Below are positions 1 to 64,000 of a stretch of 64,000 bases of DNA, one piece after another. The notes under the pieces are model-generated. The model saw nothing but the letters and a program-made list of their open reading frames with translations. It was not told where the DNA came from and ran no database searches. The stretch lies in the IMG/VR virus record IMGVR_UViG_3300042399_002267. One strand, given 5' to 3'. The DNA is from a virus. Each line of letters begins with the position of its first letter. Within the stretch, counting starts at the first letter, position 1. A program made the position numbers and the translations under genes.

Positions 1-1923
1 ACTCTCACTGCTGACCAAAATGTACTAGTAATATCAAATACAAGTGCAATTTTATCCACACAAGACAGAGCTACATATTTTAATAATAAAAATATTTTAG
101 TTTCAAAAACAACAGCTGGAAAACCAGACACAAAAATATATAAATTTTCTGGAACTGGGTATTCTTCTGTCACATTGGCATATCATTCAGCATTTAATGA
201 TCCATTGTCACCTATCAAAGCAAGTGCTGGAATCACAACCTATTTCTTATATTATGATCCAGATAGCACAAGTAGAACATCGTCAGAAAGAAGTTGGATT
301 GATGTTCAGTCTGTAACAAAATACACTGCTGCTGTATCCACCGATATTAATATTTCGGACTTAACAAATCTCGGAACAAACAAAATCAATTCTCAGACTG
401 TTACAACTGGTAATATTATATTGGTCAAAGATCAAACAAATAAAAATCAAAATGGTATTTATTCTGTTGCCACAAATAATATATATCAATTAATAAGAAC
501 TGAAGATTTCAATAGCAATTCACATTTAAGAGCATTAGGTAGAGTTTCTTATGGAAATCAATACTATGAACTTGTATTACCTAATTCTTCATATACAATT
601 GGTTCAACTCCAATAGTCTGGAATTTAGTTGGTACAGCATTTACGTTCGATGCTGCTGTTGCAACTTTAATCAACTACAGTGCAGGAACAGCTCTAACAA
701 ATTTCCCAGACACTGTCGATTCATATACTTTGGTAAATGACGACAAAGTATTGTTATTAGGTCAATCAAATAACGCTGAAAAATATTTGGGAAGATTTCA
801 ACAAAATGTCAAACCAATTCTTTCTAGAGTTTCTTCTGGAGGGGCGGGTAACACTGATAGATTCTCAATTACGAATTGTTATGTGTTTGATACAAATAAA
901 GCATTAGAATATGAACTTTATTTTGATCCAGCCAATACAAGCTTAGGTACAGATGATATAAGTTGGATCAGAAGAAATTATATATCAAATTATTCCTCAT
1001 GTTCAACTGCAAGCACAACCAACTACAATGTATCAGGAGTTCCAGATTGGTCTACCGTTACTGTTGGAAGTAGAGTTATGCTCAAAGACCAGACAGATAA
1101 AAAACAAAATGGTATTTATGTCATAAATAACAACAAATCATTCTTCTTGATAAGAAATGAAGATCTTGATGAATCAAGTGAATTTGATGTTGATAAAAAG
1201 GTTAGAATTTTAGCCGGTAATGCAAACACTGGATATTATGGATTAATGTATGACGAAAGTGTTTCACCTACAATTGATTCGACAAGTATGTATTGGACCA
1301 GAGTAAATGAATTGCAATATTTAAATGATTGTAATTGTGCAACTACATCTTCGGAAATAGATATTGTTTTGAATAATCCACCAACCACTGTAGATGGATT
1401 TACTTTAGAAAAAAATCATAGAGTTCTTGTTAAGAATCAAGACTCAAATAAAGAACAAAACGGCATTTACATTGTCACTGATGCTAAAAATAAAATTTGG
1501 CAAAGAAGTGGCGATTTAGATTCAAGCGCTAAACTTGTACCACAGTTAACAACAAATATTATTACTGGCACATCTAATGCTGGAAAGATTTATAGAATTT
1601 CTTTACCTGTGCCTGCAACTATAACAAATTCTCAATCAACAGCTTATGATTTAGAAACTACAGAAATATCATGGGTTGAAGTTAGCGCAAATGGAATATT
1701 TAATTCTTCCCCTGATTCTTGGCAAAAAATAGGTGTTGGAACATCTTCGTATTTCAACTTAGGATCTTATGATATGAGCTCAGATTCTGTTGCTCAAAGT
1801 AAAAGATTTGGAATTGCTATAAAAGTACCTACAGCAGATAAATTAGCTACCAATTTGATAACTGAAAATGGCAAAGTCAGGAATATTAGATTTAAAGTAG
1901 AATATAAAACTAAAGAAGATTAA
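1..1923 (+). CDS. Tail-fibre/baseplate-associated virion protein, 5'-truncated
   Basis: Frame 1 is open from base 1 (TLTADQNVLV...), so the gene starts before the window and not at the TTG at 175. It has three clear copies and one degenerate copy of a (R/K)VLVK(N/D)Q...QNGIY module typical of large-phage tail proteins. Composition is S/T/N-rich. Confidence 0.65.
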   Translation, partial: TLTADQNVLVISNTSAILSTQDRATYFNNKNILVSKTTAGKPDTKIYKFSGTGYSSVTLAYHSAFNDPLSPIKASAGITTYFLYYDPDSTSRTSSERSWIDVQSVTKYTAAVSTDINISDLTNLGTNKINSQTVTTGNIILVKDQTNKNQNGIYSVATNNIYQLIRTEDFNSNSHLRALGRVSYGNQYYELVLPNSSYTIGSTPIVWNLVGTAFTFDAAVATLINYSAGTALTNFPDTVDSYTLVNDDKVLLLGQSNNAEKYLGRFQQNVKPILSRVSSGGAGNTDRFSITNCYVFDTNKALEYELYFDPANTSLGTDDISWIRRNYISNYSSCSTASTTNYNVSGVPDWSTVTVGSRVMLKDQTDKKQNGIYVINNNKSFFLIRNEDLDESSEFDVDKKVRILAGNANTGYYGLMYDESVSPTIDSTSMYWTRVNELQYLNDCNCATTSSEIDIVLNNPPTTVDGFTLEKNHRVLVKNQDSNKEQNGIYIVTDAKNKIWQRSGDLDSSAKLVPQLTTNIITGTSNAGKIYRISLPVPATITNSQSTAYDLETTEISWVEVSANGIFNSSPDSWQKIGVGTSSYFNLGSYDMSSDSVAQSKRFGIAIKVPTADKLATNLITENGKVRNIRFKVEYKTKED

Positions 1924-1931
1924 AAATAAAA

Positions 1932-1956
1932 AGGGTATCTTATCACTAGATATAAA
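1932..1956 (+). promoter_or_regulatory. Variant of candidate late promoter (AGG-N17-ATAAA)
   Basis: It occupies the same position and spacing as the AGG-N17-YAGAA motif but the downstream element is degenerate. It overlaps a TATAAATA. Confidence 0.3.
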
Positions 1957-1990
1957 TAATATTTATAACACTTGCTAAGAGAGAGAACAC

Positions 1991-2458
1991 ATGACCATCG
2001 AAGCGCAAATGCATGAATTGCTAGAAGATATTGCACCTAATGCACATAATGAAGAAGAGCAGGCAAAAATCATTGCACAAGCCTCTGCTATTTTTAATAA
2101 AACATTTTCAAATAGAAGATTTGCGAAAAAAGCTGATCAAAGAATAATTGAATCGCACATGACTGATGCTATTCTTCAGGCAATGGGTTCACTCAACAAT
2201 TGGGTAGAAGAATTTGAAAATGACTATGTTGAAAGTCAAGGATTGTCTGCAAGACAAGTGTTAAGTAAAATTGCTCTCTCTTCAAAACCAAAATGGGGAA
2301 CTATGGATGTTTTAAATCCAGATGTTTTAAGTTTTCTTGATGTAGACGAAGATGAGTCAGAACAAACTTTAGAAAATGCACAGCAAACATCAGAAGCTCT
2401 AGTTACACCTGGTCGTGGAAGACACAGATCAGATTTCATTTCAGACTCAATTAGATAA
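1991..2458 (+). CDS. Hypothetical protein, possibly head-associated
   Basis: 155-aa acidic, helical ORF with a purine-rich upstream region. Its stop overlaps the next start (TAATG). It contains RRFAK and SKIAL, resembling the K/R-x-A motif. Confidence 0.6.
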   Translation: MTIEAQMHELLEDIAPNAHNEEEQAKIIAQASAIFNKTFSNRRFAKKADQRIIESHMTDAILQAMGSLNNWVEEFENDYVESQGLSARQVLSKIALSSKPKWGTMDVLNPDVLSFLDVDEDESEQTLENAQQTSEALVTPGRGRHRSDFISDSIR

Positions 2459-3141
2459 TGAAAAATCCTATCATCAGAATAGCTCAAGAAGCTCCAGGCG
2501 CACCAGCTCCTGATCTTGGAGCAGCACCGCCTCCAGCACCTGATATGGGTGGTGGGATGGACATGGGCGCAATGATGGGTGGGATGGGTGCTCCACCTGC
2601 TGCACCTATGGCTGCTCCTATTTCTCAAACTAATGAGCCTATATTAGCACCTTTAGAAAATTTAGGCGCAATTCTCAAAGATATAAATATTACAAAACTT
2701 TTGTCAGAAAAACTTTCTAATACTGGTCATAAAGATACAACTGGCGAAGAAGAAATTGCAAATTTTATATGGAGATCATATGGTGGAGACTATAAAACCG
2801 GATTGATTTCGGGTAGAGTTGGTCAAAGAGCTAAAGGTAAATTAATTTCAGAGCCTGAGGAATTAATCGAAGTTAATGATTACCCTGAATTAGATTTGGA
2901 AGCAGTTGAAAACAGATGGATTAGATTACCAGAAGGTAAGACTATGAGAGATTTGGGCATCACAGCAGAAAATGTTGAAGAAATGGTAAAATCAATGTCT
3001 CTTTCAACAAGTCTTCAAAGTGCTGCAGCTGCTAAAGCTGGTGGTGGTGCAATAGCAAGCATATCAATTGACAAGATGATAAAAATTGCACATAATCTTG
3101 ACATGATGGGTTATTATGACCTAGCGGATAAAATTATATAG
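2458..3141 (+). CDS. Hypothetical protein with Pro/Ala/Gly/Met-rich N-terminus, putative internal head protein
   Basis: Contains IIRIAQ, an APGAPAP...MGGGMDMGAMMGGMG low-complexity tract and a C-terminal KMIKIAHNLDMMGYYDLAD. Confidence 0.6.
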   Translation: MKNPIIRIAQEAPGAPAPDLGAAPPPAPDMGGGMDMGAMMGGMGAPPAAPMAAPISQTNEPILAPLENLGAILKDINITKLLSEKLSNTGHKDTTGEEEIANFIWRSYGGDYKTGLISGRVGQRAKGKLISEPEELIEVNDYPELDLEAVENRWIRLPEGKTMRDLGITAENVEEMVKSMSLSTSLQSAAAAKAGGGAIASISIDKMIKIAHNLDMMGYYDLADKII

Positions 3142-3147
3142 ATTTAA

Positions 3148-3176
3148 TTGGCTTTTAGCCTTAAATGAGGTACAAT
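3148..3176 (+). promoter_or_regulatory. Sigma70-type promoter of gyrB-gyrA
   Basis: TTGGCT (3148-3153), 17-nt spacer, TACAAT (3171-3176), then AAGGA RBS before the ATG at 3221. Confidence 0.6.
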
Positions 3177-3205
3177 GCTGTGGAAAACAAATCACAGCAT
3201 TTTTT
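3174..3205 (+). terminator. Inverted repeat / intrinsic terminator overlapping the gyrB -10
   Basis: AATGCTGTG-10 nt-CACAGCATT is a perfect 9-bp stem running into a T tract. Confidence 0.6.
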
Positions 3206-3220
3206 GCTTTAAGGATCGAA

Positions 3221-5344
3221 ATGGCAAATCAGTACAACGAAGACTCAATCCAAATTTTGGAGAGTCAAGAAGCGGTAAGAACAAGACCCGCTATGTATAT
3301 CGGAGACACTGGGAAAAAGGGTCTTCATCATCTTGTTTGGGAAATCTTGGACAACTCTGTTGATGAACACATGGCTGGTCATTGTTCTAAAATTGATGTC
3401 ATTGTGTCCAAAGATAATCGTACTGTTACTGTTATTGACAATGGTAGAGGCATTCCGGTTGCAGTTAAGCAAGAAGATCCTAAGAAGCGTTCCACTCTTG
3501 AAATCGTCCTAACTGAATTGCATGCTGGTGGCAAGTTCGGTGATGATGGATCAGGATATGAAGCATCTGGTGGTCTTCACGGAGTTGGAGCCTCTTGTGT
3601 AAACTTTCTATCATTAAGGCTTGATGTAGAAGTTTATCGTGATAAGAAAAAATATCTCTTAAGCTTTGACCGTGGCATTCCTGTAACCGAAGTAGCTGAA
3701 ATTGGAACTTCTTCTTCTACAGGTACGAAAATTTCTTTTACTCCTGATTATAATATTTTTGGTCAGTTTGCTGTTGAAGATGCCTTTCGTGAAGTTTTAG
3801 TTGACGATTTTGATATTGATGAAAAGTTTGCTGAATGCTCTGGTAAATGGCGTAAAGCATTGATCAATGGTCCAGTTGACAAAGATGTTTTTGTTCAATG
3901 TTTTGGACCAATGAATTATGAAGAAAATGTTTACGATCTTGCATTTAATTCTTGGTTCAACCACTCTTACAAGAATATTCAATTCGATGAAACAGTTTTA
4001 ATTCGCCGATTACGAGAAACTGCTTATCTAAATGGTGGTTTAAGAATTGTTTACAAAAATGAGCACACTGGAGCCAAGGATGAATTTTTCTTTGAAGGCG
4101 GTATTGCTGATTATGTGAGCTTTTTGGCATTGAACAGAACTGGAGTATTTCCTAGCAAACCATTCTTCTGTGATAACAAATCTGGAAAAATAAATGTTCA
4201 GATTGCATTCCAATATGGTGAAGAAGATGATGAATCTATTTACACATATGCTAATAATATTTACACTGCTGATGGTGGTACTCACCTCAGTGGATTCAAA
4301 ACATCTATCACAAGAGTTGTAAACCAATTTGCTCGATCATCCGGTGTTTTAAAAGAAAAAGATGTAAATCTAACCGGAGAAGATATTCGTGAAGGTATTG
4401 TTGCTATTGTCTCTGTTCGTCTTCCTCAGCCTCAATTTGAAGGTCAGACAAAAGGCAAACTTGGTTCTCAAGAAGTTGAAAGTGTTGTCAACAGATTATT
4501 TTCTGAAGCAGTAACTGAATACTTTGAGAAGAATCCAGTCATCGTAAAGAATATTGCAGAAAGAGCATTAAGAGCTGCAAAAGCTCGTGCTGCTGCAAAA
4601 CGTGCATCTGAATCCATCAAACGTCAAGGATTTCTTGGGCGTTCAGGTTCATTGCCAGGAAAACTTTCAGATTGCAACTCTGAAGATGCAAAATCTACTG
4701 AACTTTATATTGTTGAAGGTGATTCTGCAGCTGGTTCATGTAAAGGTGGGCGCGATCCTGAATTTCAAGCTGTAATGCCAATTCGTGGAAAGATCATCAA
4801 TCCTGAAAAAAATGATTATGCGAAACTTATGCAAAATGAAGAAGTGGCAGCAATCATCTCAGCACTAGGCACTGGTATTCGTGATGACTTTAAAATTGAA
4901 GATTTGCGCTATGGCAAGATTATCATCATGACTGATGCTGATGATGATGGTGCTCACATCGCTGCTCTTCTGATGACTTTCTTCTATAGATTTATGAAGC
5001 CCTTAATTCTTAGTGGAAACTTATATCTAGCCAAACCACCACTATACAGAGTAAAAGTCAAAAATGAAACTAACTACATCCACACCAATGAAGAACTTGA
5101 TGGATATCGTAAGAAATATGGTGATAAAATAGAAGTTACGAGATTTAAAGGTCTTGGTGAAATGGATGCTGATGAACTTGGTAGAACGACAATGGAAATT
5201 GGAAATCGTTATATCATAAGAGTAAATGTTGAAAACGTGGAAGAGTCGTCACATTTAGTTTCCGTGTTAATGGGAAGTGAAGTAGCTCCACGCAAAGAGC
5301 ATATTATTATGAAGTCAGAGTTGAGAACTGCGGAGAATTTATAA
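3221..5344 (+). CDS. gyrB: DNA gyrase subunit B
   Basis: GHKL motifs EILDNSVDE, DNGRGIP, HAGGKF and GGLHGVG. TOPRIM motifs IVEGDSAAGS, PIRGKIIN and IMTDADDDGAHI, plus RFKGLGEM. Carries a ~70-aa insertion at aa ~181-250. Confidence 0.97.
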   Translation: MANQYNEDSIQILESQEAVRTRPAMYIGDTGKKGLHHLVWEILDNSVDEHMAGHCSKIDVIVSKDNRTVTVIDNGRGIPVAVKQEDPKKRSTLEIVLTELHAGGKFGDDGSGYEASGGLHGVGASCVNFLSLRLDVEVYRDKKKYLLSFDRGIPVTEVAEIGTSSSTGTKISFTPDYNIFGQFAVEDAFREVLVDDFDIDEKFAECSGKWRKALINGPVDKDVFVQCFGPMNYEENVYDLAFNSWFNHSYKNIQFDETVLIRRLRETAYLNGGLRIVYKNEHTGAKDEFFFEGGIADYVSFLALNRTGVFPSKPFFCDNKSGKINVQIAFQYGEEDDESIYTYANNIYTADGGTHLSGFKTSITRVVNQFARSSGVLKEKDVNLTGEDIREGIVAIVSVRLPQPQFEGQTKGKLGSQEVESVVNRLFSEAVTEYFEKNPVIVKNIAERALRAAKARAAAKRASESIKRQGFLGRSGSLPGKLSDCNSEDAKSTELYIVEGDSAAGSCKGGRDPEFQAVMPIRGKIINPEKNDYAKLMQNEEVAAIISALGTGIRDDFKIEDLRYGKIIIMTDADDDGAHIAALLMTFFYRFMKPLILSGNLYLAKPPLYRVKVKNETNYIHTNEELDGYRKKYGDKIEVTRFKGLGEMDADELGRTTMEIGNRYIIRVNVENVEESSHLVSVLMGSEVAPRKEHIIMKSELRTAENL

Positions 5345-7845
5345 TGGCTAGAAAACCAAAGACAGAAGAAGTAGAAGTGAAAAATATTCAAGATTTAATC
5401 ATTGATAAAGATTTCAATGAATTAATTGATGAGCGATTTACAAATTATGCATTCGCTGTCATGGAAGATCGTGCATTGCCAGATGCTAGAGATGGTTTAA
5501 AGCCATCTCAACGTAGGACTCTGGTTGCTATGAATGATTTATCTTTACGCAGTACTGGTAAGACTAAAAAGTGTGCAAAAATTTGTGGTGACGTTTCTGG
5601 AAACTATCACCCACACGGAGAGGCGGTAGTTTATCCTACTCTTGTTCGTATGGCTCAAGTTTGGTCATTAAGATATCCACTTATAACTCCACAAGGAAAC
5701 TTTGGGTCTCCTGCACCTGAAGATAAGCCAGCAGCAATGCGATACACCGAAGCAAAGTTTTCAATCTTTGGTGATCAAATGGTTAATGAACTTTCTGAAT
5801 CGGTAGTTAATTATCAACCTAACTACAATGATGAAATGACAGAGCCAACTGTCCTTCCTTCATTAGTTCCAAATCTGATTATTAATGGATGTAGCGGAAT
5901 TGCTGTTGGCTGGGCTACTTCAATGGCTCCTCACAATTATCGTGAAGTAGCCAAATTAATTGATGCATGGATTCAAAACAATGACATAACAGTGGAAGAA
6001 ATTATGTCTATTGTTCCAGGACCTGACTTCCCTGTTCCATGTAAAATTCTTGGAAACACGGGTGTAATTAATTACTTTACAAATGGACGTGGAACAGTTC
6101 AAATTGAAGGATATTACTCTATTGAACAAGAGAAAAATTCTCAATTTGTTAAAGTAACTGCTCTTCCATATGGTGGTTCTGCAGAAAGTTTCTGTCGTGA
6201 GATTAAAGATTTAGTTGAATCTAAAAAGATTGAAGGAATCACAAATCTAAAGAATCTTTCAAATAAAAAGGGTATGGATGTACGTGTTTGGGTAAGTAGA
6301 AATTCAAATATCAATGTTGTCTTGAATCTTTTACTCAAGCACACTTCTTTGCGAACAAATTTCTCTGTTAACACAACAGTATTGATGGATGGCAAGCGTG
6401 TTGTAGAAAATGTACCTTTAATCAGATTGGTTGAAGTTTTTGTAAATCATCGAAAGGAAGTACTAACACGAAAATTCAATGCAGAACTTGATAAAAATAA
6501 TCGTAGACTTCACATCCTTGATGGGCTTATTGGCATTACCGATAAAATTGATTCGGTTATCAAACTTATTCGCGCAGCTGATAATAGGGATGTGGCACAA
6601 CAAGAACTCATCGCAAAAGGATTTGTAACATCTTCTGACCAAGCAGATGCAGTGCTGAAAATTACACTGGGAAATCTTACAAAGCTTGACACAAGATCCA
6701 TGGCTGATGAGCACGAGAGATTGACAAAAAGAAATTTATGGCTTTCTGATCAACTTTCTTCTGAAAAGAAAATGCTCAAACTGATTTCAAAAGAACAATT
6801 AGACCTCGCTGAAAAGATTGGCGATGATCGACGTTGTGAAATTATTCCAAGCGTTGATGATATGAACTATGAAGATTTAATTGAAGAAGAGCAAATAGTA
6901 GTATCATTGACTAAAGATGGATATATCAAACGAGTACCTCTTGATACATTTAAGTCTCAAGGACGTGGTGGTAAGGGTGTAATAGCTGTCAAGGGTCGAG
7001 AAGAAGACGAAGCATCTGATATTTTTGTCGGTTCTTCTCATGATTTCTTCTTATTCTTTACAAACAAAGGTAACTTATTGAAAAAGAAGGGTTATGAAAT
7101 TCCTCTTGCATCTAGAACAACAAAGGGAATTCACACAGCAAATCTTTTAGCTCTTGCACCTGAAGAAAAAGTAGCATCAACACTCACTTTGAAATCTCTT
7201 GACACTGATGGATATTTCATGATGGCTACTAAGAATGGATTAATTAAGCGTAGTGAAATTAGAGAATATAATACAAGTTTACGCAAAAGAGGTCTGAAAG
7301 CCCTTACTCTTAATGAAGGTGATGAACTTGTTCATGTTGAGTCCACCGATGGTAGTAAAGACATTATGTTAATCACCAAAAATGGATTTGCTGTGAGATA
7401 TTCTGAAGATGCCGTGAGATCAATCGGACGCAGTGGTCAAGGTGTTCGATCTATGAATTTGCAGAATCTTGATACTATCGTCTCTATGTTAGTATTAGAT
7501 CCAAAAGAAGAATCTGATGTCTTCATTATTACTGAATTTGGGTTCGGAAAGAAAACAAATTCCAATGAATACCGTTCATTGAATGGACGTTACGCCAAAG
7601 GTACCAGAACAATCAACACAGAAAGAAAATCTAGAAACGGACAAATTGTTTGCGCTGCTGTTGTAAGTGAAGGAAAGGAATTCCTTGTTCTTACTCAGAA
7701 AGGGAAAATGGTTAGAATGTCTGTTGAAGATTTTCGATCAAAAGGTAGAGCTACCCCTGGGAATAAAATTATTGGTTTAGATTCTGGTGACAAAGTGCAG
7801 TCCCTTGTGGTGGTAGACCAAACAATTGAAAAAGGATTACTCTAA
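5344..7845 (+). CDS. gyrA: DNA gyrase subunit A
   Basis: RALPDARDGLKP, YHPHG, catalytic AAMRYTE, GyrA-box QGRGGKG (6958-6978) and a repeated beta-pinwheel CTD. The TAATG junction overlaps the gyrB stop. Confidence 0.97.
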   Translation: MARKPKTEEVEVKNIQDLIIDKDFNELIDERFTNYAFAVMEDRALPDARDGLKPSQRRTLVAMNDLSLRSTGKTKKCAKICGDVSGNYHPHGEAVVYPTLVRMAQVWSLRYPLITPQGNFGSPAPEDKPAAMRYTEAKFSIFGDQMVNELSESVVNYQPNYNDEMTEPTVLPSLVPNLIINGCSGIAVGWATSMAPHNYREVAKLIDAWIQNNDITVEEIMSIVPGPDFPVPCKILGNTGVINYFTNGRGTVQIEGYYSIEQEKNSQFVKVTALPYGGSAESFCREIKDLVESKKIEGITNLKNLSNKKGMDVRVWVSRNSNINVVLNLLLKHTSLRTNFSVNTTVLMDGKRVVENVPLIRLVEVFVNHRKEVLTRKFNAELDKNNRRLHILDGLIGITDKIDSVIKLIRAADNRDVAQQELIAKGFVTSSDQADAVLKITLGNLTKLDTRSMADEHERLTKRNLWLSDQLSSEKKMLKLISKEQLDLAEKIGDDRRCEIIPSVDDMNYEDLIEEEQIVVSLTKDGYIKRVPLDTFKSQGRGGKGVIAVKGREEDEASDIFVGSSHDFFLFFTNKGNLLKKKGYEIPLASRTTKGIHTANLLALAPEEKVASTLTLKSLDTDGYFMMATKNGLIKRSEIREYNTSLRKRGLKALTLNEGDELVHVESTDGSKDIMLITKNGFAVRYSEDAVRSIGRSGQGVRSMNLQNLDTIVSMLVLDPKEESDVFIITEFGFGKKTNSNEYRSLNGRYAKGTRTINTERKSRNGQIVCAAVVSEGKEFLVLTQKGKMVRMSVEDFRSKGRATPGNKIIGLDSGDKVQSLVVVDQTIEKGLL

Positions 7846-7909
7846 TATTTTTAAGAAAAAAAAATCAAAGAAAAATAATTAATAATTTTTTTGAAAAGGG
7901 ATAAATATT

Positions 7910-8530
7910 ATGCCACAGAACTTTTTATATAGATACGCAAGAAACAAGTTCTTGACTTCCCAGCTTGACTGGAGCACACATACATTCAAGGTTATGCCTC
8001 TTGCTATGACTGGTGCATCTGGTATGGGTGGAAGTGCTACTGGTGCAGGTTATGGTACTGTCACCTCTACTTATAGTTTAGGAAACTCACTCGCAAGTGG
8101 TTCCGGTAATGGTGTTGGTGCAGGTATTGAAATAACATCACTTGCAGCTGTTCCAAGATTGCACAGAACTTACTATAGAGCTGCATTTGGTGGCACTATG
8201 ACTGAAGCTAACTTCAATGCTGCTACTGGTACATTTGGTGCTGTAGGTATTGCTCACTCACAAGGTGGAACAGCTAACACATATTCACTTACTGGTATTT
8301 CTGTAACTTATGGTGACGGTGTTGCAGCAGCTTCTGATCTTACCTTCAACCAAGTTGGTTCTGGAACTACAATTGGTTCATTCATTCTTTACAGAAGTAT
8401 TTCTGATGTAGATCTTGAGAATACACTTGTTGCATTCTTTGATATCGCAACTTCCATGCCTGTAAATACCAACGGTGGTGATATCACAATCGTTTGGGAT
8501 ACTACTGCTAACAGAATCTTTAAGTTATAA
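7910..8530 (+). CDS. Small virion structural protein of a widespread phage family, with Gly/Ala/Thr-rich insert
   Basis: N-terminal LYRYARNKFL...DW...TFKV and C-terminal LVAFFD.ATSMPVNTNGGDITIVWDTTANRIFKL match a family I recall preceding repeat-rich fibre genes. Confidence 0.65.
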   Translation: MPQNFLYRYARNKFLTSQLDWSTHTFKVMPLAMTGASGMGGSATGAGYGTVTSTYSLGNSLASGSGNGVGAGIEITSLAAVPRLHRTYYRAAFGGTMTEANFNAATGTFGAVGIAHSQGGTANTYSLTGISVTYGDGVAAASDLTFNQVGSGTTIGSFILYRSISDVDLENTLVAFFDIATSMPVNTNGGDITIVWDTTANRIFKL

Positions 8531-8540
8531 GGAGAATAAT

Positions 8541-8783
8541 ATGGAAGATTTGATCAAAATGTCTTATGACGAACTTGAAGTGCTTAGAAATGAATATGAA
8601 GTTTCTTACGTTACATTCCAAGACAAGCATCGTGAAGTTGTCTATGCTATAAGAGAAAAGCAAAGAATCGAAGATTTACATGCTAAACTTTCTGGTGTTT
8701 CTTTAGAAGATCTTGAAAAAATCAAGAACCAGATTTTATCTGCAGCTGCAGTTGTATCTGAAGAAGTAGTAAGATTAGACTAG
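8541..8783 (+). CDS. Small coiled-coil hypothetical protein (start re-assigned to 8541)
   Basis: AAGGAG RBS precedes the ATG at 8541. The track start at 8475 overlaps the upstream gene. Confidence 0.7.
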   Translation: MEDLIKMSYDELEVLRNEYEVSYVTFQDKHREVVYAIREKQRIEDLHAKLSGVSLEDLEKIKNQILSAAAVVSEEVVRLD

Positions 8784-8800
8784 TCATCTGATAGTCTTTC

Positions 8801-8840
8801 AAAGCCTAATAATATTTATTTATTATTAGGCTTTTTTCTT
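8801..8840 (+). terminator. Intrinsic terminator
   Basis: AAAGCCTAATAATA-tttatt-TATTATTAGGCTTT is a perfect 14-bp stem followed by TTTCTT. Confidence 0.85.
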
Positions 8841-8852
8841 ATTAATGCAGAA
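8828..8852 (+). promoter_or_regulatory. Candidate late promoter AGG-N17-CAGAA
   Basis: AGG 8828-8830, 17 nt, CAGAA 8848-8852, 21 nt before the ATG of the 1802-aa gene. Confidence 0.55.
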
Positions 8853-8873
8853 AGAATATAAAGAGATACGACT

Positions 8874-11800
8874 ATGCCAGCAACAACTTCTAATCTGACA
8901 ACATTCTCTAATATAGCTAGATCTGGTTCTTTAGCTAATTATGACTGGACTTTACCTTCTAATGCCCAAACAAACAACACTACATCGGCATTAGTTGATG
9001 CGGTGCCTGATACATCAAGAACTGCATCAGGTGAAGGCTATATAGATTTTTTACAAGGTAAACAACTTGTTACAACTGTACCAACAACCGCTATAATCAC
9101 AGGTTTAGCAATCAGAGTTAGAAGAGATGGTGGAGATTCTGTTTGGGATGGCTCTTCAGGTGTTGCTGTTACTGATCAAGTTATCACTTTAATCCACACA
9201 GCCCCAGATGGAATTACTAGAGTTATTGGTGATAATAAATCTACTGGAGATCTGTGGAATACAGGATCATTACAATACTACACTGTTGGTGGAACTAATG
9301 ACACTTGGAATGTAGGTGGATTAGGTCTTACAGCATGGTTGGTCAATGATGCTGGATTTGGAATTAGTATTTCTCCATACGTTAAATACAATATTTTGGG
9401 ACAGCAGCGAATAGGCTCACCTGAAATTATTCAGTTTGCTGACCCTACACCTTTTGTTGGTCTTTATGGACAACATACAAAAATTGATCATGTTGAAGTT
9501 TCTGTATTTTATCTTGCAACAGATATTACATTTGACGGTGGTTCTGCAATTGGAATTACAACAGGACAAATTCTTTCTGTAATTCACAGATTATCTGCAA
9601 GCAACAGAATTCAACACATTGGAAAAACATCAGAACAATCTGTGGGATCTCATAGATTATCCTTAAGCATTTACACTATTAAGCCATCAGCGCTGAATAC
9701 AGCTCAAGCTATGAGCAATGTAAATAGATTGTCTGCTATTGCTAGGATTAGAGTTGCTGGACAAAATTCTGATCAAAATTTAGGTAACACTAGATTATCC
9801 ATATCACCTTATAGAATTTTACACTCAAGTATATTAACTGGTCAAAATTTATCAAATAGCAATTTGCTCTATGCATCTGCAAACATTCGTCCAAATGGTT
9901 TATTAAGTGTTGACTCATTTGGATTGCAAAAACTACAAGCTGTTGCATCAATAAAACCAGGATCTTTAATTTCACAAGAAAGCTTAGGCTTAGATAGATT
10001 ATATGCTACTGCTGCAATAAGACCTTCATCTATATCCACATTTGAATCACTTGGAAATCTTAGATTATTTGCAACTGCTAATATTTTAGCAGAAAGTTTG
10101 AGATCTGCTCAAAACACTGGACAAATAAGACTAACATCTATAGCAAATATTAGACCAACATCTACACCAAGTGCTCAAACTCTTGGAAATCACTTAATAT
10201 CAAATATTTCTGGTATTAGACCTTCTGGGTTATTAACACAGCAAGTTGTAAATACTCCATCTTTGACCGCCAGTTCAAGAGTATTTACAAGTGGTATTAT
10301 CTCACCAGCAACCGTTTCTAATGCTCATTATTTATATAACTATTTTTATGAAAACTTAAATGGTTTTTCAAATAGTTTTTATGCTGGAGATTTTGCAACA
10401 TTTTTTGCATGGGATAGTACTTACAACCTGCCTTTTACAGCACAAAATGGTAAATCTGTAAGAAGATTAAGCGTTGGAGATGGAAGCACACCAGGAAATA
10501 GAGTAGCAGTTTATCCAGCTGGTTACTTTAGGGGACCTTCATTCTACTATTCAGGTTATATAAAGATAAACACAAGTGGTGGGTTATCTGGATTAGGTTT
10601 TGGTATTGATCCTACAACATCAACCAACGGATATTTTGTACTTTTAAGCGCTAATAATTCTGTTGGAAGTCCTTCTGTTCAAATTAGAAAAAATTTAAAT
10701 GGTTCAAATATTGCATCATTCAACAGAGCGGGATTAATAAATACCACTGATTGGTATAGAATTATTATAACTTGGAGCTCAAGTGGCTTGATTACAGCCA
10801 ATGTATATAATTCTTTAGGCTCAACTTTGGTTGCATCTGTTACAGTAACTGATACGACATATCCGTATGGTTTGATTGGTGTATCTGCATTTGATGACTC
10901 AGCATTTGATAACCTTACAAATATAGTTGCTAAATTTATTACTGATGTTACTGGAGTAATTTCTGCTGAAGTTGTTTCACAATCTCATAGACTTGTTTAC
11001 GGTGGTGCAACAATAAATGTTGTTAATCGTGGTATTTCAGCTCCAAATTTCTCAGGAGTGCATAGATTATCTTCACGATTTGTAATAAGATCAGTTGGAA
11101 TAGCAACAGGGCAATTATTAGGCAGTCATACACTTAAAGCTTCATATAAAGTTTATCCAACATCAATAGCAACTGCGCAAATATTAGGTGATCATACATT
11201 ATCTTTTGGTTCAGCTAAAATCATTCCTAATGGATTGACAACAAGTGAGAGTTTAGGTTTACATAGGCTTAATCCTGGTAATTCAAATATTTTAGCAATA
11301 AGTTTAGCTACTGGTCAAAACATTGGATTACACAGACTAATTACTGGCGGGGTATATATTTATCCGTCCGGCGCAGTATCTGCGCAAAATATAGGATTAC
11401 ACAGATTAAATCCAGGTAATACTAATATATTTGCGACATCATTGCAAACAGCTCAATTGATAGGAGCTCATTTATTAACAACTACAGCATTTATTAAACC
11501 TTCTGGACAGACAACAAAAGATGCATTTGGATTGCATACCTTAATTCCAGGTGGTGCAAGAATATTCCATTCAGGTCTAATTACTGCACAAACATCAGGA
11601 AGTCATAGATTGCTTCTAGTTGGAAGTGAAATATTAGCAATTGGAATAATAACTGGGCAAAATTTAGGACAGCACATATTAGTACCTGGCAAGATAAATA
11701 TACTACATGCTTCTTTAGCATCAGCGCAAGCTTTAGGATTGCACAGACTCGCAGCAGCAAATTATATCTTCCCTGCAAGTACTACAACAGGTCAGATTAT

Positions 11801-14282
11801 TGGCAGTCATCTACTCAAATCAACGGCAAATATAAATCCGCAAGGAATAATATCAGATGCTAGTTTAGGATTACACAGACTTTCATCATCGGGTGTAAAT
11901 ATATATCCAAGTGGTCAAACTACAATTCAAGCTATTGGATTACATAGATTATCTGCAAGAAACTACATTTATCCCGGCGGTACTACAACTGAACAAATAA
12001 TTGGTAGTCATTTACTAAATATCAGTGCAAGAATACTACATTTATCTTTATTGACAGCACAAAATATAGGATTACATAGACTGATACCTGGTGGTGTGTA
12101 CATTTACCCATTTGGAATAAGCTCAATTCAAAATATTGGTTTACATAGATTGACTGGAGCCATCTTAATTAGACCTGATGGATTGACGACAGCTCAACAA
12201 ATTGGCTTACATAGATTAGTACAATTAGCTCTTTCAATAAGACCTTCAGGAACTATTACAGCACAAGTTCTTGGATTGCATAGATTGTCTGCAAGGAATT
12301 ATATTTATCCAGGTGGGACAACAACTGGTCAGATTATAGGAAGTCATAGCTTAATTTCATCTTACAAAATATATCCTACAACTATAAATACCATACAGAC
12401 AATAGGATTACATAGACTTTCACCAGGTAACACTAATATTTATCACATTAGCATAATCACAGGTGAAAGAATTGGTTTACATAGATTATTTACAGGCACA
12501 AGTATAAGACCAAATGGATTGGATTCATCAAATGTAATTACCAATTTACATAGATTACAATTACCAGCATATGGAATAAGACCAATTGGATTATCAACTG
12601 TTCAAGCAATTGGATTACATAGACTATCTGCAATTAACTTCATTTACCCAACAGGAACAAATTCAAGTACTCTTATTACTAATCTTCATAGATTAGCTGT
12701 TAGAAACTTTATATATCCAGGCGGAACTCCTACTGGACAAATAATTGGAAGTCATTTACTCAATACTGGATCTTCTATAAGACCTTCTGGATTGCTGACT
12801 GCACAAACTATTGGATTGCATAGACTTTCAACAATAGTAAGTATAAATCCAAGCGGTCAAACTACAATTCAAGCTATTGGATTACATAGATTATCTGCAA
12901 GAAATTACATTTATCCCGGCGGTACTACTACTGGACAAATAATTGGAAGTCATACTCTTGTAGCAAATGCATACATAAGACCTATTGGAACAATAACAAG
13001 ACAAGCTATAGGCAATCATAGACTAAGTGGAATTGTCCTAATAACACCTACAAATATTGATGCAACCCCGCTGCCAGAATTGCATAGATTGGTTGTGCCT
13101 TCATATAATATTTACCCATCTGGTACACTTACTGGTCAAACTATTGGACTACATAGATTAGCATCTATGAATTACATAAGACCACAATTTTTACCATCTA
13201 GGGAAATTGTTGGTAGTCATAGACTTGTAGTTGGTAGAGCTAGTATCTATCATGTAAGTATCATATCTGATCAAACTATTGGATTACATAGACTAGATGC
13301 ATCTATAAATATCAAACCTGCTGGATTAACTACAGCACAAAATATTGGTCTTCATAGATTAGTTTACGGTGCAGCAACTATATATGCTAGTGGATTAGCT
13401 ACAAGAGAAACAATTGGATTACATAGATTGTATGCGAGAGCATGGATCTATCATATTTCTCCATTTGATAAGACTGAAGTTGGTTGGTCAGATGGTGCGC
13501 ATGGTGTGTATCTGTCATTTGATGAATTTATCTATGTCAATAATCATGCACCTGGTCAGCCTGGTTACTATCCAATGGATGCTCCAGATATTGGTAAAAT
13601 TCATAGATTAAATGTTGAAAATTATAATATATTTGCATCAAGCTTGCCTACAGTTGAAAATCCATTAGGAAATCACAGATTATCTTACTTAGCATCTATA
13701 AGAGCTATAACAATTTCAAGTGAAGAAGTTATAGGATTACATAGATTAAATGCAGTTGCATATATCAGACCTTCTGCAAAGACTACTGAAGAGGCAATAG
13801 GATTGCATAGATTATATGCAAATTATAATATCTATCCTATGGGTCAACAAAGCAGATCATTTGTTGGAAATAACAGAGTAAGTGTCATTCTTGGACCTCT
13901 TGCTGGTTCAAATACTGGAAGTGAAATACTCCTTTCTGAAAATGGTACTGATCTTTATACGTGGTCTTCTTCCGTATTCCCACAAGTAGAAGTCATATTA
14001 AATTCCAATATACTTCCTGGATCAGCATATCAATTGTTACCTAACTCAGGAAAGATAGTATTCAATTCTATTGTAATTTCTGGAACTGATACTCTTGTAG
14101 TAAAACTTTATACCTTTATTCTAAGTAATGTTCCAAAACTTACATTTGAATCATATATTTATGTTTGGGGTATTGAGTCAAGACAAAGATTAGGAAGACA
14201 TAAACTTAAACTGCAAAGCACACCAGGCTTCATTGATTCTTACTTTGAGTTGTTACAGACAATCGAAGTTGATATTCAATAA
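8874..14282 (+). CDS. Long repeat-rich tail fibre / virion surface protein
   Basis: N-terminal jelly-roll-like domain, ~50 repeats of IxPxGxxTxQxIGLHRL, and an embedded concanavalin/LamG-like domain at ~10340-10920. Confidence 0.7.
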   Translation: MPATTSNLTTFSNIARSGSLANYDWTLPSNAQTNNTTSALVDAVPDTSRTASGEGYIDFLQGKQLVTTVPTTAIITGLAIRVRRDGGDSVWDGSSGVAVTDQVITLIHTAPDGITRVIGDNKSTGDLWNTGSLQYYTVGGTNDTWNVGGLGLTAWLVNDAGFGISISPYVKYNILGQQRIGSPEIIQFADPTPFVGLYGQHTKIDHVEVSVFYLATDITFDGGSAIGITTGQILSVIHRLSASNRIQHIGKTSEQSVGSHRLSLSIYTIKPSALNTAQAMSNVNRLSAIARIRVAGQNSDQNLGNTRLSISPYRILHSSILTGQNLSNSNLLYASANIRPNGLLSVDSFGLQKLQAVASIKPGSLISQESLGLDRLYATAAIRPSSISTFESLGNLRLFATANILAESLRSAQNTGQIRLTSIANIRPTSTPSAQTLGNHLISNISGIRPSGLLTQQVVNTPSLTASSRVFTSGIISPATVSNAHYLYNYFYENLNGFSNSFYAGDFATFFAWDSTYNLPFTAQNGKSVRRLSVGDGSTPGNRVAVYPAGYFRGPSFYYSGYIKINTSGGLSGLGFGIDPTTSTNGYFVLLSANNSVGSPSVQIRKNLNGSNIASFNRAGLINTTDWYRIIITWSSSGLITANVYNSLGSTLVASVTVTDTTYPYGLIGVSAFDDSAFDNLTNIVAKFITDVTGVISAEVVSQSHRLVYGGATINVVNRGISAPNFSGVHRLSSRFVIRSVGIATGQLLGSHTLKASYKVYPTSIATAQILGDHTLSFGSAKIIPNGLTTSESLGLHRLNPGNSNILAISLATGQNIGLHRLITGGVYIYPSGAVSAQNIGLHRLNPGNTNIFATSLQTAQLIGAHLLTTTAFIKPSGQTTKDAFGLHTLIPGGARIFHSGLITAQTSGSHRLLLVGSEILAIGIITGQNLGQHILVPGKINILHASLASAQALGLHRLAAANYIFPASTTTGQIIGSHLLKSTANINPQGIISDASLGLHRLSSSGVNIYPSGQTTIQAIGLHRLSARNYIYPGGTTTEQIIGSHLLNISARILHLSLLTAQNIGLHRLIPGGVYIYPFGISSIQNIGLHRLTGAILIRPDGLTTAQQIGLHRLVQLALSIRPSGTITAQVLGLHRLSARNYIYPGGTTTGQIIGSHSLISSYKIYPTTINTIQTIGLHRLSPGNTNIYHISIITGERIGLHRLFTGTSIRPNGLDSSNVITNLHRLQLPAYGIRPIGLSTVQAIGLHRLSAINFIYPTGTNSSTLITNLHRLAVRNFIYPGGTPTGQIIGSHLLNTGSSIRPSGLLTAQTIGLHRLSTIVSINPSGQTTIQAIGLHRLSARNYIYPGGTTTGQIIGSHTLVANAYIRPIGTITRQAIGNHRLSGIVLITPTNIDATPLPELHRLVVPSYNIYPSGTLTGQTIGLHRLASMNYIRPQFLPSREIVGSHRLVVGRASIYHVSIISDQTIGLHRLDASINIKPAGLTTAQNIGLHRLVYGAATIYASGLATRETIGLHRLYARAWIYHISPFDKTEVGWSDGAHGVYLSFDEFIYVNNHAPGQPGYYPMDAPDIGKIHRLNVENYNIFASSLPTVENPLGNHRLSYLASIRAITISSEEVIGLHRLNAVAYIRPSAKTTEEAIGLHRLYANYNIYPMGQQSRSFVGNNRVSVILGPLAGSNTGSEILLSENGTDLYTWSSSVFPQVEVILNSNILPGSAYQLLPNSGKIVFNSIVISGTDTLVVKLYTFILSNVPKLTFESYIYVWGIESRQRLGRHKLKLQSTPGFIDSYFELLQTIEVDIQ
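9549..13880 (+). repeat. In-frame coding repeats of ~22-26 aa (GLHRL repeat)
   Basis: About 12 degenerate units lie before the lectin-like domain and about 40 well-conserved units after it. It includes a near-identical ~87-bp pair at 11905-11991 and 12847-12933. Confidence 0.9.
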
Positions 14283-14293
14283 AAGGATTTGAC

Positions 14294-14590
14294 ATGAGAC
14301 AAAAATTAATTTACACAAATCAAACCATAAGAATTTACGCTCGAATAAGAGATATTGATGGTAATTTAGCAGATCCACAAGTTATAGAATTTGAATTTAA
14401 ACAACCTAACGACACTGAATCTACTACTTACTCAATAGGCACTATAAAAAAACAAGCAACTGGTGTATATTATATTGATTTAGAAATTGTTCAACCCGGT
14501 AAACACAAATACACTTGGGTTACTGACGGTGCTTTGAAATCTTCTTATAAAAGTTTCTTTGATGCATTAGATCATGACTGGGTTAGATGA
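14294..14590 (+). CDS. Small Ig-like virion protein (BppU N-terminal-like)
   Basis: TIRIYARIRDIDGNLADP...TGVYYIDLEIVQPGKHKYTW is a beta-sandwich pattern common in tail modules. Confidence 0.5.
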   Translation: MRQKLIYTNQTIRIYARIRDIDGNLADPQVIEFEFKQPNDTESTTYSIGTIKKQATGVYYIDLEIVQPGKHKYTWVTDGALKSSYKSFFDALDHDWVR

Positions 14591-15540
14591 TGAGCTATCC
14601 TAGTATTTTAACTAGAGCAGAGTTTGCCACTGGATTATTGATACGAAGCATCAAAGTGAATGGATATTATCTGCTTGTTGATAATTGCACTATAAATCCA
14701 ACACAAGAAATAGACACATCTGAAAAATTTATTCAAGGTGGACCTGGTCAGGCTGTATCAATTATCAATGTAAAAAAAATAACTGGTCAATTGTCTTTTC
14801 CTTTAAGAATAGATAAAAACAATAACTTGGAGCAAGCTGCTAAAGAGATATTAAAGCATGCTGAGAATCCAATCAATTCATTGTCTATAGAAACAAATCA
14901 TGTACTTTCTCATTTTGATTTAACTGTTGAAGACCATGCCACTGATAATAACGAATTAATTACTTTATCAACTATGGTAGTTAGTAATTTGACAATTTCA
15001 GCATCACCTGACAATGAAATAAAAGTGTCAGTAGAAATGGAAGGGATGCTAGACTCAAGAACTGCAACAAATTTTGCATTACCTGATCAATTAGACCTTT
15101 TAGGTAGAGCTTTATCATGGGGTGATTGTTCAATCTCAAGAGCAGAATCATCTATGAGAAATTCTGACTCGATAGAAGTAAGTATAATCAACACATTAGA
15201 TACTCCATATTTTTTATTACCATACAATGATAATCCCGATTTAACAATAAGAACTGATCAAATACATCACGTTGGTGTTCAAGCTGTCAAATGGTCTGGT
15301 AAAAGTACAGAAGTTCTAAGAAAAGGCGCAGAACTTCATACACATATACATGGCGGTTGGATGGAACAAGAAAATTTAATTGCTAACTTTGGACCTGTAA
15401 CAGCTACTTTCACAACTCCATTATTCAAGGTAGCCCAAATTCCCCTTACCCCTAGTGTTATAAAAAGAACAACAGAGTGGATTAGTTTGGTAAGACCTGG
15501 CAGACCATTAAGCTCAGGTGGACTATTTACCTTTGCATAA
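14587..15540 (+). CDS. Tail-tube-like protein (paralog 1)
   Basis: Beta-rich. FIQGGPG...ITGQLSFPL and VSNLTISASPDNEIKVSVEMEG resemble the tail-tube fold. ATGA overlap with the upstream gene. Confidence 0.45.
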   Translation: MMSYPSILTRAEFATGLLIRSIKVNGYYLLVDNCTINPTQEIDTSEKFIQGGPGQAVSIINVKKITGQLSFPLRIDKNNNLEQAAKEILKHAENPINSLSIETNHVLSHFDLTVEDHATDNNELITLSTMVVSNLTISASPDNEIKVSVEMEGMLDSRTATNFALPDQLDLLGRALSWGDCSISRAESSMRNSDSIEVSIINTLDTPYFLLPYNDNPDLTIRTDQIHHVGVQAVKWSGKSTEVLRKGAELHTHIHGGWMEQENLIANFGPVTATFTTPLFKVAQIPLTPSVIKRTTEWISLVRPGRPLSSGGLFTFA

Positions 15541-15543
15541 AAA

Positions 15544-15568
15544 AGGTTTAGAACACTTAAAATGGTAA
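15544..15568 (+). promoter_or_regulatory. Variant of candidate late promoter (AGG-N17-GGTAA)
   Basis: AAAAGG, then 17 nt, then GGTAAAT, upstream of a gene with a GAGGA RBS. The downstream element is degenerate. Confidence 0.3.
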
Positions 15569-15604
15569 ATATTTATATTAAGTAAGACCACGAGGAATAC
15601 AAAT

Positions 15605-16651
15605 ATGCCAATAAACAATAACTTTTACGGTGTTTATAAATCACTTCAAATTGACAATAGAAAAGTTGTTGTCACAAGTGCCAAAAGAGACAGAGATATG
15701 GACGCTTCTGCTGTCAACTACATTCAAGGTACACCTAAAGCTCGTGTCATGAATATAGGTGGTGTTACTGAGACTATAACACTTGAGTCACCTGTTTTAG
15801 TTGGCGCAGGTTCTTCCGTTGATGGAAGATACCTTGCCAATAAAAAATTAGAAGAAATTCTCATTTCTGGCACTGGTGGGTCTTTGCCTTTATTATCAGG
15901 TGCGAGATTTAATATTTCTCAAGAAGGTGCATCAGTAAGTTTGACATTATTGTCTGACGGAAATCCATTCAACACAACAATATTTGACATTAGAAGTGAT
16001 GAAGTTCCAGAATTAGATCCAATAGCGTATGGTCCTTCTAGAGTTGGTAAATTTTATGACTTTAGAGTACAAATTGGTACAAGAAGTTATTTTATAACAT
16101 CAGCAAATATTTCTGTAGAAGTTGGCACAGACAAACAGTACTTCTTTGTTCCAGGTGGATGGGAAGATGGAAGAGGATATGGTCCTGCTGGTTCAGGCGT
16201 AACATTTGACAAAACATTCTCAAGTACTGGTAACTCTTATTATCCTGGCACTCAATTCCCATGGATTGGTGTTAATAGCATCAAAATTTCTGGTGGCGGA
16301 CAAGCTGCTGTTCTTTTGCAAAACCTCAACAAAGGTACAGGTCCTTATGGACAAGCAGCTGATGGGTCTGAAGACACTGACTTTTTAGATTCTGGTGAAG
16401 CTTACAACTTGTCTCTTGAACCAGGCACTACAGATATGACTTTGCAAAAACCTGGTATTGCTGTATCAGAAAATGCAAACTTTAGATTAGAGATTTACGA
16501 CCCTGCATACAAAACGGCAGGTGGATCAGGATGGACATCATTGCTACCATCATCAATTGATACAAGAGTATCATTAGTTCATACTTCTAACTTTTCACTA
16601 AATACTGGACTCTTGACTGTAGACTTTTCATTCCTATGTTGGGTTAAATAA
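15605..16651 (+). CDS. Tail-tube-like protein (paralog 2)
   Basis: YIQGTPKARVMNIGGVTETITLESPVL parallels paralog 1. Beta-rich, with a GAGGA RBS. Confidence 0.5.
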   Translation: MPINNNFYGVYKSLQIDNRKVVVTSAKRDRDMDASAVNYIQGTPKARVMNIGGVTETITLESPVLVGAGSSVDGRYLANKKLEEILISGTGGSLPLLSGARFNISQEGASVSLTLLSDGNPFNTTIFDIRSDEVPELDPIAYGPSRVGKFYDFRVQIGTRSYFITSANISVEVGTDKQYFFVPGGWEDGRGYGPAGSGVTFDKTFSSTGNSYYPGTQFPWIGVNSIKISGGGQAAVLLQNLNKGTGPYGQAADGSEDTDFLDSGEAYNLSLEPGTTDMTLQKPGIAVSENANFRLEIYDPAYKTAGGSGWTSLLPSSIDTRVSLVHTSNFSLNTGLLTVDFSFLCWVK

Positions 16652-17164
16652 TTAATCATCATCATCATCATCTTCAGTGAAATCAACGATATATTCCTCA
16701 TAATCCCAGTCGTCAGATTCATCCATGTCTGTCCATACATCTTTGATGGCATACATGGGTTTTTCTGTCACTAATGCTAAAATTAATCCATCACACAGAG
16801 ATGTTATAGCAAATGTTCTATTAAATGATTTATCTACTAATTTCAAAGAACAGTATATAACATCTCCAACTTTAGATTCTATAACAACAGATTCAACTTC
16901 TGATTTATATAATCTGAGATATTTCAAAAACAATTGGTGAATGGTTTGTATATGAGAATTTAAGTGTAATTCTTTGTATACGAAAGAAAGCATACTAGCT
17001 TCATAATTGTTTATTTCAAAAATATTTTTACGTTCACCATCTGTCATTACTACAAACGTTCTATGATCTTGTGTTGATGCTATGTGTTCAATATCAACTC
17101 TAATTAATTCAAGATCTTCAGACGGCTGAAGCTCAGATAAATCTAATTTTATTTTATTTTTCAT
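16652..17164 (-). CDS. DUF151 / bifunctional nuclease (BFN)-like protein
   Basis: EINNYEASML, TIHQLFLKYL, VESVVIESKVGDVIYCSLKL and CDGLILALVTEKPMY align by eye with the DUF151 pattern (IG.FEA.AI...RPLTHDL...VVI.....FYA.L...RPSDAIALA...PIY). Acidic C-terminal tail. Confidence 0.75.
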   Translation of the reverse strand: MKNKIKLDLSELQPSEDLELIRVDIEHIASTQDHRTFVVMTDGERKNIFEINNYEASMLSFVYKELHLNSHIQTIHQLFLKYLRLYKSEVESVVIESKVGDVIYCSLKLVDKSFNRTFAITSLCDGLILALVTEKPMYAIKDVWTDMDESDDWDYEEYIVDFTEDDDDDD

Positions 17165-17574
17165 TTTTCACAACCATGGATTTTACAAGTTTTACATGAA
17201 TGGCAAAGAGAATTATTGATCCAGTAAGATGTACTTATCAATATTCCACCGGATACAAGAATCAAAGTATAAATATCAAAGTGAAATTCATGTTCGTGAT
17301 TATAATGGTTATGTGCCATTTTTCCAATCACAAATAATGCAGTGCCTATTCCTAATAGACCTAAGGCTTTCAAAGATCTATGCTTCTTGTATCCAAAACA
17401 CAAATTTGACAAATTTAGAAACAAAGAAATTATTAGCAATGCCCATTCTACAGGCTCAGTAACAAATAATGAGATGCTTGCAATTGGAAAAACTATAACA
17501 AAAATTGGCATTACAGCACAATGAATTGCGCATGCTAATGTTGCATATGTACCCAATAAACCTAAATTTTTCAT
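17161..17574 (-). CDS. MerC-domain membrane protein (metal transport/binding)
   Basis: LGLLGTYATLACAIHCAVMP is the MerC-type CxxHC signature. Four hydrophobic segments, GYKKHR, a His-rich loop HNHYNHEHEFH and a C-terminal CHSCKTCKIHGC. Confidence 0.8.
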   Translation of the reverse strand: MKNLGLLGTYATLACAIHCAVMPIFVIVFPIASISLFVTEPVEWALLIISLFLNLSNLCFGYKKHRSLKALGLLGIGTALFVIGKMAHNHYNHEHEFHFDIYTLILVSGGILISTSYWINNSLCHSCKTCKIHGCEK

Positions 17575-19346
17575 TTTTGTATTAAAGACTTAGCATGATT
17601 ATGAACTTTGGTGCTCATATTGTCAACAACTTCTTTGCCAGATTCAACAAGAGAAGAAAGAAGCTCAATATTCTCCGAATGATAATCAGATTCAATACTT
17701 ATTCTCAAATCTTCAAGTTCCTTAATGTCATCTGATTTTAAAACTTTTGTATCTAAAAGTTCAAGCAACTGAATCTTCAATGATGTAAGCCAATCTCTAA
17801 GCAATGATAATTGCTTAAATCTTTCATCAGAAATTTTATTTTCTTCAGCATCTTGTAACATTCTGGTCATATCTTCATTAGATAACGAACCTGATAATAC
17901 CATAACTTTTTCATTTTTAGATTGTTCATCAACAGCTTTGACTGTTACTATTCCATCAGCATCCACTTCAAAAACAACATCTATTTTAGGAATAGATCTT
18001 CTCATTGAGGGGATATTTTCAAGCTTAAACTCTCCAAGATAATGATTGTGTTTCGTCTGAGGTCTCTCTCCTTGAAAAACCTTTACATCTACAGATGTTT
18101 GATTATCTTCAGCAGTGGTGAATATTTCCTCAAACTTAGTAGGCACTTGAGAATTTCTTTTAATCATAACATTCATAACTCCACCTTGAGTTTCAATTCC
18201 TAATGAAAGTGGGGTTACATCTAAAAGAAAAATATTTTTATCTGATTTTCCAGATAGAACAGATGCTTGAATAGCAGCACCCAAGGAAACAGCCTCATCT
18301 GGATTGATTGATTTATTTGGTTTCTTGCCAGTCCATTCTTGAACTTTTTTAAAAACATATGGAATTCTAGTTGATCCACCAACAAACACAACTTCATTAA
18401 TTTCGCTAAATGAAAGATCTGCATCTAAGATTGCTTGCATAATACAATCTTTTGTTTTATTCAAAGGTATTTCAAGACTATTTTCAAATTCTTCTTTGGT
18501 TATTACTACAGATAGATTGACGGGCTGTCTGTTTCTAAATGCAAAATTGGAAATATTTACAGTGATTTTTTCTAACTGAGACAAGGTTTTTTTTGCTTTT
18601 TCTGCTGCAGTCAATAATCTTGCTAATTGACTTTCATCTAACATTTCTAATGAATGCTGGTTATAATTGTAATCATATTGAGAATTAAACTTATTCAGGA
18701 TTAATTTAGCTAATGATTTGTCAAAATCTGCTCCACCTAAATTAGTGTTTCCAGAAGTTGAAAGAACATGAAAATCGCAACCATCAGAAAGATTGAGAAT
18801 AGTAACATCAAATGTACCACCACCGAGATCGTACACCAGTATCTTAGACTCATTTTTCTTATCCAGACCGTACGCCAATGCTGCAGCAGTTGGTTCATTG
18901 ATAATCCTTAAAACTTTCAATCCAGCCAATTCACCTGCTGTTTTGGTAGCAACCCTTTGGTCGTTATTAAAATATGCTGGAACAGTAATAACAGCTTCAG
19001 TGATGTTATCACCTAAATAATCTTCAGCATCTCTTTTTAATTTCTTTAAAATTTCAGAAGATATCTCGATTGGAGACATTAAAATAGATTCATCAAAAAC
19101 ATATGTTTTATCAAAACCTTTTGACATTTGTCTCTTTACTAATCTAACTATATTTTTTGCATTGGTAGTTTCATATTCAACTGCTAACGAGCCAACTAAA
19201 TTGTTTCCTGACTCATCAATAGCAAAAACCGAAGGAGTAATTCTGTCACCCTCGCAATTAGGAATGACTTCTGCTACGCCTTCGGCATTTACATGTGAAA
19301 TAACACTGAAAGTACTTCCTAGATCTATGCCTACACTTAAACCCAT
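17571..19346 (-). CDS. dnaK: Hsp70/DnaK chaperone
   Basis: GIDLGSTFS, AVITVPAYFN, RIINEPTAAALAYG, VYDLGGGTFDV, VGGSTRIP, linker LLDVTPLSLGIET and EDNQTSV..VFQGER. 591 aa with a short C-terminus. Confidence 0.95.
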   Translation of the reverse strand: MGLSVGIDLGSTFSVISHVNAEGVAEVIPNCEGDRITPSVFAIDESGNNLVGSLAVEYETTNAKNIVRLVKRQMSKGFDKTYVFDESILMSPIEISSEILKKLKRDAEDYLGDNITEAVITVPAYFNNDQRVATKTAGELAGLKVLRIINEPTAAALAYGLDKKNESKILVYDLGGGTFDVTILNLSDGCDFHVLSTSGNTNLGGADFDKSLAKLILNKFNSQYDYNYNQHSLEMLDESQLARLLTAAEKAKKTLSQLEKITVNISNFAFRNRQPVNLSVVITKEEFENSLEIPLNKTKDCIMQAILDADLSFSEINEVVFVGGSTRIPYVFKKVQEWTGKKPNKSINPDEAVSLGAAIQASVLSGKSDKNIFLLDVTPLSLGIETQGGVMNVMIKRNSQVPTKFEEIFTTAEDNQTSVDVKVFQGERPQTKHNHYLGEFKLENIPSMRRSIPKIDVVFEVDADGIVTVKAVDEQSKNEKVMVLSGSLSNEDMTRMLQDAEENKISDERFKQLSLLRDWLTSLKIQLLELLDTKVLKSDDIKELEDLRISIESDYHSENIELLSSLVESGKEVVDNMSTKVHNHAKSLIQK

Positions 19347-19368
19347 AATCTAGGATTATACAGTTTAA

Positions 19369-19725
19369 CTATTTTTCTGAGTCATCCTCATTAAAAACTG
19401 ATCCATTTGGCTTTAGACCTTCGTAAAGATTTTTCAATGAATCTTTAGAATCAAGTTTTTTTCTAAAAGAAATCATTTCAGTTTTAGTGATAGGAGTATT
19501 TGTAGATGCACTATTATCCTTCGGTAATGAATTTTTGTAATCATTGACCATAGAGTATGTTTGTCTAACTGCAAAAGTATCTTTACACTTAGGGCATCTC
19601 ATGATTGAATACACTTCCAATTCATTGTTTGGAAGCCACCCTAAATGAGAGTCACGGGTGAAGTGAGTTTTGCAGTTTCGATTAAGACAGTGTTTGGGCT
19701 TTCCCACTATAGTCTGATGGAACAT
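19369..19725 (-). CDS. Putative Zn-finger protein
   Basis: CLNRNC and CPKC pairs, with a GGAGGT RBS. Confidence 0.6.
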   Translation of the reverse strand: MFHQTIVGKPKHCLNRNCKTHFTRDSHLGWLPNNELEVYSIMRCPKCKDTFAVRQTYSMVNDYKNSLPKDNSASTNTPITKTEMISFRKKLDSKDSLKNLYEGLKPNGSVFNEDDSEK

Positions 19726-19833
19726 GAGACACCTCCGAAAAAGAAATGATATGTTATTATATTACACATCTTGAACAATAATTCTTGATACAAATGAAGT
19801 AAAAATCAGAAATATTGCAGTATAATAGATATA

Positions 19834-19870
19834 ACACCACTGATGGTATTAGTCAGTGGTGTATTTTTAT
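19834..19870 (+). promoter_or_regulatory. Leader hairpin plus T-rich tract downstream of TATAAT (attenuator-like)
   Basis: TATAAT at 19821-19826, then ACACCACTGA-9 nt-TCAGTGGTGT (perfect 10-bp stem), then ATTTTTAT. Confidence 0.55.
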
Positions 19871-19884
19871 GCCAGGAGGATATT

Positions 19885-19956
19885 ATGAGATTACTAAAAG
19901 ATATCGAAGATTTGTTCACTCATGTTCTTTTTACTTTAATTAAGAACGAATATTAG
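19885..19956 (+). CDS. Unannotated 23-aa small protein MRLLKDIEDLFTHVLFTLIKNEY
   Basis: Strong AGGAGG RBS just upstream of the ATG, an upstream -10 and a downstream hairpin. Below the ORF-track size cutoff. Confidence 0.5.
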   Translation: MRLLKDIEDLFTHVLFTLIKNEY

Positions 19957-19963
19957 AATAAAT

Positions 19964-19990
19964 ATAAACTGCAACGGCGCAGTTTATTTT
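19964..19990. terminator. Likely bidirectional terminator between the small ORF and the helicase
   Basis: ATAAACTGC-aacggc-GCAGTTTAT is a 9-bp stem with A/T-rich flanks overlapping the helicase stop. Confidence 0.65.
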
Positions 19991-21696
19991 AATTCGTGAA
20001 ACTCCCATGCTCTTTCATTTTTGTATACTTTTTTACGCATATTACTGTGTGTTTTGAGATTTTTGTGTTCTAGCATGAAATCAACTATAATAGCGTCAGA
20101 TTTGCCATTTTTTACCGAATCTTCAATATCTTTTCCAACACATCTTAATACTCTTCCAACTTGCTGATATGTGGTAACTGAAGACTGATTTGTTCCAGCA
20201 AGAATTAATGATGATATCCTTGGAGCATCTACTCCAACATTTGCCCATTGTGTAGCAATCAATATAATTTCATTATTTTCAACAGCATTTAGCATTCTTC
20301 TTCGATAATTTTTTTCTTCAGCTGTAGGGTCTACATCTCCCTTATCACCACCAGGCACAAAAACAGCATCTTCAATCATTCCCTCAAGAATATCCCCATG
20401 CTCTCTTCTTTCAACAAGAATAAGAGTTGGTCTACCATCAGATTTAAATCCTTCAGCAAATTGTTTAATTCTAAAATTTCTTTCCCAATTATGAACTATA
20501 TTTTTAGAATAAACTTCAGGATAAGAAGTTGCTGTATGAGATTCAAATATTTTGCACATAAAAATCTTTGGTGGTACTAAATAGCCTCTTTCAATCAAAT
20601 CACTAGCACTTACTTCAATTATTTTTTGACCCAAAGTACCTTCAATTCTAATTTCTTGATTATCTGTGCGCCATGGAGTTGCTGATAAGCCCAATTTATA
20701 ATATGCATTGATTGCATTTTTTCCAAGTTCTTCAGTCACTTCTGCAGCCAAATGAGCTTCGTCAATGATAAATGCTGAACAAGTCTCTATAAGTTTCCTT
20801 ACTTGCGATTTTTGATCGATTATTTCTTGTCTTCTTTGTAATGCTGTAAGGGTTTTCTTGTATGCTGCAAGTTCAACTTTGATTAAACTATTAATTGATC
20901 TTTCAGATGAGTTTTCAGGCAGTTTTTTCTTCGCTTGATTGAGAGCTGATTTGTAAATTATTTCTGCTTCTTCAAATTCTTTTTGCAATTGTTGAGTAGA
21001 TTTACTTTGACCATCTCCATTGTCATCATTGACAATTTTTTTACTGCTTTCTAAATATTTTTTATTAAATGCTATCAATGCAGTTTGGTAGGTGATAACA
21101 TTTACTCCATCAAAATTTATATCGCATTTTCCACCACCAGCAATACCTACTTTGACAGAACTATTTTCCAGTCTTAGATATTTTTCAAACTCTCTTTGGG
21201 TTTGATTTAATAATTCAATTGCTGGAACAATAAATACAACTGGTTTTACTTGAATATTTGCAAATATTTGACAAGATGTCATTGTCTTGCCTGCACCAGT
21301 GCACAAAGACAGCATACCTCGCTGGTATTTTTTTGCTAATACAGCAGATTGAGATTGATAGTCTCGGAGAGATTTGCCCTGAAAATCACATTCAACTGGG
21401 AAATTTTGTTCAGGCTTCTTTCTCATATCAACAAATTTATATTTGACAGCCAGTTCATCAAATAAGCCTTTGACACGCAAAGAAAGTCCCGTTGGGAAAC
21501 ATTGAAATCTTTTGTTATATAATGAGATTTTTCCATCCCAAGCGCCTTGCTTAAACTTTTGAGACCACTCAGCAGATGGAACAATATAGGATAACTCTTG
21601 CCTTAAAGCTTCATTGTAATTGTATGGTAACTTGTTTTGTGCATCTTCAGTATTTAGCACAATACATTTATCGTTATATACTTCAATCAACAGCAT
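19984..21696 (-). CDS. Superfamily 2 DNA helicase (UvsW/XPB-like)
   Basis: Motif I LCTGAGKT, II IIDEAH, III LSATPWR and VI QQVGRVLR, with a charged helical insertion before motif II. Confidence 0.9.
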   Translation of the reverse strand: MLLIEVYNDKCIVLNTEDAQNKLPYNYNEALRQELSYIVPSAEWSQKFKQGAWDGKISLYNKRFQCFPTGLSLRVKGLFDELAVKYKFVDMRKKPEQNFPVECDFQGKSLRDYQSQSAVLAKKYQRGMLSLCTGAGKTMTSCQIFANIQVKPVVFIVPAIELLNQTQREFEKYLRLENSSVKVGIAGGGKCDINFDGVNVITYQTALIAFNKKYLESSKKIVNDDNGDGQSKSTQQLQKEFEEAEIIYKSALNQAKKKLPENSSERSINSLIKVELAAYKKTLTALQRRQEIIDQKSQVRKLIETCSAFIIDEAHLAAEVTEELGKNAINAYYKLGLSATPWRTDNQEIRIEGTLGQKIIEVSASDLIERGYLVPPKIFMCKIFESHTATSYPEVYSKNIVHNWERNFRIKQFAEGFKSDGRPTLILVERREHGDILEGMIEDAVFVPGGDKGDVDPTAEEKNYRRRMLNAVENNEIILIATQWANVGVDAPRISSLILAGTNQSSVTTYQQVGRVLRCVGKDIEDSVKNGKSDAIIVDFMLEHKNLKTHSNMRKKVYKNERAWEFHELK

Positions 21697-21701
21697 AAGT
21701 T

Positions 21702-21730
21702 ATTATATATTCTTAAAAAGAAAAAGGCAA
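21702..21730 (-). promoter_or_regulatory. Sigma70-type, probably leaderless, promoter of the helicase
   Basis: Minus strand reads TTGCCT-17 nt-TATAAT-5 nt-ATG, with no RBS. Confidence 0.65.
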
Positions 21731-21746
21731 GATTTTATCTTGCCTT
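21715..21746 (-). terminator. Intrinsic terminator ending the protease-dnaJ-holin operon
   Basis: Minus strand reads AAGGCAAGAT-AAA-ATCTTGCCTT followed by TTTCTTTTT. Confidence 0.8.
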
Positions 21747-21787
21747 GAAATGAAAAAGTTCAAATTTGATGTTTAGTTTAATTAAAA

Positions 21788-22222
21788 TTATCTAACATTC
21801 ATTGCATTGAATTTATTTACACCAAGAGAAATTTCTGATTGTTTTTTACCAATGAAGATATCAAGAGTTGATGATACTAGTTGAGTTATATGCTGAACAT
21901 CATCATCTGTGAGAAGAACACCTTTGTTTACAGCTGCCAATCTTACATATCTAACAAACTGATCAACCCCATCTTCTCTTGAAAACTCACCATCTTGAAT
22001 TTTTTTCAAACCTTCAATCCAAATATCAACTAGGGCATCAGCTTTTGAACCTAATTTGCTACTCAACATCATCTTAATTATTTGCAATGTATTTAATACT
22101 ACTGCGCTACTTGAACGCAGTTTTGCAAGATAAAACAATGCAACACTAACAATACTAAAAGTTATTAAATAAAATAATATAGTATCTGCAGAGTTGGAAA
22201 AAATATGATTTAAAATTTGCAT
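21788..22222 (-). CDS. Membrane protein, possibly LL-H-type holin
   Basis: Single N-terminal TM segment (ILFYLITFSIVSVALFYL), followed by a soluble helical part with KGVLLTDDDVQHITQLVSSTL resembling LL-H holin C-termini. Confidence 0.4.
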   Translation of the reverse strand: MQILNHIFSNSADTILFYLITFSIVSVALFYLAKLRSSSAVVLNTLQIIKMMLSSKLGSKADALVDIWIEGLKKIQDGEFSREDGVDQFVRYVRLAAVNKGVLLTDDDVQHITQLVSSTLDIFIGKKQSEISLGVNKFNAMNVR

Positions 22223-22223
22223 A

Positions 22224-22448
22224 TTAGCAATCCTTTGCTATAGTTTCATCATCATCATCTGAATCATTGATATCTAAGGTGATATCTCTTGTAGTATCTA
22301 CATCAATAGCATCTTTAATTTTTGCTTCAGCCCAAACTAGATTTGCATCTTCTGGCTGTTGATCTACAGATGCTGTTACATTAACTTCATCCCCATCTGC
22401 ATCTGTAAACTTTTCAATTTTGCCTGTCGCTCTCTTAATCATACTCAT
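22224..22448 (-). CDS. Small acidic hypothetical protein
   Basis: 74 aa, Asp-rich, tightly packed between dnaJ and the membrane protein gene. Confidence 0.65.
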
Positions 22449-23431
22449 AATAAGTTTTTCTCCTCTCTTGATTTTACATATTCTTTCAATGTGTTCAATT
22501 CCAACTCACTTATATTTTCAGGGATTTTATACAAGAATTGCAAGTATAAATCAGCATTGCTAGTTTCATTTACAGGCAATCCCTTTCCTGAAACTTTGTG
22601 TTTTTGACCATGAGCTATATTTGATTTTAATTTAAATTTTATATTACTTCCATCGATGTGATTAAATGTAAAATTAAATCCAACTATTGCTGCTACTGGA
22701 TCAATATTTTTTATGTATGTTAAATCACCATTATTATCTATTTTATAGTTATCAACGTCTTTTAAACCTATGTTTAATAATAAATGACCTGGTGGCTGAT
22801 TAGGATCTATTTGACTACCACGCTCATTGAGAACAATTGTTTTAAGGACTTGTCCCTTTTTAATTAAAACTTCAAACATTTCTTGCTTGTCAATATTTCC
22901 ATTGCAATTACATTTTTCACAATTTTGTTTAAATGTTTTTCCTCTTCCTAAACAATTACCACATGGTCCAAAATTATGCTCAAAGAAAAAAGGTCCCTGT
23001 TGAATTGTTTGTTTATTTTGCCCTGATCCCATACAGATCATACAAACTTCTACTCCTAATCCACCATGCCCATTACATTTATCACAGTAAACTTTTCTTG
23101 TATACGCTATATTTTTAATACAATCATTGAAAGCTTCTTTTAATGATAAACCTACATCAAGATACATTGGCACATTTGAATTTTGTTGCCTGAAATTAAA
23201 ACCCCTAAACATTTCAAAGGGGTCAAATGGTTGCTGATATTGTGGCTGTGGTTCAGGCTTAGGATTTAAAATATCTTCATATGCCTGACTTAATTCTTTG
23301 AACTTTTCTTCGGCTCCAGATTCTTTATTTACATCTGGATGATATTTTTTTGCTAATTTTCTATAAGCTGATTTGCAGTCATCTAAAGAAGAGTTATATG
23401 GAACACCTAAAACGTCATAAGGATTTGGCAT
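22445..23431 (-). CDS. dnaJ: Type I DnaJ (Hsp40) co-chaperone
   Basis: J-domain with HPD, a short Q/F linker, four CxxCxGxG-like repeats and a C-terminal substrate-binding domain (GKGLP...DLY). Confidence 0.93.
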
Positions 23432-23443
23432 GTAGAATTTATA

Positions 23444-24118
23444 CTAAATTTTAGTAAGTAATTCTCTTATTTTATTTGAAGGGCAGGCAGAGTTTTCTCC
23501 AATACCTACATCTGAGTGTTGACCAGTAACTCCCATGATCAGTCCATATACTTTTCCATCAGTGCCAATAACCATACCACCAGAAGAACCTTCCAAAATA
23601 TCTGCATCAATAAATATAATATCTCTCCATGCAGGAGTGGGAGCTGATTCACCTAAAGTTTGATGAATATTTGTAACTCTTCCAACAGTGGCTGTATCAT
23701 GAAATCCTTCAGGTGATCCAATTACTGCAACAATGTCTCCAACTTCAATTGTATCAGAATCTCCTAGCTCGACTTGAGGAACTAAACTTGCAACTTGCGG
23801 AGCTGATAAAATTCCAGCATCAAAATTTGGTTCAGAAATAATTGTTTGAGCTTTGAAATAATTTTTATTATCAAATGTAATATCTACATCTAATTGAATA
23901 TCTGGTGGAACAACATGCGCTGCTGTGACAATAATTCCATCGCCAATATGAAATCCACTACCTGACCAATGTTTATCACCATGATGAACATATATTGAGC
24001 AAGAAGACTGAAGACCCATTTGTATTATTTTTTTTACTGGATCTTCATATTTATCTTGATTTTGAGATTGTGCAAATTTTAATTGCCAATCTAAATAGTT
24101 TGTATCTAACTTGAACAT
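23444..24118 (-). CDS. Trypsin-like serine protease (S1/HtrA-like, no PDZ)
   Basis: SGSGF, TAAHVV, DAGIL and GSSGG give a complete His-Asp-Ser triad. LGDSD..EVGDIVAVIGSP.GF..TATVG is an HtrA-like pattern. Confidence 0.9.
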   Translation of the reverse strand: MFKLDTNYLDWQLKFAQSQNQDKYEDPVKKIIQMGLQSSCSIYVHHGDKHWSGSGFHIGDGIIVTAAHVVPPDIQLDVDITFDNKNYFKAQTIISEPNFDAGILSAPQVASLVPQVELGDSDTIEVGDIVAVIGSPEGFHDTATVGRVTNIHQTLGESAPTPAWRDIIFIDADILEGSSGGMVIGTDGKVYGLIMGVTGQHSDVGIGENSACPSNKIRELLTKI

Positions 24119-24119
24119 A

Positions 24120-24581
24120 TTAATTTATTACTTTGTAAAGTATATCTTCCTTGTTTACGGAACCAAATCTTCTACTGTCGTCAGAATTAGACCAGTTGTC
24201 ACCTAAAACATAAAAACAATTAATTGGAACTTTGACAATAAAACATTGATTTCTGCTATATTCAGGGTCTACCATGTATCTGACTAAGTTTGGTCCATAA
24301 AGTAAATCTATTTCAGCTTTTTCAACATTTAGAACATTATAATATTGCTGACCACCTACCATAATGATTCTTTTGATTATGATTTCTTCATTATCATTTT
24401 TTAATACAATAACATCTCCAATTTTATAATCATTGGATTTTATTGCAATCAAAATATTCCCACTATGGTAAGTTGGTTCCATGGATTTTCCAACTACTAC
24501 TACAAGCTTGTATGGTTGTAAATGCATTAATAATGCAATTATCAAACCAATAAATCCGATAACATATGACTTTTTACTCAT
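24120..24581 (-). CDS. lepB: Signal peptidase I (S26)
   Basis: N-terminal TM anchor, GKSMEPT (catalytic Ser), IIKRI (catalytic Lys) and YVLGDNWSNSDDSRRFG. Confidence 0.9.
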   Translation of the reverse strand: MSKKSYVIGFIGLIIALLMHLQPYKLVVVVGKSMEPTYHSGNILIAIKSNDYKIGDVIVLKNDNEEIIIKRIIMVGGQQYYNVLNVEKAEIDLLYGPNLVRYMVDPEYSRNQCFIVKVPINCFYVLGDNWSNSDDSRRFGSVNKEDILYKVIN

Positions 24582-24651
24582 AGCACTTCCTCCTATTTTA
24601 GAAAAGAAGAGCTAAAGTTCATTTTTTTATTTGCTTTTGCTCTAAATGATA

Positions 24652-25596
24652 TTAAACTGTTCTCCAGTCAATGTTGCAGAACTTCGGAACTCCAAAACCC
24701 CAATTCGCTACATCACCATTAATAATTTTACCAGTACTTACATACTCTGCATGATCACAAACTATATCAATAGCTTTTAACATATCAATATAATTATTGA
24801 TTTTAGGAGCTGAAGGGTCTGATTTAGCAAATGATTTTAACAATGCACAGATGCCTGTCATGAATGGTGCTGCCTGACTAGTTCCTGACATTTTTGCATA
24901 TTGATTGTTAGTAAATGTTGAGAATATATCAACACCTGGTGCAACACTATCAACTGTATTATCTCTTGAAGAAAAACCAGCCATATTTCCATTAGCATCC
25001 AAAGCTGCAACTGCTATAACTTCATCATATCTTGCTGGATAATTAACTATTTTTCCATCATTTCCAGCAGCAGCAATAATGATGATACCTTTATTTGTAG
25101 CTTCGATAATAACATCATGTAAAGATTGTGGCGGAGCTCCTGGAGCTCCTAATGACATGTTGATAATGTCTACATTGCCCATTCTAATACATTCTCTTAT
25201 TGCTTCTTCTACCGCTGTGTAACTTCCACCACCATCATCATCAAGAACTTTCATAGGAATTATCTTGCAATCAGGAGCAATTCCTACACATCCATCACTA
25301 TTGTCTCTTGCAGCAATAATTCCAGCTACGTGAGTTCCATGACCAGATTTTTTATCTTCATGGGAATCATTTCTACTGAAATTCTTTGCGTCAAACCATT
25401 GTCCTTGCAAATCTACATGGTCTGAAATACCAGTATCAAGAACCGCAACAACTACGTCTTTACCTTTTGTAATCTTCCAAGCTTCTTCAATTAAGCATGC
25501 ATCTATACCCCAATTTTTAGTTTGAGATAATGATAAAAAATCTTGGATATCATAAAATTTTTCATCGTCAGGAATGAATTGTATTCTGTCGCTCAT
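24652..25596 (-). CDS. Subtilisin-like S8 serine protease
   Basis: VAVLDTG, HGTHVAG, AAAGN and SGTSQAAP. No signal peptide and only a very short N-terminal extension. Confidence 0.92.
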   Translation of the reverse strand: MSDRIQFIPDDEKFYDIQDFLSLSQTKNWGIDACLIEEAWKITKGKDVVVAVLDTGISDHVDLQGQWFDAKNFSRNDSHEDKKSGHGTHVAGIIAARDNSDGCVGIAPDCKIIPMKVLDDDGGGSYTAVEEAIRECIRMGNVDIINMSLGAPGAPPQSLHDVIIEATNKGIIIIAAAGNDGKIVNYPARYDEVIAVAALDANGNMAGFSSRDNTVDSVAPGVDIFSTFTNNQYAKMSGTSQAAPFMTGICALLKSFAKSDPSAPKINNYIDMLKAIDIVCDHAEYVSTGKIINGDVANWGFGVPKFCNIDWRTV

Positions 25597-25626
25597 TGTA
25601 TTTCTCCGAACAGTTATATTGATTTT

Positions 25627-25651
25627 TTCTATTTTTGATAAATAAGCGCCT
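25627..25651 (-). promoter_or_regulatory. Candidate late promoter AGG-N17-TAGAA
   Basis: Minus strand AGG-cgcttatttatcaaaaa-TAGAA, upstream of the GGAG RBS of the subtilisin gene. Confidence 0.55.
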
Positions 25652-25652
25652 G

Positions 25653-28600
25653 CTATATAATATTAACTATTTGACTTTCTGACAGTAATCCATAATATTC
25701 ACCATCGTAAGGTGTGATGGTAAAATATATTGCTTGACCTGTTGACAAAAGTGAAGAACCAATACTTGAACCTGTAGACAAAAGTGAATTTGAGACCAAA
25801 TCATACCATTTGACTATAGATTGATCAGAAGAATTGTCAGCATCAGTAAAAGTATAATATGCAGACAAAACACTTGTCCTTATAGTTGAATTATTTACAA
25901 TTGAATTTGTTGATTTTATTTGAACATCTGAAACATATGGAATGTTTTTATCAACCAAAGTAAACGAATCAGATGAATAAACAATTCCAGTTTTAAATCC
26001 ATCATATGGTTGAACTTCTACTTTAACAATGTCACCAGATTCAAAATAATTATTAGCATTATCTAAATCTAAAACTCTTTGTGATAATCTGTTAGCATAA
26101 TTAGGATAACCATTGTTATTATTTATTTCAACAAATCCAGACCCTTTATTTATATACCAAGTAGTTGATGAGCCTTGATCATTGATATCAACATTTGAGC
26201 TAATATCATAATTGACATACATTTGATTTTGTATACTAGGAGAATCATTCGTCACTTGACCATACGCTAAAAGATTAACTTTATTTGATAATAATTGTGG
26301 CGTTGGAACAGACTTATATTCAGAATATTTATTTAGATTCTTAAGAGTGGTGTACTGTAATCCAAAATTGATTGTGTTAGTGCCAGTAACATACTTTTCT
26401 ACTTTTAATCCAATTCTAAAATATTTTGAATTTTGAATATAAATAGTAACAAGATCACTATTTGATAATTTTTTATCAAAAACTACACATCCATTTTTTC
26501 TGTCTAATATATATGTATTTCTTACAATAGAATTATTTACATATATGACAACATCACTATCGTAAACCCATGATCCATTTCTTGCAAAATATGTTTTGTA
26601 ATCAGATGTAGATGTTGATTCACCAAATGCTATGTATCTGTTTCCATCTGCATCAAATTGAATTGATTTTTGCCTAGATGGAAAAATACCATTTCTGCTT
26701 GCAGAGATTAATTCATAATCATTCCAATTTGTTGAATTGCCTCTACATATGCCCCAAGAAACATTGATATTTTCATTATTTGAAATATTTTCTGCTAATA
26801 TATATTCATCTAGAATTCCATCAACTTCATATGCATCAGTAAAATAATACTTGACTGCGGGTGTAGTTTCAACATAATACAGTGAAGTAACACTTGGTAA
26901 AATTCGATCAGTTCCATCCCAGCCTTCAACTAAATTAATTCTAAATTGAATATTAGTAATAAATTTTTTCAAATTATAAGCTGTAGCACTGGATAAAGTT
27001 ATCCAAGATGAATATTTTTTTCTATCAGTGGAAAATCTAAACTCTACCAAACACGATGAACCTGAAGGCTGAGTAAATGTAGAATTAACTGAAGAAATAT
27101 ATTTAGCATCAGAAAAGTCAATATCTCTTGTCCAGGTGCCTCTAAATATTTCATTAGCACCATCGTGTAATAATAAATCTTGTATATCAGACCAATCATT
27201 AGCAGATTGTGCAATATAATATTGACCATTAGAATTAACAACTACTGGCAAATATTTAGCTTGAGATGTTGAATCATTGGTTGAAATAAACAATATCTTG
27301 AATCCCAAACCTGACCAGAATTGACTAGTATATTTTAAATAATTATCTACATCAATAGATTCAAAGTCTGAATTGTCTGTTAATACAATCAATAGAGGAG
27401 TATAAGATTTTGCCCATGTTTCTAACAAAAATTTACTTGCATTTTCACTGTTTGTGATATCAGCAGACGTACCGTCCCAATCATTCAAAAGAGTATTTGA
27501 ATCATAAGTGCTTTGCAAATCAGTCAATCTTAAAGCTGATATATCGTCAAGATAATTAACAATGCTATCAACTGATGAAGTTCCTAAATTCATTTGAACT
27601 ACAGAATCTTGATTCAATGAATTCATACACAAGTTAAGACCTTCTTGTAAATTTTTTGATATACCCTTAGCATTCAATTCATTGATGATTAATTGAACAT
27701 TATTGTATACAGTGGTAAATCTGGATGTCTTTTCTTTTGTAGTATCACCTAACATCCAAACATCAAATGCTGAGAAAGGATATTCTGTTACACCAACAGT
27801 TCTTGTAGTTCTATTCGAAATTTCAGATAAAAGATTACCCAGCCCAGTTTTATATATTGATGATGAGAAATTGCTCATCGAAGTAGTATCGTCAATCAAT
27901 ACTGATACTAAGAATTTGGAATCTAATGTCAGAGAACCATCATCTTTAGACAATGTGCCTAAATGATACCCTTCGTCCCAGTTATTAGTGCCTGAATAAT
28001 AGCCTATTGCAACATTTGTTTCAGATGGTGTTGACAGACCTGCGTAATGAATTTTGAAATAAAAATCATAATCTTCACTTCCGTATAGATTAGCCCAAGA
28101 CCCACTATATTTATATATAGCTTTGCCACTTGTAAATGCAGTATTAGATTTTTTCCATCTCATTACTGAAATACAACTCGAAGATAGAGATTCAGCAATG
28201 ACCAATGCTAAAGTAGTACTTGCAGTCACTGAATAATTAAATTCAAAATTGATAAAATCTTTTCCAACAATTTGTGAAGGAGAGTATGTTGTTGTAGATG
28301 TTGCTACCAGTGTATTTGGTAAACCACCAGACACACTATATAAGTACGCTCTTACTATATTGCCAGTTAAAGAATTTTGATAAAATGGATCAACAATCGT
28401 ATTATCCACATCTAAAAATACACTAACTTTATCTACTGTATCATTAGAACTTCTAGATATAAATGTTTGAGCTAAAAGATTTCCAGCAGTTAGTACGTCT
28501 GAAAATCTAACACTGTTTGTCGGGTGTGAATCAAACAAAACTGGTTCGGAACCATCTGCAGTTTGATTGCCAGATTGATACCAACTATCTCCATCATCGA

Positions 28601-31600
28601 TAGAGTACCAAATACCATTAGAAGTACATGCAATAAGAGCATTTACATCTACAGTTGATAATCCATCCGTGTATGTCGTAGATTCAATTTTCAAATCATT
28701 GACAACTAAAAACTTATTATTGAATCTTTCTGCTGGATAAAAACTATTTCCCTCATCAAAAGATCTATAAACGCCTCTATCAGTACCGATAAATATTTTA
28801 GACTTTCCAGGTTTTATTCCATCTTCTGAATCTGAAGTCGTTAAAACAAAACAATTACAATCGATTCCATCTAAATATTTAGTTTCAATTTCGTAATTAA
28901 TAGAGTTATCAGGGTAACACCATTGCCAATTTTTAATTTTCAACAAACCATTATCAGTTAACACAAACAATGATGTTGGATCCAATTTAGCGGCAGGTAT
29001 TTTTGGCGTTTTAAGTGGTCTAAAGCCTGCTTTGTAATATTTTATATCCGATGGCTTATTAGAACCTAACATTTCTCTAGATATCATTGCTGGAGAAAAT
29101 GTAGAAGTATTGGCAGAATCAATGACCGAATATATTCCATCATTTGTGAATAATAATATTGTATCAATGTAAGATTGAGTATTTGATATTACTTTTATAA
29201 TATTTGTTTTGAGCTGACCATACACTTCGATGCTACTGTCAATATTAGCATTATCAGACTCGAAAGAATTAGTATTGGAAATTGTTCTTACAAAAGAAAA
29301 TCCATCCGACTTACCATAAGATGAATAATTGAAATTACCCCAAACACCTTCATCATAAGAAAACTGCTGCTGAGTAAAAATATTACTTTGAATCCATGTG
29401 CCAGTAGAGCTTCTTGACCATTGTCCTTTTTCAGTTCCTACAATATAAGTGTCATCAAATAATCTTTTAAGATAATTTACAGTTTTGGAATTGTCTAGTA
29501 ATGTTTTTTGAATCCAAGTGCTACCATTGTATTCCCATATACCTTTATCTGTAGCGACAATTAATCCATTCCCATCTTTTGAAAAATTTTCAATTGCATA
29601 CACAGTGACAGGATCTGATATATCTTCAGTTGGGGCAAATTCTGTTCTAAATGTAATTTCTGAGTTTGTGTCGTCAAGCACTGAATTATTATCAAAATCA
29701 GAAATTAATTTGATATTTTTTAAGCCTCTTGAATCTGATTGAGCAAATGGTGCTGAAGGCAATACATCAAATATTCCACTTACATTATCTTCCAAAGAAA
29801 GTGCAAGCTGCAAAGTATTAAGATTATTCAAAGAAGTTAGATTGTATGGTAACTTACTCTTGATTTTATATAGATCAGTTTCTATAGATGGTGATATGCC
29901 AGATTTAACAGAATAAACTTCGGATCCAGAAATGAAAGTTATATTGGAAACATCTGTTCTTGCAAAATTCAAAGTAACTTCAACTGGATTTTTAGTGTTA
30001 TCAATTGAATCCACATAAAGAATTTCTTCATTAACTCCATCAGTTACTAATAAAATGTCAGTAGAACTTACAACAGTTGATGTTAAATACAAAATCATAT
30101 CGTTGGGCGAAAAATCTTGGAATAATTTTGATACAGCAATGTTAGATTTTTTATTTACAGACAAGATTTCATTATGATTTCGTTGCCCAACATTTGATAG
30201 ATATGGATTATTTCTTGCTATAGAAACTTTGACATTGTTTATATATTGAAGGCTTATTGAATTGATAAATCTTATTAGTCCAATTGTATTATCTGTTGTG
30301 TAAGGAATGTTAGATGGTATAGAATTTATATAAACAGTAACTCTTGGTTTGTTCAATACAGAATAATTCCAAGGTTCTATATAAAAATCTTTATATTCTC
30401 TTTCATATAAAAATACTTCTCCAAAATCTTGAGAAGAAGTAAACTCTACAAGTTGAAAATTGTTATAAAAATTATAATTTGAAACAATGTTTGAATTAAT
30501 ATCAAATACAGCCAACTCATCATTTGATAAAATCATATTTTCAATTCTTATCCAAGGCTGAGAATCTATGTTGGCTACATTGTTTATTGATTCCCACAAA
30601 AAGTCAGTGTTTTGATATAAACCATTTGTCGTAGATACAATAGTTATCCCATCTGAAGTTGAATTATTATAACTTGTAATAGAATTAACATTTCCCATAT
30701 ATGGAGCGTCAAATATTAATTCTTTTGTAGATGGTAATTGTCCATATGCTCCAGATTCAGTGATAAGAGCTAGACCTTCAGAATGTGCAATAATATATTG
30801 TTTAGTTACCTGATTTGAATCTTTTTCAATAACAGTTTTTATCTGCGGGGTAACTCCATAAGTGGTTGTTGACACATTGTAAATAGCAGCATAATAAATA
30901 TCCCAGATTATATTGCTAGTACCCAATACATAAGAACTTTGATATCTAATGAACCATGCTGAATTTGCATTCGTATTGCCATTTTCAACTATTGCATATT
31001 TACAATAAATTATTTCAGAGCTTGAATTTAAATCAGAAGCTCTAGACCACGCACTAACAGATGCAATATATATTCCATTTTCACTTGCATTGGTTTGGTT
31101 TTTGACTAAAACTCTGTCACCAGCAGAAATTGCATATCCATCTATTGTGCTGAGACCAGACAATGTAATATTTTCTACAGTTGCACAAATACAATTGGTG
31201 TATGAACCAGCATTGATAGAAAAAGGTAAATCCCAATATTTATTTGATTCAAAATCATTATATTGAGCTGTATGGGTTATATATACTGTTGAATTATTCC
31301 ACCAAATAATATTATTTTTATCAACATTATTTGTACCAGATTTGATCCAAGTGATTCCCCTAACTGTGCCAGAAAATTTCTCTTGAATACTTTTGTATGT
31401 TCCAGCATAAAGACCATTAGATCCAACATAAATAGATCTATCGTAAAGTACTAAATCTTGTTCTCCTGCAACAATATCCCTGTTTTCTGTGACAATCTCA
31501 GTTACAGTATTGACATTACTAATTGAAGATATAATATTTCCACTAATGTCTTTTATTTCATTTACTTTAGAATATTCCCAATTTTCATCAGCTGTATTTT

Positions 31601-33806
31601 CTAAAATTCTTGCTGAATAAAGACCACTATCTGTAACAGCATATAAATATGTATAGTATTCAAAAATATTTACATCAGTTTGAATTTTATCAGTGGAAAC
31701 ATAAAAATCATTTACAAATATTTTTGATCCATTTGAATCTAATGGTGATTTTTGTATGTTCCAAGATTTGGATAATAAGCTAGTTTTATAAATATTTCCA
31801 AAATTTGTCAATACATAAGTTTCTTGAAAATAATTGGTTAAATCAGATGTCAAAAGATTGTCTAAAATTTTAGATGGAAATCCATAATCAGAATAATAAT
31901 TGGAAACGTTTTTTATATTTTTGAAAGTATTATCACTTTGGAACATTCCATCATTAGTTCCATAAATAAATGTATTCAAATTTAAAGATTGGTATACACT
32001 TATGACATTGGTATTATATTGTAAATCAGATAATGTATTTTCTGGGTAATAGAATTTTCTTCCAGGAGTTTGAACTAAATATTTACTTGGACTAAAATTT
32101 GCTGTAGTGTTAAAAACAAAATCTGAGTTGTGGTCAAGATTTTTTATCTTTGATTGACTTAAAGTACCTTTGCTAAATTTAGATGCATCAATATTAATTT
32201 TAGAACCATCTAAACTATTGATAACTTCGTTGCCAATTGAATCAACAATCACTTCTACATCTTGAACATTGTAAGAAGCAATTGATGGTACAACTGAACT
32301 AAATACAATACTTCCTGAGTCTGGATCTAATGTGTAGTAATTATCTTGCTGAACTAAAGATAATATTTGCACTTCTCCAGGCAAATATTGAAATCTGTTC
32401 CATGAAAAGTTTTTATAGACAGAAGAGCTTGAACCATTTCTATATTCTAAAGTTCCATCAGTCAATTGGTAATAAACACTATGAGATAAAGATCCAGTAA
32501 TTTTATTACCACTAGAATCAATGATAAACAATGATTTTTGATTTACATTTAAAAGAGTGATAGATAATTTCTTATTTGATTCAATACTATTCTTTAAAAA
32601 TATTTTGCAAGGAGTTGACTCAAAGTCAATCACATAGTCATTTTCAGAAAGTAAAACATTATCTAAATAAACTTTTGGTATTCCATAAGTAGATGAATAA
32701 ACAAAATCTGTATCATCGCTATTCTTTAGGATGAAAATTGTTGATGCTAAATCAGTTACAGAATTGTAATTATTTACACAATTAACAATGGTAGATGTTG
32801 ATAAGTTAATTTGTGTTGGATTTGAAATATTTCCTAAATGTTTATGAGTCAAATAACTTTTTCTTAATGACTCTTGAAACTCTCCAGCTAAATCACTTAA
32901 GTTTTGTTTTCTGTCTTCATAAGATATGGTATTGACTGTTGGAAAATTATAAAGTATTGAGGTAGACCCGCATGAAACTGTAGCAAGATAAGTTACATTA
33001 TTTCTAAGGTCATAATTTGAATCAGGAGGGAAAGGACAGGATATTTTGCATATCTCATCCTTTTTAGTACCAATTAAAGATTCTGCCCAAACAAAATATT
33101 CATTGGACTTGGTCAATCTAAAATAATTATTTACTTCAGTTTTTGCAGCAAAAGAATCTACAATTCCGTAACCGGGAAGTACTTTAATACATTGCTTAAA
33201 TGCATCGTCAAAATATAAACTTGTAGTACCTAATGTAAACGCAATTCCAGAGATAGTACCTAACCAAACTGTTGATGTATTAGCAGATCCACCAGAAACA
33301 TAAACTACAAAATTTGAGTTATATTTTGTTGAAGAATCTAGTACAGAGTCTCTTGTCCAAGTTCCATTTGTTCCAGAACCTAAAGTTGATACGTAATAAA
33401 CACCATTTTGCGATGCCGTAGATTGACTTTTGACTAATATTTTGTCATTTACAGAAAGACTAATGCCATCTAAAGTATTAGGTGCTCCACCGGAAAGGCT
33501 CACATTAGTCGTAGTTCCAGCTGCACAAATATTTTGAGATGAAAAACTCAACCCTAATGAAACAAATCTTTGAGCAGTGTCACTTGAAAAATTATTTAAG
33601 TAGTTTGATATTAAGCTTAATTGATCAGATCTGTTTTCAGTTAATTTTTCAACTGTCCAGCCATCAATTACTCCAGAACCAACAAAATCAAACGAACGTT
33701 TAAGTTCGTTTTCAATTGTGAGCATATTTTCATAATCAAAACCTGGAAACCATTTATCGCCAAATTTTGAATATAAAAAATTATATACAGATGTCCTATC
33801 AGCCAT
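25653..33806 (-). CDS. Giant (2717 aa) tail-fibre/baseplate-like protein
   Basis: The N-terminal attachment-like region is shared with the 1229-aa gene. It has two VLVK(N/S)Q...NG(I/V)Y modules, beta-propeller segments with Asp-boxes (YRSFDEG, YSIDDGDSW), a vWA-like segment, and two C-terminal Ig-like repeats (PYDG). Confidence 0.65.
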   Translation of the reverse strand: MADRTSVYNFLYSKFGDKWFPGFDYENMLTIENELKRSFDFVGSGVIDGWTVEKLTENRSDQLSLISNYLNNFSSDTAQRFVSLGLSFSSQNICAAGTTTNVSLSGGAPNTLDGISLSVNDKILVKSQSTASQNGVYYVSTLGSGTNGTWTRDSVLDSSTKYNSNFVVYVSGGSANTSTVWLGTISGIAFTLGTTSLYFDDAFKQCIKVLPGYGIVDSFAAKTEVNNYFRLTKSNEYFVWAESLIGTKKDEICKISCPFPPDSNYDLRNNVTYLATVSCGSTSILYNFPTVNTISYEDRKQNLSDLAGEFQESLRKSYLTHKHLGNISNPTQINLSTSTIVNCVNNYNSVTDLASTIFILKNSDDTDFVYSSTYGIPKVYLDNVLLSENDYVIDFESTPCKIFLKNSIESNKKLSITLLNVNQKSLFIIDSSGNKITGSLSHSVYYQLTDGTLEYRNGSSSSVYKNFSWNRFQYLPGEVQILSLVQQDNYYTLDPDSGSIVFSSVVPSIASYNVQDVEVIVDSIGNEVINSLDGSKINIDASKFSKGTLSQSKIKNLDHNSDFVFNTTANFSPSKYLVQTPGRKFYYPENTLSDLQYNTNVISVYQSLNLNTFIYGTNDGMFQSDNTFKNIKNVSNYYSDYGFPSKILDNLLTSDLTNYFQETYVLTNFGNIYKTSLLSKSWNIQKSPLDSNGSKIFVNDFYVSTDKIQTDVNIFEYYTYLYAVTDSGLYSARILENTADENWEYSKVNEIKDISGNIISSISNVNTVTEIVTENRDIVAGEQDLVLYDRSIYVGSNGLYAGTYKSIQEKFSGTVRGITWIKSGTNNVDKNNIIWWNNSTVYITHTAQYNDFESNKYWDLPFSINAGSYTNCICATVENITLSGLSTIDGYAISAGDRVLVKNQTNASENGIYIASVSAWSRASDLNSSSEIIYCKYAIVENGNTNANSAWFIRYQSSYVLGTSNIIWDIYYAAIYNVSTTTYGVTPQIKTVIEKDSNQVTKQYIIAHSEGLALITESGAYGQLPSTKELIFDAPYMGNVNSITSYNNSTSDGITIVSTTNGLYQNTDFLWESINNVANIDSQPWIRIENMILSNDELAVFDINSNIVSNYNFYNNFQLVEFTSSQDFGEVFLYEREYKDFYIEPWNYSVLNKPRVTVYINSIPSNIPYTTDNTIGLIRFINSISLQYINNVKVSIARNNPYLSNVGQRNHNEILSVNKKSNIAVSKLFQDFSPNDMILYLTSTVVSSTDILLVTDGVNEEILYVDSIDNTKNPVEVTLNFARTDVSNITFISGSEVYSVKSGISPSIETDLYKIKSKLPYNLTSLNNLNTLQLALSLEDNVSGIFDVLPSAPFAQSDSRGLKNIKLISDFDNNSVLDDTNSEITFRTEFAPTEDISDPVTVYAIENFSKDGNGLIVATDKGIWEYNGSTWIQKTLLDNSKTVNYLKRLFDDTYIVGTEKGQWSRSSTGTWIQSNIFTQQQFSYDEGVWGNFNYSSYGKSDGFSFVRTISNTNSFESDNANIDSSIEVYGQLKTNIIKVISNTQSYIDTILLFTNDGIYSVIDSANTSTFSPAMISREMLGSNKPSDIKYYKAGFRPLKTPKIPAAKLDPTSLFVLTDNGLLKIKNWQWCYPDNSINYEIETKYLDGIDCNCFVLTTSDSEDGIKPGKSKIFIGTDRGVYRSFDEGNSFYPAERFNNKFLVVNDLKIESTTYTDGLSTVDVNALIACTSNGIWYSIDDGDSWYQSGNQTADGSEPVLFDSHPTNSVRFSDVLTAGNLLAQTFISRSSNDTVDKVSVFLDVDNTIVDPFYQNSLTGNIVRAYLYSVSGGLPNTLVATSTTTYSPSQIVGKDFINFEFNYSVTASTTLALVIAESLSSSCISVMRWKKSNTAFTSGKAIYKYSGSWANLYGSEDYDFYFKIHYAGLSTPSETNVAIGYYSGTNNWDEGYHLGTLSKDDGSLTLDSKFLVSVLIDDTTSMSNFSSSIYKTGLGNLLSEISNRTTRTVGVTEYPFSAFDVWMLGDTTKEKTSRFTTVYNNVQLIINELNAKGISKNLQEGLNLCMNSLNQDSVVQMNLGTSSVDSIVNYLDDISALRLTDLQSTYDSNTLLNDWDGTSADITNSENASKFLLETWAKSYTPLLIVLTDNSDFESIDVDNYLKYTSQFWSGLGFKILFISTNDSTSQAKYLPVVVNSNGQYYIAQSANDWSDIQDLLLHDGANEIFRGTWTRDIDFSDAKYISSVNSTFTQPSGSSCLVEFRFSTDRKKYSSWITLSSATAYNLKKFITNIQFRINLVEGWDGTDRILPSVTSLYYVETTPAVKYYFTDAYEVDGILDEYILAENISNNENINVSWGICRGNSTNWNDYELISASRNGIFPSRQKSIQFDADGNRYIAFGESTSTSDYKTYFARNGSWVYDSDVVIYVNNSIVRNTYILDRKNGCVVFDKKLSNSDLVTIYIQNSKYFRIGLKVEKYVTGTNTINFGLQYTTLKNLNKYSEYKSVPTPQLLSNKVNLLAYGQVTNDSPSIQNQMYVNYDISSNVDINDQGSSTTWYINKGSGFVEINNNNGYPNYANRLSQRVLDLDNANNYFESGDIVKVEVQPYDGFKTGIVYSSDSFTLVDKNIPYVSDVQIKSTNSIVNNSTIRTSVLSAYYTFTDADNSSDQSIVKWYDLVSNSLLSTGSSIGSSLLSTGQAIYFTITPYDGEYYGLLSESQIVNII

Positions 33807-33812
33807 ATTTAC

Positions 33813-36800
33813 CTACAAGGTTGGCATGAATTTAATATCATCACTGCCAATATCAAGTTGAACTGCAAAATCATAAACTACAGAAGGATTGTTTCCTACA
33901 GATGTAAACAATATTCCAAATTTAATTTTATTAGATGGTGTATCTAACTCAAATGACTTATTTGGTGTGATAGGAGTGTATTTATTAAAATCATAAATAT
34001 CAGCGGTACTATCACTTGTTATATATCCATATGTTATAGTTCCATTATTTAAGAGCTCATTACTAGTAAGCAATCCTCTTTTTATAGTTGGAGAATTTGT
34101 ATTGTAGTCAGATGTATCAAAAATCTTTGTGAAATAATAACTTGCAGTTCCAGCTACATATGTAATTGTAGTAGAAATTACTTCGGGTGAAATATTTTTT
34201 GTTGCAGATATTAGTTCAAACTTATACTGTAACCATTTTCCATTATAAGATGCAATGTTAGCTGACAATGTTGAAAAAGGTGGGGTGCCTGTGTCATTGT
34301 TAATATAAGATTCTTCAGTTACAAGTTCCCATGTATTATTTAAACACTCTGTTCTTGTGTCGCCACTTCTTACGTAAATCTTAACTGCAGTACCAGAATC
34401 TAGCCCTTCAAGTACCACACCATCCAGTAAATTCAATTGATATTTGTTTGTTACTAATGTAGTAAGAGTTGACCATTTAACAAGTGTAGGCACAAAGAAT
34501 GGCTGCGATTCATAAATTCCAGATTCTCTAACTTGCCTGTCTGGACCATAAATCGCATAGTCTCTAGCATTGGGTGTGTAAATTACTCTCGTATCTAAAG
34601 AATAATCATCATTCTTCTTAATCTGATAGATTTTTCCATTTGCCTCATACAGCTCTTGAGAAATTTTATCTGTCAAAATATCATATGTATTTCCAGAAGA
34701 ATCAACAGTTATACCATGAATATTTCCAGCTTCGTCTTTAAATCTTACATAAACATTTCTTACTTTAGATTCATAAGGTACGGGATCAAATGAATAAACA
34801 GCGCCATCACTGCCTACTCCATAATATGATGTAGAAGATTGTAAAATATTTTTGATTGCATTTGATCTTACAAACTGACTTGCAGGCACAACTTGATATC
34901 CTAGAGTTCCTGTAGTGTCATTCCACAAAAGCTTCAACGATGGAGTTGTCGAATTTGAAACAAAAGCATCTAAGTCAAAATCTATCAAATCATTTTCAGC
35001 CACTGTGAATGTGCGATTTGAAACCAAGCTTTGATCAGAGCTGATTACTGTTGAACCAAAACTACTTGTTACTGCAGTTCCGCTAAGGTTCAAAGTCAAC
35101 CCCATGTTTGATATTGTTTTAAAACTATAAACTGCATCTTTTTCAGCTTTTATAGCTCCTTGTAATCTAACTCTAGAGGAAGATCCAAACCCAGACAATG
35201 AAAAATCATTGTAATTTATAGCATCTGCTTGCAAACTCAAGGTCTGATATGTAAAAGATTCTGTGTCAGAAACATCAGCACTATAAGATGTTGAATAATT
35301 GTTGAATTTTTTCCATGTTTTGTTCAAATTTGATACTGTCTTGTCAAAGGCAGTAATAGTTTTGAAAGTATCTAAAGATTTTATATAAACAGAAGTTTTC
35401 GCATCTGCTGCAATAAACAAATATTCACCAGTTGTGTCATCAGATATTGAATATATATGATCTGAATTAACATCATGAATTTTTCTCCATGATGTGGGAA
35501 GAGAATTTACAAATGGTAATTCCCAAATTTCTCCGCCCCTAAATCCAGCAACCATCGAAGTTCTTGCTGTTGATGGGGACAAAACTTCAACATTATCAAA
35601 AGTTGAAGATAATGTTTGTGTCCAATCATTTCCATCATATTTGTAAATTGAAGATGAAGATGATCCAAAAACATTTCCTAAACCTGCAAAAAGATTAAAT
35701 TTATATGCAGAAAGAGAAGAAACAAATTCATAATCGGCAAAATCTTTAAGAGATTCTATAGAAAATCCATCAAAAACATAAACTGTAGAACTTGTTGATG
35801 TTCCCTTAGAAGTGCCAATAAACAATTTATCACCAAGAACACCTAGTGATTTTATAGGTTTTATGGCTTTTGAATTAGGTCTACTCAAAGGATCTACAGC
35901 ATTTACAACAGTCCAAAAGTCTCCTGAATAAGATGAATATAAATACCCATTAGAAGTACCTAAATAAACCTTATTTTTGTAAACAGTAAGGCAAGTAATC
36001 TGGGAAGTACTACTTACAATTTGATCATTTGTTGTTTCTAATATAATTCCGTCTGAAAAAGTAAATACTTTGTTATTTGATGCTAAAATTATTTTTCCAT
36101 TAAAATTTATTGAAGCTAAGATATCACTTGTCGCCTCATTATTTTGTTTTTTGAAAGCATTTGATAAAGATGTAATGTTCCAGTTTACAAAATCTGTTTT
36201 GCCATCTTGAAAACCTATATATCCTGCAACATCAGCATTGGGAAAATATTTAGCATCCCTGAAATCAGAATAGTGTGAAATTTGAGCCTGCGTCACACTT
36301 GAAGTTTCATCAACAGCTGCAACAGTCAATGTTCCTAATTGATCTACTGTGAAATAGTCACCCTTGTAAACAAGTCGCATTTCAACTATTTCAATTGGAG
36401 TTTCAAAAGTATAAACAAAATAGTCTGTTGTTGTAGAATCACACAAGGTATCAAATACTTTTTGCCAATTTCCATCAACAGATGTCTTTATTTCTAATAC
36501 ATAATTTTTAGGTTTTGATGCTGTAGCTCCGATTACAATTTTTGAAATAGTTGGATAAATGTCATTTACTGGATTTGTTAAATCTTCACTAGTTTTATTG
36601 AGTTTTTTCAAAATATAATTTGAGTTTTTATCACCAAATAATTCGTACTTTTGCAGTGTAGAATCAGAACCAAAATATTGAGCATCTCTCACTGGTTTTT
36701 CAAATATATCTAAAATAATGTCTGTTGAGCCTAAAGGAGATTCAGTAATATTTGAACTTACGATTTTATAATATGCTGTTCTATTTTCAAACAGTGAATA

Positions 36801-38969
36801 TGTTGTAGTAAAATCTGTCGATGGGTACCCAAAGAATGATCCAGTTTTAGTGTGAGTTGAAATTATAATGTTTGGATCTGTTGTTGCGCCAACTGGAAGA
36901 TTGTCTAGTTCAGCTACAACCCAATATGTTGTAGATTTAGATAATGATTGTGGTGCAGACAAAGCCAATTCAAAATCTTGATATGAAGTGGTCAAATCAC
37001 CAAAATAAACACTACCTATTCTGAATAAAGAATCAAGAGGATTATTATTGATTGTACTATTTGAATACACCGAGAAATTAATTCTATCTCCAGTATTCAA
37101 AATAGTTATATCTCTTTTTATCTTGAAGGTAAAACTTGTAATATCCTGATCAGAATTAAGTGTGAAATTCCATATAACTGCTGAAGTTCTAAATGAATAA
37201 TCTACTTCTGTACTTGTTTCTTCTAAAATAGCACCATATGCATCAAATTTGTGTATTTTAATGCCAGTGTTTGTACTAGAGCCTCTATTGATAATCGCAA
37301 TACCTTTTGGTGGCTCTGTGTCAAGTATTACATTAGCACTAGGATAAATTTCTACTTTTCTAAAAAGATCATTTGTATTTGAATCAATATTGAACGTATA
37401 TCTTATGTCATTGTCTAAATTATCATTCCATGTAAAAATATCAAAATATTTTGATGATTCATACAAAGAATTATTAGAAAAAGATTGTGGTTCAAAACTA
37501 GTAATTACATTGCTGTCTGATTCTTGTAAATTTCCAGCTCTGTATGCTAATTGCACTGAAGAATCTTTGTGAATTCTTGAATATAAAGTTATCTTTACAT
37601 GCTCAGTAAATGATCTAGACAAGCTTACTGCAGATTTTACAGGATATGATTGACCGTCTACAAATACAACAAATCCTTGTATCCCTGTTGCTGGTAATAC
37701 TGGTTCCAATCTACTAATGAAAAGAGATACATAAATATCCAAACCGTTTTCATCAACATAGCTTCTATTAGCATCAAAGTAATTAAATGCTCCAGGATTA
37801 GATGCAGTTACAAAATTAGTTATAGAGAGTTTAGAAAATAAAGAATCTAAAGTATTTAAATTCAATGATTGATCAGTGATGTAATTTGTTGAAGGTTTGC
37901 TATAGTCTAACTCTAAAATGTCATAGTTTTTGAATGTACTGCTTAAATTCAATCTATATAAAGAAACACCAGACCCTGCGTAAGTAGTATTACTGGCAGT
38001 GATAGAAGATATTGTATATCCAATACCATTTGTGTACACTGTAAATCCAAATCCGGGACTACTTGGAAATGTAGGTTTAGACATTTTTACATAAACAGTA
38101 CTACCTATAGCATCTGTGTATGTTTCTATAATTACTGGTTTAACTAAATCGGCAGTCAGGTTGGTAACTGCCAAGCCACCGAACTCAACTGCATAATTTC
38201 CTACTGAAGTGCTATCTTTCAACTTTAAAGTATTACTTGTAGGTTGGATAAAAGTTAAGGATACTGGATTTGTATTGTCATCTATTAAAAGTGTGTCAGC
38301 TAAATTAATTCTTACTATCTTGCCCAGAGTATCTGAAGAAGGATCTAAGACAAATGCAGAAGTAACAGGTATTTCTGTTGTGCCTTGAGTTACTGCAAAT
38401 CCAGATATATTGGTGTAAGGAAAAAGTGGAGGGGTAGCTTCTCTAAATACAACAGATATGTTAGAACCATCAGTTGAAGAGTATGCATATAATGCAACAG
38501 GACCATTGGCTTCTTCTGTTCTGTTAGATACTCCCAGCCCAGTAAAACTTTCTACGAAAGATTTAGTAGCATCATTATCAGATAAAGAAACTCCTAGACC
38601 AGATGAAGAATTATACGAAACATTTACAAATTGATAATTGAAAACTGTACCTACACCAGAGTAAGTAGCATCAATAATTTTATCAGAAGAACTTAATTGA
38701 AGTTCTAAAAGTTTTGGTTTTGAACTATCAACAAATGATGCAACTGGTGTTACTGTAGTTGCTGCACCTGCCAATAACTTTGTGACTCTAAATCTACTTT
38801 GAATACCAGATGAAGGACTTAAACCAGTGCTATCTGGATCAATAAATTGAATATAAACTTTCAATCCATCAGCAGATGTGTATGCTGTATCTCCAGTGGC
38901 ACTGCCTGGGTAAGGTCTACTCCCGGAAAATATTTTTACTTCATTGTTATTGTTAGTATTTGAGTCCAT
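33813..38969 (-). CDS. Large virion surface protein with SwmB-like Ig repeats, beta-propeller and PA14-like domain
   Basis: Four AYxxxDGxxVYxxF repeats, a propeller region, and RVRLQGAIKAEKDAVYSF...LKLLWN...VVPASQF resembling PA14. Confidence 0.55.
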   Translation of the reverse strand: MDSNTNNNNEVKIFSGSRPYPGSATGDTAYTSADGLKVYIQFIDPDSTGLSPSSGIQSRFRVTKLLAGAATTVTPVASFVDSSKPKLLELQLSSSDKIIDATYSGVGTVFNYQFVNVSYNSSSGLGVSLSDNDATKSFVESFTGLGVSNRTEEANGPVALYAYSSTDGSNISVVFREATPPLFPYTNISGFAVTQGTTEIPVTSAFVLDPSSDTLGKIVRINLADTLLIDDNTNPVSLTFIQPTSNTLKLKDSTSVGNYAVEFGGLAVTNLTADLVKPVIIETYTDAIGSTVYVKMSKPTFPSSPGFGFTVYTNGIGYTISSITASNTTYAGSGVSLYRLNLSSTFKNYDILELDYSKPSTNYITDQSLNLNTLDSLFSKLSITNFVTASNPGAFNYFDANRSYVDENGLDIYVSLFISRLEPVLPATGIQGFVVFVDGQSYPVKSAVSLSRSFTEHVKITLYSRIHKDSSVQLAYRAGNLQESDSNVITSFEPQSFSNNSLYESSKYFDIFTWNDNLDNDIRYTFNIDSNTNDLFRKVEIYPSANVILDTEPPKGIAIINRGSSTNTGIKIHKFDAYGAILEETSTEVDYSFRTSAVIWNFTLNSDQDITSFTFKIKRDITILNTGDRINFSVYSNSTINNNPLDSLFRIGSVYFGDLTTSYQDFELALSAPQSLSKSTTYWVVAELDNLPVGATTDPNIIISTHTKTGSFFGYPSTDFTTTYSLFENRTAYYKIVSSNITESPLGSTDIILDIFEKPVRDAQYFGSDSTLQKYELFGDKNSNYILKKLNKTSEDLTNPVNDIYPTISKIVIGATASKPKNYVLEIKTSVDGNWQKVFDTLCDSTTTDYFVYTFETPIEIVEMRLVYKGDYFTVDQLGTLTVAAVDETSSVTQAQISHYSDFRDAKYFPNADVAGYIGFQDGKTDFVNWNITSLSNAFKKQNNEATSDILASINFNGKIILASNNKVFTFSDGIILETTNDQIVSSTSQITCLTVYKNKVYLGTSNGYLYSSYSGDFWTVVNAVDPLSRPNSKAIKPIKSLGVLGDKLFIGTSKGTSTSSTVYVFDGFSIESLKDFADYEFVSSLSAYKFNLFAGLGNVFGSSSSSIYKYDGNDWTQTLSSTFDNVEVLSPSTARTSMVAGFRGGEIWELPFVNSLPTSWRKIHDVNSDHIYSISDDTTGEYLFIAADAKTSVYIKSLDTFKTITAFDKTVSNLNKTWKKFNNYSTSYSADVSDTESFTYQTLSLQADAINYNDFSLSGFGSSSRVRLQGAIKAEKDAVYSFKTISNMGLTLNLSGTAVTSSFGSTVISSDQSLVSNRTFTVAENDLIDFDLDAFVSNSTTPSLKLLWNDTTGTLGYQVVPASQFVRSNAIKNILQSSTSYYGVGSDGAVYSFDPVPYESKVRNVYVRFKDEAGNIHGITVDSSGNTYDILTDKISQELYEANGKIYQIKKNDDYSLDTRVIYTPNARDYAIYGPDRQVRESGIYESQPFFVPTLVKWSTLTTLVTNKYQLNLLDGVVLEGLDSGTAVKIYVRSGDTRTECLNNTWELVTEESYINNDTGTPPFSTLSANIASYNGKWLQYKFELISATKNISPEVISTTITYVAGTASYYFTKIFDTSDYNTNSPTIKRGLLTSNELLNNGTITYGYITSDSTADIYDFNKYTPITPNKSFELDTPSNKIKFGILFTSVGNNPSVVYDFAVQLDIGSDDIKFMPTL

Positions 38970-38971
38970 TT

Positions 38972-41900
38972 TTATTTTATACTTCCATACTGACCGCTCA
39001 AATATAAAGTACCTTTGTAACTTATTGCATCAACAGGTCTTACAATTCCCAAAAGATCATATGAACCATCTGAATTAAAAGATTTCTTTCTGTCAAATGG
39101 TAAATCACTTTGTATCCACGATTCGGAATTCGAATTGTATGCAAACAATTTAGCCTGTTTGTCATCTGGATTATTATTTAGATTTGATCCATCAAATCCA
39201 TCAGTGATACTATATAATGTTCCATCATGGTAAGTTAAAAGCCTTACTCCACCAGAAGATTTAAGCTCGTGAGTATGAGAGAAATCATAAACTTCTTTTG
39301 TTGACGGCTCATACGTTTCACCAACTGCGAAAGAAATTTTTGAATATCCAAAAATGGAATCTCCACCATAATTATTTATTTTCCCAAATCTAATATATGG
39401 TTTGTCATAATCATTATCAGTCAATGTTGGGTCGAAATATTTTCTATTATAATTATCTAAAGATATAAAATTCTTGATATTTATTAATGGATATAATTGT
39501 TTATCCAAATAAACTTTTACATCTCTATCTTCAATTAAGAATCTTATTTTTGACAGTTTTGTATTGATATCAAATGAAACGTTCTCATTTATTATTTTGA
39601 TGTAATCTAAATAATAAAAGGAAGGTCTTCTAGAAAGTTCTGGAATGTTATCAAAAGTAATTTGTAACTTTGAAATTGTGCCTTTCCATGTAGGCTTTAT
39701 TGTGTACTCAATGTAATTGGAAGATGTTTCAATTATTGTTGAAGATTTATTTATGAAACTTCCACCTTCGTATGCCCAAGAAGCTGAAATTTTTGCTCCA
39801 TTGAAAGCCTCTTCTTCATTAGTAGGATCACCTGATACAGTTTTAGGTGTAATTTTTAATTTTAAATTTATTACAGAATCAAAATCTACAGCCAGATCTA
39901 GATTGTCTATGTATATTTCCGAATCACCAGATTGTGTAGGGATAATTCTTAACACATTTTTTGAATACGCTGTACCGTATACATCTTGGTCAATTTGTGT
40001 AGTAGCTGCAATACCCGAAACAAAATTTCCAGCTTGCCAACTCTGAGTAGATGCTACACCACTTGTATTGAACATCCACTCTTTTAAAACACCTAATGTA
40101 GGAATATTCTTAACTACTAAATTATTTCCACTTTTCATTACAAAGTTAGAATTATTTATTTCAAATGAAAATATTCCATAAACATTCGCTATTTCTATAC
40201 CTTGATATCCAGTGAAATCTGTAGTGTCATATCTAACTTCGTCAACATTTAGATAAACACATTCTTCCAGAACTGTGCATTGATTAGCCTGTGTAAAGGA
40301 AAGATTTACACATTCCAATTCAACAGTTGATTTAGGCTTAAAGAAAGAGTAATTTTCACTTTCAATATCATTTGTACTTAATAAATATCTATTCTTTTTA
40401 TTTGTATATCCATTGTCTATGAAAAATCCCAAAGTATTTGTATTTGTTTCAAGATTTGGGTTGTATCTAATAAAATTTGAGTTAATAAATTGATATATTC
40501 CATTGTATATACCATTTGTGCCTGAAGATGTTTGATCTTTTATCATTACAAGATCTTTGTCTTGCAATGTGTATCCATCAAAAGAAGATATGTTTGAAAA
40601 AGATGTAATGGATTCTGTAGATGCACATTGCACTTTAATAAAATCCTGATCAGGAAGTATATGTGATTGAAGTTGCTCCCAATCTGAACCTTCTGCATAT
40701 TCAAATAAACGAGATCCAAAAGCAGTTGAACCAATAGAAGTTCTCGTATTGCCTTTTATTACCAGTACTTGATTGACTTTTTTAGGGTATTCTGGATCTT
40801 CATATCTAGCAATAGCTAAGTTTGTATCAGATCTGGAATTTGTTTTATCTTCGTATCCATAAAATTGTGCAGGTGCTGGGTCATTTCTGAAAACTTCATC
40901 AAAATTTTTTACTGTCCATAATTCATCTGATGGATTATTTTTTGTAATCTGGGTATATGACCATAAATGTGGAATAATATCTGCTCCAGCAAATACTTGA
41001 TTCTTTCCAACCTCTAAAGATTTTACGCCAAAATTGTAATTTTGAAAATCTTCTAAATTTGGGTTTGATAATGAAGATGTTTCAAGAACCTCTGTGATAT
41101 TTTCACTTACAATAACTTCTTCTGTTATTAAATTTGTAGGCTGTAATAAAACTACTTCTTTCGTTCTGCGATATTTAAGGATTTTTTTATTTCTACATCC
41201 AATAAATATTTTATCAAAAGCAGATGTCAAGCATAAAATTCCACCAGAAGATGCATTAAGTTCACCAGAAGGATATAATCTTTCCCATCCTTTGCCATCT
41301 AATGCTGTAGAAACTTTAGCTCTGTACAATCTTGGTTTTTTATCACTACCAACATATATATAATCTTCAGATTCAAAATCAAATTTATGAACTAATAATG
41401 AAGATGCTGGAAGAGAGACACCATCTTCCATATAAAATATAGGTCCTTTTAAGTAGTGACCATTGTAAAACCAAACTTTTCCTGAAACCCCAGCTAAAAA
41501 TATACCTGAAGAAACAGATACCATTGATGTGATAGCTCTTTCTCCAAAAATTTGATAATCTAATATTTTTTCAAATGATATAGAATTAGCTTTAAATAAA
41601 GATGCATAATTCTTTACCAATGTAGCATGAACATTAGGTACACCGTCACTATTTGAGTCGGTAGTAATGTCTTGAATTGGATAATTTTCATTTATAATTA
41701 ATAAATTCTTATCATCATCTATACCATATGGGATTGCACTATCAACTCCAAACAATATAACTGTATCTAAAGATATTGGGCTATAAATTCTGTCTTTATC
41801 AGTAGAAGAAGTTCCTACTAATTTGAATGCAGTTTTTGCAGGATATGCTGAGTCATAGCTATCAACCAACTTCAAGCTTGTGAATTTGTCTTGAGTAATA

Positions 41901-41974
41901 CCTGCGTAATAAATAACTTTTTCAGAATCAGCTGGTCCTCTCCATTTGCAGGATGCAGTATATAATGTTTTCAT
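38972..41974 (-). CDS. Large virion protein with beta-propeller-like segments
   Basis: Repeated (I/L)xVGxDxxxxL(Y/W) blades and one VMIKDQ...NGIY module. Co-oriented and tightly packed in the tail operon. Confidence 0.5.
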   Translation of the reverse strand: MKTLYTASCKWRGPADSEKVIYYAGITQDKFTSLKLVDSYDSAYPAKTAFKLVGTSSTDKDRIYSPISLDTVILFGVDSAIPYGIDDDKNLLIINENYPIQDITTDSNSDGVPNVHATLVKNYASLFKANSISFEKILDYQIFGERAITSMVSVSSGIFLAGVSGKVWFYNGHYLKGPIFYMEDGVSLPASSLLVHKFDFESEDYIYVGSDKKPRLYRAKVSTALDGKGWERLYPSGELNASSGGILCLTSAFDKIFIGCRNKKILKYRRTKEVVLLQPTNLITEEVIVSENITEVLETSSLSNPNLEDFQNYNFGVKSLEVGKNQVFAGADIIPHLWSYTQITKNNPSDELWTVKNFDEVFRNDPAPAQFYGYEDKTNSRSDTNLAIARYEDPEYPKKVNQVLVIKGNTRTSIGSTAFGSRLFEYAEGSDWEQLQSHILPDQDFIKVQCASTESITSFSNISSFDGYTLQDKDLVMIKDQTSSGTNGIYNGIYQFINSNFIRYNPNLETNTNTLGFFIDNGYTNKKNRYLLSTNDIESENYSFFKPKSTVELECVNLSFTQANQCTVLEECVYLNVDEVRYDTTDFTGYQGIEIANVYGIFSFEINNSNFVMKSGNNLVVKNIPTLGVLKEWMFNTSGVASTQSWQAGNFVSGIAATTQIDQDVYGTAYSKNVLRIIPTQSGDSEIYIDNLDLAVDFDSVINLKLKITPKTVSGDPTNEEEAFNGAKISASWAYEGGSFINKSSTIIETSSNYIEYTIKPTWKGTISKLQITFDNIPELSRRPSFYYLDYIKIINENVSFDINTKLSKIRFLIEDRDVKVYLDKQLYPLINIKNFISLDNYNRKYFDPTLTDNDYDKPYIRFGKINNYGGDSIFGYSKISFAVGETYEPSTKEVYDFSHTHELKSSGGVRLLTYHDGTLYSITDGFDGSNLNNNPDDKQAKLFAYNSNSESWIQSDLPFDRKKSFNSDGSYDLLGIVRPVDAISYKGTLYLSGQYGSIK

Positions 41975-44900
41975 TATTTATTTGCCCTCGTTACACTTTC
42001 CCAAAGGATTTTAGGTTGTGTAATGTTATTACCAAAATCTCTAAATGCAAATTCAACTTTCTTGACTCCATCCTTTTCTCCTGTAAAATCTATTACCCTG
42101 TATGGATTAAAATATTCCCATTCAGACCATTCTCCAGGACCAGAATCATATATCCTTCTAACTTTATAATCTTTAATATCAGACACAGTATCAAAAGCAT
42201 TGATCTTGACAAATGAATTTAATAGGTTTGATAATGTTGTGGAATTGTATGTTCTTGGGTCATAAAATACAGCTGTACCAATTGGTGGCTCAGTATCAAC
42301 AATAGCATAACTTGTTGCAACAAATGTCAAAGGATAAGACTCAGTAACATTTCCAACATAGTCCATCAGTTGAACCCAAACTTTTCTTATTCCAGAATAA
42401 CCGACATTTTGCAAATCAAATGTAGAATTTGTGATTCCATTGTCGTAATAATTTAAATCACCATACAAATATACATAATATTTACCATTGTTATTCACAA
42501 CATATTGTGACCAAGATAACCATGGAGTGTATTGAACTCTAGAATTATCAATTTCTTTACCAATTCTGAAAGACAATATTCCTGAATCACTATCAGAAGC
42601 TAATATTTCTAATGCTGCAGTCCTAAGATTGTAACCATTTGTATTTTGAAGCAATGGTACAGAATTATTATATTGCGGTCCATTTGCATCTATTCTTGAT
42701 GCTGATGAAATATCTGTTGCATGACTTGATATATTTGAATGAGATACAGTTCTAACTCTAAACTGCTGATAATTTTTATGTGTCAGATTTTCAGTTTTTT
42801 CTTCATACCTAGCATACATTTTGTGCCAAAGATTTTTAGCAAGTTTATAACCTGAAAACTTACCATCAGATAAGTAATCTTGAAGCACATAATTTTTGCC
42901 ATTTGCTTCGGCTAATGATGTGTTGAATGGTAATGATATAGCAACCCAAATTTTATCTGATTGAGATACAAGAGGAGATTCTGATGAGGAATTTGCCATA
43001 ACAACTTGAACTAAATCAGTGTTTGGAGATATTATAAATCCAGGAGAAAATGGGTTGTAAGAAATGTCTAACCAATTTGTCAATGGGTTATCTGAGTCAG
43101 GACTTCCAGATGCATCTTGAAAAAATCTGATTCTCAAATCTGATAATGGAAATATTTTATTATATTTCAACCAGTTCATTTTAAATTCGAACAACAAAGG
43201 TCTTATTGAAGAAACAAAGTTGGATATTTGTCCAATATTTATATCTTTGAAAAAGGTAGTACAAACAAATCTTTCAGCAACAGTATTATTCTCTTGAGTT
43301 GATGTTTTATACCAAAATGTGTTTGCGTTGATGTCGCCTAAAGTGATTTTGTATGGAGTATTGAGAGTAGTTGTCTGCAAAGTCCACAGTCCTGAAACTT
43401 TTCTATATAATCCATTTTCATTAAATATTGTTTGATCTTTCAACAATATGTAATCGTTATTTGATAAACTTGATACTTGAATTCCATCTATTGTTGAAGA
43501 TGCTAATGTTGCAATGTCTATATTTACTCCACTAGAAGCGAGTTTGACATCAGTGGGGGTTGAAGTTGTTGTAGCCGTGGAGTAATTGTAGCCCTTAAAG
43601 TCAGTAAGGCTTGATAAACAAACTTGTCCTAAATAATGTTTAGAGTTTGCCAATCCATCATCTGCAAGAGCAAAACTTCTAACAGACGCAATACTTTCTG
43701 CATCTTTTTTACTAAATGACGGTAATCCATCATATTTTATTTCAGAGATAATATTTGTACCAGTGCTGTATGATGATTCCTTAAACCCAACAGCTGCAAA
43801 ATATCCTAATCCTTTGGAAGAAGATGACATTTTCTGATTGATTTCTGCATAACCAATATAATCAATTTTAACGCCATTATCTTTTTTTATGTAAACCCAT
43901 GTAGAGTTTGCATTTTTGGATTTCTTTGTACCTACTAGATTAGTATTTACTTGATCAGTAATTTCTACAGTGTATGTGTCAGTTGTAGCTCCAGGAACAT
44001 AAGACTTCACTGTGTGCTTAGTAAAAGAATTATCAGAATTTCTTTGTAATATTGATATGTATTTTTTATCTTGGCTAAATAATACTATTATTGTTGATGC
44101 ATCTATTGGATTATCTGCGTAGCTGTCTTTGTCATCACATCTAGTTCCAATAGGTCTATCCCAATCAATTTGAACATTGTTTTTGGTATACGGTCTGTAA
44201 GAAGAAATTGGACTAAACGCTACATAAAAGTCATCAGATTTATGCAATACTTTAACTTGCAATGAGCACTTGTTAGATAAACTTGGTCTAAACAATTGTA
44301 TTTCATAACATCCATCAACATCATATACATTTGTGGAATCTATTTTTGTCAATGAAACACTACTTGAAGAAATTGTTTGTCCATAAGTAAGATCATAAGG
44401 ACCATCAGTTAATATTTTATATTCTTCATTATTATCTGTAGTCCAAGATGATTTTAAATAACTAACTGGAAAATTAATTCCATTATTATCATCATTATCG
44501 CATGTACCTAAATCAACAGATAATTTTGAAGTGCCTTCTGCTATAGCTAGCTCTTCAATTAAAAGTGTTGCGGTTTGTCCTACTGCTCCTAAAACTTGAT
44601 ATGCAAAGGATGAACTAATAGCAGTTGTCCCCAAAGAAGGCATCAATGAACTTGCCAAAAGAAAACTTTGATTATTTGTTTGTGTATTTAAACTATCTGG
44701 AGTAAAATATGCCTCAACATAAGAATTCAAAGAATCTACATTAGAATAATACATCTCTAACAATCCACCATTTTTCAGCATTGGTAAAATTGAATTTGAA
44801 AGAGTTGTTGTTTGAGAATTTGCACTATCAATATATCCACTAACTGTGTACAATGTAGCTGTTGGATTAGAATCATTGGGTATATCTAACCTTAAAGTAA

Positions 44901-45933
44901 TTGAACTACTAGCTATTCCAGAATCATGATTGTATTCAAGATTTATGAAAGCTTGAGATGTACATGCAATACTTGAAGTGTTAAACTTGAAATGAGCTTG
45001 TGTAAATATATCGGATGAAGACAGTAATTTTTTAGACGTTTCAAAATAAGCTCCTCTGTCTATAGTTGCTGCTGACAAAGTTGTCTCAGTTCCTACATCT
45101 AATATAGACGATGTCAAAATATAAGATGTAGAGCTCAATCTTGAAAATTTATATGTATTTGCGGTTGTTGTGTAATAATCTGCATTTGGAATAAGACTTC
45201 TTTTGACAGAAGAGTTCACAGAATGCAAATCTGCTGTATTTCCCAAGGATGCAATTTCATACACACTACCAACATATCTAGAAACACCTGTAGAACTTAT
45301 TTGAGCACCACTGGCTGAGCCAGATTTGAATAAACAAAGAGAATTTTTACCAATCCATCCAGATTTTAATGAAGAATATTCAGAGTACTCTGGTTTTACT
45401 GGAAAACTACCTTCCCAAACAATGGTGTCAAAAAGTCCAAAACCTCTTGGATATTCTGCATCTTCATCAGCTGGACCAGTTATGATTGCCTTCATGTAAA
45501 CTTTGGACAATCCACCATTTGCACTAAGTGCCCAATTATTTACAATAAATAAACCTGTACCAGCTTGAGAAGATCTGGAAGATTCAGCAGACTGAGATGA
45601 ATCAAAGAAATATAATGGATTTAAATTACATATATAGTCAGTAGATGAATCATAAGTGCCTGTGGGGAAATTTTGAATCTGAACAGTAGATGATTGTTCA
45701 AAATCTGGATCATTCGAAAGATATAAAGTTTTTATTCTTTCTAATGAAACAAGCTCTCTAGTTGTTTTAGATCTTAATTCAAAACTAAAGATAAGAGTAT
45801 TTCTATTGCGATCAAAATTTGGATCGTTAGAAAAAATGCCAGCTGTATACGCAATACCAGAAGAAATAAATTCTGATTGTAAATAACCACTTCTAAGTTC
45901 GCTGGGTAAAATAACAGTTACATCAAATGACAT
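41974..45933 (-). CDS. Large virion protein with C-terminal Ig-like repeats
   Basis: One ILLKDQ...ENGLY module, and two C-terminal repeats (GxRKVWVQLMDYVGN / GVKKVEFAFRDFGNN). Confidence 0.5.
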   Translation of the reverse strand: MSFDVTVILPSELRSGYLQSEFISSGIAYTAGIFSNDPNFDRNRNTLIFSFELRSKTTRELVSLERIKTLYLSNDPDFEQSSTVQIQNFPTGTYDSSTDYICNLNPLYFFDSSQSAESSRSSQAGTGLFIVNNWALSANGGLSKVYMKAIITGPADEDAEYPRGFGLFDTIVWEGSFPVKPEYSEYSSLKSGWIGKNSLCLFKSGSASGAQISSTGVSRYVGSVYEIASLGNTADLHSVNSSVKRSLIPNADYYTTTANTYKFSRLSSTSYILTSSILDVGTETTLSAATIDRGAYFETSKKLLSSSDIFTQAHFKFNTSSIACTSQAFINLEYNHDSGIASSSITLRLDIPNDSNPTATLYTVSGYIDSANSQTTTLSNSILPMLKNGGLLEMYYSNVDSLNSYVEAYFTPDSLNTQTNNQSFLLASSLMPSLGTTAISSSFAYQVLGAVGQTATLLIEELAIAEGTSKLSVDLGTCDNDDNNGINFPVSYLKSSWTTDNNEEYKILTDGPYDLTYGQTISSSSVSLTKIDSTNVYDVDGCYEIQLFRPSLSNKCSLQVKVLHKSDDFYVAFSPISSYRPYTKNNVQIDWDRPIGTRCDDKDSYADNPIDASTIIVLFSQDKKYISILQRNSDNSFTKHTVKSYVPGATTDTYTVEITDQVNTNLVGTKKSKNANSTWVYIKKDNGVKIDYIGYAEINQKMSSSSKGLGYFAAVGFKESSYSTGTNIISEIKYDGLPSFSKKDAESIASVRSFALADDGLANSKHYLGQVCLSSLTDFKGYNYSTATTTSTPTDVKLASSGVNIDIATLASSTIDGIQVSSLSNNDYILLKDQTIFNENGLYRKVSGLWTLQTTTLNTPYKITLGDINANTFWYKTSTQENNTVAERFVCTTFFKDINIGQISNFVSSIRPLLFEFKMNWLKYNKIFPLSDLRIRFFQDASGSPDSDNPLTNWLDISYNPFSPGFIISPNTDLVQVVMANSSSESPLVSQSDKIWVAISLPFNTSLAEANGKNYVLQDYLSDGKFSGYKLAKNLWHKMYARYEEKTENLTHKNYQQFRVRTVSHSNISSHATDISSASRIDANGPQYNNSVPLLQNTNGYNLRTAALEILASDSDSGILSFRIGKEIDNSRVQYTPWLSWSQYVVNNNGKYYVYLYGDLNYYDNGITNSTFDLQNVGYSGIRKVWVQLMDYVGNVTESYPLTFVATSYAIVDTEPPIGTAVFYDPRTYNSTTLSNLLNSFVKINAFDTVSDIKDYKVRRIYDSGPGEWSEWEYFNPYRVIDFTGEKDGVKKVEFAFRDFGNNITQPKILWESVTRANK

Positions 45934-45971
45934 TCGATATCACCAAATCTGGACAAATAATTACTGATATA

Positions 45972-45996
45972 TTCTGTTCTAAGGTTGATAGAACCT
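45972..45996 (-). promoter_or_regulatory. Candidate late promoter AGG-N17-CAGAA, overlapped by a palindrome
   Basis: Minus strand AGG-ttctatcaaccttagaa-CAGAA. The AGG lies inside the TTGATAG-3 nt-CTATCAA inverted repeat (45985-46001). Confidence 0.55.
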
Positions 45997-45997
45997 A

Positions 45998-46939
45998 TCA
46001 AAGGCTAAAATCAAACTGAATAGGCATATAATTTTGTACAGTTAAGGGAACTTGAACATCAAAATACATAAGACCATCAACATAATCTGCATTATTATTT
46101 TGTCCTTGTTGATAGAAATCATATTGAGCTTTGTATATTGAGGTGTTTGTAGAAGAACTACTTGAAACAAAATACATACTTACATACTGTGCTGATTTAA
46201 CTGTATCCAAACCATTAGGCAAATACACTTTTAATTTCAATTCAGAAAGCGCATTTGACGATAAAGTTTCAATTATCTTATTGCAAATTATTCTGAAATA
46301 AATTGTTTTATATATTGGACCTTTGCCAATATTATAATATTGAATATCTGTATCTGTAGAACTTGAAGTAATATTCGCAGGAACTGTAGATATAACAGGA
46401 TTTCCAAATCTTACATGTCTAGGAATAGTAAAAGTAGAATCATCAAAACATGCTATAGAAAATTCTGGATTGTAAGTGGTGTTGTCAATTACTGTTGAAT
46501 CAGCAATTATTGCCAGAGATTTAAATAAATCTTCCGATTTTTCATATAAATTAATTACTGTAGTGTAATCATTTAAAAATAGTAAAACATTACCTTCATC
46601 ATCAATTTCTAGAGAACCATTACTCACATCTAAAATAAAATTTTTATCCTGAACACCAAATTCAATAGAAGATTGTGATGATTTGTACAAAATGTCGTAC
46701 ATAATTTTAAAAGAAATTAATCTTGAGTATGCAACATCTTTTTCAAAAATAAAATTTACTTTGTCTTCTGCAGAAACAAATAAAGCACATTGAATATTTT
46801 TCTTTATTGATAATAAATAATTATCTTTATTTTTACTTATAATAAAGTTTATAGGAGTTGATAAAAATATAATATCAAAATTCAAATCAGCGTGAGATAA
46901 TTTGACTGTTGAATTTATATTTACACTTTGTATTATCAT
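45998..46939 (-). CDS. Hypothetical (probably structural) protein
   Basis: 313-aa beta-rich ORF inside the tail operon. Confidence 0.55.
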   Translation of the reverse strand: MIIQSVNINSTVKLSHADLNFDIIFLSTPINFIISKNKDNYLLSIKKNIQCALFVSAEDKVNFIFEKDVAYSRLISFKIMYDILYKSSQSSIEFGVQDKNFILDVSNGSLEIDDEGNVLLFLNDYTTVINLYEKSEDLFKSLAIIADSTVIDNTTYNPEFSIACFDDSTFTIPRHVRFGNPVISTVPANITSSSTDTDIQYYNIGKGPIYKTIYFRIICNKIIETLSSNALSELKLKVYLPNGLDTVKSAQYVSMYFVSSSSSTNTSIYKAQYDFYQQGQNNNADYVDGLMYFDVQVPLTVQNYMPIQFDFSL

Positions 46940-46942
46940 TAT

Positions 46943-49900
46943 TTACTCCGAGACCAAAATATCATTATTACTCAAAACTTTCATTCCTTTAGGGTGAACT
47001 ATTTCATTATTTTCACCCCATACAGAAACTTCATTCCCAGTGGTATTAATAAGCCTCAATCTACTTTTGGAACCAGAAGTTATAACATCATCAGTCAAAA
47101 TATAAAACAAATCTTGAGATGGTCCAGGCAAAGCTCTTATAATATCGTAATCTGCAAAATTCAATCTTGTTTCTATAACACCATCAGAAACTCTTACAAT
47201 AATTAATTTTCCATTATCAGATGAAGATATAGCTGGAGCACCAATTAAAATTCTTCCATCAGTAATTTCGTATGCATTGCCAAGTTTTGTATCTATAAAC
47301 TGAACTACACTATTAGAAATAATCCACTTTTGAGTAAGTGAAGTATTATCATTGAAAGCTAAAATTGAATCAGTAAATGGCTGAGCTAGTATAATTGTAC
47401 TATTGCTATAATGAACAGAAATTGGATTATATACATTTGCAAAATGTATAGGTCCTTGAATTAAATTCAAAGTTACTTCATTTTTTTGATTATTTGGACC
47501 TAATAAAACGTCAGATGGAACAATACCATCTACATTGTAGTCTGAGGAATTGCTAGATGTATATCCAGTGTATGGAATACCAGTTATAGTATTGCCAGTA
47601 CCAGTAAATGTTGATGAAATAACATTTAGATAAGTCAAGGATATATTTGTTGAAGTAGTAGTAACTGTTGATTTTTCGCCTATGCCTACAGTATTTACTT
47701 CAAACCCACCATTTGTTATTGAACCACTGTCAAATCTTATAGTTTTACTTCTAGCATTAGATATGCTTGTGTTTAGTGATTTGCCCTCTTCACTTGAAGA
47801 AAACTCGACTAATAATGTTGCAGATAAAGAACCAATAGAAGAAAATAATCCTGTATTACTTGATATCCTTGGATCGTCTAATCTAACTGTTATTCCATCG
47901 TATGTAAGATAGATTTTAGTAAGATCAAATTCACTTATATTTTGAGAAAATGCAATCCAAATTTGTCTCACGTCCGGATTGTAATATGCAGCTAACACAA
48001 CAAGATCATTCAAAGATTGTTTCAATCTAATATTGCCTTGAATAATTTTTGTAATTTTTCCATCAATATCAAACTTTACAATTCTGTCATTTTCAGTGTC
48101 ACAGAAAATACGTCCACCATCTTCTAAGCTTTGATAATCTTTTGGTTGATTGAAACCAGTGTCTGTAGACTTATAAAAAACTTGAACTGGTGAAAGATAT
48201 GAGGACAAAGTACTTGAATCTATTCCGTCTTCAGATACAACTTCTGTGTCAGTTGTTTGAGCAGATATAAGTGAATTGTTTCTTAAAAATATCCAGTTTC
48301 CAATATTTGATGTGCTAGCAATTTGAATTTTGTTTTTTGCTTTGCCTGTTTCTAAATATGTAACACCAAATCCAATATTGTTTGAATAATATTGCTCACT
48401 TAACCAACCAGATTGAGATGTTGCAAAGTTGGAATATAAAGTGTCAAAAACTCTAGTAGAACCTGTTCCAGTAGCTGAAAAAAGAATTCTTAAGTCATTC
48501 ATTGATGGTGAACTTGTTCTTGTTGAATCAGAATTTAAGCTCACCAAAACATCCAAGTATCTTCCAGTATTATCATTAGGAGATATTTGTCCACTATATA
48601 GATTTCCAGTTTCATCTATATTTGACAATGAATTGAAAACTGAACTTGAGATATCAGTTTTAGTTTCAATCGTGTAAAGAGTATTTGTAGGCTTAGTTGC
48701 ATTCCATTGAACCAAGTTGTAAACAGTATTTACATTACCTGAATCAAATCTTATTAAGAATTTACCAGTTGAAGAATATAAAGACTCATTCCATGCAAAC
48801 ATAGAAGACGATGCGTTTGATGTGGTTGATTTTCTTTCAGTTTGTAAATCATTATAATTGTATGGAGATGGATTTACTTGTTCATCTGTAGGTGTTACTA
48901 AATCAAAAGTAATCTGTTTTTCAGGGTTCCAACCCTTGGCTGAAGACCAATAAAATCCAATACCCTTTATCGATGTTCTATTTTGTGAAGGAAACAAATT
49001 AGACAATCCTACAGTTCTGTATATAGCTGTTCCAATTCCAGCAATATCTGTGGAGTCAGAGTCATCAAATATTTTAAATCCAATTTCACTTCCATCGGTT
49101 GATGAAAGATACAAACTTGTAGGAGCAGTGTTTGGATAAATTTGAGATGAATCAAAATTTACATTTATATCATTTGCATAAAGTGGATCAGTGTCAGTAC
49201 CTAAAACTAAGTACATGTAAATCTGTCCAATTTTAGCATTAGTTTCTCCAATGCCTACTGAAAATCCAACACCTACATGAGATACTCCATCCATAGCTAT
49301 TGGATTACTGAAAATCTTATAAGAGTAAAGTCTTGAATCTACCTTAATACCTGAGGCTGTACTAATAGGAACAAAGTTAAATCCTCTGTACCACCCAGAT
49401 GTAGTAGTGAAGGTTCCAGCAACAGGCTGTTCTAAAGATCTGAAATTCAATGGTGATGATAATTGAAAATATCCATCAGCATCATCATCAGTTGTTCCAG
49501 AAATTTTTATATTTTCGAAGAAACCGATATTTTGTGAAATATTATAATTTTTAGCAACAGTGAAATCTCTTTTAGTTGTATAGGCTTGGGTGTCAACATA
49601 AACAGAATCAGAAACTGATGAACTTATACCTAAACCTGATGACCATGGAGCAGTATCATTTACAGTTGCACTTACAATTGATGCTGGAATAGAATTATCT
49701 GAAAAATTAGCAGTTGTTCCAACAGATGAATTGGCAGAAGTATTTGGAAAAATACCTGGAACATATACTATTGTATTTAATTGTGTATTATCAATATATT
49801 CAAAACCTGATTGCTTTTTTAGAGCTACTAGCATTTGCAGTCTATTGGCTATCGAAAGGTCTGATAATTTGTATTGCGTGTCTTGTTCTAATAAATTTGT

Positions 49901-50632
49901 TAACAATGAATCTATTTGATCGTGAGTAAGATTGCCTTTGTTGTCTAATAAATTGTGATCTATGATTGGCAGTCTTGAAGCATCTAATGTTCCAGAATTA
50001 ACATTGTCTAAATTAATGTTTGAAACATTAGAGCCATCAAGTGTCCCTCTAACTTCTGTTGATAAATCAATTGGTGCTGGATTTGCGCTACCACCAATGT
50101 GTTTATGTCTTTTTATAATATCAGAAATAGCAGAAAACAAAGTTATCACTTGTCTATTAGTATCAAAAACTGATATCAAATTATTAGATGTATTGATTGT
50201 TACTCCGCCCAATGCAACATAATTATTAGAATCTGTTATTTGAGTAAGAGATGCTATAAAATCAACATCTTTTAAAACTGGTGTGTTTGCATTTTCAACA
50301 GCATATAAATAAACTGTAGCTTCTGTTACACCTATTGGTAAAACAGGCAATGCAACATCTTTTGGTGATGATGTTTCAGTAGATTTCCAAGATACATTAC
50401 CTTTTCCTGAAGTTACAGAAACTGTGGTAAATTTTCTATCATCAGAATAAGTTTGAATTTGCCAAGAAATACTATCAATAGTATCTTCTATAATTCCATT
50501 CTTGAAAATTTGATATAAAGAATAAACTTGAGTATCGATAGTTTTAAATCTTAACTCATCCAAGTCAAGATCGTTAGCTAAATCTTGATTTACTTCTAAG
50601 TAACCAAGTTTGTAAAAAGGTGTCTTTCCCAT
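46943..50632 (-). CDS. Tail-fibre/baseplate-like protein, N-terminal paralog of the 2717-aa protein
   Basis: Shared motifs KTPFYKLGY...D, HKHIGGSANPAPIDLS and SGTLDASRLPIIDHN. C-terminal NHL/propeller-like segments (DTENDRIVKFD). Confidence 0.6.
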   Translation of the reverse strand: MGKTPFYKLGYLEVNQDLANDLDLDELRFKTIDTQVYSLYQIFKNGIIEDTIDSISWQIQTYSDDRKFTTVSVTSGKGNVSWKSTETSSPKDVALPVLPIGVTEATVYLYAVENANTPVLKDVDFIASLTQITDSNNYVALGGVTINTSNNLISVFDTNRQVITLFSAISDIIKRHKHIGGSANPAPIDLSTEVRGTLDGSNVSNINLDNVNSGTLDASRLPIIDHNLLDNKGNLTHDQIDSLLTNLLEQDTQYKLSDLSIANRLQMLVALKKQSGFEYIDNTQLNTIVYVPGIFPNTSANSSVGTTANFSDNSIPASIVSATVNDTAPWSSGLGISSSVSDSVYVDTQAYTTKRDFTVAKNYNISQNIGFFENIKISGTTDDDADGYFQLSSPLNFRSLEQPVAGTFTTTSGWYRGFNFVPISTASGIKVDSRLYSYKIFSNPIAMDGVSHVGVGFSVGIGETNAKIGQIYMYLVLGTDTDPLYANDINVNFDSSQIYPNTAPTSLYLSSTDGSEIGFKIFDDSDSTDIAGIGTAIYRTVGLSNLFPSQNRTSIKGIGFYWSSAKGWNPEKQITFDLVTPTDEQVNPSPYNYNDLQTERKSTTSNASSSMFAWNESLYSSTGKFLIRFDSGNVNTVYNLVQWNATKPTNTLYTIETKTDISSSVFNSLSNIDETGNLYSGQISPNDNTGRYLDVLVSLNSDSTRTSSPSMNDLRILFSATGTGSTRVFDTLYSNFATSQSGWLSEQYYSNNIGFGVTYLETGKAKNKIQIASTSNIGNWIFLRNNSLISAQTTDTEVVSEDGIDSSTLSSYLSPVQVFYKSTDTGFNQPKDYQSLEDGGRIFCDTENDRIVKFDIDGKITKIIQGNIRLKQSLNDLVVLAAYYNPDVRQIWIAFSQNISEFDLTKIYLTYDGITVRLDDPRISSNTGLFSSIGSLSATLLVEFSSSEEGKSLNTSISNARSKTIRFDSGSITNGGFEVNTVGIGEKSTVTTTSTNISLTYLNVISSTFTGTGNTITGIPYTGYTSSNSSDYNVDGIVPSDVLLGPNNQKNEVTLNLIQGPIHFANVYNPISVHYSNSTIILAQPFTDSILAFNDNTSLTQKWIISNSVVQFIDTKLGNAYEITDGRILIGAPAISSSDNGKLIIVRVSDGVIETRLNFADYDIIRALPGPSQDLFYILTDDVITSGSKSRLRLINTTGNEVSVWGENNEIVHPKGMKVLSNNDILVSE

Positions 50633-50634
50633 AA

Positions 50635-50853
50635 TTATTTAGGTTTGTATTCAGTAGTAACTTTTTCAATGCCCCAAGTTGAATATCCCCATCTCAATAC
50701 ACCCTTCTCATCTTCAATTTTCTCATCAATGATGTTTATAACACCTAGTTCAACACCAGTAGATGTTCTCACTGTTACTGCATTTTGAATTTTATTTTGA
50801 AATTCTATCATTTTTGCAGAAATTGCAGATGATAATGATTTAAATTGAGCCAT
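50635..50853 (-). CDS. Small hypothetical protein
   Basis: 72 aa, in-operon with 2-11 nt gaps to its neighbours. Confidence 0.6.
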   Translation of the reverse strand: MAQFKSLSSAISAKMIEFQNKIQNAVTVRTSTGVELGVINIIDEKIEDEKGVLRWGYSTWGIEKVTTEYKPK

Positions 50854-50864
50854 AGGTTATATTT

Positions 50865-53783
50865 CTAGTTTTTCATTTCTAATTCTTTTATAGTGAAAGG
50901 TTGACTTACTCCTCGAACAAAAGCTGTAATTAAATTATTTTTCTTATCAAATGTATATCTTATGCTTTGGTATATATACTTGTCTGTTATTTCAGCTTCT
51001 CCATTTAAGAAAGCACTTACAGTAAAACAACCATGTGCAGATAATGGCTTGGTGGCATAACAATCAAATTGTATTGTGTGATAAGGATTTCTAATAATTT
51101 TTTCATTAATAGAATGTTTTTTTCTTAATAATTCAGCAGATGGAATTTCACTTGCATTGTATGCATCAATAATATATTTTCTAAACCCAACATAGCCTTC
51201 TGGTATTTTTCCAGAATCTAAAGAATTTAATATATTATCAAAAGCGGTATCTGACATAGCTTGTGCTAAAAATGTCTCATCCGAAACTTGTGCTTCAAAT
51301 CCAGTAAGTGTTTTTCCGTAAGTTTTGACACCAAATGCTAAATTCTCAACAGATGTGTTGATAATAAATTCACCACTTAATAATCCATGCCAATCGGGAG
51401 TTTTTGTAGAAGTATCAGGATTAACATTTATTTTTTGACCAGTTGGATTCAAAGTATCAACACCAAAATTTCCTATACCTAAAAATTTCAAATCTGAATC
51501 TATAGTTTTATATCTTGCTTCTAATTTAAATATTCCATTAGACTCATCCCATCTAAATACAGGTTGTTGTCCTAAAGTATTCATTTTTTCTAGCAAAGGA
51601 TGTAATCTTTCAGCTATTTTGTCAGTTGGTAATGCTTTCATACTATCCTGATATGCAGCTGGATTAGCATTCAACCTTAAACCAAATCCATCAATACCAG
51701 AATAATCTGCCTTAAAATAATCAGCAAATCCTGAATGATCAATTACTTGAGTGATAGCAGTAGATATAGCCAAACCACCAAAAAGATGTGCAGTATCAAA
51801 ATATACATTTTCTAAACAATAGCTACCAACGTCTTGACAAGTTAATGTGAGATTTCCACTTGATCCACTTCTATTCGAATCAATATTGGTAATGAAACCT
51901 TGAAAATATGGATAAACAGTTTCATATCCAGCCCAAATTTGAACAATACATAAATTATGCTCTATAAGCTGTAAAATATTCCAACCATGTTCTGTAGTAT
52001 CTAGATTTTTTAAAGTTACAGAAGCTGTTTTTTGTATTAATGAGGCATTTTGTAATGTTGAATTGACTTCAACACTTACAGCATCTAACCATGGGGACAA
52101 GTCACCTTTTGGAATTGAAAATATCAATCCTGTATCTTTTACATTAGCTTTTTTATTCTCAATATTTAAAAATGCTGGACCTTCAATAGTTGTATCGTAA
52201 CTTAACAATCCAAAACTAGTTCTATATGTTTTAAAATCAACAGATGCAATTTCTTTATATGAAAATTCTATAGTTTTTCCTAAACCTGAACTGTTTCTCC
52301 AGTCGCCAAATACCGCTGGTTTTCCATCCGTTACTTTTGATATAGGAGCTAATATACCTAAATATCTACCTGTTATAAAGTTATTAAAAATATTAATAGG
52401 CTTTAAAGATTCAGTTTTATCAACAGGTTTCAGAGGAGCCTTAAAATCTGTAAAGATATAACTCTTATAATCAGTGTCTAATGAATCATCTTCAGCATTA
52501 TAGTTGTTAAAAATTATTGCTGAATATTGAAATTTTATGTTTGCATTCTTGACTGTGAGTCTAATATTACCGGATCCTTTGGTAATATAATTTTCAGCTG
52601 AAGTTTTTTCGCCGATGTCTTCTGGATATATTGAATTCCACAAACTTATGTCGGGAGAGAAACCTATCAATACATTTGGACCTACAAAATGAACATAAAT
52701 TTCATATGAACTTTTATCACTTGCATTAAATACGGGTCCTTCTAACTGAGTTATTAAATTAGATTTTATTTGATTATTATCATTGTAAATGTATGTGATT
52801 ACTGGTTTGAGATTTGGTCGAAGTAAAATTCCATATTCATATATTGTGTTTATTTTTGGAGACGAATCCCATATTTTAATAAATATTTCCGAATCATTTG
52901 AATTTAAATCTGCAGAAAGAATTTTAATTACAAACCCACTATTTGCTGATTCAACTGCGTGTATTGGAGATGATCTATACGTTGAATTAGTAGTTCCAGG
53001 AATATACAAAAGAGCATTTGTTTTTACTGGATCTTGTCTGTAAATCGCGTCCATTGAAATTGGATATATTCTTTGTAATGATATAGATTTTCCCACGCCC
53101 AATGCATTTACTGCTACTGATGAACCATTGTAAGGATCAGAAATTGTTCTAATAGAAGGTTCATTGTTTGTAATATTAGGTCCAATATATTTAGTACATT
53201 CTCCTAAAAATAATTTATCAAAACCAAAATTCGAATCATATTCTTCTTTGTAAATATTCCAAATATTATATGTTGTTAAGATTGGAGGCTCTACATCATA
53301 TTGTTGAAACTTATTAAAAGGAATGATAGGCATACTATTTTTAGTAGATAGTCCTGGACTTCCTGGATCATATGCTGTTGATTGATCTGTGCCTACAAAA
53401 ATCGGATTGTAAGTAAAAGTATCTCTGGTTCCTGGACCTTTCAATAATGCATAAATAGGATGAACTTTAGAAGGTTCTATGCCACCATATGCAAACGTAC
53501 AAGAAGATGCGCTAGGTGTAGTATTTACTGGATTTATATGAGCATTTTGCAAAGAATTGATATAGCTCAACCTAGGACTAATTTTATTATATTTTGTCCC
53601 ATTGATATCAATCATAGGATAGTTATTAGATTTATTAAACTGTAAAGATTTAGTATTATTTGCATCTTTGTTGTATGAAAGTGGAGCGTAATAACCGCCT
53701 AACTCACTTCTACCAGGCATGTTCATAACCGCCAGGTTAACAACCATTTTTAATTCTCTAGCATCTGGTAATCTAATTGACAT
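50865..53783 (-). CDS. Putative baseplate hub / central tail protein
   Basis: C-terminal VQIWAGYETVYPYFQGFITNID...LTLTCQD resembles hub (gp27/late-control-D-like) folds. Confidence 0.45.
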   Translation of the reverse strand: MSIRLPDARELKMVVNLAVMNMPGRSELGGYYAPLSYNKDANNTKSLQFNKSNNYPMIDINGTKYNKISPRLSYINSLQNAHINPVNTTPSASSCTFAYGGIEPSKVHPIYALLKGPGTRDTFTYNPIFVGTDQSTAYDPGSPGLSTKNSMPIIPFNKFQQYDVEPPILTTYNIWNIYKEEYDSNFGFDKLFLGECTKYIGPNITNNEPSIRTISDPYNGSSVAVNALGVGKSISLQRIYPISMDAIYRQDPVKTNALLYIPGTTNSTYRSSPIHAVESANSGFVIKILSADLNSNDSEIFIKIWDSSPKINTIYEYGILLRPNLKPVITYIYNDNNQIKSNLITQLEGPVFNASDKSSYEIYVHFVGPNVLIGFSPDISLWNSIYPEDIGEKTSAENYITKGSGNIRLTVKNANIKFQYSAIIFNNYNAEDDSLDTDYKSYIFTDFKAPLKPVDKTESLKPINIFNNFITGRYLGILAPISKVTDGKPAVFGDWRNSSGLGKTIEFSYKEIASVDFKTYRTSFGLLSYDTTIEGPAFLNIENKKANVKDTGLIFSIPKGDLSPWLDAVSVEVNSTLQNASLIQKTASVTLKNLDTTEHGWNILQLIEHNLCIVQIWAGYETVYPYFQGFITNIDSNRSGSSGNLTLTCQDVGSYCLENVYFDTAHLFGGLAISTAITQVIDHSGFADYFKADYSGIDGFGLRLNANPAAYQDSMKALPTDKIAERLHPLLEKMNTLGQQPVFRWDESNGIFKLEARYKTIDSDLKFLGIGNFGVDTLNPTGQKINVNPDTSTKTPDWHGLLSGEFIINTSVENLAFGVKTYGKTLTGFEAQVSDETFLAQAMSDTAFDNILNSLDSGKIPEGYVGFRKYIIDAYNASEIPSAELLRKKHSINEKIIRNPYHTIQFDCYATKPLSAHGCFTVSAFLNGEAEITDKYIYQSIRYTFDKKNNLITAFVRGVSQPFTIKELEMKN

Positions 53784-56700
53784 TGTAAATCTTTATTTTC
53801 GATGTATTTTTGTAAGGGTTAATTACAATAGAATTTATCAAATTGTTATTATCTTGATAAAAAACTATAACTTCATCTGTTTTATTAGCTCTTGATGATG
53901 AAATAATTCCAGATTTTTGAGCTGGTAATGAAATATTTTCAGTACTATAGTAAGATACGATATTAGTTTTATAATCACTTTCTTTTTCGTTACCAACAAT
54001 ATGGTGATATCTATTAGGATTAGAAGAAGATTTAGAAAGTAAATTTATCAAATTGCATTCTGTATATATCAAAGATGTCTTGTGATAAAAGACAATTTTG
54101 ACAACATTTAATTTTTCATCAAAAACTGCACTTGGGGAAAATATATCTGCTGGAGAATTTGAAAAAACTGAAGAATCTACAATTAAAAATCTTTGAGATA
54201 TAAAACCATTATTGAATATTCTTCCAAATATTTTTCTAGAATCAGATTTTATCTTAAATAAAATAAGTAAATCTCCTGATGGCAAACTTATCACTGGAGA
54301 AAAATCATCTGAAGATTCTATTTCAATTGTATACACAAAAGGATTTGGAGCATTTGTAATATTTGCTAAGTTAATGTTTACAACTCTCAATTTCAATACT
54401 CCATTATCAATAAAAGAATTATATAATTCTGGAGAATTATTTGAAATACAAAATGAATTTAATTTTGATATTGGCAAAATAAAACTGTCTTGCTTGCCTA
54501 ACTTACTTGTGTATGGATACCAATTCTTTAAGTCATCTGAATGAAAGTTTGCAGAAATAATTATATTGTTTGATTTTTCTGCTAACACAAATGAATTTGA
54601 ATTATTAAAATAGTTATTTTTTGTGTTTGAAGATACTATGACAGGATTTTGCCCTACAAACTTACTACTTGAATCATTTAAGTAGATTAAGTCGGTATAG
54701 TATGTAAATGGATTATCAATTGTATCTAAAGACAAAAGTGAAACATTGTCATTGGTTTTATTATATGCGACTAATATCTGATTAGTTAATTTGTTTTCAA
54801 CTGCTGATATTTGTTTTTTAGCTAAATCTCTTACTTTGAATACAAATCTTTGTTGTTTTGAAGAATAAACTAAAAAATTAGTTACAAAAGAATTATTTTG
54901 TATCTCATGAGTTTTTAAACCAAAGCCAAATGGAGATCCAGTGTAAAATTTGCCTTGAATATCAGACAAAGTAGTTCCGCGATTATTAGTTGTATTATTT
55001 TCAACATAACGTAATGCAACTTCAGAATCTTCTTTTATTTTATTGTTTGAAGGATCTAAAACAAGTCCATGAGCTTGACCTCTCAAAATCACTCCTGCAC
55101 CTAAATTCATCCACCTTTTTACTGAACCATCATTGGGTGTGTATGTTTCAAAAGGGTCATTATAATCTGGTATAAAGTCTCCGTTTATTGAATCAAATAA
55201 TGTTTGTGCTATGACATTATTGTGAGAACCAGATGCAGATTGATTTTTTCTAATCCAAACTTGAATATCTGTGTTAGGATCATCATAATCTTTACCAAAA
55301 GAATATTTTCCAGGTTTTACAAAAGTTAATCCACCACCACCAAGCCATACCATTTTTCCTGTATCTGAATTAAGATAAGATTCTCTTCCAAAACTAGTTG
55401 CTGCAATTAATCTTTGAACAGTCCAACCAGTATGATTTGTGATCAATGAATCAGAAAATTGTTTGATAGTTCTTTGTATTTCTACAGAAATATTGCCTGT
55501 ATTTTCATATCCCCAATCCCATTCTTCTTCATTTCTACCATCAACATCAACTTGCCAATGTCTCTTTCCAAAATATAATGTTGTCCGGTTATTTATTATT
55601 TTATCGGTGAAAACTTTATTTAGATTGTCAGGAAATGGACCTACAAAATTTGAAAGAGTAGAAATATTTTCTACCAAATAAACGCCAAAATCAAAATTTT
55701 GTAAACTGTATTTTATTTCTATATTTGTATTATCTATTTCAATTTTGCTAATTCTTGTCAATCCAAAATAATCACTATTGGTTCTTTCTTGACTTGCAAC
55801 AGTTGTAAATGTTCTGTCTGTTGGCAAAAGTCTAGGATAGGGATTGTCTTGCACATCAACAAGTGATGTTTTATTTGTTGGAGAACATAGATCTATTCTA
55901 AATCTAGTAAATTGTGGCGTTGCTTCTATTGGATATGTTTTTATGTCATTGGGTAAACAAGTGATTGAAACAACTCCAGATTGATTTGATGAATTTTTAG
56001 ATTTTACATCAATCTCTAAATATCTATATGAATTAAAATTTCTAAATCCTCCATATATTGAAGGTGAATAATCTCTCAAATTACTTTTTATGCCAGAAGG
56101 TCTAACAGAAACAATGCCTAGATTAACAGAAACTTCTTTAGCATGTTTCATATTTAATGCTATGCCATGAATACCCCTGAACATCAAACGAGTATAAAAT
56201 TTATCATCTAAATTTGTATCTAATGTTGAAGAATCTATTTTACAACTTATCTGTGTTTTGGGGACAGTGTCTCTGCTAAAAGTTTTTTTACTACCACGCA
56301 AATCAGATAGAATATTGAATTTTTCAAAAAGATATTTACACTCTGTAATTTTTCCAGTATCAACTAAAGAAATTGTTGGTTCAATACCTGTACCTGCAAT
56401 TAAAACATTTATTTTATTTGGATATGGTTTGTCAAAAGCATTAATTCTTCCAAATATTCTTGCATTTCTATCAAGATACAATGTCAAATCTGTAAATGCA
56501 GTAGCACTTCCGCTAGGTATATCAAGTTTTGTTCTTACTAAATCTGCACCATTCCAAGTTGTTTCTGAGTTGCCTTCTATGTGTCTAAAAGATTTTCCAT
56601 CTTTGTCATTGATTTCTTTCTTTTCATTGTAAGGTACGTCAACTTTTACTCCATTTAATGTAACTCCATTAAGATTGGCAACTATTACTGGATTTGTATT

Positions 56701-57291
56701 ACCTTGAACACTTAATAAATGATAGTATCGAAATCTATGCTCAACATTTATTAAAATGTTATTTTGATTATTCTGCTCAGTATTTAAAGTTATTCTGTCA
56801 GTAAGTGGGTTTGGTCCAATTTGAACAGTAACATTTTGAGAAGGTCTTAATAATACAGTTTCATATTGTCTATAATCAGTTTTGAGTGGACTAGTTTGAT
56901 TAGAAGTTTCTGTAACATCGTATTTTATAGCTGTTAGAGCTTGAGAAAAATAAGTCCATGTTATTGGCACTGTATATGAAAAATTTTGAAACTGACCACC
57001 GGATTGACCTGACGGTACTGATCTAGATGATTCAAAATAACCACCATATAAATCAGTGACTGAAACTGTGACCTTGATCCTGATTCCCCAAAAACCATTA
57101 TTTCTACTAATCAATGGCTCGGAAATAATTCTCATTAAATTGCCAAATTGATCTGTGAACTCAATTTTAGAAACTTCTAATTTCGTTTCTATAGCTCCAG
57201 TATTTCGATTTATAGTATACGAAGCACTACCGCTACCTGTTGCTAGACATGTAGATGTTCTTGTAGTGTCAGTAAATGTGATGGTAGCCAT
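53773..57291 (-). CDS. Large hypothetical virion protein
   Basis: 1172 aa, beta-rich, overlapping the next gene by 11 nt in the tail operon. Confidence 0.55.
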   Translation of the reverse strand: MATITFTDTTRTSTCLATGSGSASYTINRNTGAIETKLEVSKIEFTDQFGNLMRIISEPLISRNNGFWGIRIKVTVSVTDLYGGYFESSRSVPSGQSGGQFQNFSYTVPITWTYFSQALTAIKYDVTETSNQTSPLKTDYRQYETVLLRPSQNVTVQIGPNPLTDRITLNTEQNNQNNILINVEHRFRYYHLLSVQGNTNPVIVANLNGVTLNGVKVDVPYNEKKEINDKDGKSFRHIEGNSETTWNGADLVRTKLDIPSGSATAFTDLTLYLDRNARIFGRINAFDKPYPNKINVLIAGTGIEPTISLVDTGKITECKYLFEKFNILSDLRGSKKTFSRDTVPKTQISCKIDSSTLDTNLDDKFYTRLMFRGIHGIALNMKHAKEVSVNLGIVSVRPSGIKSNLRDYSPSIYGGFRNFNSYRYLEIDVKSKNSSNQSGVVSITCLPNDIKTYPIEATPQFTRFRIDLCSPTNKTSLVDVQDNPYPRLLPTDRTFTTVASQERTNSDYFGLTRISKIEIDNTNIEIKYSLQNFDFGVYLVENISTLSNFVGPFPDNLNKVFTDKIINNRTTLYFGKRHWQVDVDGRNEEEWDWGYENTGNISVEIQRTIKQFSDSLITNHTGWTVQRLIAATSFGRESYLNSDTGKMVWLGGGGLTFVKPGKYSFGKDYDDPNTDIQVWIRKNQSASGSHNNVIAQTLFDSINGDFIPDYNDPFETYTPNDGSVKRWMNLGAGVILRGQAHGLVLDPSNNKIKEDSEVALRYVENNTTNNRGTTLSDIQGKFYTGSPFGFGLKTHEIQNNSFVTNFLVYSSKQQRFVFKVRDLAKKQISAVENKLTNQILVAYNKTNDNVSLLSLDTIDNPFTYYTDLIYLNDSSSKFVGQNPVIVSSNTKNNYFNNSNSFVLAEKSNNIIISANFHSDDLKNWYPYTSKLGKQDSFILPISKLNSFCISNNSPELYNSFIDNGVLKLRVVNINLANITNAPNPFVYTIEIESSDDFSPVISLPSGDLLILFKIKSDSRKIFGRIFNNGFISQRFLIVDSSVFSNSPADIFSPSAVFDEKLNVVKIVFYHKTSLIYTECNLINLLSKSSSNPNRYHHIVGNEKESDYKTNIVSYYSTENISLPAQKSGIISSSRANKTDEVIVFYQDNNNLINSIVINPYKNTSKIKIYNVN

Positions 57292-57292
57292 G

Positions 57293-58324
57293 TTAGGAAT
57301 TCAAGAAAGATTTAAACATTGTTTTTATTTCAGCTTTTGTTTTTGCTTCATGTACTTGCAATGCTTTTTCAGTGTGAGATTCTAGTTTGTTTTCAAAATA
57401 AGATATAACTTCATTCTTAATATTATTTACTTCTATCTTAGTTATATTCTCTGTTTTTATTTTATTTTCCAAAACATTTACCATATTAGTTACAGATTCT
57501 AAAATTTCAGTCTTTATCTCGGTTATGTAATTTTGAGTTATATTTTGAATTGTAAATCTGACAGATTTATTTTTATTTAAAATACTATTCTTAAAACTAA
57601 CATTTTTTGAGTTGTATACATATTTTGAATTTTCCAGTGATATATTATTCTGTGTAGTATTGAAAATATTATCTATTTCATTATTTATCAAATTTTCAGT
57701 ATTATTTTGATTATTTGTTATATTTTGACTATTCAATGATTTGGGATTTAATGGATCAAAGCCATAATCTTTGGCATTTTCTGTCATTGGTAAATTGAGG
57801 ATCTCATTTGTTGATGAGGTACCTTGAGAGAAATACCTCTCATTTAATAATAAAATTACATATTTGTTTATTTTATCAATTACAGATAGAGATCCATAAT
57901 CATATTTTTTAGTATTTGCTAAGTCAATAAAATTATTTTCAAAATATTTCAATAACTCAAGTGCTTCATCTGCAATATATGGAATATCTTGAATCTCTTC
58001 TTCACTAGAATTTTCAATAAATGGATAAGATTTTGCAATATCATTAGATGATCTGAGCAAAATACTAGATTTATTTATGTTATTGAAAGGATTTAATCTA
58101 AGTAAAGATTCTGGTTTAGTTATATGTTTATGTTCTGGTAAAGAAAAATCATCAGGATTGTCCGATGATCCAGCAGTATATTTGTCTAATGCTAAAATTT
58201 GTGTAGAATAATTTTCGTCAATAATAAAATTTATAAATGGCTCTAATCCATTTAAATCAAGAAAAGCATCTGATTGATAAGATAATTTTTCATAACTTAC
58301 CATTTCGATGCTTTCTTTTTTCAT
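57293..58324 (-). CDS. Asn/Ile/Glu-rich hypothetical protein with C-terminal coiled coil
   Basis: 343 aa with low-complexity N-rich tracts and 1-2 nt gaps to its neighbours. Confidence 0.6.
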   Translation of the reverse strand: MKKESIEMVSYEKLSYQSDAFLDLNGLEPFINFIIDENYSTQILALDKYTAGSSDNPDDFSLPEHKHITKPESLLRLNPFNNINKSSILLRSSNDIAKSYPFIENSSEEEIQDIPYIADEALELLKYFENNFIDLANTKKYDYGSLSVIDKINKYVILLLNERYFSQGTSSTNEILNLPMTENAKDYGFDPLNPKSLNSQNITNNQNNTENLINNEIDNIFNTTQNNISLENSKYVYNSKNVSFKNSILNKNKSVRFTIQNITQNYITEIKTEILESVTNMVNVLENKIKTENITKIEVNNIKNEVISYFENKLESHTEKALQVHEAKTKAEIKTMFKSFLNS

Positions 58325-58326
58325 AT

Positions 58327-61300
58327 TTACTTATTGTGCTTAGGATTTTTCTTTTTTTCTTCTTCTTCTACTTCTTGTACAGTTTGATCCAAATGTTCTT
58401 CTGGATTTTCAAAAATATCACCATATCCTGGCAATAACTCATCCCAGTACTCAAAAGTTTCATCTTTTGGATCTTCTTTTGCAACCTTTACAAACTTGTT
58501 ATTTTCAGAAGCGAAAGATGTCAATGATCCAAGACTTGAAGGGTTTGTCAATAGTTCAAGATAAACGCCTTCTAATTTGGAAAGATTTGTTTGACTTGTT
58601 TGTAGTGCATCTTGTAAACTAGACATTTCATATTCATCAATTTGAGCTTGTGTTTCTGGAGATGGTTTTATTTTTGCACCAATACCTGGTTGTTTAGAAA
58701 TATCATCAAAGTATTTATCAAGTCCAATTTTCTCAATAATACTTTGTGCTTCTGCAGTTTGTGCCTGAGCAGCTTCTTCTTGATATTCTTTTAATTTTTT
58801 ATCAAGTTGAGCTGTGACTGCATCTCTTAATTGAACATCGGAAATACTGAGTATTTGATTCCTAAGAAAACTCAACTTTTCTGAGCTGTAATTCAAATGT
58901 AAGTAAGGAACACCTGCACCAATAGAATCATATTCAAAACCCATCTCTTTTAAGAGATTAGCTAATTTACTATTCGCCTTGTTAGCTAATTCTTGTGGAG
59001 ATAAAGCTCTTGGTTGCTGAACTTTCTTTTTTCCTAATGCTACATCAAGAGATTCCAGTGGATTGGGCAATTTAGGTTGCGGTAATGCACTTTGAGCTTC
59101 AGTGATAAGATTAGAGAATCTAAAACCTTGTAATTCTTTATTTGATGCTACTAAATTTTGCGGAATAACTCCAGGTTGAGGTTCTTGGATTTGTGGAGCA
59201 GTAACAGGAGATTTTGCTATTTGTGTATTATAAAATTTCTTAAATGCATCTGGGTCTTTAGACAATATTGAAGACATGATCTTTTCTTTATTATTTTTTT
59301 CAAGATCTATTAAATTTTGCAATGCTCCTAAAACACCACCAGGTCTCATGATCATGTTGGCAACATTAATTCCAATACCAAGAAGATTTTGCATATCAGG
59401 TATTTGTGATTTTAATTGTCTTAAAACCAATTGAGATTTTTGATAATTGTCAGCAAATAAAGTGAATGATTTGTATTTTCTTAATTTTGCTAAGAAAAAC
59501 TCTCTTAAATCTTTACTAACTTCAGCTTTTAAATCAAGAAGATTACTTGTTGATAAAATTTTATTTTTACCATACATTTCCATTGCTCTTTGCTTTAAAT
59601 TGTCAATAAGATTATTTTCATATTGAATAATTTTTGTAGCATCAAGAACTAGATTGTAATACTCTTGGTATTCTCTTTTTATTTCTTCAGGTGGAGCACT
59701 TGCTATACTTGATAAATCTTTTCCTCTAGAAACTTCACCTTCAATTCTTGCAGATAATGCAGATTCGAAATTACTGATTACCTGTTTGACATTTTGTCTG
59801 TATTGTTCTAAAGTTACTAAAGTTTTAGATTCAGACTGGGATGCCCCTAATGCTTCAAACATTTTGGCTGATCTTTGTACTTGCTGTGGAGTAAGTTGAT
59901 TCTTTGGTAAGTTTCTTCCTAAAACTCTTGGTGCAGTGGCATATGCATACTGTTGAAATAATAACCAACCAGAAGCTGCTAAACCTAAGGCTCCAGAAAT
60001 ATCACCACTTAAAAATGCATTAAGTACACCCAAACCACCCACTACAGTAAGCGCTGCATCAAAAAAAGGATCAGTAGTTGGATTAGGAGCTGCTATACTC
60101 TGAGATACTTTTATAAACTTATTATTATTATTAGCGTTTGCTTTTTTAGAACTTATGCTTTGGAGTTGTAATTCAGAACCAGTTCTACTTATCTCAGGGA
60201 AAAATTTTAATTCAAACTGCTTTGAATTCATGGTAGGAAGTTCTTTTAAGATAGAACTTAAAGAGCTAACCGTTCTTGAGAATGTTTTTGTAGTAGCAGC
60301 TAAATTTTGATTTTTGCTAGTCACAGCAAGAACTTTATTAATATCTGCAATCAAAAGTGTCAATGTTCTTTGAACATTAGGTTTGTTTTTATTAAATACA
60401 GATTCTGACTCTGCAGTTGTTTGTTGTACTGCAGCTGGCTTTTGTAAAGGAGATCCTTGTGTTCGAGGGGCATTTACTTTTGGCAAAGCTGGGGCAGTAA
60501 AACCTTGAGCTATCTTAACACTGCTGGTAACTTTTTTAACATCTGGTATATTTTTTCTTCTATCATAAGTTGGTATTGCTGTTTGATCACCTTGAATACC
60601 ACTTAGGAATTGATCTTTATACTCTTGCCCTAGTTTTAACTCTCTAAATAATCTACCGAACATTTTTAATCTAGGGTTTGTTTGAGAGTCTCCAAATATT
60701 TTTGCTACTTCTTGAATTGCAGCAATTTCAGCATTTACAAATTCATTGCTTTCCATCATGTCAGCAATTGCTTTTTGCTGATCAGCAATCTCTAGTGCTC
60801 TTATTTTTTTATTGATATTGAATTGATAATCTCTTCTTAGAACTTCATAATCTTCAGCTTTTCTCAATGTTGCTAAACCAATAACGTCTTGCATAAGATT
60901 GAATGCATCCATATCCTTGCCAAATAACAATGGATTGTTCATATATTCGTCAGCATTTCCCATAAATGCTGATATTAAGATATCAAACACAGGTATAGCT
61001 CTAAACTTAGATTGAAGACTAGCTGCATCTTCTAATATTCTTGAAGTAAGTTGAGGGTTTTGAATTGTTTTATAATGAAAAAGAGCAAAATCTAAAACTG
61101 TATTTAAGCTCTGTCCACTCTTGTATGAAGCGTTGATACCTTCATTACAAATGTCGATAAAATCTTCAAAAGGAATACTATACTCTGACAAACCTTTTGT
61201 AATAATTTTTATAACATTATCTTCAGAAGTTAATGTTAATAGTCTACTAATTAAAACATCTCTTTTTTGAAGATCGGCAGCAGTTAATTGAGCCAGTTGA

Positions 61301-61527
61301 CCTCTTTTTGCAGCAAGCTCCAAAAGCATCTTATTTACAGAATCAACGCCAGATGATCTAGAGGGTGCCTTTGTTCCTTTTTCTTCTTTTGGTTCTTTTT
61401 CTAGATTTTCTTTCTGAATTTTCTCAAGCTCTTCTAGTCGTTCTTCAACGGTTTTAGTATCTTCTGCTAACCTTTTATTAGATGAATGAGAACCAAAAAG
61501 GATATTGTTGCTGTTATCGAAATTCAT
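58327..61527 (-). CDS. Large alpha-helical protein, putative internal head/ejection protein
   Basis: 1066 aa, helical with Q/P-rich linkers, three K-(I/V)-(A/S)-(Q/K) motifs and one hydrophobic Gly/Ala segment (AALTVVGGLGVLNAFL). Confidence 0.5.
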   Translation of the reverse strand: MNFDNSNNILFGSHSSNKRLAEDTKTVEERLEELEKIQKENLEKEPKEEKGTKAPSRSSGVDSVNKMLLELAAKRGQLAQLTAADLQKRDVLISRLLTLTSEDNVIKIITKGLSEYSIPFEDFIDICNEGINASYKSGQSLNTVLDFALFHYKTIQNPQLTSRILEDAASLQSKFRAIPVFDILISAFMGNADEYMNNPLLFGKDMDAFNLMQDVIGLATLRKAEDYEVLRRDYQFNINKKIRALEIADQQKAIADMMESNEFVNAEIAAIQEVAKIFGDSQTNPRLKMFGRLFRELKLGQEYKDQFLSGIQGDQTAIPTYDRRKNIPDVKKVTSSVKIAQGFTAPALPKVNAPRTQGSPLQKPAAVQQTTAESESVFNKNKPNVQRTLTLLIADINKVLAVTSKNQNLAATTKTFSRTVSSLSSILKELPTMNSKQFELKFFPEISRTGSELQLQSISSKKANANNNNKFIKVSQSIAAPNPTTDPFFDAALTVVGGLGVLNAFLSGDISGALGLAASGWLLFQQYAYATAPRVLGRNLPKNQLTPQQVQRSAKMFEALGASQSESKTLVTLEQYRQNVKQVISNFESALSARIEGEVSRGKDLSSIASAPPEEIKREYQEYYNLVLDATKIIQYENNLIDNLKQRAMEMYGKNKILSTSNLLDLKAEVSKDLREFFLAKLRKYKSFTLFADNYQKSQLVLRQLKSQIPDMQNLLGIGINVANMIMRPGGVLGALQNLIDLEKNNKEKIMSSILSKDPDAFKKFYNTQIAKSPVTAPQIQEPQPGVIPQNLVASNKELQGFRFSNLITEAQSALPQPKLPNPLESLDVALGKKKVQQPRALSPQELANKANSKLANLLKEMGFEYDSIGAGVPYLHLNYSSEKLSFLRNQILSISDVQLRDAVTAQLDKKLKEYQEEAAQAQTAEAQSIIEKIGLDKYFDDISKQPGIGAKIKPSPETQAQIDEYEMSSLQDALQTSQTNLSKLEGVYLELLTNPSSLGSLTSFASENNKFVKVAKEDPKDETFEYWDELLPGYGDIFENPEEHLDQTVQEVEEEEKKKNPKHNK

Positions 61528-61530
61528 TTC

Positions 61531-61713
61531 TTATTCTGTCTTAGCAATAATTTTATATGTGGAAGTGGAACAATGTGGGCATTTGCCTTGTAAAGCATGC
61601 CTGTTGCTCTTGAAGACTACTTTTTTAGGTGCAACTGTAGATACCATAGTTCTACATTTTACACAATACATTGGGTGAGTTACTGTACCGTCTTCTAATT
61701 TTTCTGATGCCAT
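61531..61713 (-). CDS. DUF5679-like small Zn-binding protein (start re-assigned to 61713)
   Basis: MYCVKCR...NRHALQGKCPHCSTSTYKII. A GGGAG RBS precedes the ATG at 61713. Confidence 0.75.
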   Translation of the reverse strand: MASEKLEDGTVTHPMYCVKCRTMVSTVAPKKVVFKSNRHALQGKCPHCSTSTYKIIAKTE

Positions 61714-61735
61714 ATTATTCTCCCGTAAAATTAAT

Positions 61736-61760
61736 TTCATAAATTATTGTACAAATACCT
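61736..61760 (-). promoter_or_regulatory. Candidate late promoter AGG-N17-ATGAA
   Basis: Minus strand AAAGG-tatttgtacaataattt-ATGAA at the head of the long leftward structural operon. Confidence 0.5.
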
Positions 61761-61778
61761 TTAACCAGTAGAACCGAA

Positions 61779-62126
61779 ATGCCAAGATACGAGTATATTT
61801 GCAATTGCCACTTTGAACCTAAAACTTATGTTATTAACTTATCTTTTAGTGATTATAAACCTGAGATTCCTTGTCCTTGTGGCGATGGAGTAGCTAAAAG
61901 AAAATTTTCTTCATTCTCAGTACAAGAAGGGTTAACGTCTAATGAAAAGAAATTTGGCACAACGTCAAATAGAAAAAATATGGCAGACTTTATGAAGGAT
62001 CAAAAGACTGTAAGAAAATCTTCATATGCACCTGATACAAGAGAATCTGTATCAAATGAAATTTGGTTGGGTAAGGAAGGCTTAGATGGCATCACTTCTA
62101 TGCCTATCGAAAGGAAAAAAGATTAA
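61779..62126 (+). CDS. FmdB-family zinc-ribbon protein
   Basis: MPRYEYIC.C...CPCG...KRKFSSF matches the FmdB pattern MPxYEYxC...CP.C....R..S. Confidence 0.7.
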   Translation: MPRYEYICNCHFEPKTYVINLSFSDYKPEIPCPCGDGVAKRKFSSFSVQEGLTSNEKKFGTTSNRKNMADFMKDQKTVRKSSYAPDTRESVSNEIWLGKEGLDGITSMPIERKKD

Positions 62127-62920
62127 TGGAAAATAACGAACCTGAATCATTTATTATTCAAAATGTCACTCTAAGTCCACACTACGTCAGCGATATCAGA
62201 TTGCAATTTGATCCTCTGGCTGTGATTGATCTCACTTGGGAAGAATCTAAAGCTGTAAAGGCATCGAAAGATTTAAGAAACTCCTTGAGAACTGGTGTTC
62301 TAAGAAAGATTACACAAGATCAATGGGAAAAGATTCTTGAAAAGCAAACTATTCGTGAAAAAAAAGAGCTTCTTAAGCAACAAGACTTTGAAAATCTTAG
62401 AACTATTGATGTAGATGGAGAAGAAAAGCAAGTTGAAATTATTGATCTTCAAAAGGGAAATTCTTCAAAAGAAGCAGCAGTTTCTACGTCTGGATATGCG
62501 AATGACTCTATGAGTTATGCTTTAGCACTAGACATTGCTCAACAACAAGCAGAACTTCGTGGAGACGAATTGTCTGTTGAAGAGTTTGCTGAACAAGTAA
62601 AGAATAATGCACATCTTGTTCCTACATTGATCAAGCAAGCAAGAAATTTATCTGAAAACTCTTCTGTTTCAGGAGATGCTAGGAAGGGTAAAGCATATGT
62701 TGCATATCAAGCTGAACAAAATGCTGGCACATCAGTAAAACAAATGAATATGACAAATTTTAACAGAGATGGTTATGTTGCTAATGGATCAGATAGTAAT
62801 AATATTCCTATCAAAGATGCATTGGATATTGAAGCATATGATGACATGCCAATTGCAGAAGCTATCGATCTAGAAGGCGAATCTGGAGATGATGAAAAGG
62901 GCTCTGTACGTAGACTTTAG
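62126..62920 (+). CDS. Hypothetical protein
   Basis: 264 aa, acidic C-terminus, TAATG overlap with the upstream gene. Confidence 0.65.
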   Translation: MENNEPESFIIQNVTLSPHYVSDIRLQFDPLAVIDLTWEESKAVKASKDLRNSLRTGVLRKITQDQWEKILEKQTIREKKELLKQQDFENLRTIDVDGEEKQVEIIDLQKGNSSKEAAVSTSGYANDSMSYALALDIAQQQAELRGDELSVEEFAEQVKNNAHLVPTLIKQARNLSENSSVSGDARKGKAYVAYQAEQNAGTSVKQMNMTNFNRDGYVANGSDSNNIPIKDALDIEAYDDMPIAEAIDLEGESGDDEKGSVRRL

Positions 62921-62922
62921 AA
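62898..62922 (+). promoter_or_regulatory. Candidate late promoter AGG-N17-TAGAA
   Basis: AAAAGG-gctctgtacgtagactt-TAGAA spans the stop codon of the upstream gene. Confidence 0.5.
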
Positions 62923-62942
62923 ATTTGAAGTAGACGAAGTTT

Positions 62943-62970
62943 AAAAGGCTACCGTTGAGTAGCCTTTTTC
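62943..62970 (+). terminator. Intrinsic terminator-like hairpin
   Basis: AAAAGGCTAC-cgttga-GTAGCCTTTT is a perfect 10-bp stem ending in a T tract. Confidence 0.75.
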
Positions 62971-62984
62971 AATTGGAGATAACG

Positions 62985-64000
62985 ATGTCAGATATACAAC
63001 AATTTTCTTTTTCACAAAGTCCATTAGTTTACTACAATACTAATTCAACAAATCCAGGAATTTATCTTGAATGGGAAAGGTACAATATCACTGACACATA
63101 TGCTTACAATGTTTACAAAAGTGCTACTTTTGAAGGAACAATAGGCAATGAATATACACTTCTGACTACAGTCCCTTATCCTATAAATGAGATGGTAGAT
63201 GGTTATGGAAGTCCAAACAATTACTACAGAATTCAAGAAGTAGACAATCAAGGAAATCAATTAAATGTTGGGCAACCTATTGGTGGTGATGAACTTCTTA
63301 TAAAATCAAGCCTAAGATACGAACTTGAACATTTATTGAATATACCAATCTACGATGAAGAATTGATATTTTATGGATCTAGGACAAAAGCAACATCTGC
63401 ATTTCCTTTTTGGAATTATTACCCTAGACCTGAAATAAGAATTACAGGATTTTCAAATGAAGGAGATAGGGATGCTCTTATTCATTTATCTGAAGTAGAA
63501 CCTACCTTCAAAACTATAAATGCAGGATACGAACCAATTGAGTATTCTAGAGATGGAAATGTTGTTGAATACCCTGGTGGAAACAACTACAATGAGGGTC
63601 TTTTATATAAATGTGACTATATGGGCAATGTTTACTTTGTAGATCAAAGAGAAAGAGCATATGCAATTCATCCATATGACACTGTTTTTGCATCTTACAC
63701 AATTAGAATGTTTACAAGTCAACACATGAACAGTGCATTAAATATGGCATTACAAACTATAAATGCCCAACCTGGTTCTAGTAAATATCCTACTGTAGCA
63801 TCTGCTCCTTTTTATTATGATCCTGCTATAGTTTTTGGTGCATGTTATTACTTACTAAGAGCACTATTAGTATCTCTTACAGGAAGACAAAGAAGATTAT
63901 TGTTAGAAGATCCTGATGCTAAAATTATTGACGAATTAAGAAGTACTGCTACTATGTACAAAGAAGACTTCGATAAACAACTTGAAAAACTTCCAATTGC
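62985..64000 (+). CDS. 3'-truncated protein absent from the ORF track, possible neck/head-tail adaptor
   Basis: GGAG RBS, ATG at 62985, and the frame stays open to the window end (MSDIQQFSFSQSPLVYY...). FnIII-like start (LEWE...YNVYKS...YYRIQEVD) and a helical end (MNSALNMALQTINAQP...AIVFGACYYLL). Confidence 0.75.
   Translation, partial: MSDIQQFSFSQSPLVYYNTNSTNPGIYLEWERYNITDTYAYNVYKSATFEGTIGNEYTLLTTVPYPINEMVDGYGSPNNYYRIQEVDNQGNQLNVGQPIGGDELLIKSSLRYELEHLLNIPIYDEELIFYGSRTKATSAFPFWNYYPRPEIRITGFSNEGDRDALIHLSEVEPTFKTINAGYEPIEYSRDGNVVEYPGGNNYNEGLLYKCDYMGNVYFVDQRERAYAIHPYDTVFASYTIRMFTSQHMNSALNMALQTINAQPGSSKYPTVASAPFYYDPAIVFGACYYLLRALLVSLTGRQRRLLLEDPDAKIIDELRSTATMYKEDFDKQLEKLPI

Follow-up and report, generated by a model that had tools for sequence, protein, structure and literature searches.

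Three described protein families bear on the locus examined here. The MerC proteins have four membrane spans, and within mer operons merC is restricted to the Beta- and Gammaproteobacteria (PMC3466566). In the DUF151/BFN family, Thr57, His58, and Asp115 make up the proposed catalytic triad of TM0160 (as cited in PMC7249048), and the plant proteins AtBBD1/2 degrade DNA and RNA in vitro (PMC7249048), whereas Cor, which consists of a DUF151 domain alone, showed neither DNase nor RNase activity (PMC3870250). Further, plant UVR-DUF151 proteins were trapped on the ClpC1 chaperone (PMC8889267). Hsp70 chaperones, the third family, are encoded by several very large phages.

We investigated a 64,000-nucleotide stretch of viral DNA (the whole of which we call the window), in which dnaK (19346-17571), a MerC-family gene (17574-17161), and a DUF151/BFN-fold gene (17164-16652) adjoin on the minus strand. 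The features concerned are as follows:

22445..23431, minus strand: type I DnaJ co-chaperone, 328 aa (PF00226, PF01556, PF00684)
19964..19987, both strands: terminator-like hairpin, stems of 9-10 bp with a T-rich tail after the stem on either strand
19369..19725, minus strand: zinc-ribbon-like protein with Cys4, 118 aa (ORF), probably opening the transcription unit that holds the trio
17571..19346, minus strand: dnaK, full-length Hsp70 chaperone, 591 aa (PF00012 match)
17571..17574, minus strand: ATGA stop/start overlap of dnaK and the MerC-like gene (read directly from the sequence)
17161..17574, minus strand: MerC-family membrane protein with four helices, 137 aa (PF03203 match, AF2 model)
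17161..17164, minus strand: ATGA stop/start overlap of the MerC-like and BFN-like genes (read directly from the sequence)
16652..17164, minus strand: divergent DUF151/BFN-fold protein, 170 aa (AF2 model, Foldseek, family profile)

Both ATGA overlaps lie exactly where the preliminary description had placed them, and the trio would comprise the 3' end of a four-gene unit made up of the zinc-ribbon, dnaK, MerC-like, and BFN-like genes. The zinc-ribbon gene is directly upstream of dnaK in 14/14 MerC-bearing related loci (51-70% identity); its 118-aa product matched no Pfam family above cut-off, and its assignment as a Hep1/Zim17-type Hsp70 escort was dropped, as it had no zf-DNL match in Pfam. The hairpin at 19964-19987, which directly follows the UvsW-type helicase gene and precedes the zinc-ribbon gene, is the likely upstream boundary of the unit. 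No promoter is proposed for the unit, since a scan for sigma-70-type sites found 22, with 19.7 in shuffled sequence, and thus no excess. Most relatives likewise have an overlap of this kind at the end of dnaK, even where RNase HII is the next gene. The ATGA overlap between the MerC-like and BFN-like genes is shared by loci L001 and L002 and missing from L003 and L004. Among the co-directional junctions between ORFs of ≥100 aa in the window (n ∼ 29), three overlap by 4 nt, four by 1 nt, and one by 11 nt, and five have gaps of ≤3 nt; such tight or overlapping junctions amount to ∼45%, and the overlaps within the trio therefore represent no more than the habit of this genome.

The relatives of the window are contigs of 260-380 kb from an uncultured jumbo-phage family. 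The block DnaJ-p144-UvsW-Znf-DnaK-[RNase HII]-MerC-BFN is collinear in the 14 MerC-bearing related loci, where it converges on the tube genes; in five of them RNase HII separates dnaK from the MerC gene, and the MerC and BFN genes adjoin wherever a MerC gene is present. The gene order thus recurs in related phages, a point in favor of the preliminary description. More distant relatives (BFN 23-27% identical, GC 38-58%) have the order HSP70-(J-like)-RNase HII-BFN, and their loci gave no match to the MerC profile. A branch of the DnaK tree with SH-aLRT 84 has all MerC-bearing loci on the same side; the MerC-like gene would be accessory, in line with its having been gained once, in one sub-lineage, and the BFN-like gene would be a core gene of the family that closes the operon and ancestrally stood behind RNase HII. 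The window clusters with L097 and L098 (support 98), both of which carry RNase HII, indicating that its dnaK/MerC junction is secondary. RNase HII may have been lost later in the window lineage, giving rise to the present junction; it was not found in a window-type relative of 316 kb, an 88% complete metagenomic record.

The phage DnaK matched PF00012 (HSP70) with 552.5 bits (cut-off 20.6, E = 1.3e-165) over profile positions 2-596 of 599, covering both the nucleotide-binding and the substrate-binding domains, and the motifs of both domains are invariant across nine clade members. Its identity to DnaK-like genes from phage-collection records is 40-46%, and several of these records resemble bacterial DNA. 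The DnaJ gene, which is located 3 kb upstream of dnaK on the same strand and is kept in related loci, likely encodes its partner, and the two would make up the phage's own Hsp70 system. GrpE (PF01025) was absent from three large related records, one of them 100% complete, the phage records being metagenomic fragments; nucleotide exchange would hence presumably be left to the host.

The MerC-like protein scored 56.7 bits on PF03203 (gathering score 27.6), and this family is present in all of its listed homologues but one. Its AF2 model (pLDDT 82) contains four long helices (residues 2-37, 40-65, 69-92, and 101-126), the same number as the membrane spans of MerC. The sequence features previously pointed out are all present, namely (i) CAIHC at residues 15-19, within helix 1, (ii) a His-rich loop linking helices 3 and 4 (residues 86-98), and (iii) a Cys/His C-terminal tail. 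Nine residues (C15, H18, C19, P23, P30, E43, G61, H65, and N120) are invariant in 26 phage and cellular members, and the helix-1 motif Cys-x-x-His-Cys is invariant in the MerC-like family. By the positive-inside rule, the charge distribution suggests an outward-facing His-rich loop, with the CxxHC helix site and the Cys tail on the cytoplasmic side. A Foldseek search of the PDB with this model returned no match at E ≤ 0.001, and PDB profile searches with the BFN and MerC alignments yielded nothing meaningful. Moreover, neither the MerC-like nor the BFN-like protein matched any of 50,697 GenBank phage records in tblastn, and PHROGs holds no family for either.

The BFN-like protein scored 23.9 bits on PF02577 (E = 3.8e-5), which is under the gathering score of 27. 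Nevertheless, many homologues ∼58% identical to it carry precomputed PF02577 matches; the profile of the phage family retrieves proteins with PF02577 scores of 124-132 bits, including one that has a UVR motif; and its AF2 model (pLDDT 86) matched TM0160 (1vjl/1sj5) in Foldseek with E = 1.7e-10, a TM-score of 0.83-0.86 normalized by target length, and an rmsd of 1.5 Å over 135 columns. Of the two domain assignments in the preliminary description, that of MerC was thus upheld by its Pfam score, whereas that of DUF151 fell below the cut-off and was sustained by fold and reciprocal profile search. The family profile is matched by only 83 clusters (50% identity) among 1.84 billion proteins. At its C-terminus, the protein carries an acidic-aromatic motif that is specific to the clade and not shared by canonical BFN proteins, as well as a poly-Asp tail. 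Of the triad, the phage alignment retains the Asp (D125), but has His, Tyr, Pro, or Phe at the His position and Ile at the Thr position.

Of the three proteins, the MerC-like one deserves most attention, since zinc-starvation operons encode its closest bacterial relatives. Its nearest relatives are uncharacterized "MerC domain" proteins of Abditibacteriota, Armatimonadota, Lysobacterales, and Chitinophagaceae that adjoin Fur-family regulators. The closest of these (Abditibacterium) lie in the operon Fur-L33-CobW-CobW-MerC-ABC2-ABC ATPase-ABC-3, a further cellular arrangement being FUR-L33-MerC, and the L33 paralogues, COG0523 GTPases, and ABC-3 permease near them are a zinc-starvation signature. 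Among 81 cellular MerC-like loci, a Fur-family gene is found within ∼3-4 kb in 51, SCO1/SenC near 36, and CobW near 9. In Chitinophagaceae, SCO1/SenC is the neighbor besides Fur, suggesting copper or redox chemistry instead of zinc. As for the phages, a complete 379-kb relative encodes a COG0523 CobW GTPase (one of three related records), and Fur was found in none of the three. The MerC tree (100 rows, 140 columns) is poorly resolved, so that no donor can be named, and a claim of Abditibacteriota origin for the phage gene was rejected. A zinc-uptake role for MerC-like proteins does not appear in two reviews on COG0523 and metallostasis, and the literature searched yielded nothing specific on MerC in connection with Zur, with COG0523, or with auxiliary genes of phages.

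In our assessment, the three genes are neighbors by descent and compact genome packing, belonging to a four-gene unit whose MerC-like protein would hand over metal, and not a dedicated Hsp70-transporter-nuclease machine; we give this explanation a probability of roughly 60%. The ATGA overlaps, the recurrence of the order dnaK...MerC-BFN in 14 related loci, and the adjoining of MerC and BFN wherever the MerC gene occurs could also be read as one stress or metal-homeostasis module, with stoichiometry set by translational coupling. For instance, the role of DnaK would be to help the membrane protein or metallate clients, with the DUF151 protein acting as a nuclease that depends on metal. We regard a three-protein module as quite unlikely, however: conservation is just as strong across the whole flanking block, helicase and tube genes included, and the linkage of the trio hence holds no specific signal; RNase HII interrupts dnaK and MerC in five loci; distant relatives keep DnaK and BFN without a MerC gene; no BFN homolog was found near cellular MerC-like genes at 76 loci; and tight junctions are the norm in the window. 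More generally, start/stop overlaps and conserved order in a collinear phage family should not be taken as evidence for a functional module. A functional tie may nonetheless exist between DnaK and the BFN-like gene alone, which remain one operon across deep divergence. The BFN-like protein could then be a DnaK-linked factor (an adaptor, an escort, or a GrpE substitute) and not a nucleic-acid enzyme, in keeping with the sharing of one operon by DnaK and BFN across all relatives examined, whatever stands between them, with the failure to find GrpE in relatives, with the trapping of plant UVR-DUF151 proteins on ClpC1 (PMC8889267), and with the conserved C-terminal motif that canonical BFN proteins lack. 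Yet the plant interaction may run through the UVR domain, which is missing from the phage protein; RNase HII, not dnaK, most often directly precedes BFN in distant relatives; collinearity through descent explains the linkage; and Foldseek revealed no structural resemblance to a known exchange factor, all of which makes such a factor highly improbable. The nuclease label of the preliminary description is doubtful as well, because the phage family varies at the proposed catalytic His and because the label is contested in the literature, Cor being inactive (PMC3870250). A true DNase/RNase that joins RNase HII in processing primers or RNA-DNA hybrids, or that degrades host nucleic acid, would agree with the retained fold and family Asp, with the adjacency of the BFN-like gene to RNase HII in architecture types B and C, and with the AtBBD1/2 activities (PMC7249048); we consider it unlikely in view of the substitutions at the His and Thr positions, and of a window lineage that seems to have lost RNase HII while keeping BFN. 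We infer that the protein is a dimer with a nucleic-acid-related or regulatory role, not a proven nuclease, and advise caution with the name "bifunctional nuclease" for DUF151 proteins.

The metal hand-over included in our preferred explanation is the most likely mechanism for the MerC-like protein, given its Fur/Zur-operon relatives and its predicted topology. Zn(II) or another thiophilic cation would be captured at the outer His-rich loop and then passed, via the helix-1 Cys/His site, to the cytoplasmic Cys tail, which may raise the metal supply in the infected cell. A more specific and tentative proposal is that this jumbo-phage family, a widespread one, carries a host-derived zinc-starvation gene for MerC-like Zn(II) uptake or hand-off at the inner membrane, with at least one member also carrying a COG0523 metallochaperone, and might in this way re-provision zinc for many Zn-dependent phage proteins. 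The zinc assignment is based on the neighborhoods of cellular homologs only 36-38% identical to the phage protein, and membership in a Zur-type operon is true of the closest cellular homologs, whereas the phage gene itself sits outside such an operon. The metal idea of the preliminary description thus survives in its zinc part, through the Zur-type operons of the nearest cellular genes, whereas its three-gene form gives way to a collinear block in which RNase HII can intervene and from which MerC is missing in distant relatives. Alternatively, the protein might handle a toxic thiophilic metal (Hg, Cd, or Cu) like classical MerC, with its Hg(II) uptake through a Cys pair in helix 1, or traffic copper or redox equivalents, in place of supplying zinc. 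Its Pfam membership, its Cys-rich ligand set, and SCO1/SenC as a neighbor in 36 of the 81 cellular loci would suit such a role; on the other hand, merA, merR, merP, and merT were not seen in the phage block (whose genes include dnaK, the BFN-like, zinc-ribbon, and helicase genes, and the tube genes), so that the setting is not that of a mer operon, mer-operon merC is confined to Beta- and Gammaproteobacteria (PMC3466566), and the closest cellular relatives sit with L33 paralogues, COG0523 GTPases, and an ABC-3 permease. We therefore find a heavy-metal or copper role improbable. If the MerC-like protein moves zinc, manipulation of the trace-metal supply would be shown for giant phages. We found no description of such an auxiliary function in metal acquisition for phages, and auxiliary metabolic genes would then extend past the phosphate, carbon, and sulfur examples. 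A zinc role would also provide a testable first function for a large "MerC domain" branch in Fur/Zur-type operons, which is now named after mercury resistance.

Compared with known systems, the phage Hsp70 resembles those of other huge phages (the Lak phages and the 480-735 kb "uncultured phage" records LR7565xx), which likewise encode a full-length DnaK in very large genomes, but it is only 40-43% identical to them, and those records contain no homolog of the MerC-like or BFN-like protein. The BFN-like protein has the same fold as TM0160 (PDB 1vjl), M. tuberculosis Cor (Rv1829), and plant BBD/UVR-DUF151 proteins, with conserved Asp and Glu positions kept, and is similar in size to Cor, which is the domain alone. 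It differs from the DUF151/BFN family by (i) an identity of only 17-18% and a score below the Pfam cut-off, (ii) HIQTI(H/Y/P/F)QL in place of RPxTHDL, (iii) the absence of a UVR domain, and (iv) the addition of the acidic-aromatic C-terminal motif and a poly-acidic tail. With mer-operon MerC of the Tn21 type, the phage MerC-like protein has in common the Pfam family, the four membrane helices, the Cys metal site in helix 1, and the Cys-bearing C-terminal tail, whereas it is distinguished by its CxxHC helix-1 motif, by the His-rich loop between helices 3 and 4, and by a setting without mer context. The Zur-regulon zinc-starvation operons (Zur, an L33 paralogue, COG0523 GTPases, and a ZnuBC-type ABC transporter) house its closest cellular homologs; the phage gene is instead located in a chaperone and replication block without a Fur/Zur gene, while a COG0523 gene, as in those operons, is also present in one related phage.

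The three genes of the trio and their overlaps are real; a three-part functional module is unsupported. The features concerned are as follows:

19725-19369, minus strand: zinc-ribbon gene, 118 aa
19346-17571, minus strand: dnaK, 591 aa (Pfam HSP70, E 1.3e-165)
17574-17161, minus strand: MerC-like gene, 137 aa (Pfam MerC, 56.7 bits)
17164-16652, minus strand: BFN-like gene, 170 aa (Pfam BFN_dom, 23.9 bits, E 3.8e-5)
19964-19987, both strands: terminator-like hairpin, 3' of the helicase gene

ORFs and junctions read from the sequence place an ATGA stop/start overlap at both trio junctions, dnaK/MerC-like (17571-17574) and MerC-like/BFN-like (17161-17164), in exact agreement with the preliminary description, which had proposed translational coupling. 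Among ∼29 co-directional junctions between ORFs of ≥100 aa within the window, there are three 4-nt, four 1-nt, and one 11-nt overlaps, as well as five gaps of ≤3 nt; the trio overlaps are ordinary for this genome. The 258-bp gap between the helicase and zinc-ribbon genes holds two strong hairpins with T-tracts (window 19834-19987), and because the one at 19964-19987 comes after the helicase gene, the trio-bearing unit probably starts with the zinc-ribbon gene. At the other end, a convergent tube-like gene stops at 16651, with zero bases between it and the end of the BFN-like gene, and no terminator-like site was seen between the two (window 16649-16654).

The order proposed as a module, dnaK...MerC-BFN, does recur in 14 related loci (13 from IMG/VR and one JGI contig), all of which share the sequence DnaJ, p144 (the gene between those for DnaJ and UvsW), UvsW, zinc ribbon, DnaK, optional RNase HII, MerC-like, and BFN-like, converging on two tube-like genes. 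Since collinearity extends over the entire block, nothing specific can be read from the trio being conserved. Moreover, RNase HII lies between dnaK and the MerC-like gene in 5 of the 14 loci, and more distant relatives (BFN-like proteins 23-27% identical to that of the window; GC 38-58%) carry HSP70, sometimes a J-like gene, RNase HII, and BFN-like, and profile searching of these loci revealed no MerC-like gene. MerC-BFN is present in a relative whose BFN-like protein is 34% identical. In one distant relative, HSP70 and RNase HII are separated by the gene for an additional protein of 178 aa that faintly matches the J domain (L103:5840-6376). The UvsW-type helicase of an RNase HII-bearing relative is ∼1027 aa long, with an intein-like insert and a weak PF14890 match (L004:1-3060, L101:532-3519), and the 570-aa window helicase aligns to it as two separated pieces.

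A DnaK tree places the MerC-bearing loci on one side of a branch (SH-aLRT 84) and groups the window with two RNase HII carriers (98), such carriers being scattered among non-carriers; in a window-type relative of 316 kb, RNase HII was not found anywhere. Where RNase HII comes directly after dnaK, the latter likewise terminates in an ATGA overlap. The simplest history would comprise (i) an ancestral DnaK-RNase HII-BFN order, (ii) a single acquisition of the MerC-like gene, and (iii) subsequent repeated loss of RNase HII, the window's lineage included. Given such loss, the junction at which dnaK and the MerC-like gene overlap in the window is secondary.

The BFN_dom score of the 170-aa ORF falls under the Pfam gathering score of 27, whereas the MerC score of the 137-aa ORF exceeds its own of 27.6. 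The DUF151 fold is nevertheless recovered: an alignment-based AF2 model (pLDDT 86) matches TM0160 (1vjl/1sj5) in Foldseek with E 1.7e-10 and a target-normalised TM of 0.83-0.86, superposing at 1.5 Å rmsd over 135 columns. A profile of 25 family members matched just 83 clusters among 1.84 billion representative proteins, the weakest being canonical BFN_dom proteins (PF02577 up to 132 bits, some with a UVR motif). Together with the TM0160 fold, these tail matches make the BFN-like protein a genuine but divergent DUF151 superfamily member. In the phage family, the canonical RPxTHDL reads HIQTI(H/Y/P/F)QL, and only the Asp (D125) is kept from the Thr57/His58/Asp115 triad proposed for TM0160 (as cited in PMC7249048); an acidic-aromatic C-terminal motif and a poly-acidic tail are conserved there but absent from canonical members. 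The literature on DUF151 activity is mixed: MBP-AtBBD1/2 cleave DNA and RNA in vitro (PMC7249048), whereas M. tuberculosis Cor, a DUF151 domain alone, showed no DNase/RNase activity, and its authors suggested that the plant nuclease activity is perhaps not DUF151-derived (PMC3870250). The earlier "nuclease" label is therefore weak. Plant UVR-DUF151 proteins have been trapped on the ClpC1 chaperone (PMC8889267).

The window block and three large related genomes (316, 261, and 379 kb) encode both DnaK and DnaJ; in those three genomes, GrpE (PF01025) was not found by a search that was positive in 13 of 14 control genomes. The phage Hsp70 presumably relies on the exchange factor of its host, or on one not homologous to GrpE; that the BFN-like protein itself fills this role is improbable.

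The accessory MerC-like gene is the most interesting element, and its ancestry points to zinc-starvation operons. Its protein bears the motifs described earlier: CAIHC (residues 15-19), a run rich in His (86-98), and a C-terminus rich in Cys and His. A profile search returned >240 clusters at 90% identity; the best 120 listed are mostly 106-195 aa, with PF03203 in nearly all, and many of them lie on contigs of 150-420 kb. The residues C15, H18, C19, P23, P30, E43, G61, H65, and N120 do not vary among the 26 phage and cellular members compared, and the Cys cluster at the C-terminus is almost invariant. The predicted model is a four-helix bundle, for which sequence and fold searches found no structural relative among solved structures. 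The helix 2-3 loop (KKHRSLK) and the C-tail are basic and the remaining two loops acidic or His-rich, a charge distribution that suggests cytoplasmic termini; the His-rich loop would lie outside, with the CxxHC site and Cys tail toward the cytoplasm.

When one genome per prokaryotic species was scanned, 490 cellular relatives were recovered. Those in Abditibacteriota and Armatimonadota are closest (36-38% identity), with Lysobacterales and Chitinophagaceae next; their branch of the MerC family seems to be uncharacterised. The gene most often beside them encodes a Fur-family regulator (47 of 76 loci by unbiased ORF clustering; 51 of 81 by tblastn), followed by SCO1/SenC (32 and 36 loci, respectively), with COG0523 CobW in 9 loci and L33 paralogues in 5; no BFN homologue was found near the 76 loci. 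An Abditibacterium operon reads Fur, L33, CobW, CobW, MerC-like, ABC-2, ABC ATPase, ABC-3 permease (L010:1108-7433, MAG), and a metagenomic relative reads FUR, L33, MerC-like (L006:5256-6588). In Chitinophagaceae, the MerC-like gene is divergent from a SCO1/SenC-Fur pair (e.g. L086, L087). A Fur-family repressor, a zinc-independent ribosomal paralogue, COG0523 GTPases, and a Znu-type ABC transporter form the zinc-starvation signature of Zur regulons. Among the large relatives, the complete 379-kb genome encodes, among phage-type genes and remote from its dnaK block, the following:

L112:8148-9233 (G005, 378,848 bp, 100% complete by CheckV): COG0523 CobW + CobW_C GTPase, 362 aa; neighbours amidase, PcfJ-like, exoribonuclease-like

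No COG0523 gene was found in the other two, nor a Fur gene in any of the three. We consider a zinc-supply role for the MerC-like protein plausible, at roughly one chance in three.

The window appears to be a segment of a very large phage genome and encodes GyrB, GyrA, a UvsW-type helicase, a tail-tube-like gene, type I DnaJ, and S1, S26, and S8 proteases. Four giant ORFs stand in a row (window 25653-45933; 2717, 1718, 1000, and 1319 aa); Pfam matches none of the first three, and the sole match of the last is a faint PHROGs "virion structural protein". Neither the MerC-like nor the BFN-like protein has a PHROGs family, and our literature search turned up no published account of MerC-like genes in phages, nor of MerC-like proteins belonging to Zur regulons. 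Genuine merC is described as restricted to the mer operons of Beta- and Gammaproteobacteria (PMC3466566). Phage DnaK is known from huge phages, at 40-43% identity to the window DnaK; those records lack MerC-like and BFN-like genes.

Follow-up and report, generated by a model that had tools for sequence, protein, structure and literature searches.

A conserved six-gene unit encoding three unrelated proteases and a DnaJ in uncultured 300-480 kb phages, tentatively interpreted as a two-compartment protein-homeostasis kit

Organization of the gene unit and its transcription signals

The viral DNA analysed (hereafter the window) comprises 64 kb and harbours six tightly packed, co-oriented ORFs on the minus strand between positions 21788 and 25596. 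These genes and their associated features are listed in the direction of transcription.

25653..33806, minus strand: gene of a 2717-aa virion-type protein, immediately upstream of the unit; PHROG tail-fibre and virion Ig-like domains
25627..25651, minus strand: promoter-like motif AGG-N17-TAGAA, sigmaH-like, directly 3' of the stop of the 2717-aa gene and ~30 nt 5' of the S8 start
24652..25596, minus strand: S8 subtilase, 314 aa (Pfam PF00082 Peptidase_S8, E 1.3e-56)
24582..24651, minus strand: intergenic element AGAGCAAA...AACTTTAGCTCTTCTTTT, a short stem and T-run overlapping the S26 ribosome-binding site
24120..24581, minus strand: type I signal peptidase S26, 153 aa (Peptidase_S26, E 2.5e-18)
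23444..24118, minus strand: HtrA-like S1 protease domain, 224 aa (PF13365 Trypsin_2, E 6e-20)
22445..23431, minus strand: divergent class-A DnaJ, 328 aa; J domain with HPD, short Phe-rich linker, four-repeat zinc finger, C-terminal domain
22224..22448, minus strand: acidic 74-aa protein; ATGA overlap indicating translational coupling to dnaJ
21788..22222, minus strand: single-pass membrane protein, 144 aa; N-terminal transmembrane segment (TM) at residues 15-33, followed by a helical bundle
21715..21746, minus strand: intrinsic terminator closing the unit; 10-bp stem (21746-21724), then T-run
17571..19346, minus strand: phage Hsp70/DnaK (PF00012, E 1e-165) in the next-but-one unit, 3 kb downstream

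From the S8 gene to the 144-aa gene, the intergenic gaps amount to 70, 1, 12, -4 (ATGA overlap) and 1 nt, in agreement with the preliminary description of six closely spaced genes on the same strand. The AGG-N17-TAGAA motif, previously regarded as bounding the unit upstream and as otherwise preceding structural operons, is present, but the exact pattern occurs at chance level across the window (3 found versus 2.4 expected). The same applies to the window-wide count of the degenerate form AGG-N17-HWGAA (16 found versus 16.3 expected). Five copies of this form locate at most 80 nt upstream of gene starts in the window (~0.3 expected), and motifs of this type also precede other virion genes there. 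Of 22 distinct orthologous loci, 15 display a relaxed AGG..GAA form 5' of S8, as compared to 1.4 expected.

The terminator proposed earlier at the downstream end was recovered with both its stem and its T-run, and its position is conserved: in 5/5 relatives, a hairpin plus TATAAT of differing sequence occupies the same place. The TATAAT represents a -10 box for the gene of a UvsW-like helicase directly following the terminator. Upstream, the 2717-aa gene always adjoins S8 in relatives, and no terminator was found between this virion gene and the unit. Inside the unit, the sequence of the AGAGCAAA...AACTTTAGCTCTTCTTTT element is kept in loci L003-L006, in which the flanking proteins are merely 40-55% identical; a strong fold was not found in this S8-S26 intergenic element (z -0.76). 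Judged from these sequence signals, i.e. a conserved promoter-like motif, a terminator and, between S8 and S26, a conserved weak stem with T-run, the six genes probably constitute one conserved transcription unit with its own promoter-like motif and terminator, located behind giant virion genes.

Conservation and synteny

More than 27 contigs of uncultured phages, 300-480 kb in size, contain the block and represent a clade related to Bacillus phage G. With respect to synteny across relatives, suggested earlier as a check of the cassette, the unit is retained in every related contig found, and the core of S8, S1, DnaJ and acidic protein genes remains adjacent in each of the 27+ loci, even at identities of 29-46%. 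Linkage of the remaining genes is, however, not obligatory: in the complete genome G002, S26 and the block are 175 kb apart, and the partial genome L109 lacks S26 within the block as well as the 144-aa gene. Purifying selection acts on each of the six genes, as judged from dN/dS values of 0.04-0.24 in two independent pairs.

The whole window is collinear with a 316-kb relative, and since the genomes are collinear overall, synteny neither singles out the block nor proves a shared function. Moreover, about 60 other large viral contigs harbour DnaJ without any of the proteases within 10 kb. Together with the relocation of S26 in G002 and the absence of S26 from the block and of the 144-aa gene in L109, these observations would agree with the absence of any functional unit, i.e. 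with independently useful accessory genes sharing a transcript merely as a result of the clade's frozen gene order. This explanation is considered unlikely in view of the tight spacing with overlaps and 1-nt gaps, of a promoter and a terminator bracketing exactly these genes across divergent lineages, and of a four-gene core that stays unbroken even at the lowest identities. None of the unit's genes was found in phage G, the cultured relative, and the gene set is therefore dispensable for this type of virion.

Proteases S8 and S1

The three proteases (S8, S26 and S1) had been described as belonging to unrelated families and possessing intact catalytic motifs, which is supported by profile matches and invariant residues; they represent unrelated clans. 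In S8, the catalytic residues D54, H86 and S240 as well as the oxyanion residue N179 are invariant among orthologues, and neither a signal peptide nor an I9 prodomain was found. The nearest solved structures are those of subtilisin DY, thermitase and intracellular serine proteases. The S8 protein resembles the intracellular subtilisin proteases (ISPs) of Bacillus and Planococcus in the lack of the signal peptide and the I9 prodomain and in its short extension at the N-terminus, in which residues 7-9 read x-[IL]-P. According to the N-terminal alignment, its F-[IL]-P motif is similar to the pro-peptide of intracellular subtilisins, for which the motif [LVI]-[IFLV]-P-[YFH] was published (PMC6220982). 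Residues 7-10 read F-I-P-D (F-[IL]-P-[DVEI] in relatives) and fit this motif at positions 2 and 3 but not at positions 1 and 4. In contrast to ISPs, the phage protein thus matches the pro-peptide motif by half. S8 proteases of the large Bacillus phages Goe8, Tsamsa and FADO are 36-42% identical to the one studied here.

The triad of S1 (H68, D100 and S179) is invariant among orthologues, and its profile matches structures of HtrA, DegP and HTRA1, with HtrA1 of Mycobacterium, HtrA of Thermotoga and human HTRA1 as best PDB matches. The protease domain and triad are common to HtrA/DegP proteins, from which S1 differs by its size of 224 aa, its conserved N-terminal leader and the lack of a PDZ domain, a signal peptide and a periplasmic location: no PDZ match and no hydrophobic N-terminus were found, and the chain ends with the protease domain. 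Likewise, no export signal or hydrophobic N-terminus was detected in S8 or DnaJ.

Nearly all S1 orthologues retain a [KR]-x-[ASG]-Q motif at residues 15-25. It resembles a proposed head-protease site and, as such, counts toward packaging and against the protein-homeostasis reading given below. S1, possibly together with S8, could accordingly be a packaged effector: the N-terminal motif would direct it into the head, the head protease would trim it, and upon injection at the next infection it would act early against proteins of the host. The missing PDZ domain and export signal of S1 would also agree with this. This scenario appears distinctly improbable: the motif often has Glu or Thr at P2 together with Ser at P1', which is outside the proposed code, S1 of L109 lacks the leader entirely, S8 does not contain the [KR]-x-[ASG]-Q motif, and the motif in S1 may simply belong to a conserved N-terminal helix.

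DnaJ, Hsp70 and the acidic protein

The DnaJ, previously described as a complete type I protein, possesses the J domain (PF00226, E 2.9e-18; H31, P32 and D33 invariant), the zinc finger with CxxCxGxG repeats (8 invariant Cys; Pfam score 31.2, just below the cut-off of 32.7; fourth repeat in the window CEKCNCNG) and the C-terminal domain (PF01556, 62.2 versus a cut-off of 26.6). Completeness does not extend to the G/F region, which is reduced to a short, poorly conserved Pro/Gln/Phe-rich segment with one Gly (residues ~58-90), nor to the NCBIfam equivalog TIGR02349, the score for which (189) is below the cut-off (377).

The likely partner of this DnaJ is the phage Hsp70, present in 5/5 related genomes; GrpE was found in 0/6 genomes. 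DnaJ proteins of jumbo phages were earlier predicted to help in folding and assembly or to act in counter-defence (PMC7824862, PMC12619734). As in the DnaK/DnaJ pairs of huge phages (Lak megaphages, LR745206/LR756502-type, 'moraphages'), a full-length DnaJ co-occurs here with an Hsp70. In contrast to these pairs, the present DnaJ has a reduced G/F region and shares its unit with three serine proteases and with a coupled acidic protein encoded after it, whereas Hsp70 belongs to a separate unit 3 kb off and GrpE was not found in the 6 genomes.

At every locus, even at the distant L109, L110 and L112, the gene of the acidic protein follows dnaJ. The protein is predicted to be disordered (AF2 pLDDT 58), displays conserved ends (N-terminal MSM[IV]KRA.G.IE.F and C-terminal VIAKDC) and has a dN/dS of 0.05-0.06.

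Signal peptidase S26, the 144-aa membrane protein and lysis

S26 scores above the curated cut-offs of TIGR02227 (80.9 bits versus 47) and PF10502 (67.1 versus 22.9). The dyad S33/K70 of the SM.PT and KR boxes and the residues of the GDN..S.DSR box (G127, D128, N129, S133, D135, S136 and R137) show no variation among 6 orthologues, and the N-terminal anchor consists of Lys-Lys followed by a TM at residues 11-29. By family cut-offs, catalytic boxes and anchor, S26 is a genuine type I signal peptidase, with cleavage of signal peptides after A-x-A-type sites as its predicted activity; according to the positive-inside rule, the active site would face the outside of the membrane. With its single N-terminal anchor, Ser-Lys dyad and boxes B, D and E, S26 is similar to the short type I signal peptidases of Gram-positives (Bacillus SipS-like; PDB 4nv4, 4me8), but in contrast to bacterial signal peptidases it is phage-encoded and comprises just 153 aa. 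The nearest cellular homologues found (Armatimonadota, Lachnospiraceae, Atribacterota) are ~30-33% identical. A search of complete genomes of cultured phages yielded no S26 homologue, and the literature searched contains no description of a phage signal peptidase; a phage-encoded type I signal peptidase thus appears to be new to the literature.

The 144-aa protein forms a family of its own (75 cluster representatives found) and is predicted with high confidence (AF2 pLDDT 92), without a fold match for the predicted structure. Its earlier designation as holin-like was not sustained. While 5/46 family members weakly match Holin_LLH (PF09682; best E 0.0047, below the family cut-off), the protein of the window does not match this model, and hhalign against LL-H ORF107 yielded a probability of 0.6%. 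Its gene is flanked by those of the acidic protein and the helicase and not by an endolysin gene, and an identity as LL-H type holin is not supported on these grounds. The charge pattern suggests an N-out, C-in orientation.

The only muralytic enzyme detected in the clade upon searching four lysin families is an SLT-domain protein with a hydrophobic N-terminus, present in 8 related contigs. These proteins start with a hydrophobic, signal-like segment of 12-18 residues, and a clear A-x-A cleavage site is restricted to some orthologues. In the unrelated viral contig L124, S26 locates two genes after a GH108 lysozyme. A precedent for phage proteins released from the membrane by signal-peptidase cleavage is the T4 antiholin RI, which requires this step (PMC8385771). 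T4 relies on the host enzyme, whereas the phages studied here bring their own signal peptidase, and the SLT protein is a candidate substrate.

These findings lend some indirect support to the earlier suggestion that a membrane-tethered lysis factor is released by S26, though not to the holin-like neighbour invoked for it. In its strict form, this suggestion would assign lysis control to S26: the enzyme, perhaps with the 144-aa protein, would free or mature a membrane-tethered muralytic enzyme or antiholin and thereby set the timing of lysis, the cytoplasmic genes being unrelated neighbours. The signal-like start of the SLT proteins, V-K-A, I-S-A or A-M-S sites in some of them, the S26 gene near GH108 in L124, the T4 RI precedent and the weak Holin_LLH matches all point in this direction. 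Against this, a distance of ~41 kb separates the unit from the SLT gene, which was the sole lysin-like gene detected in a relative, S26 occurs without an SLT homologue in two complete genomes, Pro at +1 or a lack of small residues at -1 and -3 is seen in several SLT orthologues, the GH108 enzyme of L124 lacks a signal peptide, and the 144-aa protein shows no similarity to the LL-H holin, has no fold match and displays a charge pattern suggestive of N-out, C-in. Lysis control as the role of S26 and possibly the 144-aa protein, next to unrelated cytoplasmic genes, is regarded as rather doubtful.

Proposed function

The preliminary description had also envisaged a single dedicated system for cleaving the giant tail proteins. 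Such a single machine is not supported, as it does not agree with topology: S26 is anchored with a predicted external active site, while S8, S1 and DnaJ lack an export signal. External S26 and the proteins without export signal would therefore have no common substrates.

The preferred, still tentative interpretation, to which not quite an even chance is assigned, is a two-compartment protein-homeostasis kit with presumed timing, clients and substrates. Its cytoplasmic set would comprise the intracellular-subtilisin-like S8, the PDZ-less HtrA-like S1, DnaJ and the disordered acidic partner made together with DnaJ. DnaJ would pass its clients to the Hsp70 encoded by the phage, for which the host would provide nucleotide exchange unless this step is dispensed with. 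The targets of the set would be the very large, beta-rich virion proteins produced in late infection, which it would either fold or degrade or trim. The membrane set, composed of the type I signal peptidase, probably with its active site outside the membrane, and the single-pass helical 144-aa protein, would act on exported phage proteins, among which the SLT-type cell-wall hydrolase of the clade is the best candidate substrate.

A more specific version of this kit combines three roles: S26, instead of host LepB, would control maturation of exported phage proteins, above all the SLT hydrolase, and hence lysis timing; the S8-S1-DnaJ-acidic core would perform fold-or-degrade triage of giant virion proteins; and the 74-aa protein would be a new Hsp70/DnaJ cofactor making up for the missing GrpE. 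That all of these hold jointly seems quite unlikely.

Conclusions

DnaJ and DnaK of phages have been noted before; here, DnaJ is part of a conserved unit that also encodes three proteases from unrelated clans. Two small families, the 74-aa acidic DnaJ partner and the 144-aa membrane protein, thereby gain a genomic context. From this unit, a concrete model amenable to testing can be derived for the possible handling of folding failures in phages with virion proteins of 1000-2700 residues. If S26 indeed processes the phage's exported lysin or other secreted proteins, phages would control the host envelope at an additional, new level.

Gene organization and functional assignment

The unit consists of six closely spaced ORFs, separated by intergenic gaps of 70, 1, 12, −4 and 1 nt.

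21788-25596, minus strand: six ORFs of 314 aa (S8), 153 aa (S26), 224 aa (S1), 328 aa (DnaJ), 74 aa (acidic protein) and 144 aa (membrane protein)

Profile searches assigned four of the six ORFs, namely to a Peptidase_S8 subtilase, Peptidase_S26, a Trypsin_2/HtrA-like protease and DnaJ. S26 passes the curated NCBIfam cut-off for signal peptidase I (80.9 vs 47 bits), and DnaJ contains J domain, zinc finger and C-terminal domain. The ORFs of 74 and 144 aa had no match in Pfam, PHROGs, NCBIfam or PADLOC, and PADLOC returned generic protease-domain matches only. The upstream neighbour codes for a protein of 2717 aa that carries virion-type Ig-like domains; downstream, genes for a UvsW-like helicase, a 118-aa zinc-ribbon protein, Hsp70, a MerC-like protein and a DUF151-like protein follow on the same strand. 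A nucleotide search of the region 17571-25596 against cultured phages yielded no match.

Alignment of the window proteins with orthologues, initially five and subsequently more than 25, revealed invariant residues in S8 (D54, H86, N179, S240), S26 (S33, K70 and the GDN..S.DSR box), S1 (H68, D100, S179) and DnaJ (HPD motif and eight zinc-finger cysteines). The previously described layout of six genes with three proteases and DnaJ is thereby borne out by ORFs, profile searches and active sites alike. Values of dN/dS determined from two independent pairs of relatives range from 0.04 to 0.24 for all six genes, and the 74- and 144-aa ORFs are therefore real genes.

The two small proteins

The gene for the 74-aa protein overlaps the stop of dnaJ and is located directly 3' of it even in the most distant loci. 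The protein retains a basic N-terminal motif and the terminal VIAKDC, is predicted to be disordered (low-confidence fold) and had no usable Atlas match. In L051, one of the related contigs, a CxxC...CxxC zinc ribbon replaces the middle of the protein (11076-11300), with the MSMIKR start and a VIAKSC end kept; this variant was observed in one lineage.

The family of the 144-aa protein comprises 75 cluster representatives of comparable length. The protein has a confidently predicted fold made up of a long helix and a three-helix bundle, for which Foldseek searches against BFVD and PDB retrieved no structural neighbour (nothing below E 0.09). Its designation as holin-like is the one label of the preliminary description that was not confirmed. 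A Pfam search at E up to 10 gave weak matches only, and sub-threshold matches to Holin_LLH occur in 5 of 46 family members; comparison with LL-H ORF107 by hhalign was negative, and the gene does not adjoin a lysin gene. Considering these weak matches, the negative profile comparison and the empty structural search, the holin assignment was rejected.

Promoter-like motif, terminator and spacer element

25627-25651, minus strand: AGG-N17-TAGAA motif ahead of the unit
24582-24651, minus strand: S8-S26 spacer with a 40-nt conserved element
21746-21715, minus strand: terminator (10-bp stem and T-run) closing the unit

Across the whole window, counts of the AGG-N17-TAGAA motif and of its degenerate form are at chance. 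Of 16 copies of the degenerate form, five are located 80 nt or less upstream of a gene start (about 0.3 expected), an enrichment which is not independent because the motif was defined after inspection of the same regions. The relaxed form AGG-N18-20-GAA, taken as an independent test, was present in 15 of 22 distinct orthologous upstream loci, as compared to an expectation of 1.4; in 1000 shuffles, the count never exceeded 6. The consensus of these regions approximates AGGAWT...ARGAAT, and its AGG..GAA geometry resembles that of a Bacillus sigma-H type promoter. The motif noted earlier is accordingly accepted as a conserved, putative promoter-like element, and its presence ahead of virion genes suggests late action.

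The terminator was recovered as described before, and its position is conserved: hairpins with differing stem sequence occupy it in five relatives (L003, L004, L005, L006 and L051). In the window (21697-21746) and in the same five relatives, a TATAAT box, often TGnTATAAT, directly follows the hairpin ahead of the helicase start. Unlike the protease unit, the UvsW-like helicase unit seems to have a host-type promoter.

Within the S8-S26 spacer, the sequence AGAGCAAA...AACTTTAGCTCTTCTTTT is conserved above the level of the flanking proteins.

L003 8794-8830, L004 8794-8830, L005 8764-8794, L006 8763-8793: spacer element in relatives

The element combines a stem of 5-6 bp with an A-rich loop and a T-run, and its fold is not significant. 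It overlaps the ribosome-binding site that comes next and can base-pair with the Shine-Dalgarno sequence there. Possible functions are leaky termination, processing or control of translation.

Conservation of the unit

Relatives in IMG/VR were found by alignment-based scans; single-sequence scans with S26 and S8 gave distant relatives or none. The gene order giant protein-S8-S26-S1-DnaJ-acidic protein-membrane protein-UvsW-zinc ribbon-Hsp70 occurs in more than 27 contigs. Collinearity with a 316-kb relative extends over the entire 64-kb window, so that conserved gene order in close relatives shows no more than the absence of gene loss. Linkage is better judged from three distant contigs: a complete 479-kb genome has all six genes in place, a complete 441-kb genome has S8 adjoining S1 and S26 located 175 kb away beside a P-loop protein, and in a 46%-complete contig the block lacks S26 and the membrane protein. 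Scattering or individual absence in relatives, named earlier as evidence against a dedicated system, hence applies to S26 (relocated or missing) and the membrane protein gene (missing), but not to the S8-S1-DnaJ-acidic protein core, which is unbroken in all loci compared. About 60 other large viral contigs carry DnaJ without any of the proteases nearby. Cultured phage G, a Bacillus phage related to this uncultured clade, has none of the unit's genes (own searches; PMC12484599).

Subtilase, HtrA-type protease and chaperones

S8, S1 and DnaJ have no export signal. S8, a protease type also common in large Bacillus phages, possesses neither signal peptide nor I9 prodomain. Its residues 7-9 form an invariant F-[IL]-P, aligning with R-L-I-P of a Herelleviridae phage subtilase; this is only a partial match to the [LVI]-[IFLV]-P-[YFH] motif in the inhibitory pro-peptide of intracellular subtilisins (PMC6220982). 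S1 (23444-24118) is an HtrA-type protease domain devoid of PDZ. Ahead of this domain, residues 15-25 contain a [KR]-x-[ASG]-Q motif (KFAQ in the window; KTSQ, KEAQ, RVAQ, RLAQ or RYAQ in orthologues), which is missing from a single orthologue with shortened N-terminus.

DnaJ displays class-A architecture with a short, nearly glycine-free G/F region and scores under the DnaJ equivalog cut-off. Each of the five related genomes tested has Hsp70, and GrpE was found in none of six searched, two of which are complete. DnaK/DnaJ pairs as in this clade are also known from Lak megaphages and other huge phages, for which a role in folding or in counter-defence has been discussed (PMC12619734, PMC7824862). 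The 300-kb relative G006 harbours two Hsp70 genes (116919-118595 and 254567-256276). In three genomes, the Hsp70 Pfam match falls into two parts divided after about residue 73, pointing to a nucleotide-binding domain with a conserved insertion or a divergent segment.

Signal peptidase and candidate substrates

The preliminary description proposed that the unit folds and cleaves giant tail proteins and/or releases a lysis factor. S26 is predicted to have its active site facing outward, because its layout (Lys-Lys, anchor, catalytic domain) is canonical. Tail proteins assemble in the cytoplasm, so that an S26 of this topology could not belong to a system cleaving them, which contradicts a single tail-processing system.

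Among 50,697 phage records, S26 matches were confined to short bacterial-looking fragments and two unannotated faecal contigs, and phrase searches of the paper collection consulted turned up no account of such an enzyme in a phage. Among S26 proteins retrieved by a profile scan of cellular genomes, the closest over most of the length are 26-33% identical (three short partial matches reach 41%) and stem from mixed phyla, hence providing no clue to donor or host.

A simple hydrophobicity scan of the 316-kb relative revealed a few ORFs with classic signal peptides, among them a 211-aa SLT-domain protein starting with MQMINIIRILIAFICMLITVSAVKA/KE. It is the only lysin-like protein detected there in a search for four families (Amidase_2, Amidase_3 and Phage_lysozyme were not found), and its gene is located about 41 kb from the unit. 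Orthologues in seven further contigs all begin with a 12-18-residue hydrophobic segment, some of them with a good cleavage site; two complete distant genomes, both with S26, lack an SLT homologue. In an unrelated 68-kb viral contig (L124, 8712-10426), genes for a GH108 lysozyme without signal peptide, a 198-aa protein and a 152-aa signal peptidase I (35% identical to the window S26) are arranged in a row. The signal-like N-terminus of the SLT protein and this gene order hint at a possible envelope or lysis role for S26. The surroundings of the relocated S26 in the complete genome G002 contained nothing related to lysis or proteases.

In relative genome G001 (247551-249528; L082 7551-9528), genes near that of the SLT protein encode a coiled-coil protein of 151 aa that ends in a membrane anchor and a small CxxC protein. 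This arrangement is conserved in relatives (loci L128, L129 and L158-L165) and possibly constitutes the clade's actual lysis module. A 110-aa ORF with the lipoprotein signal LAVLSFGVLGC is located in G002 at a distance of 3.4 kb from the relocated S26 (L168 10243-10575); the coding capacity of these phages therefore extends to lipoproteins, which depend on signal peptidase II instead of I. Elsewhere in G001 (47798-49116; L072 ~7798-9116), a small secreted Gly-rich protein is encoded beside a 311-aa protein with the prepilin-type N-terminus KAFTLIELLVVIAIIAILAAIL. N-termini of that type are abundant in Planctomycetota and Verrucomicrobiota, and it is therefore a possible host clue.

Proposed role of the unit

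The unit is real and conserved and, judging from the motif shared with virion genes, probably late; to this extent the earlier interpretation stands, whereas the tail-protein cleavage machine fails on S26 topology. All component families are already known; the novelty lies in how the genes are combined, in a signal peptidase carried by a phage and in the two families of small partner proteins. Instead of a tail-protein cleavage machine, the unit would best be read as a two-compartment protein-homeostasis kit.
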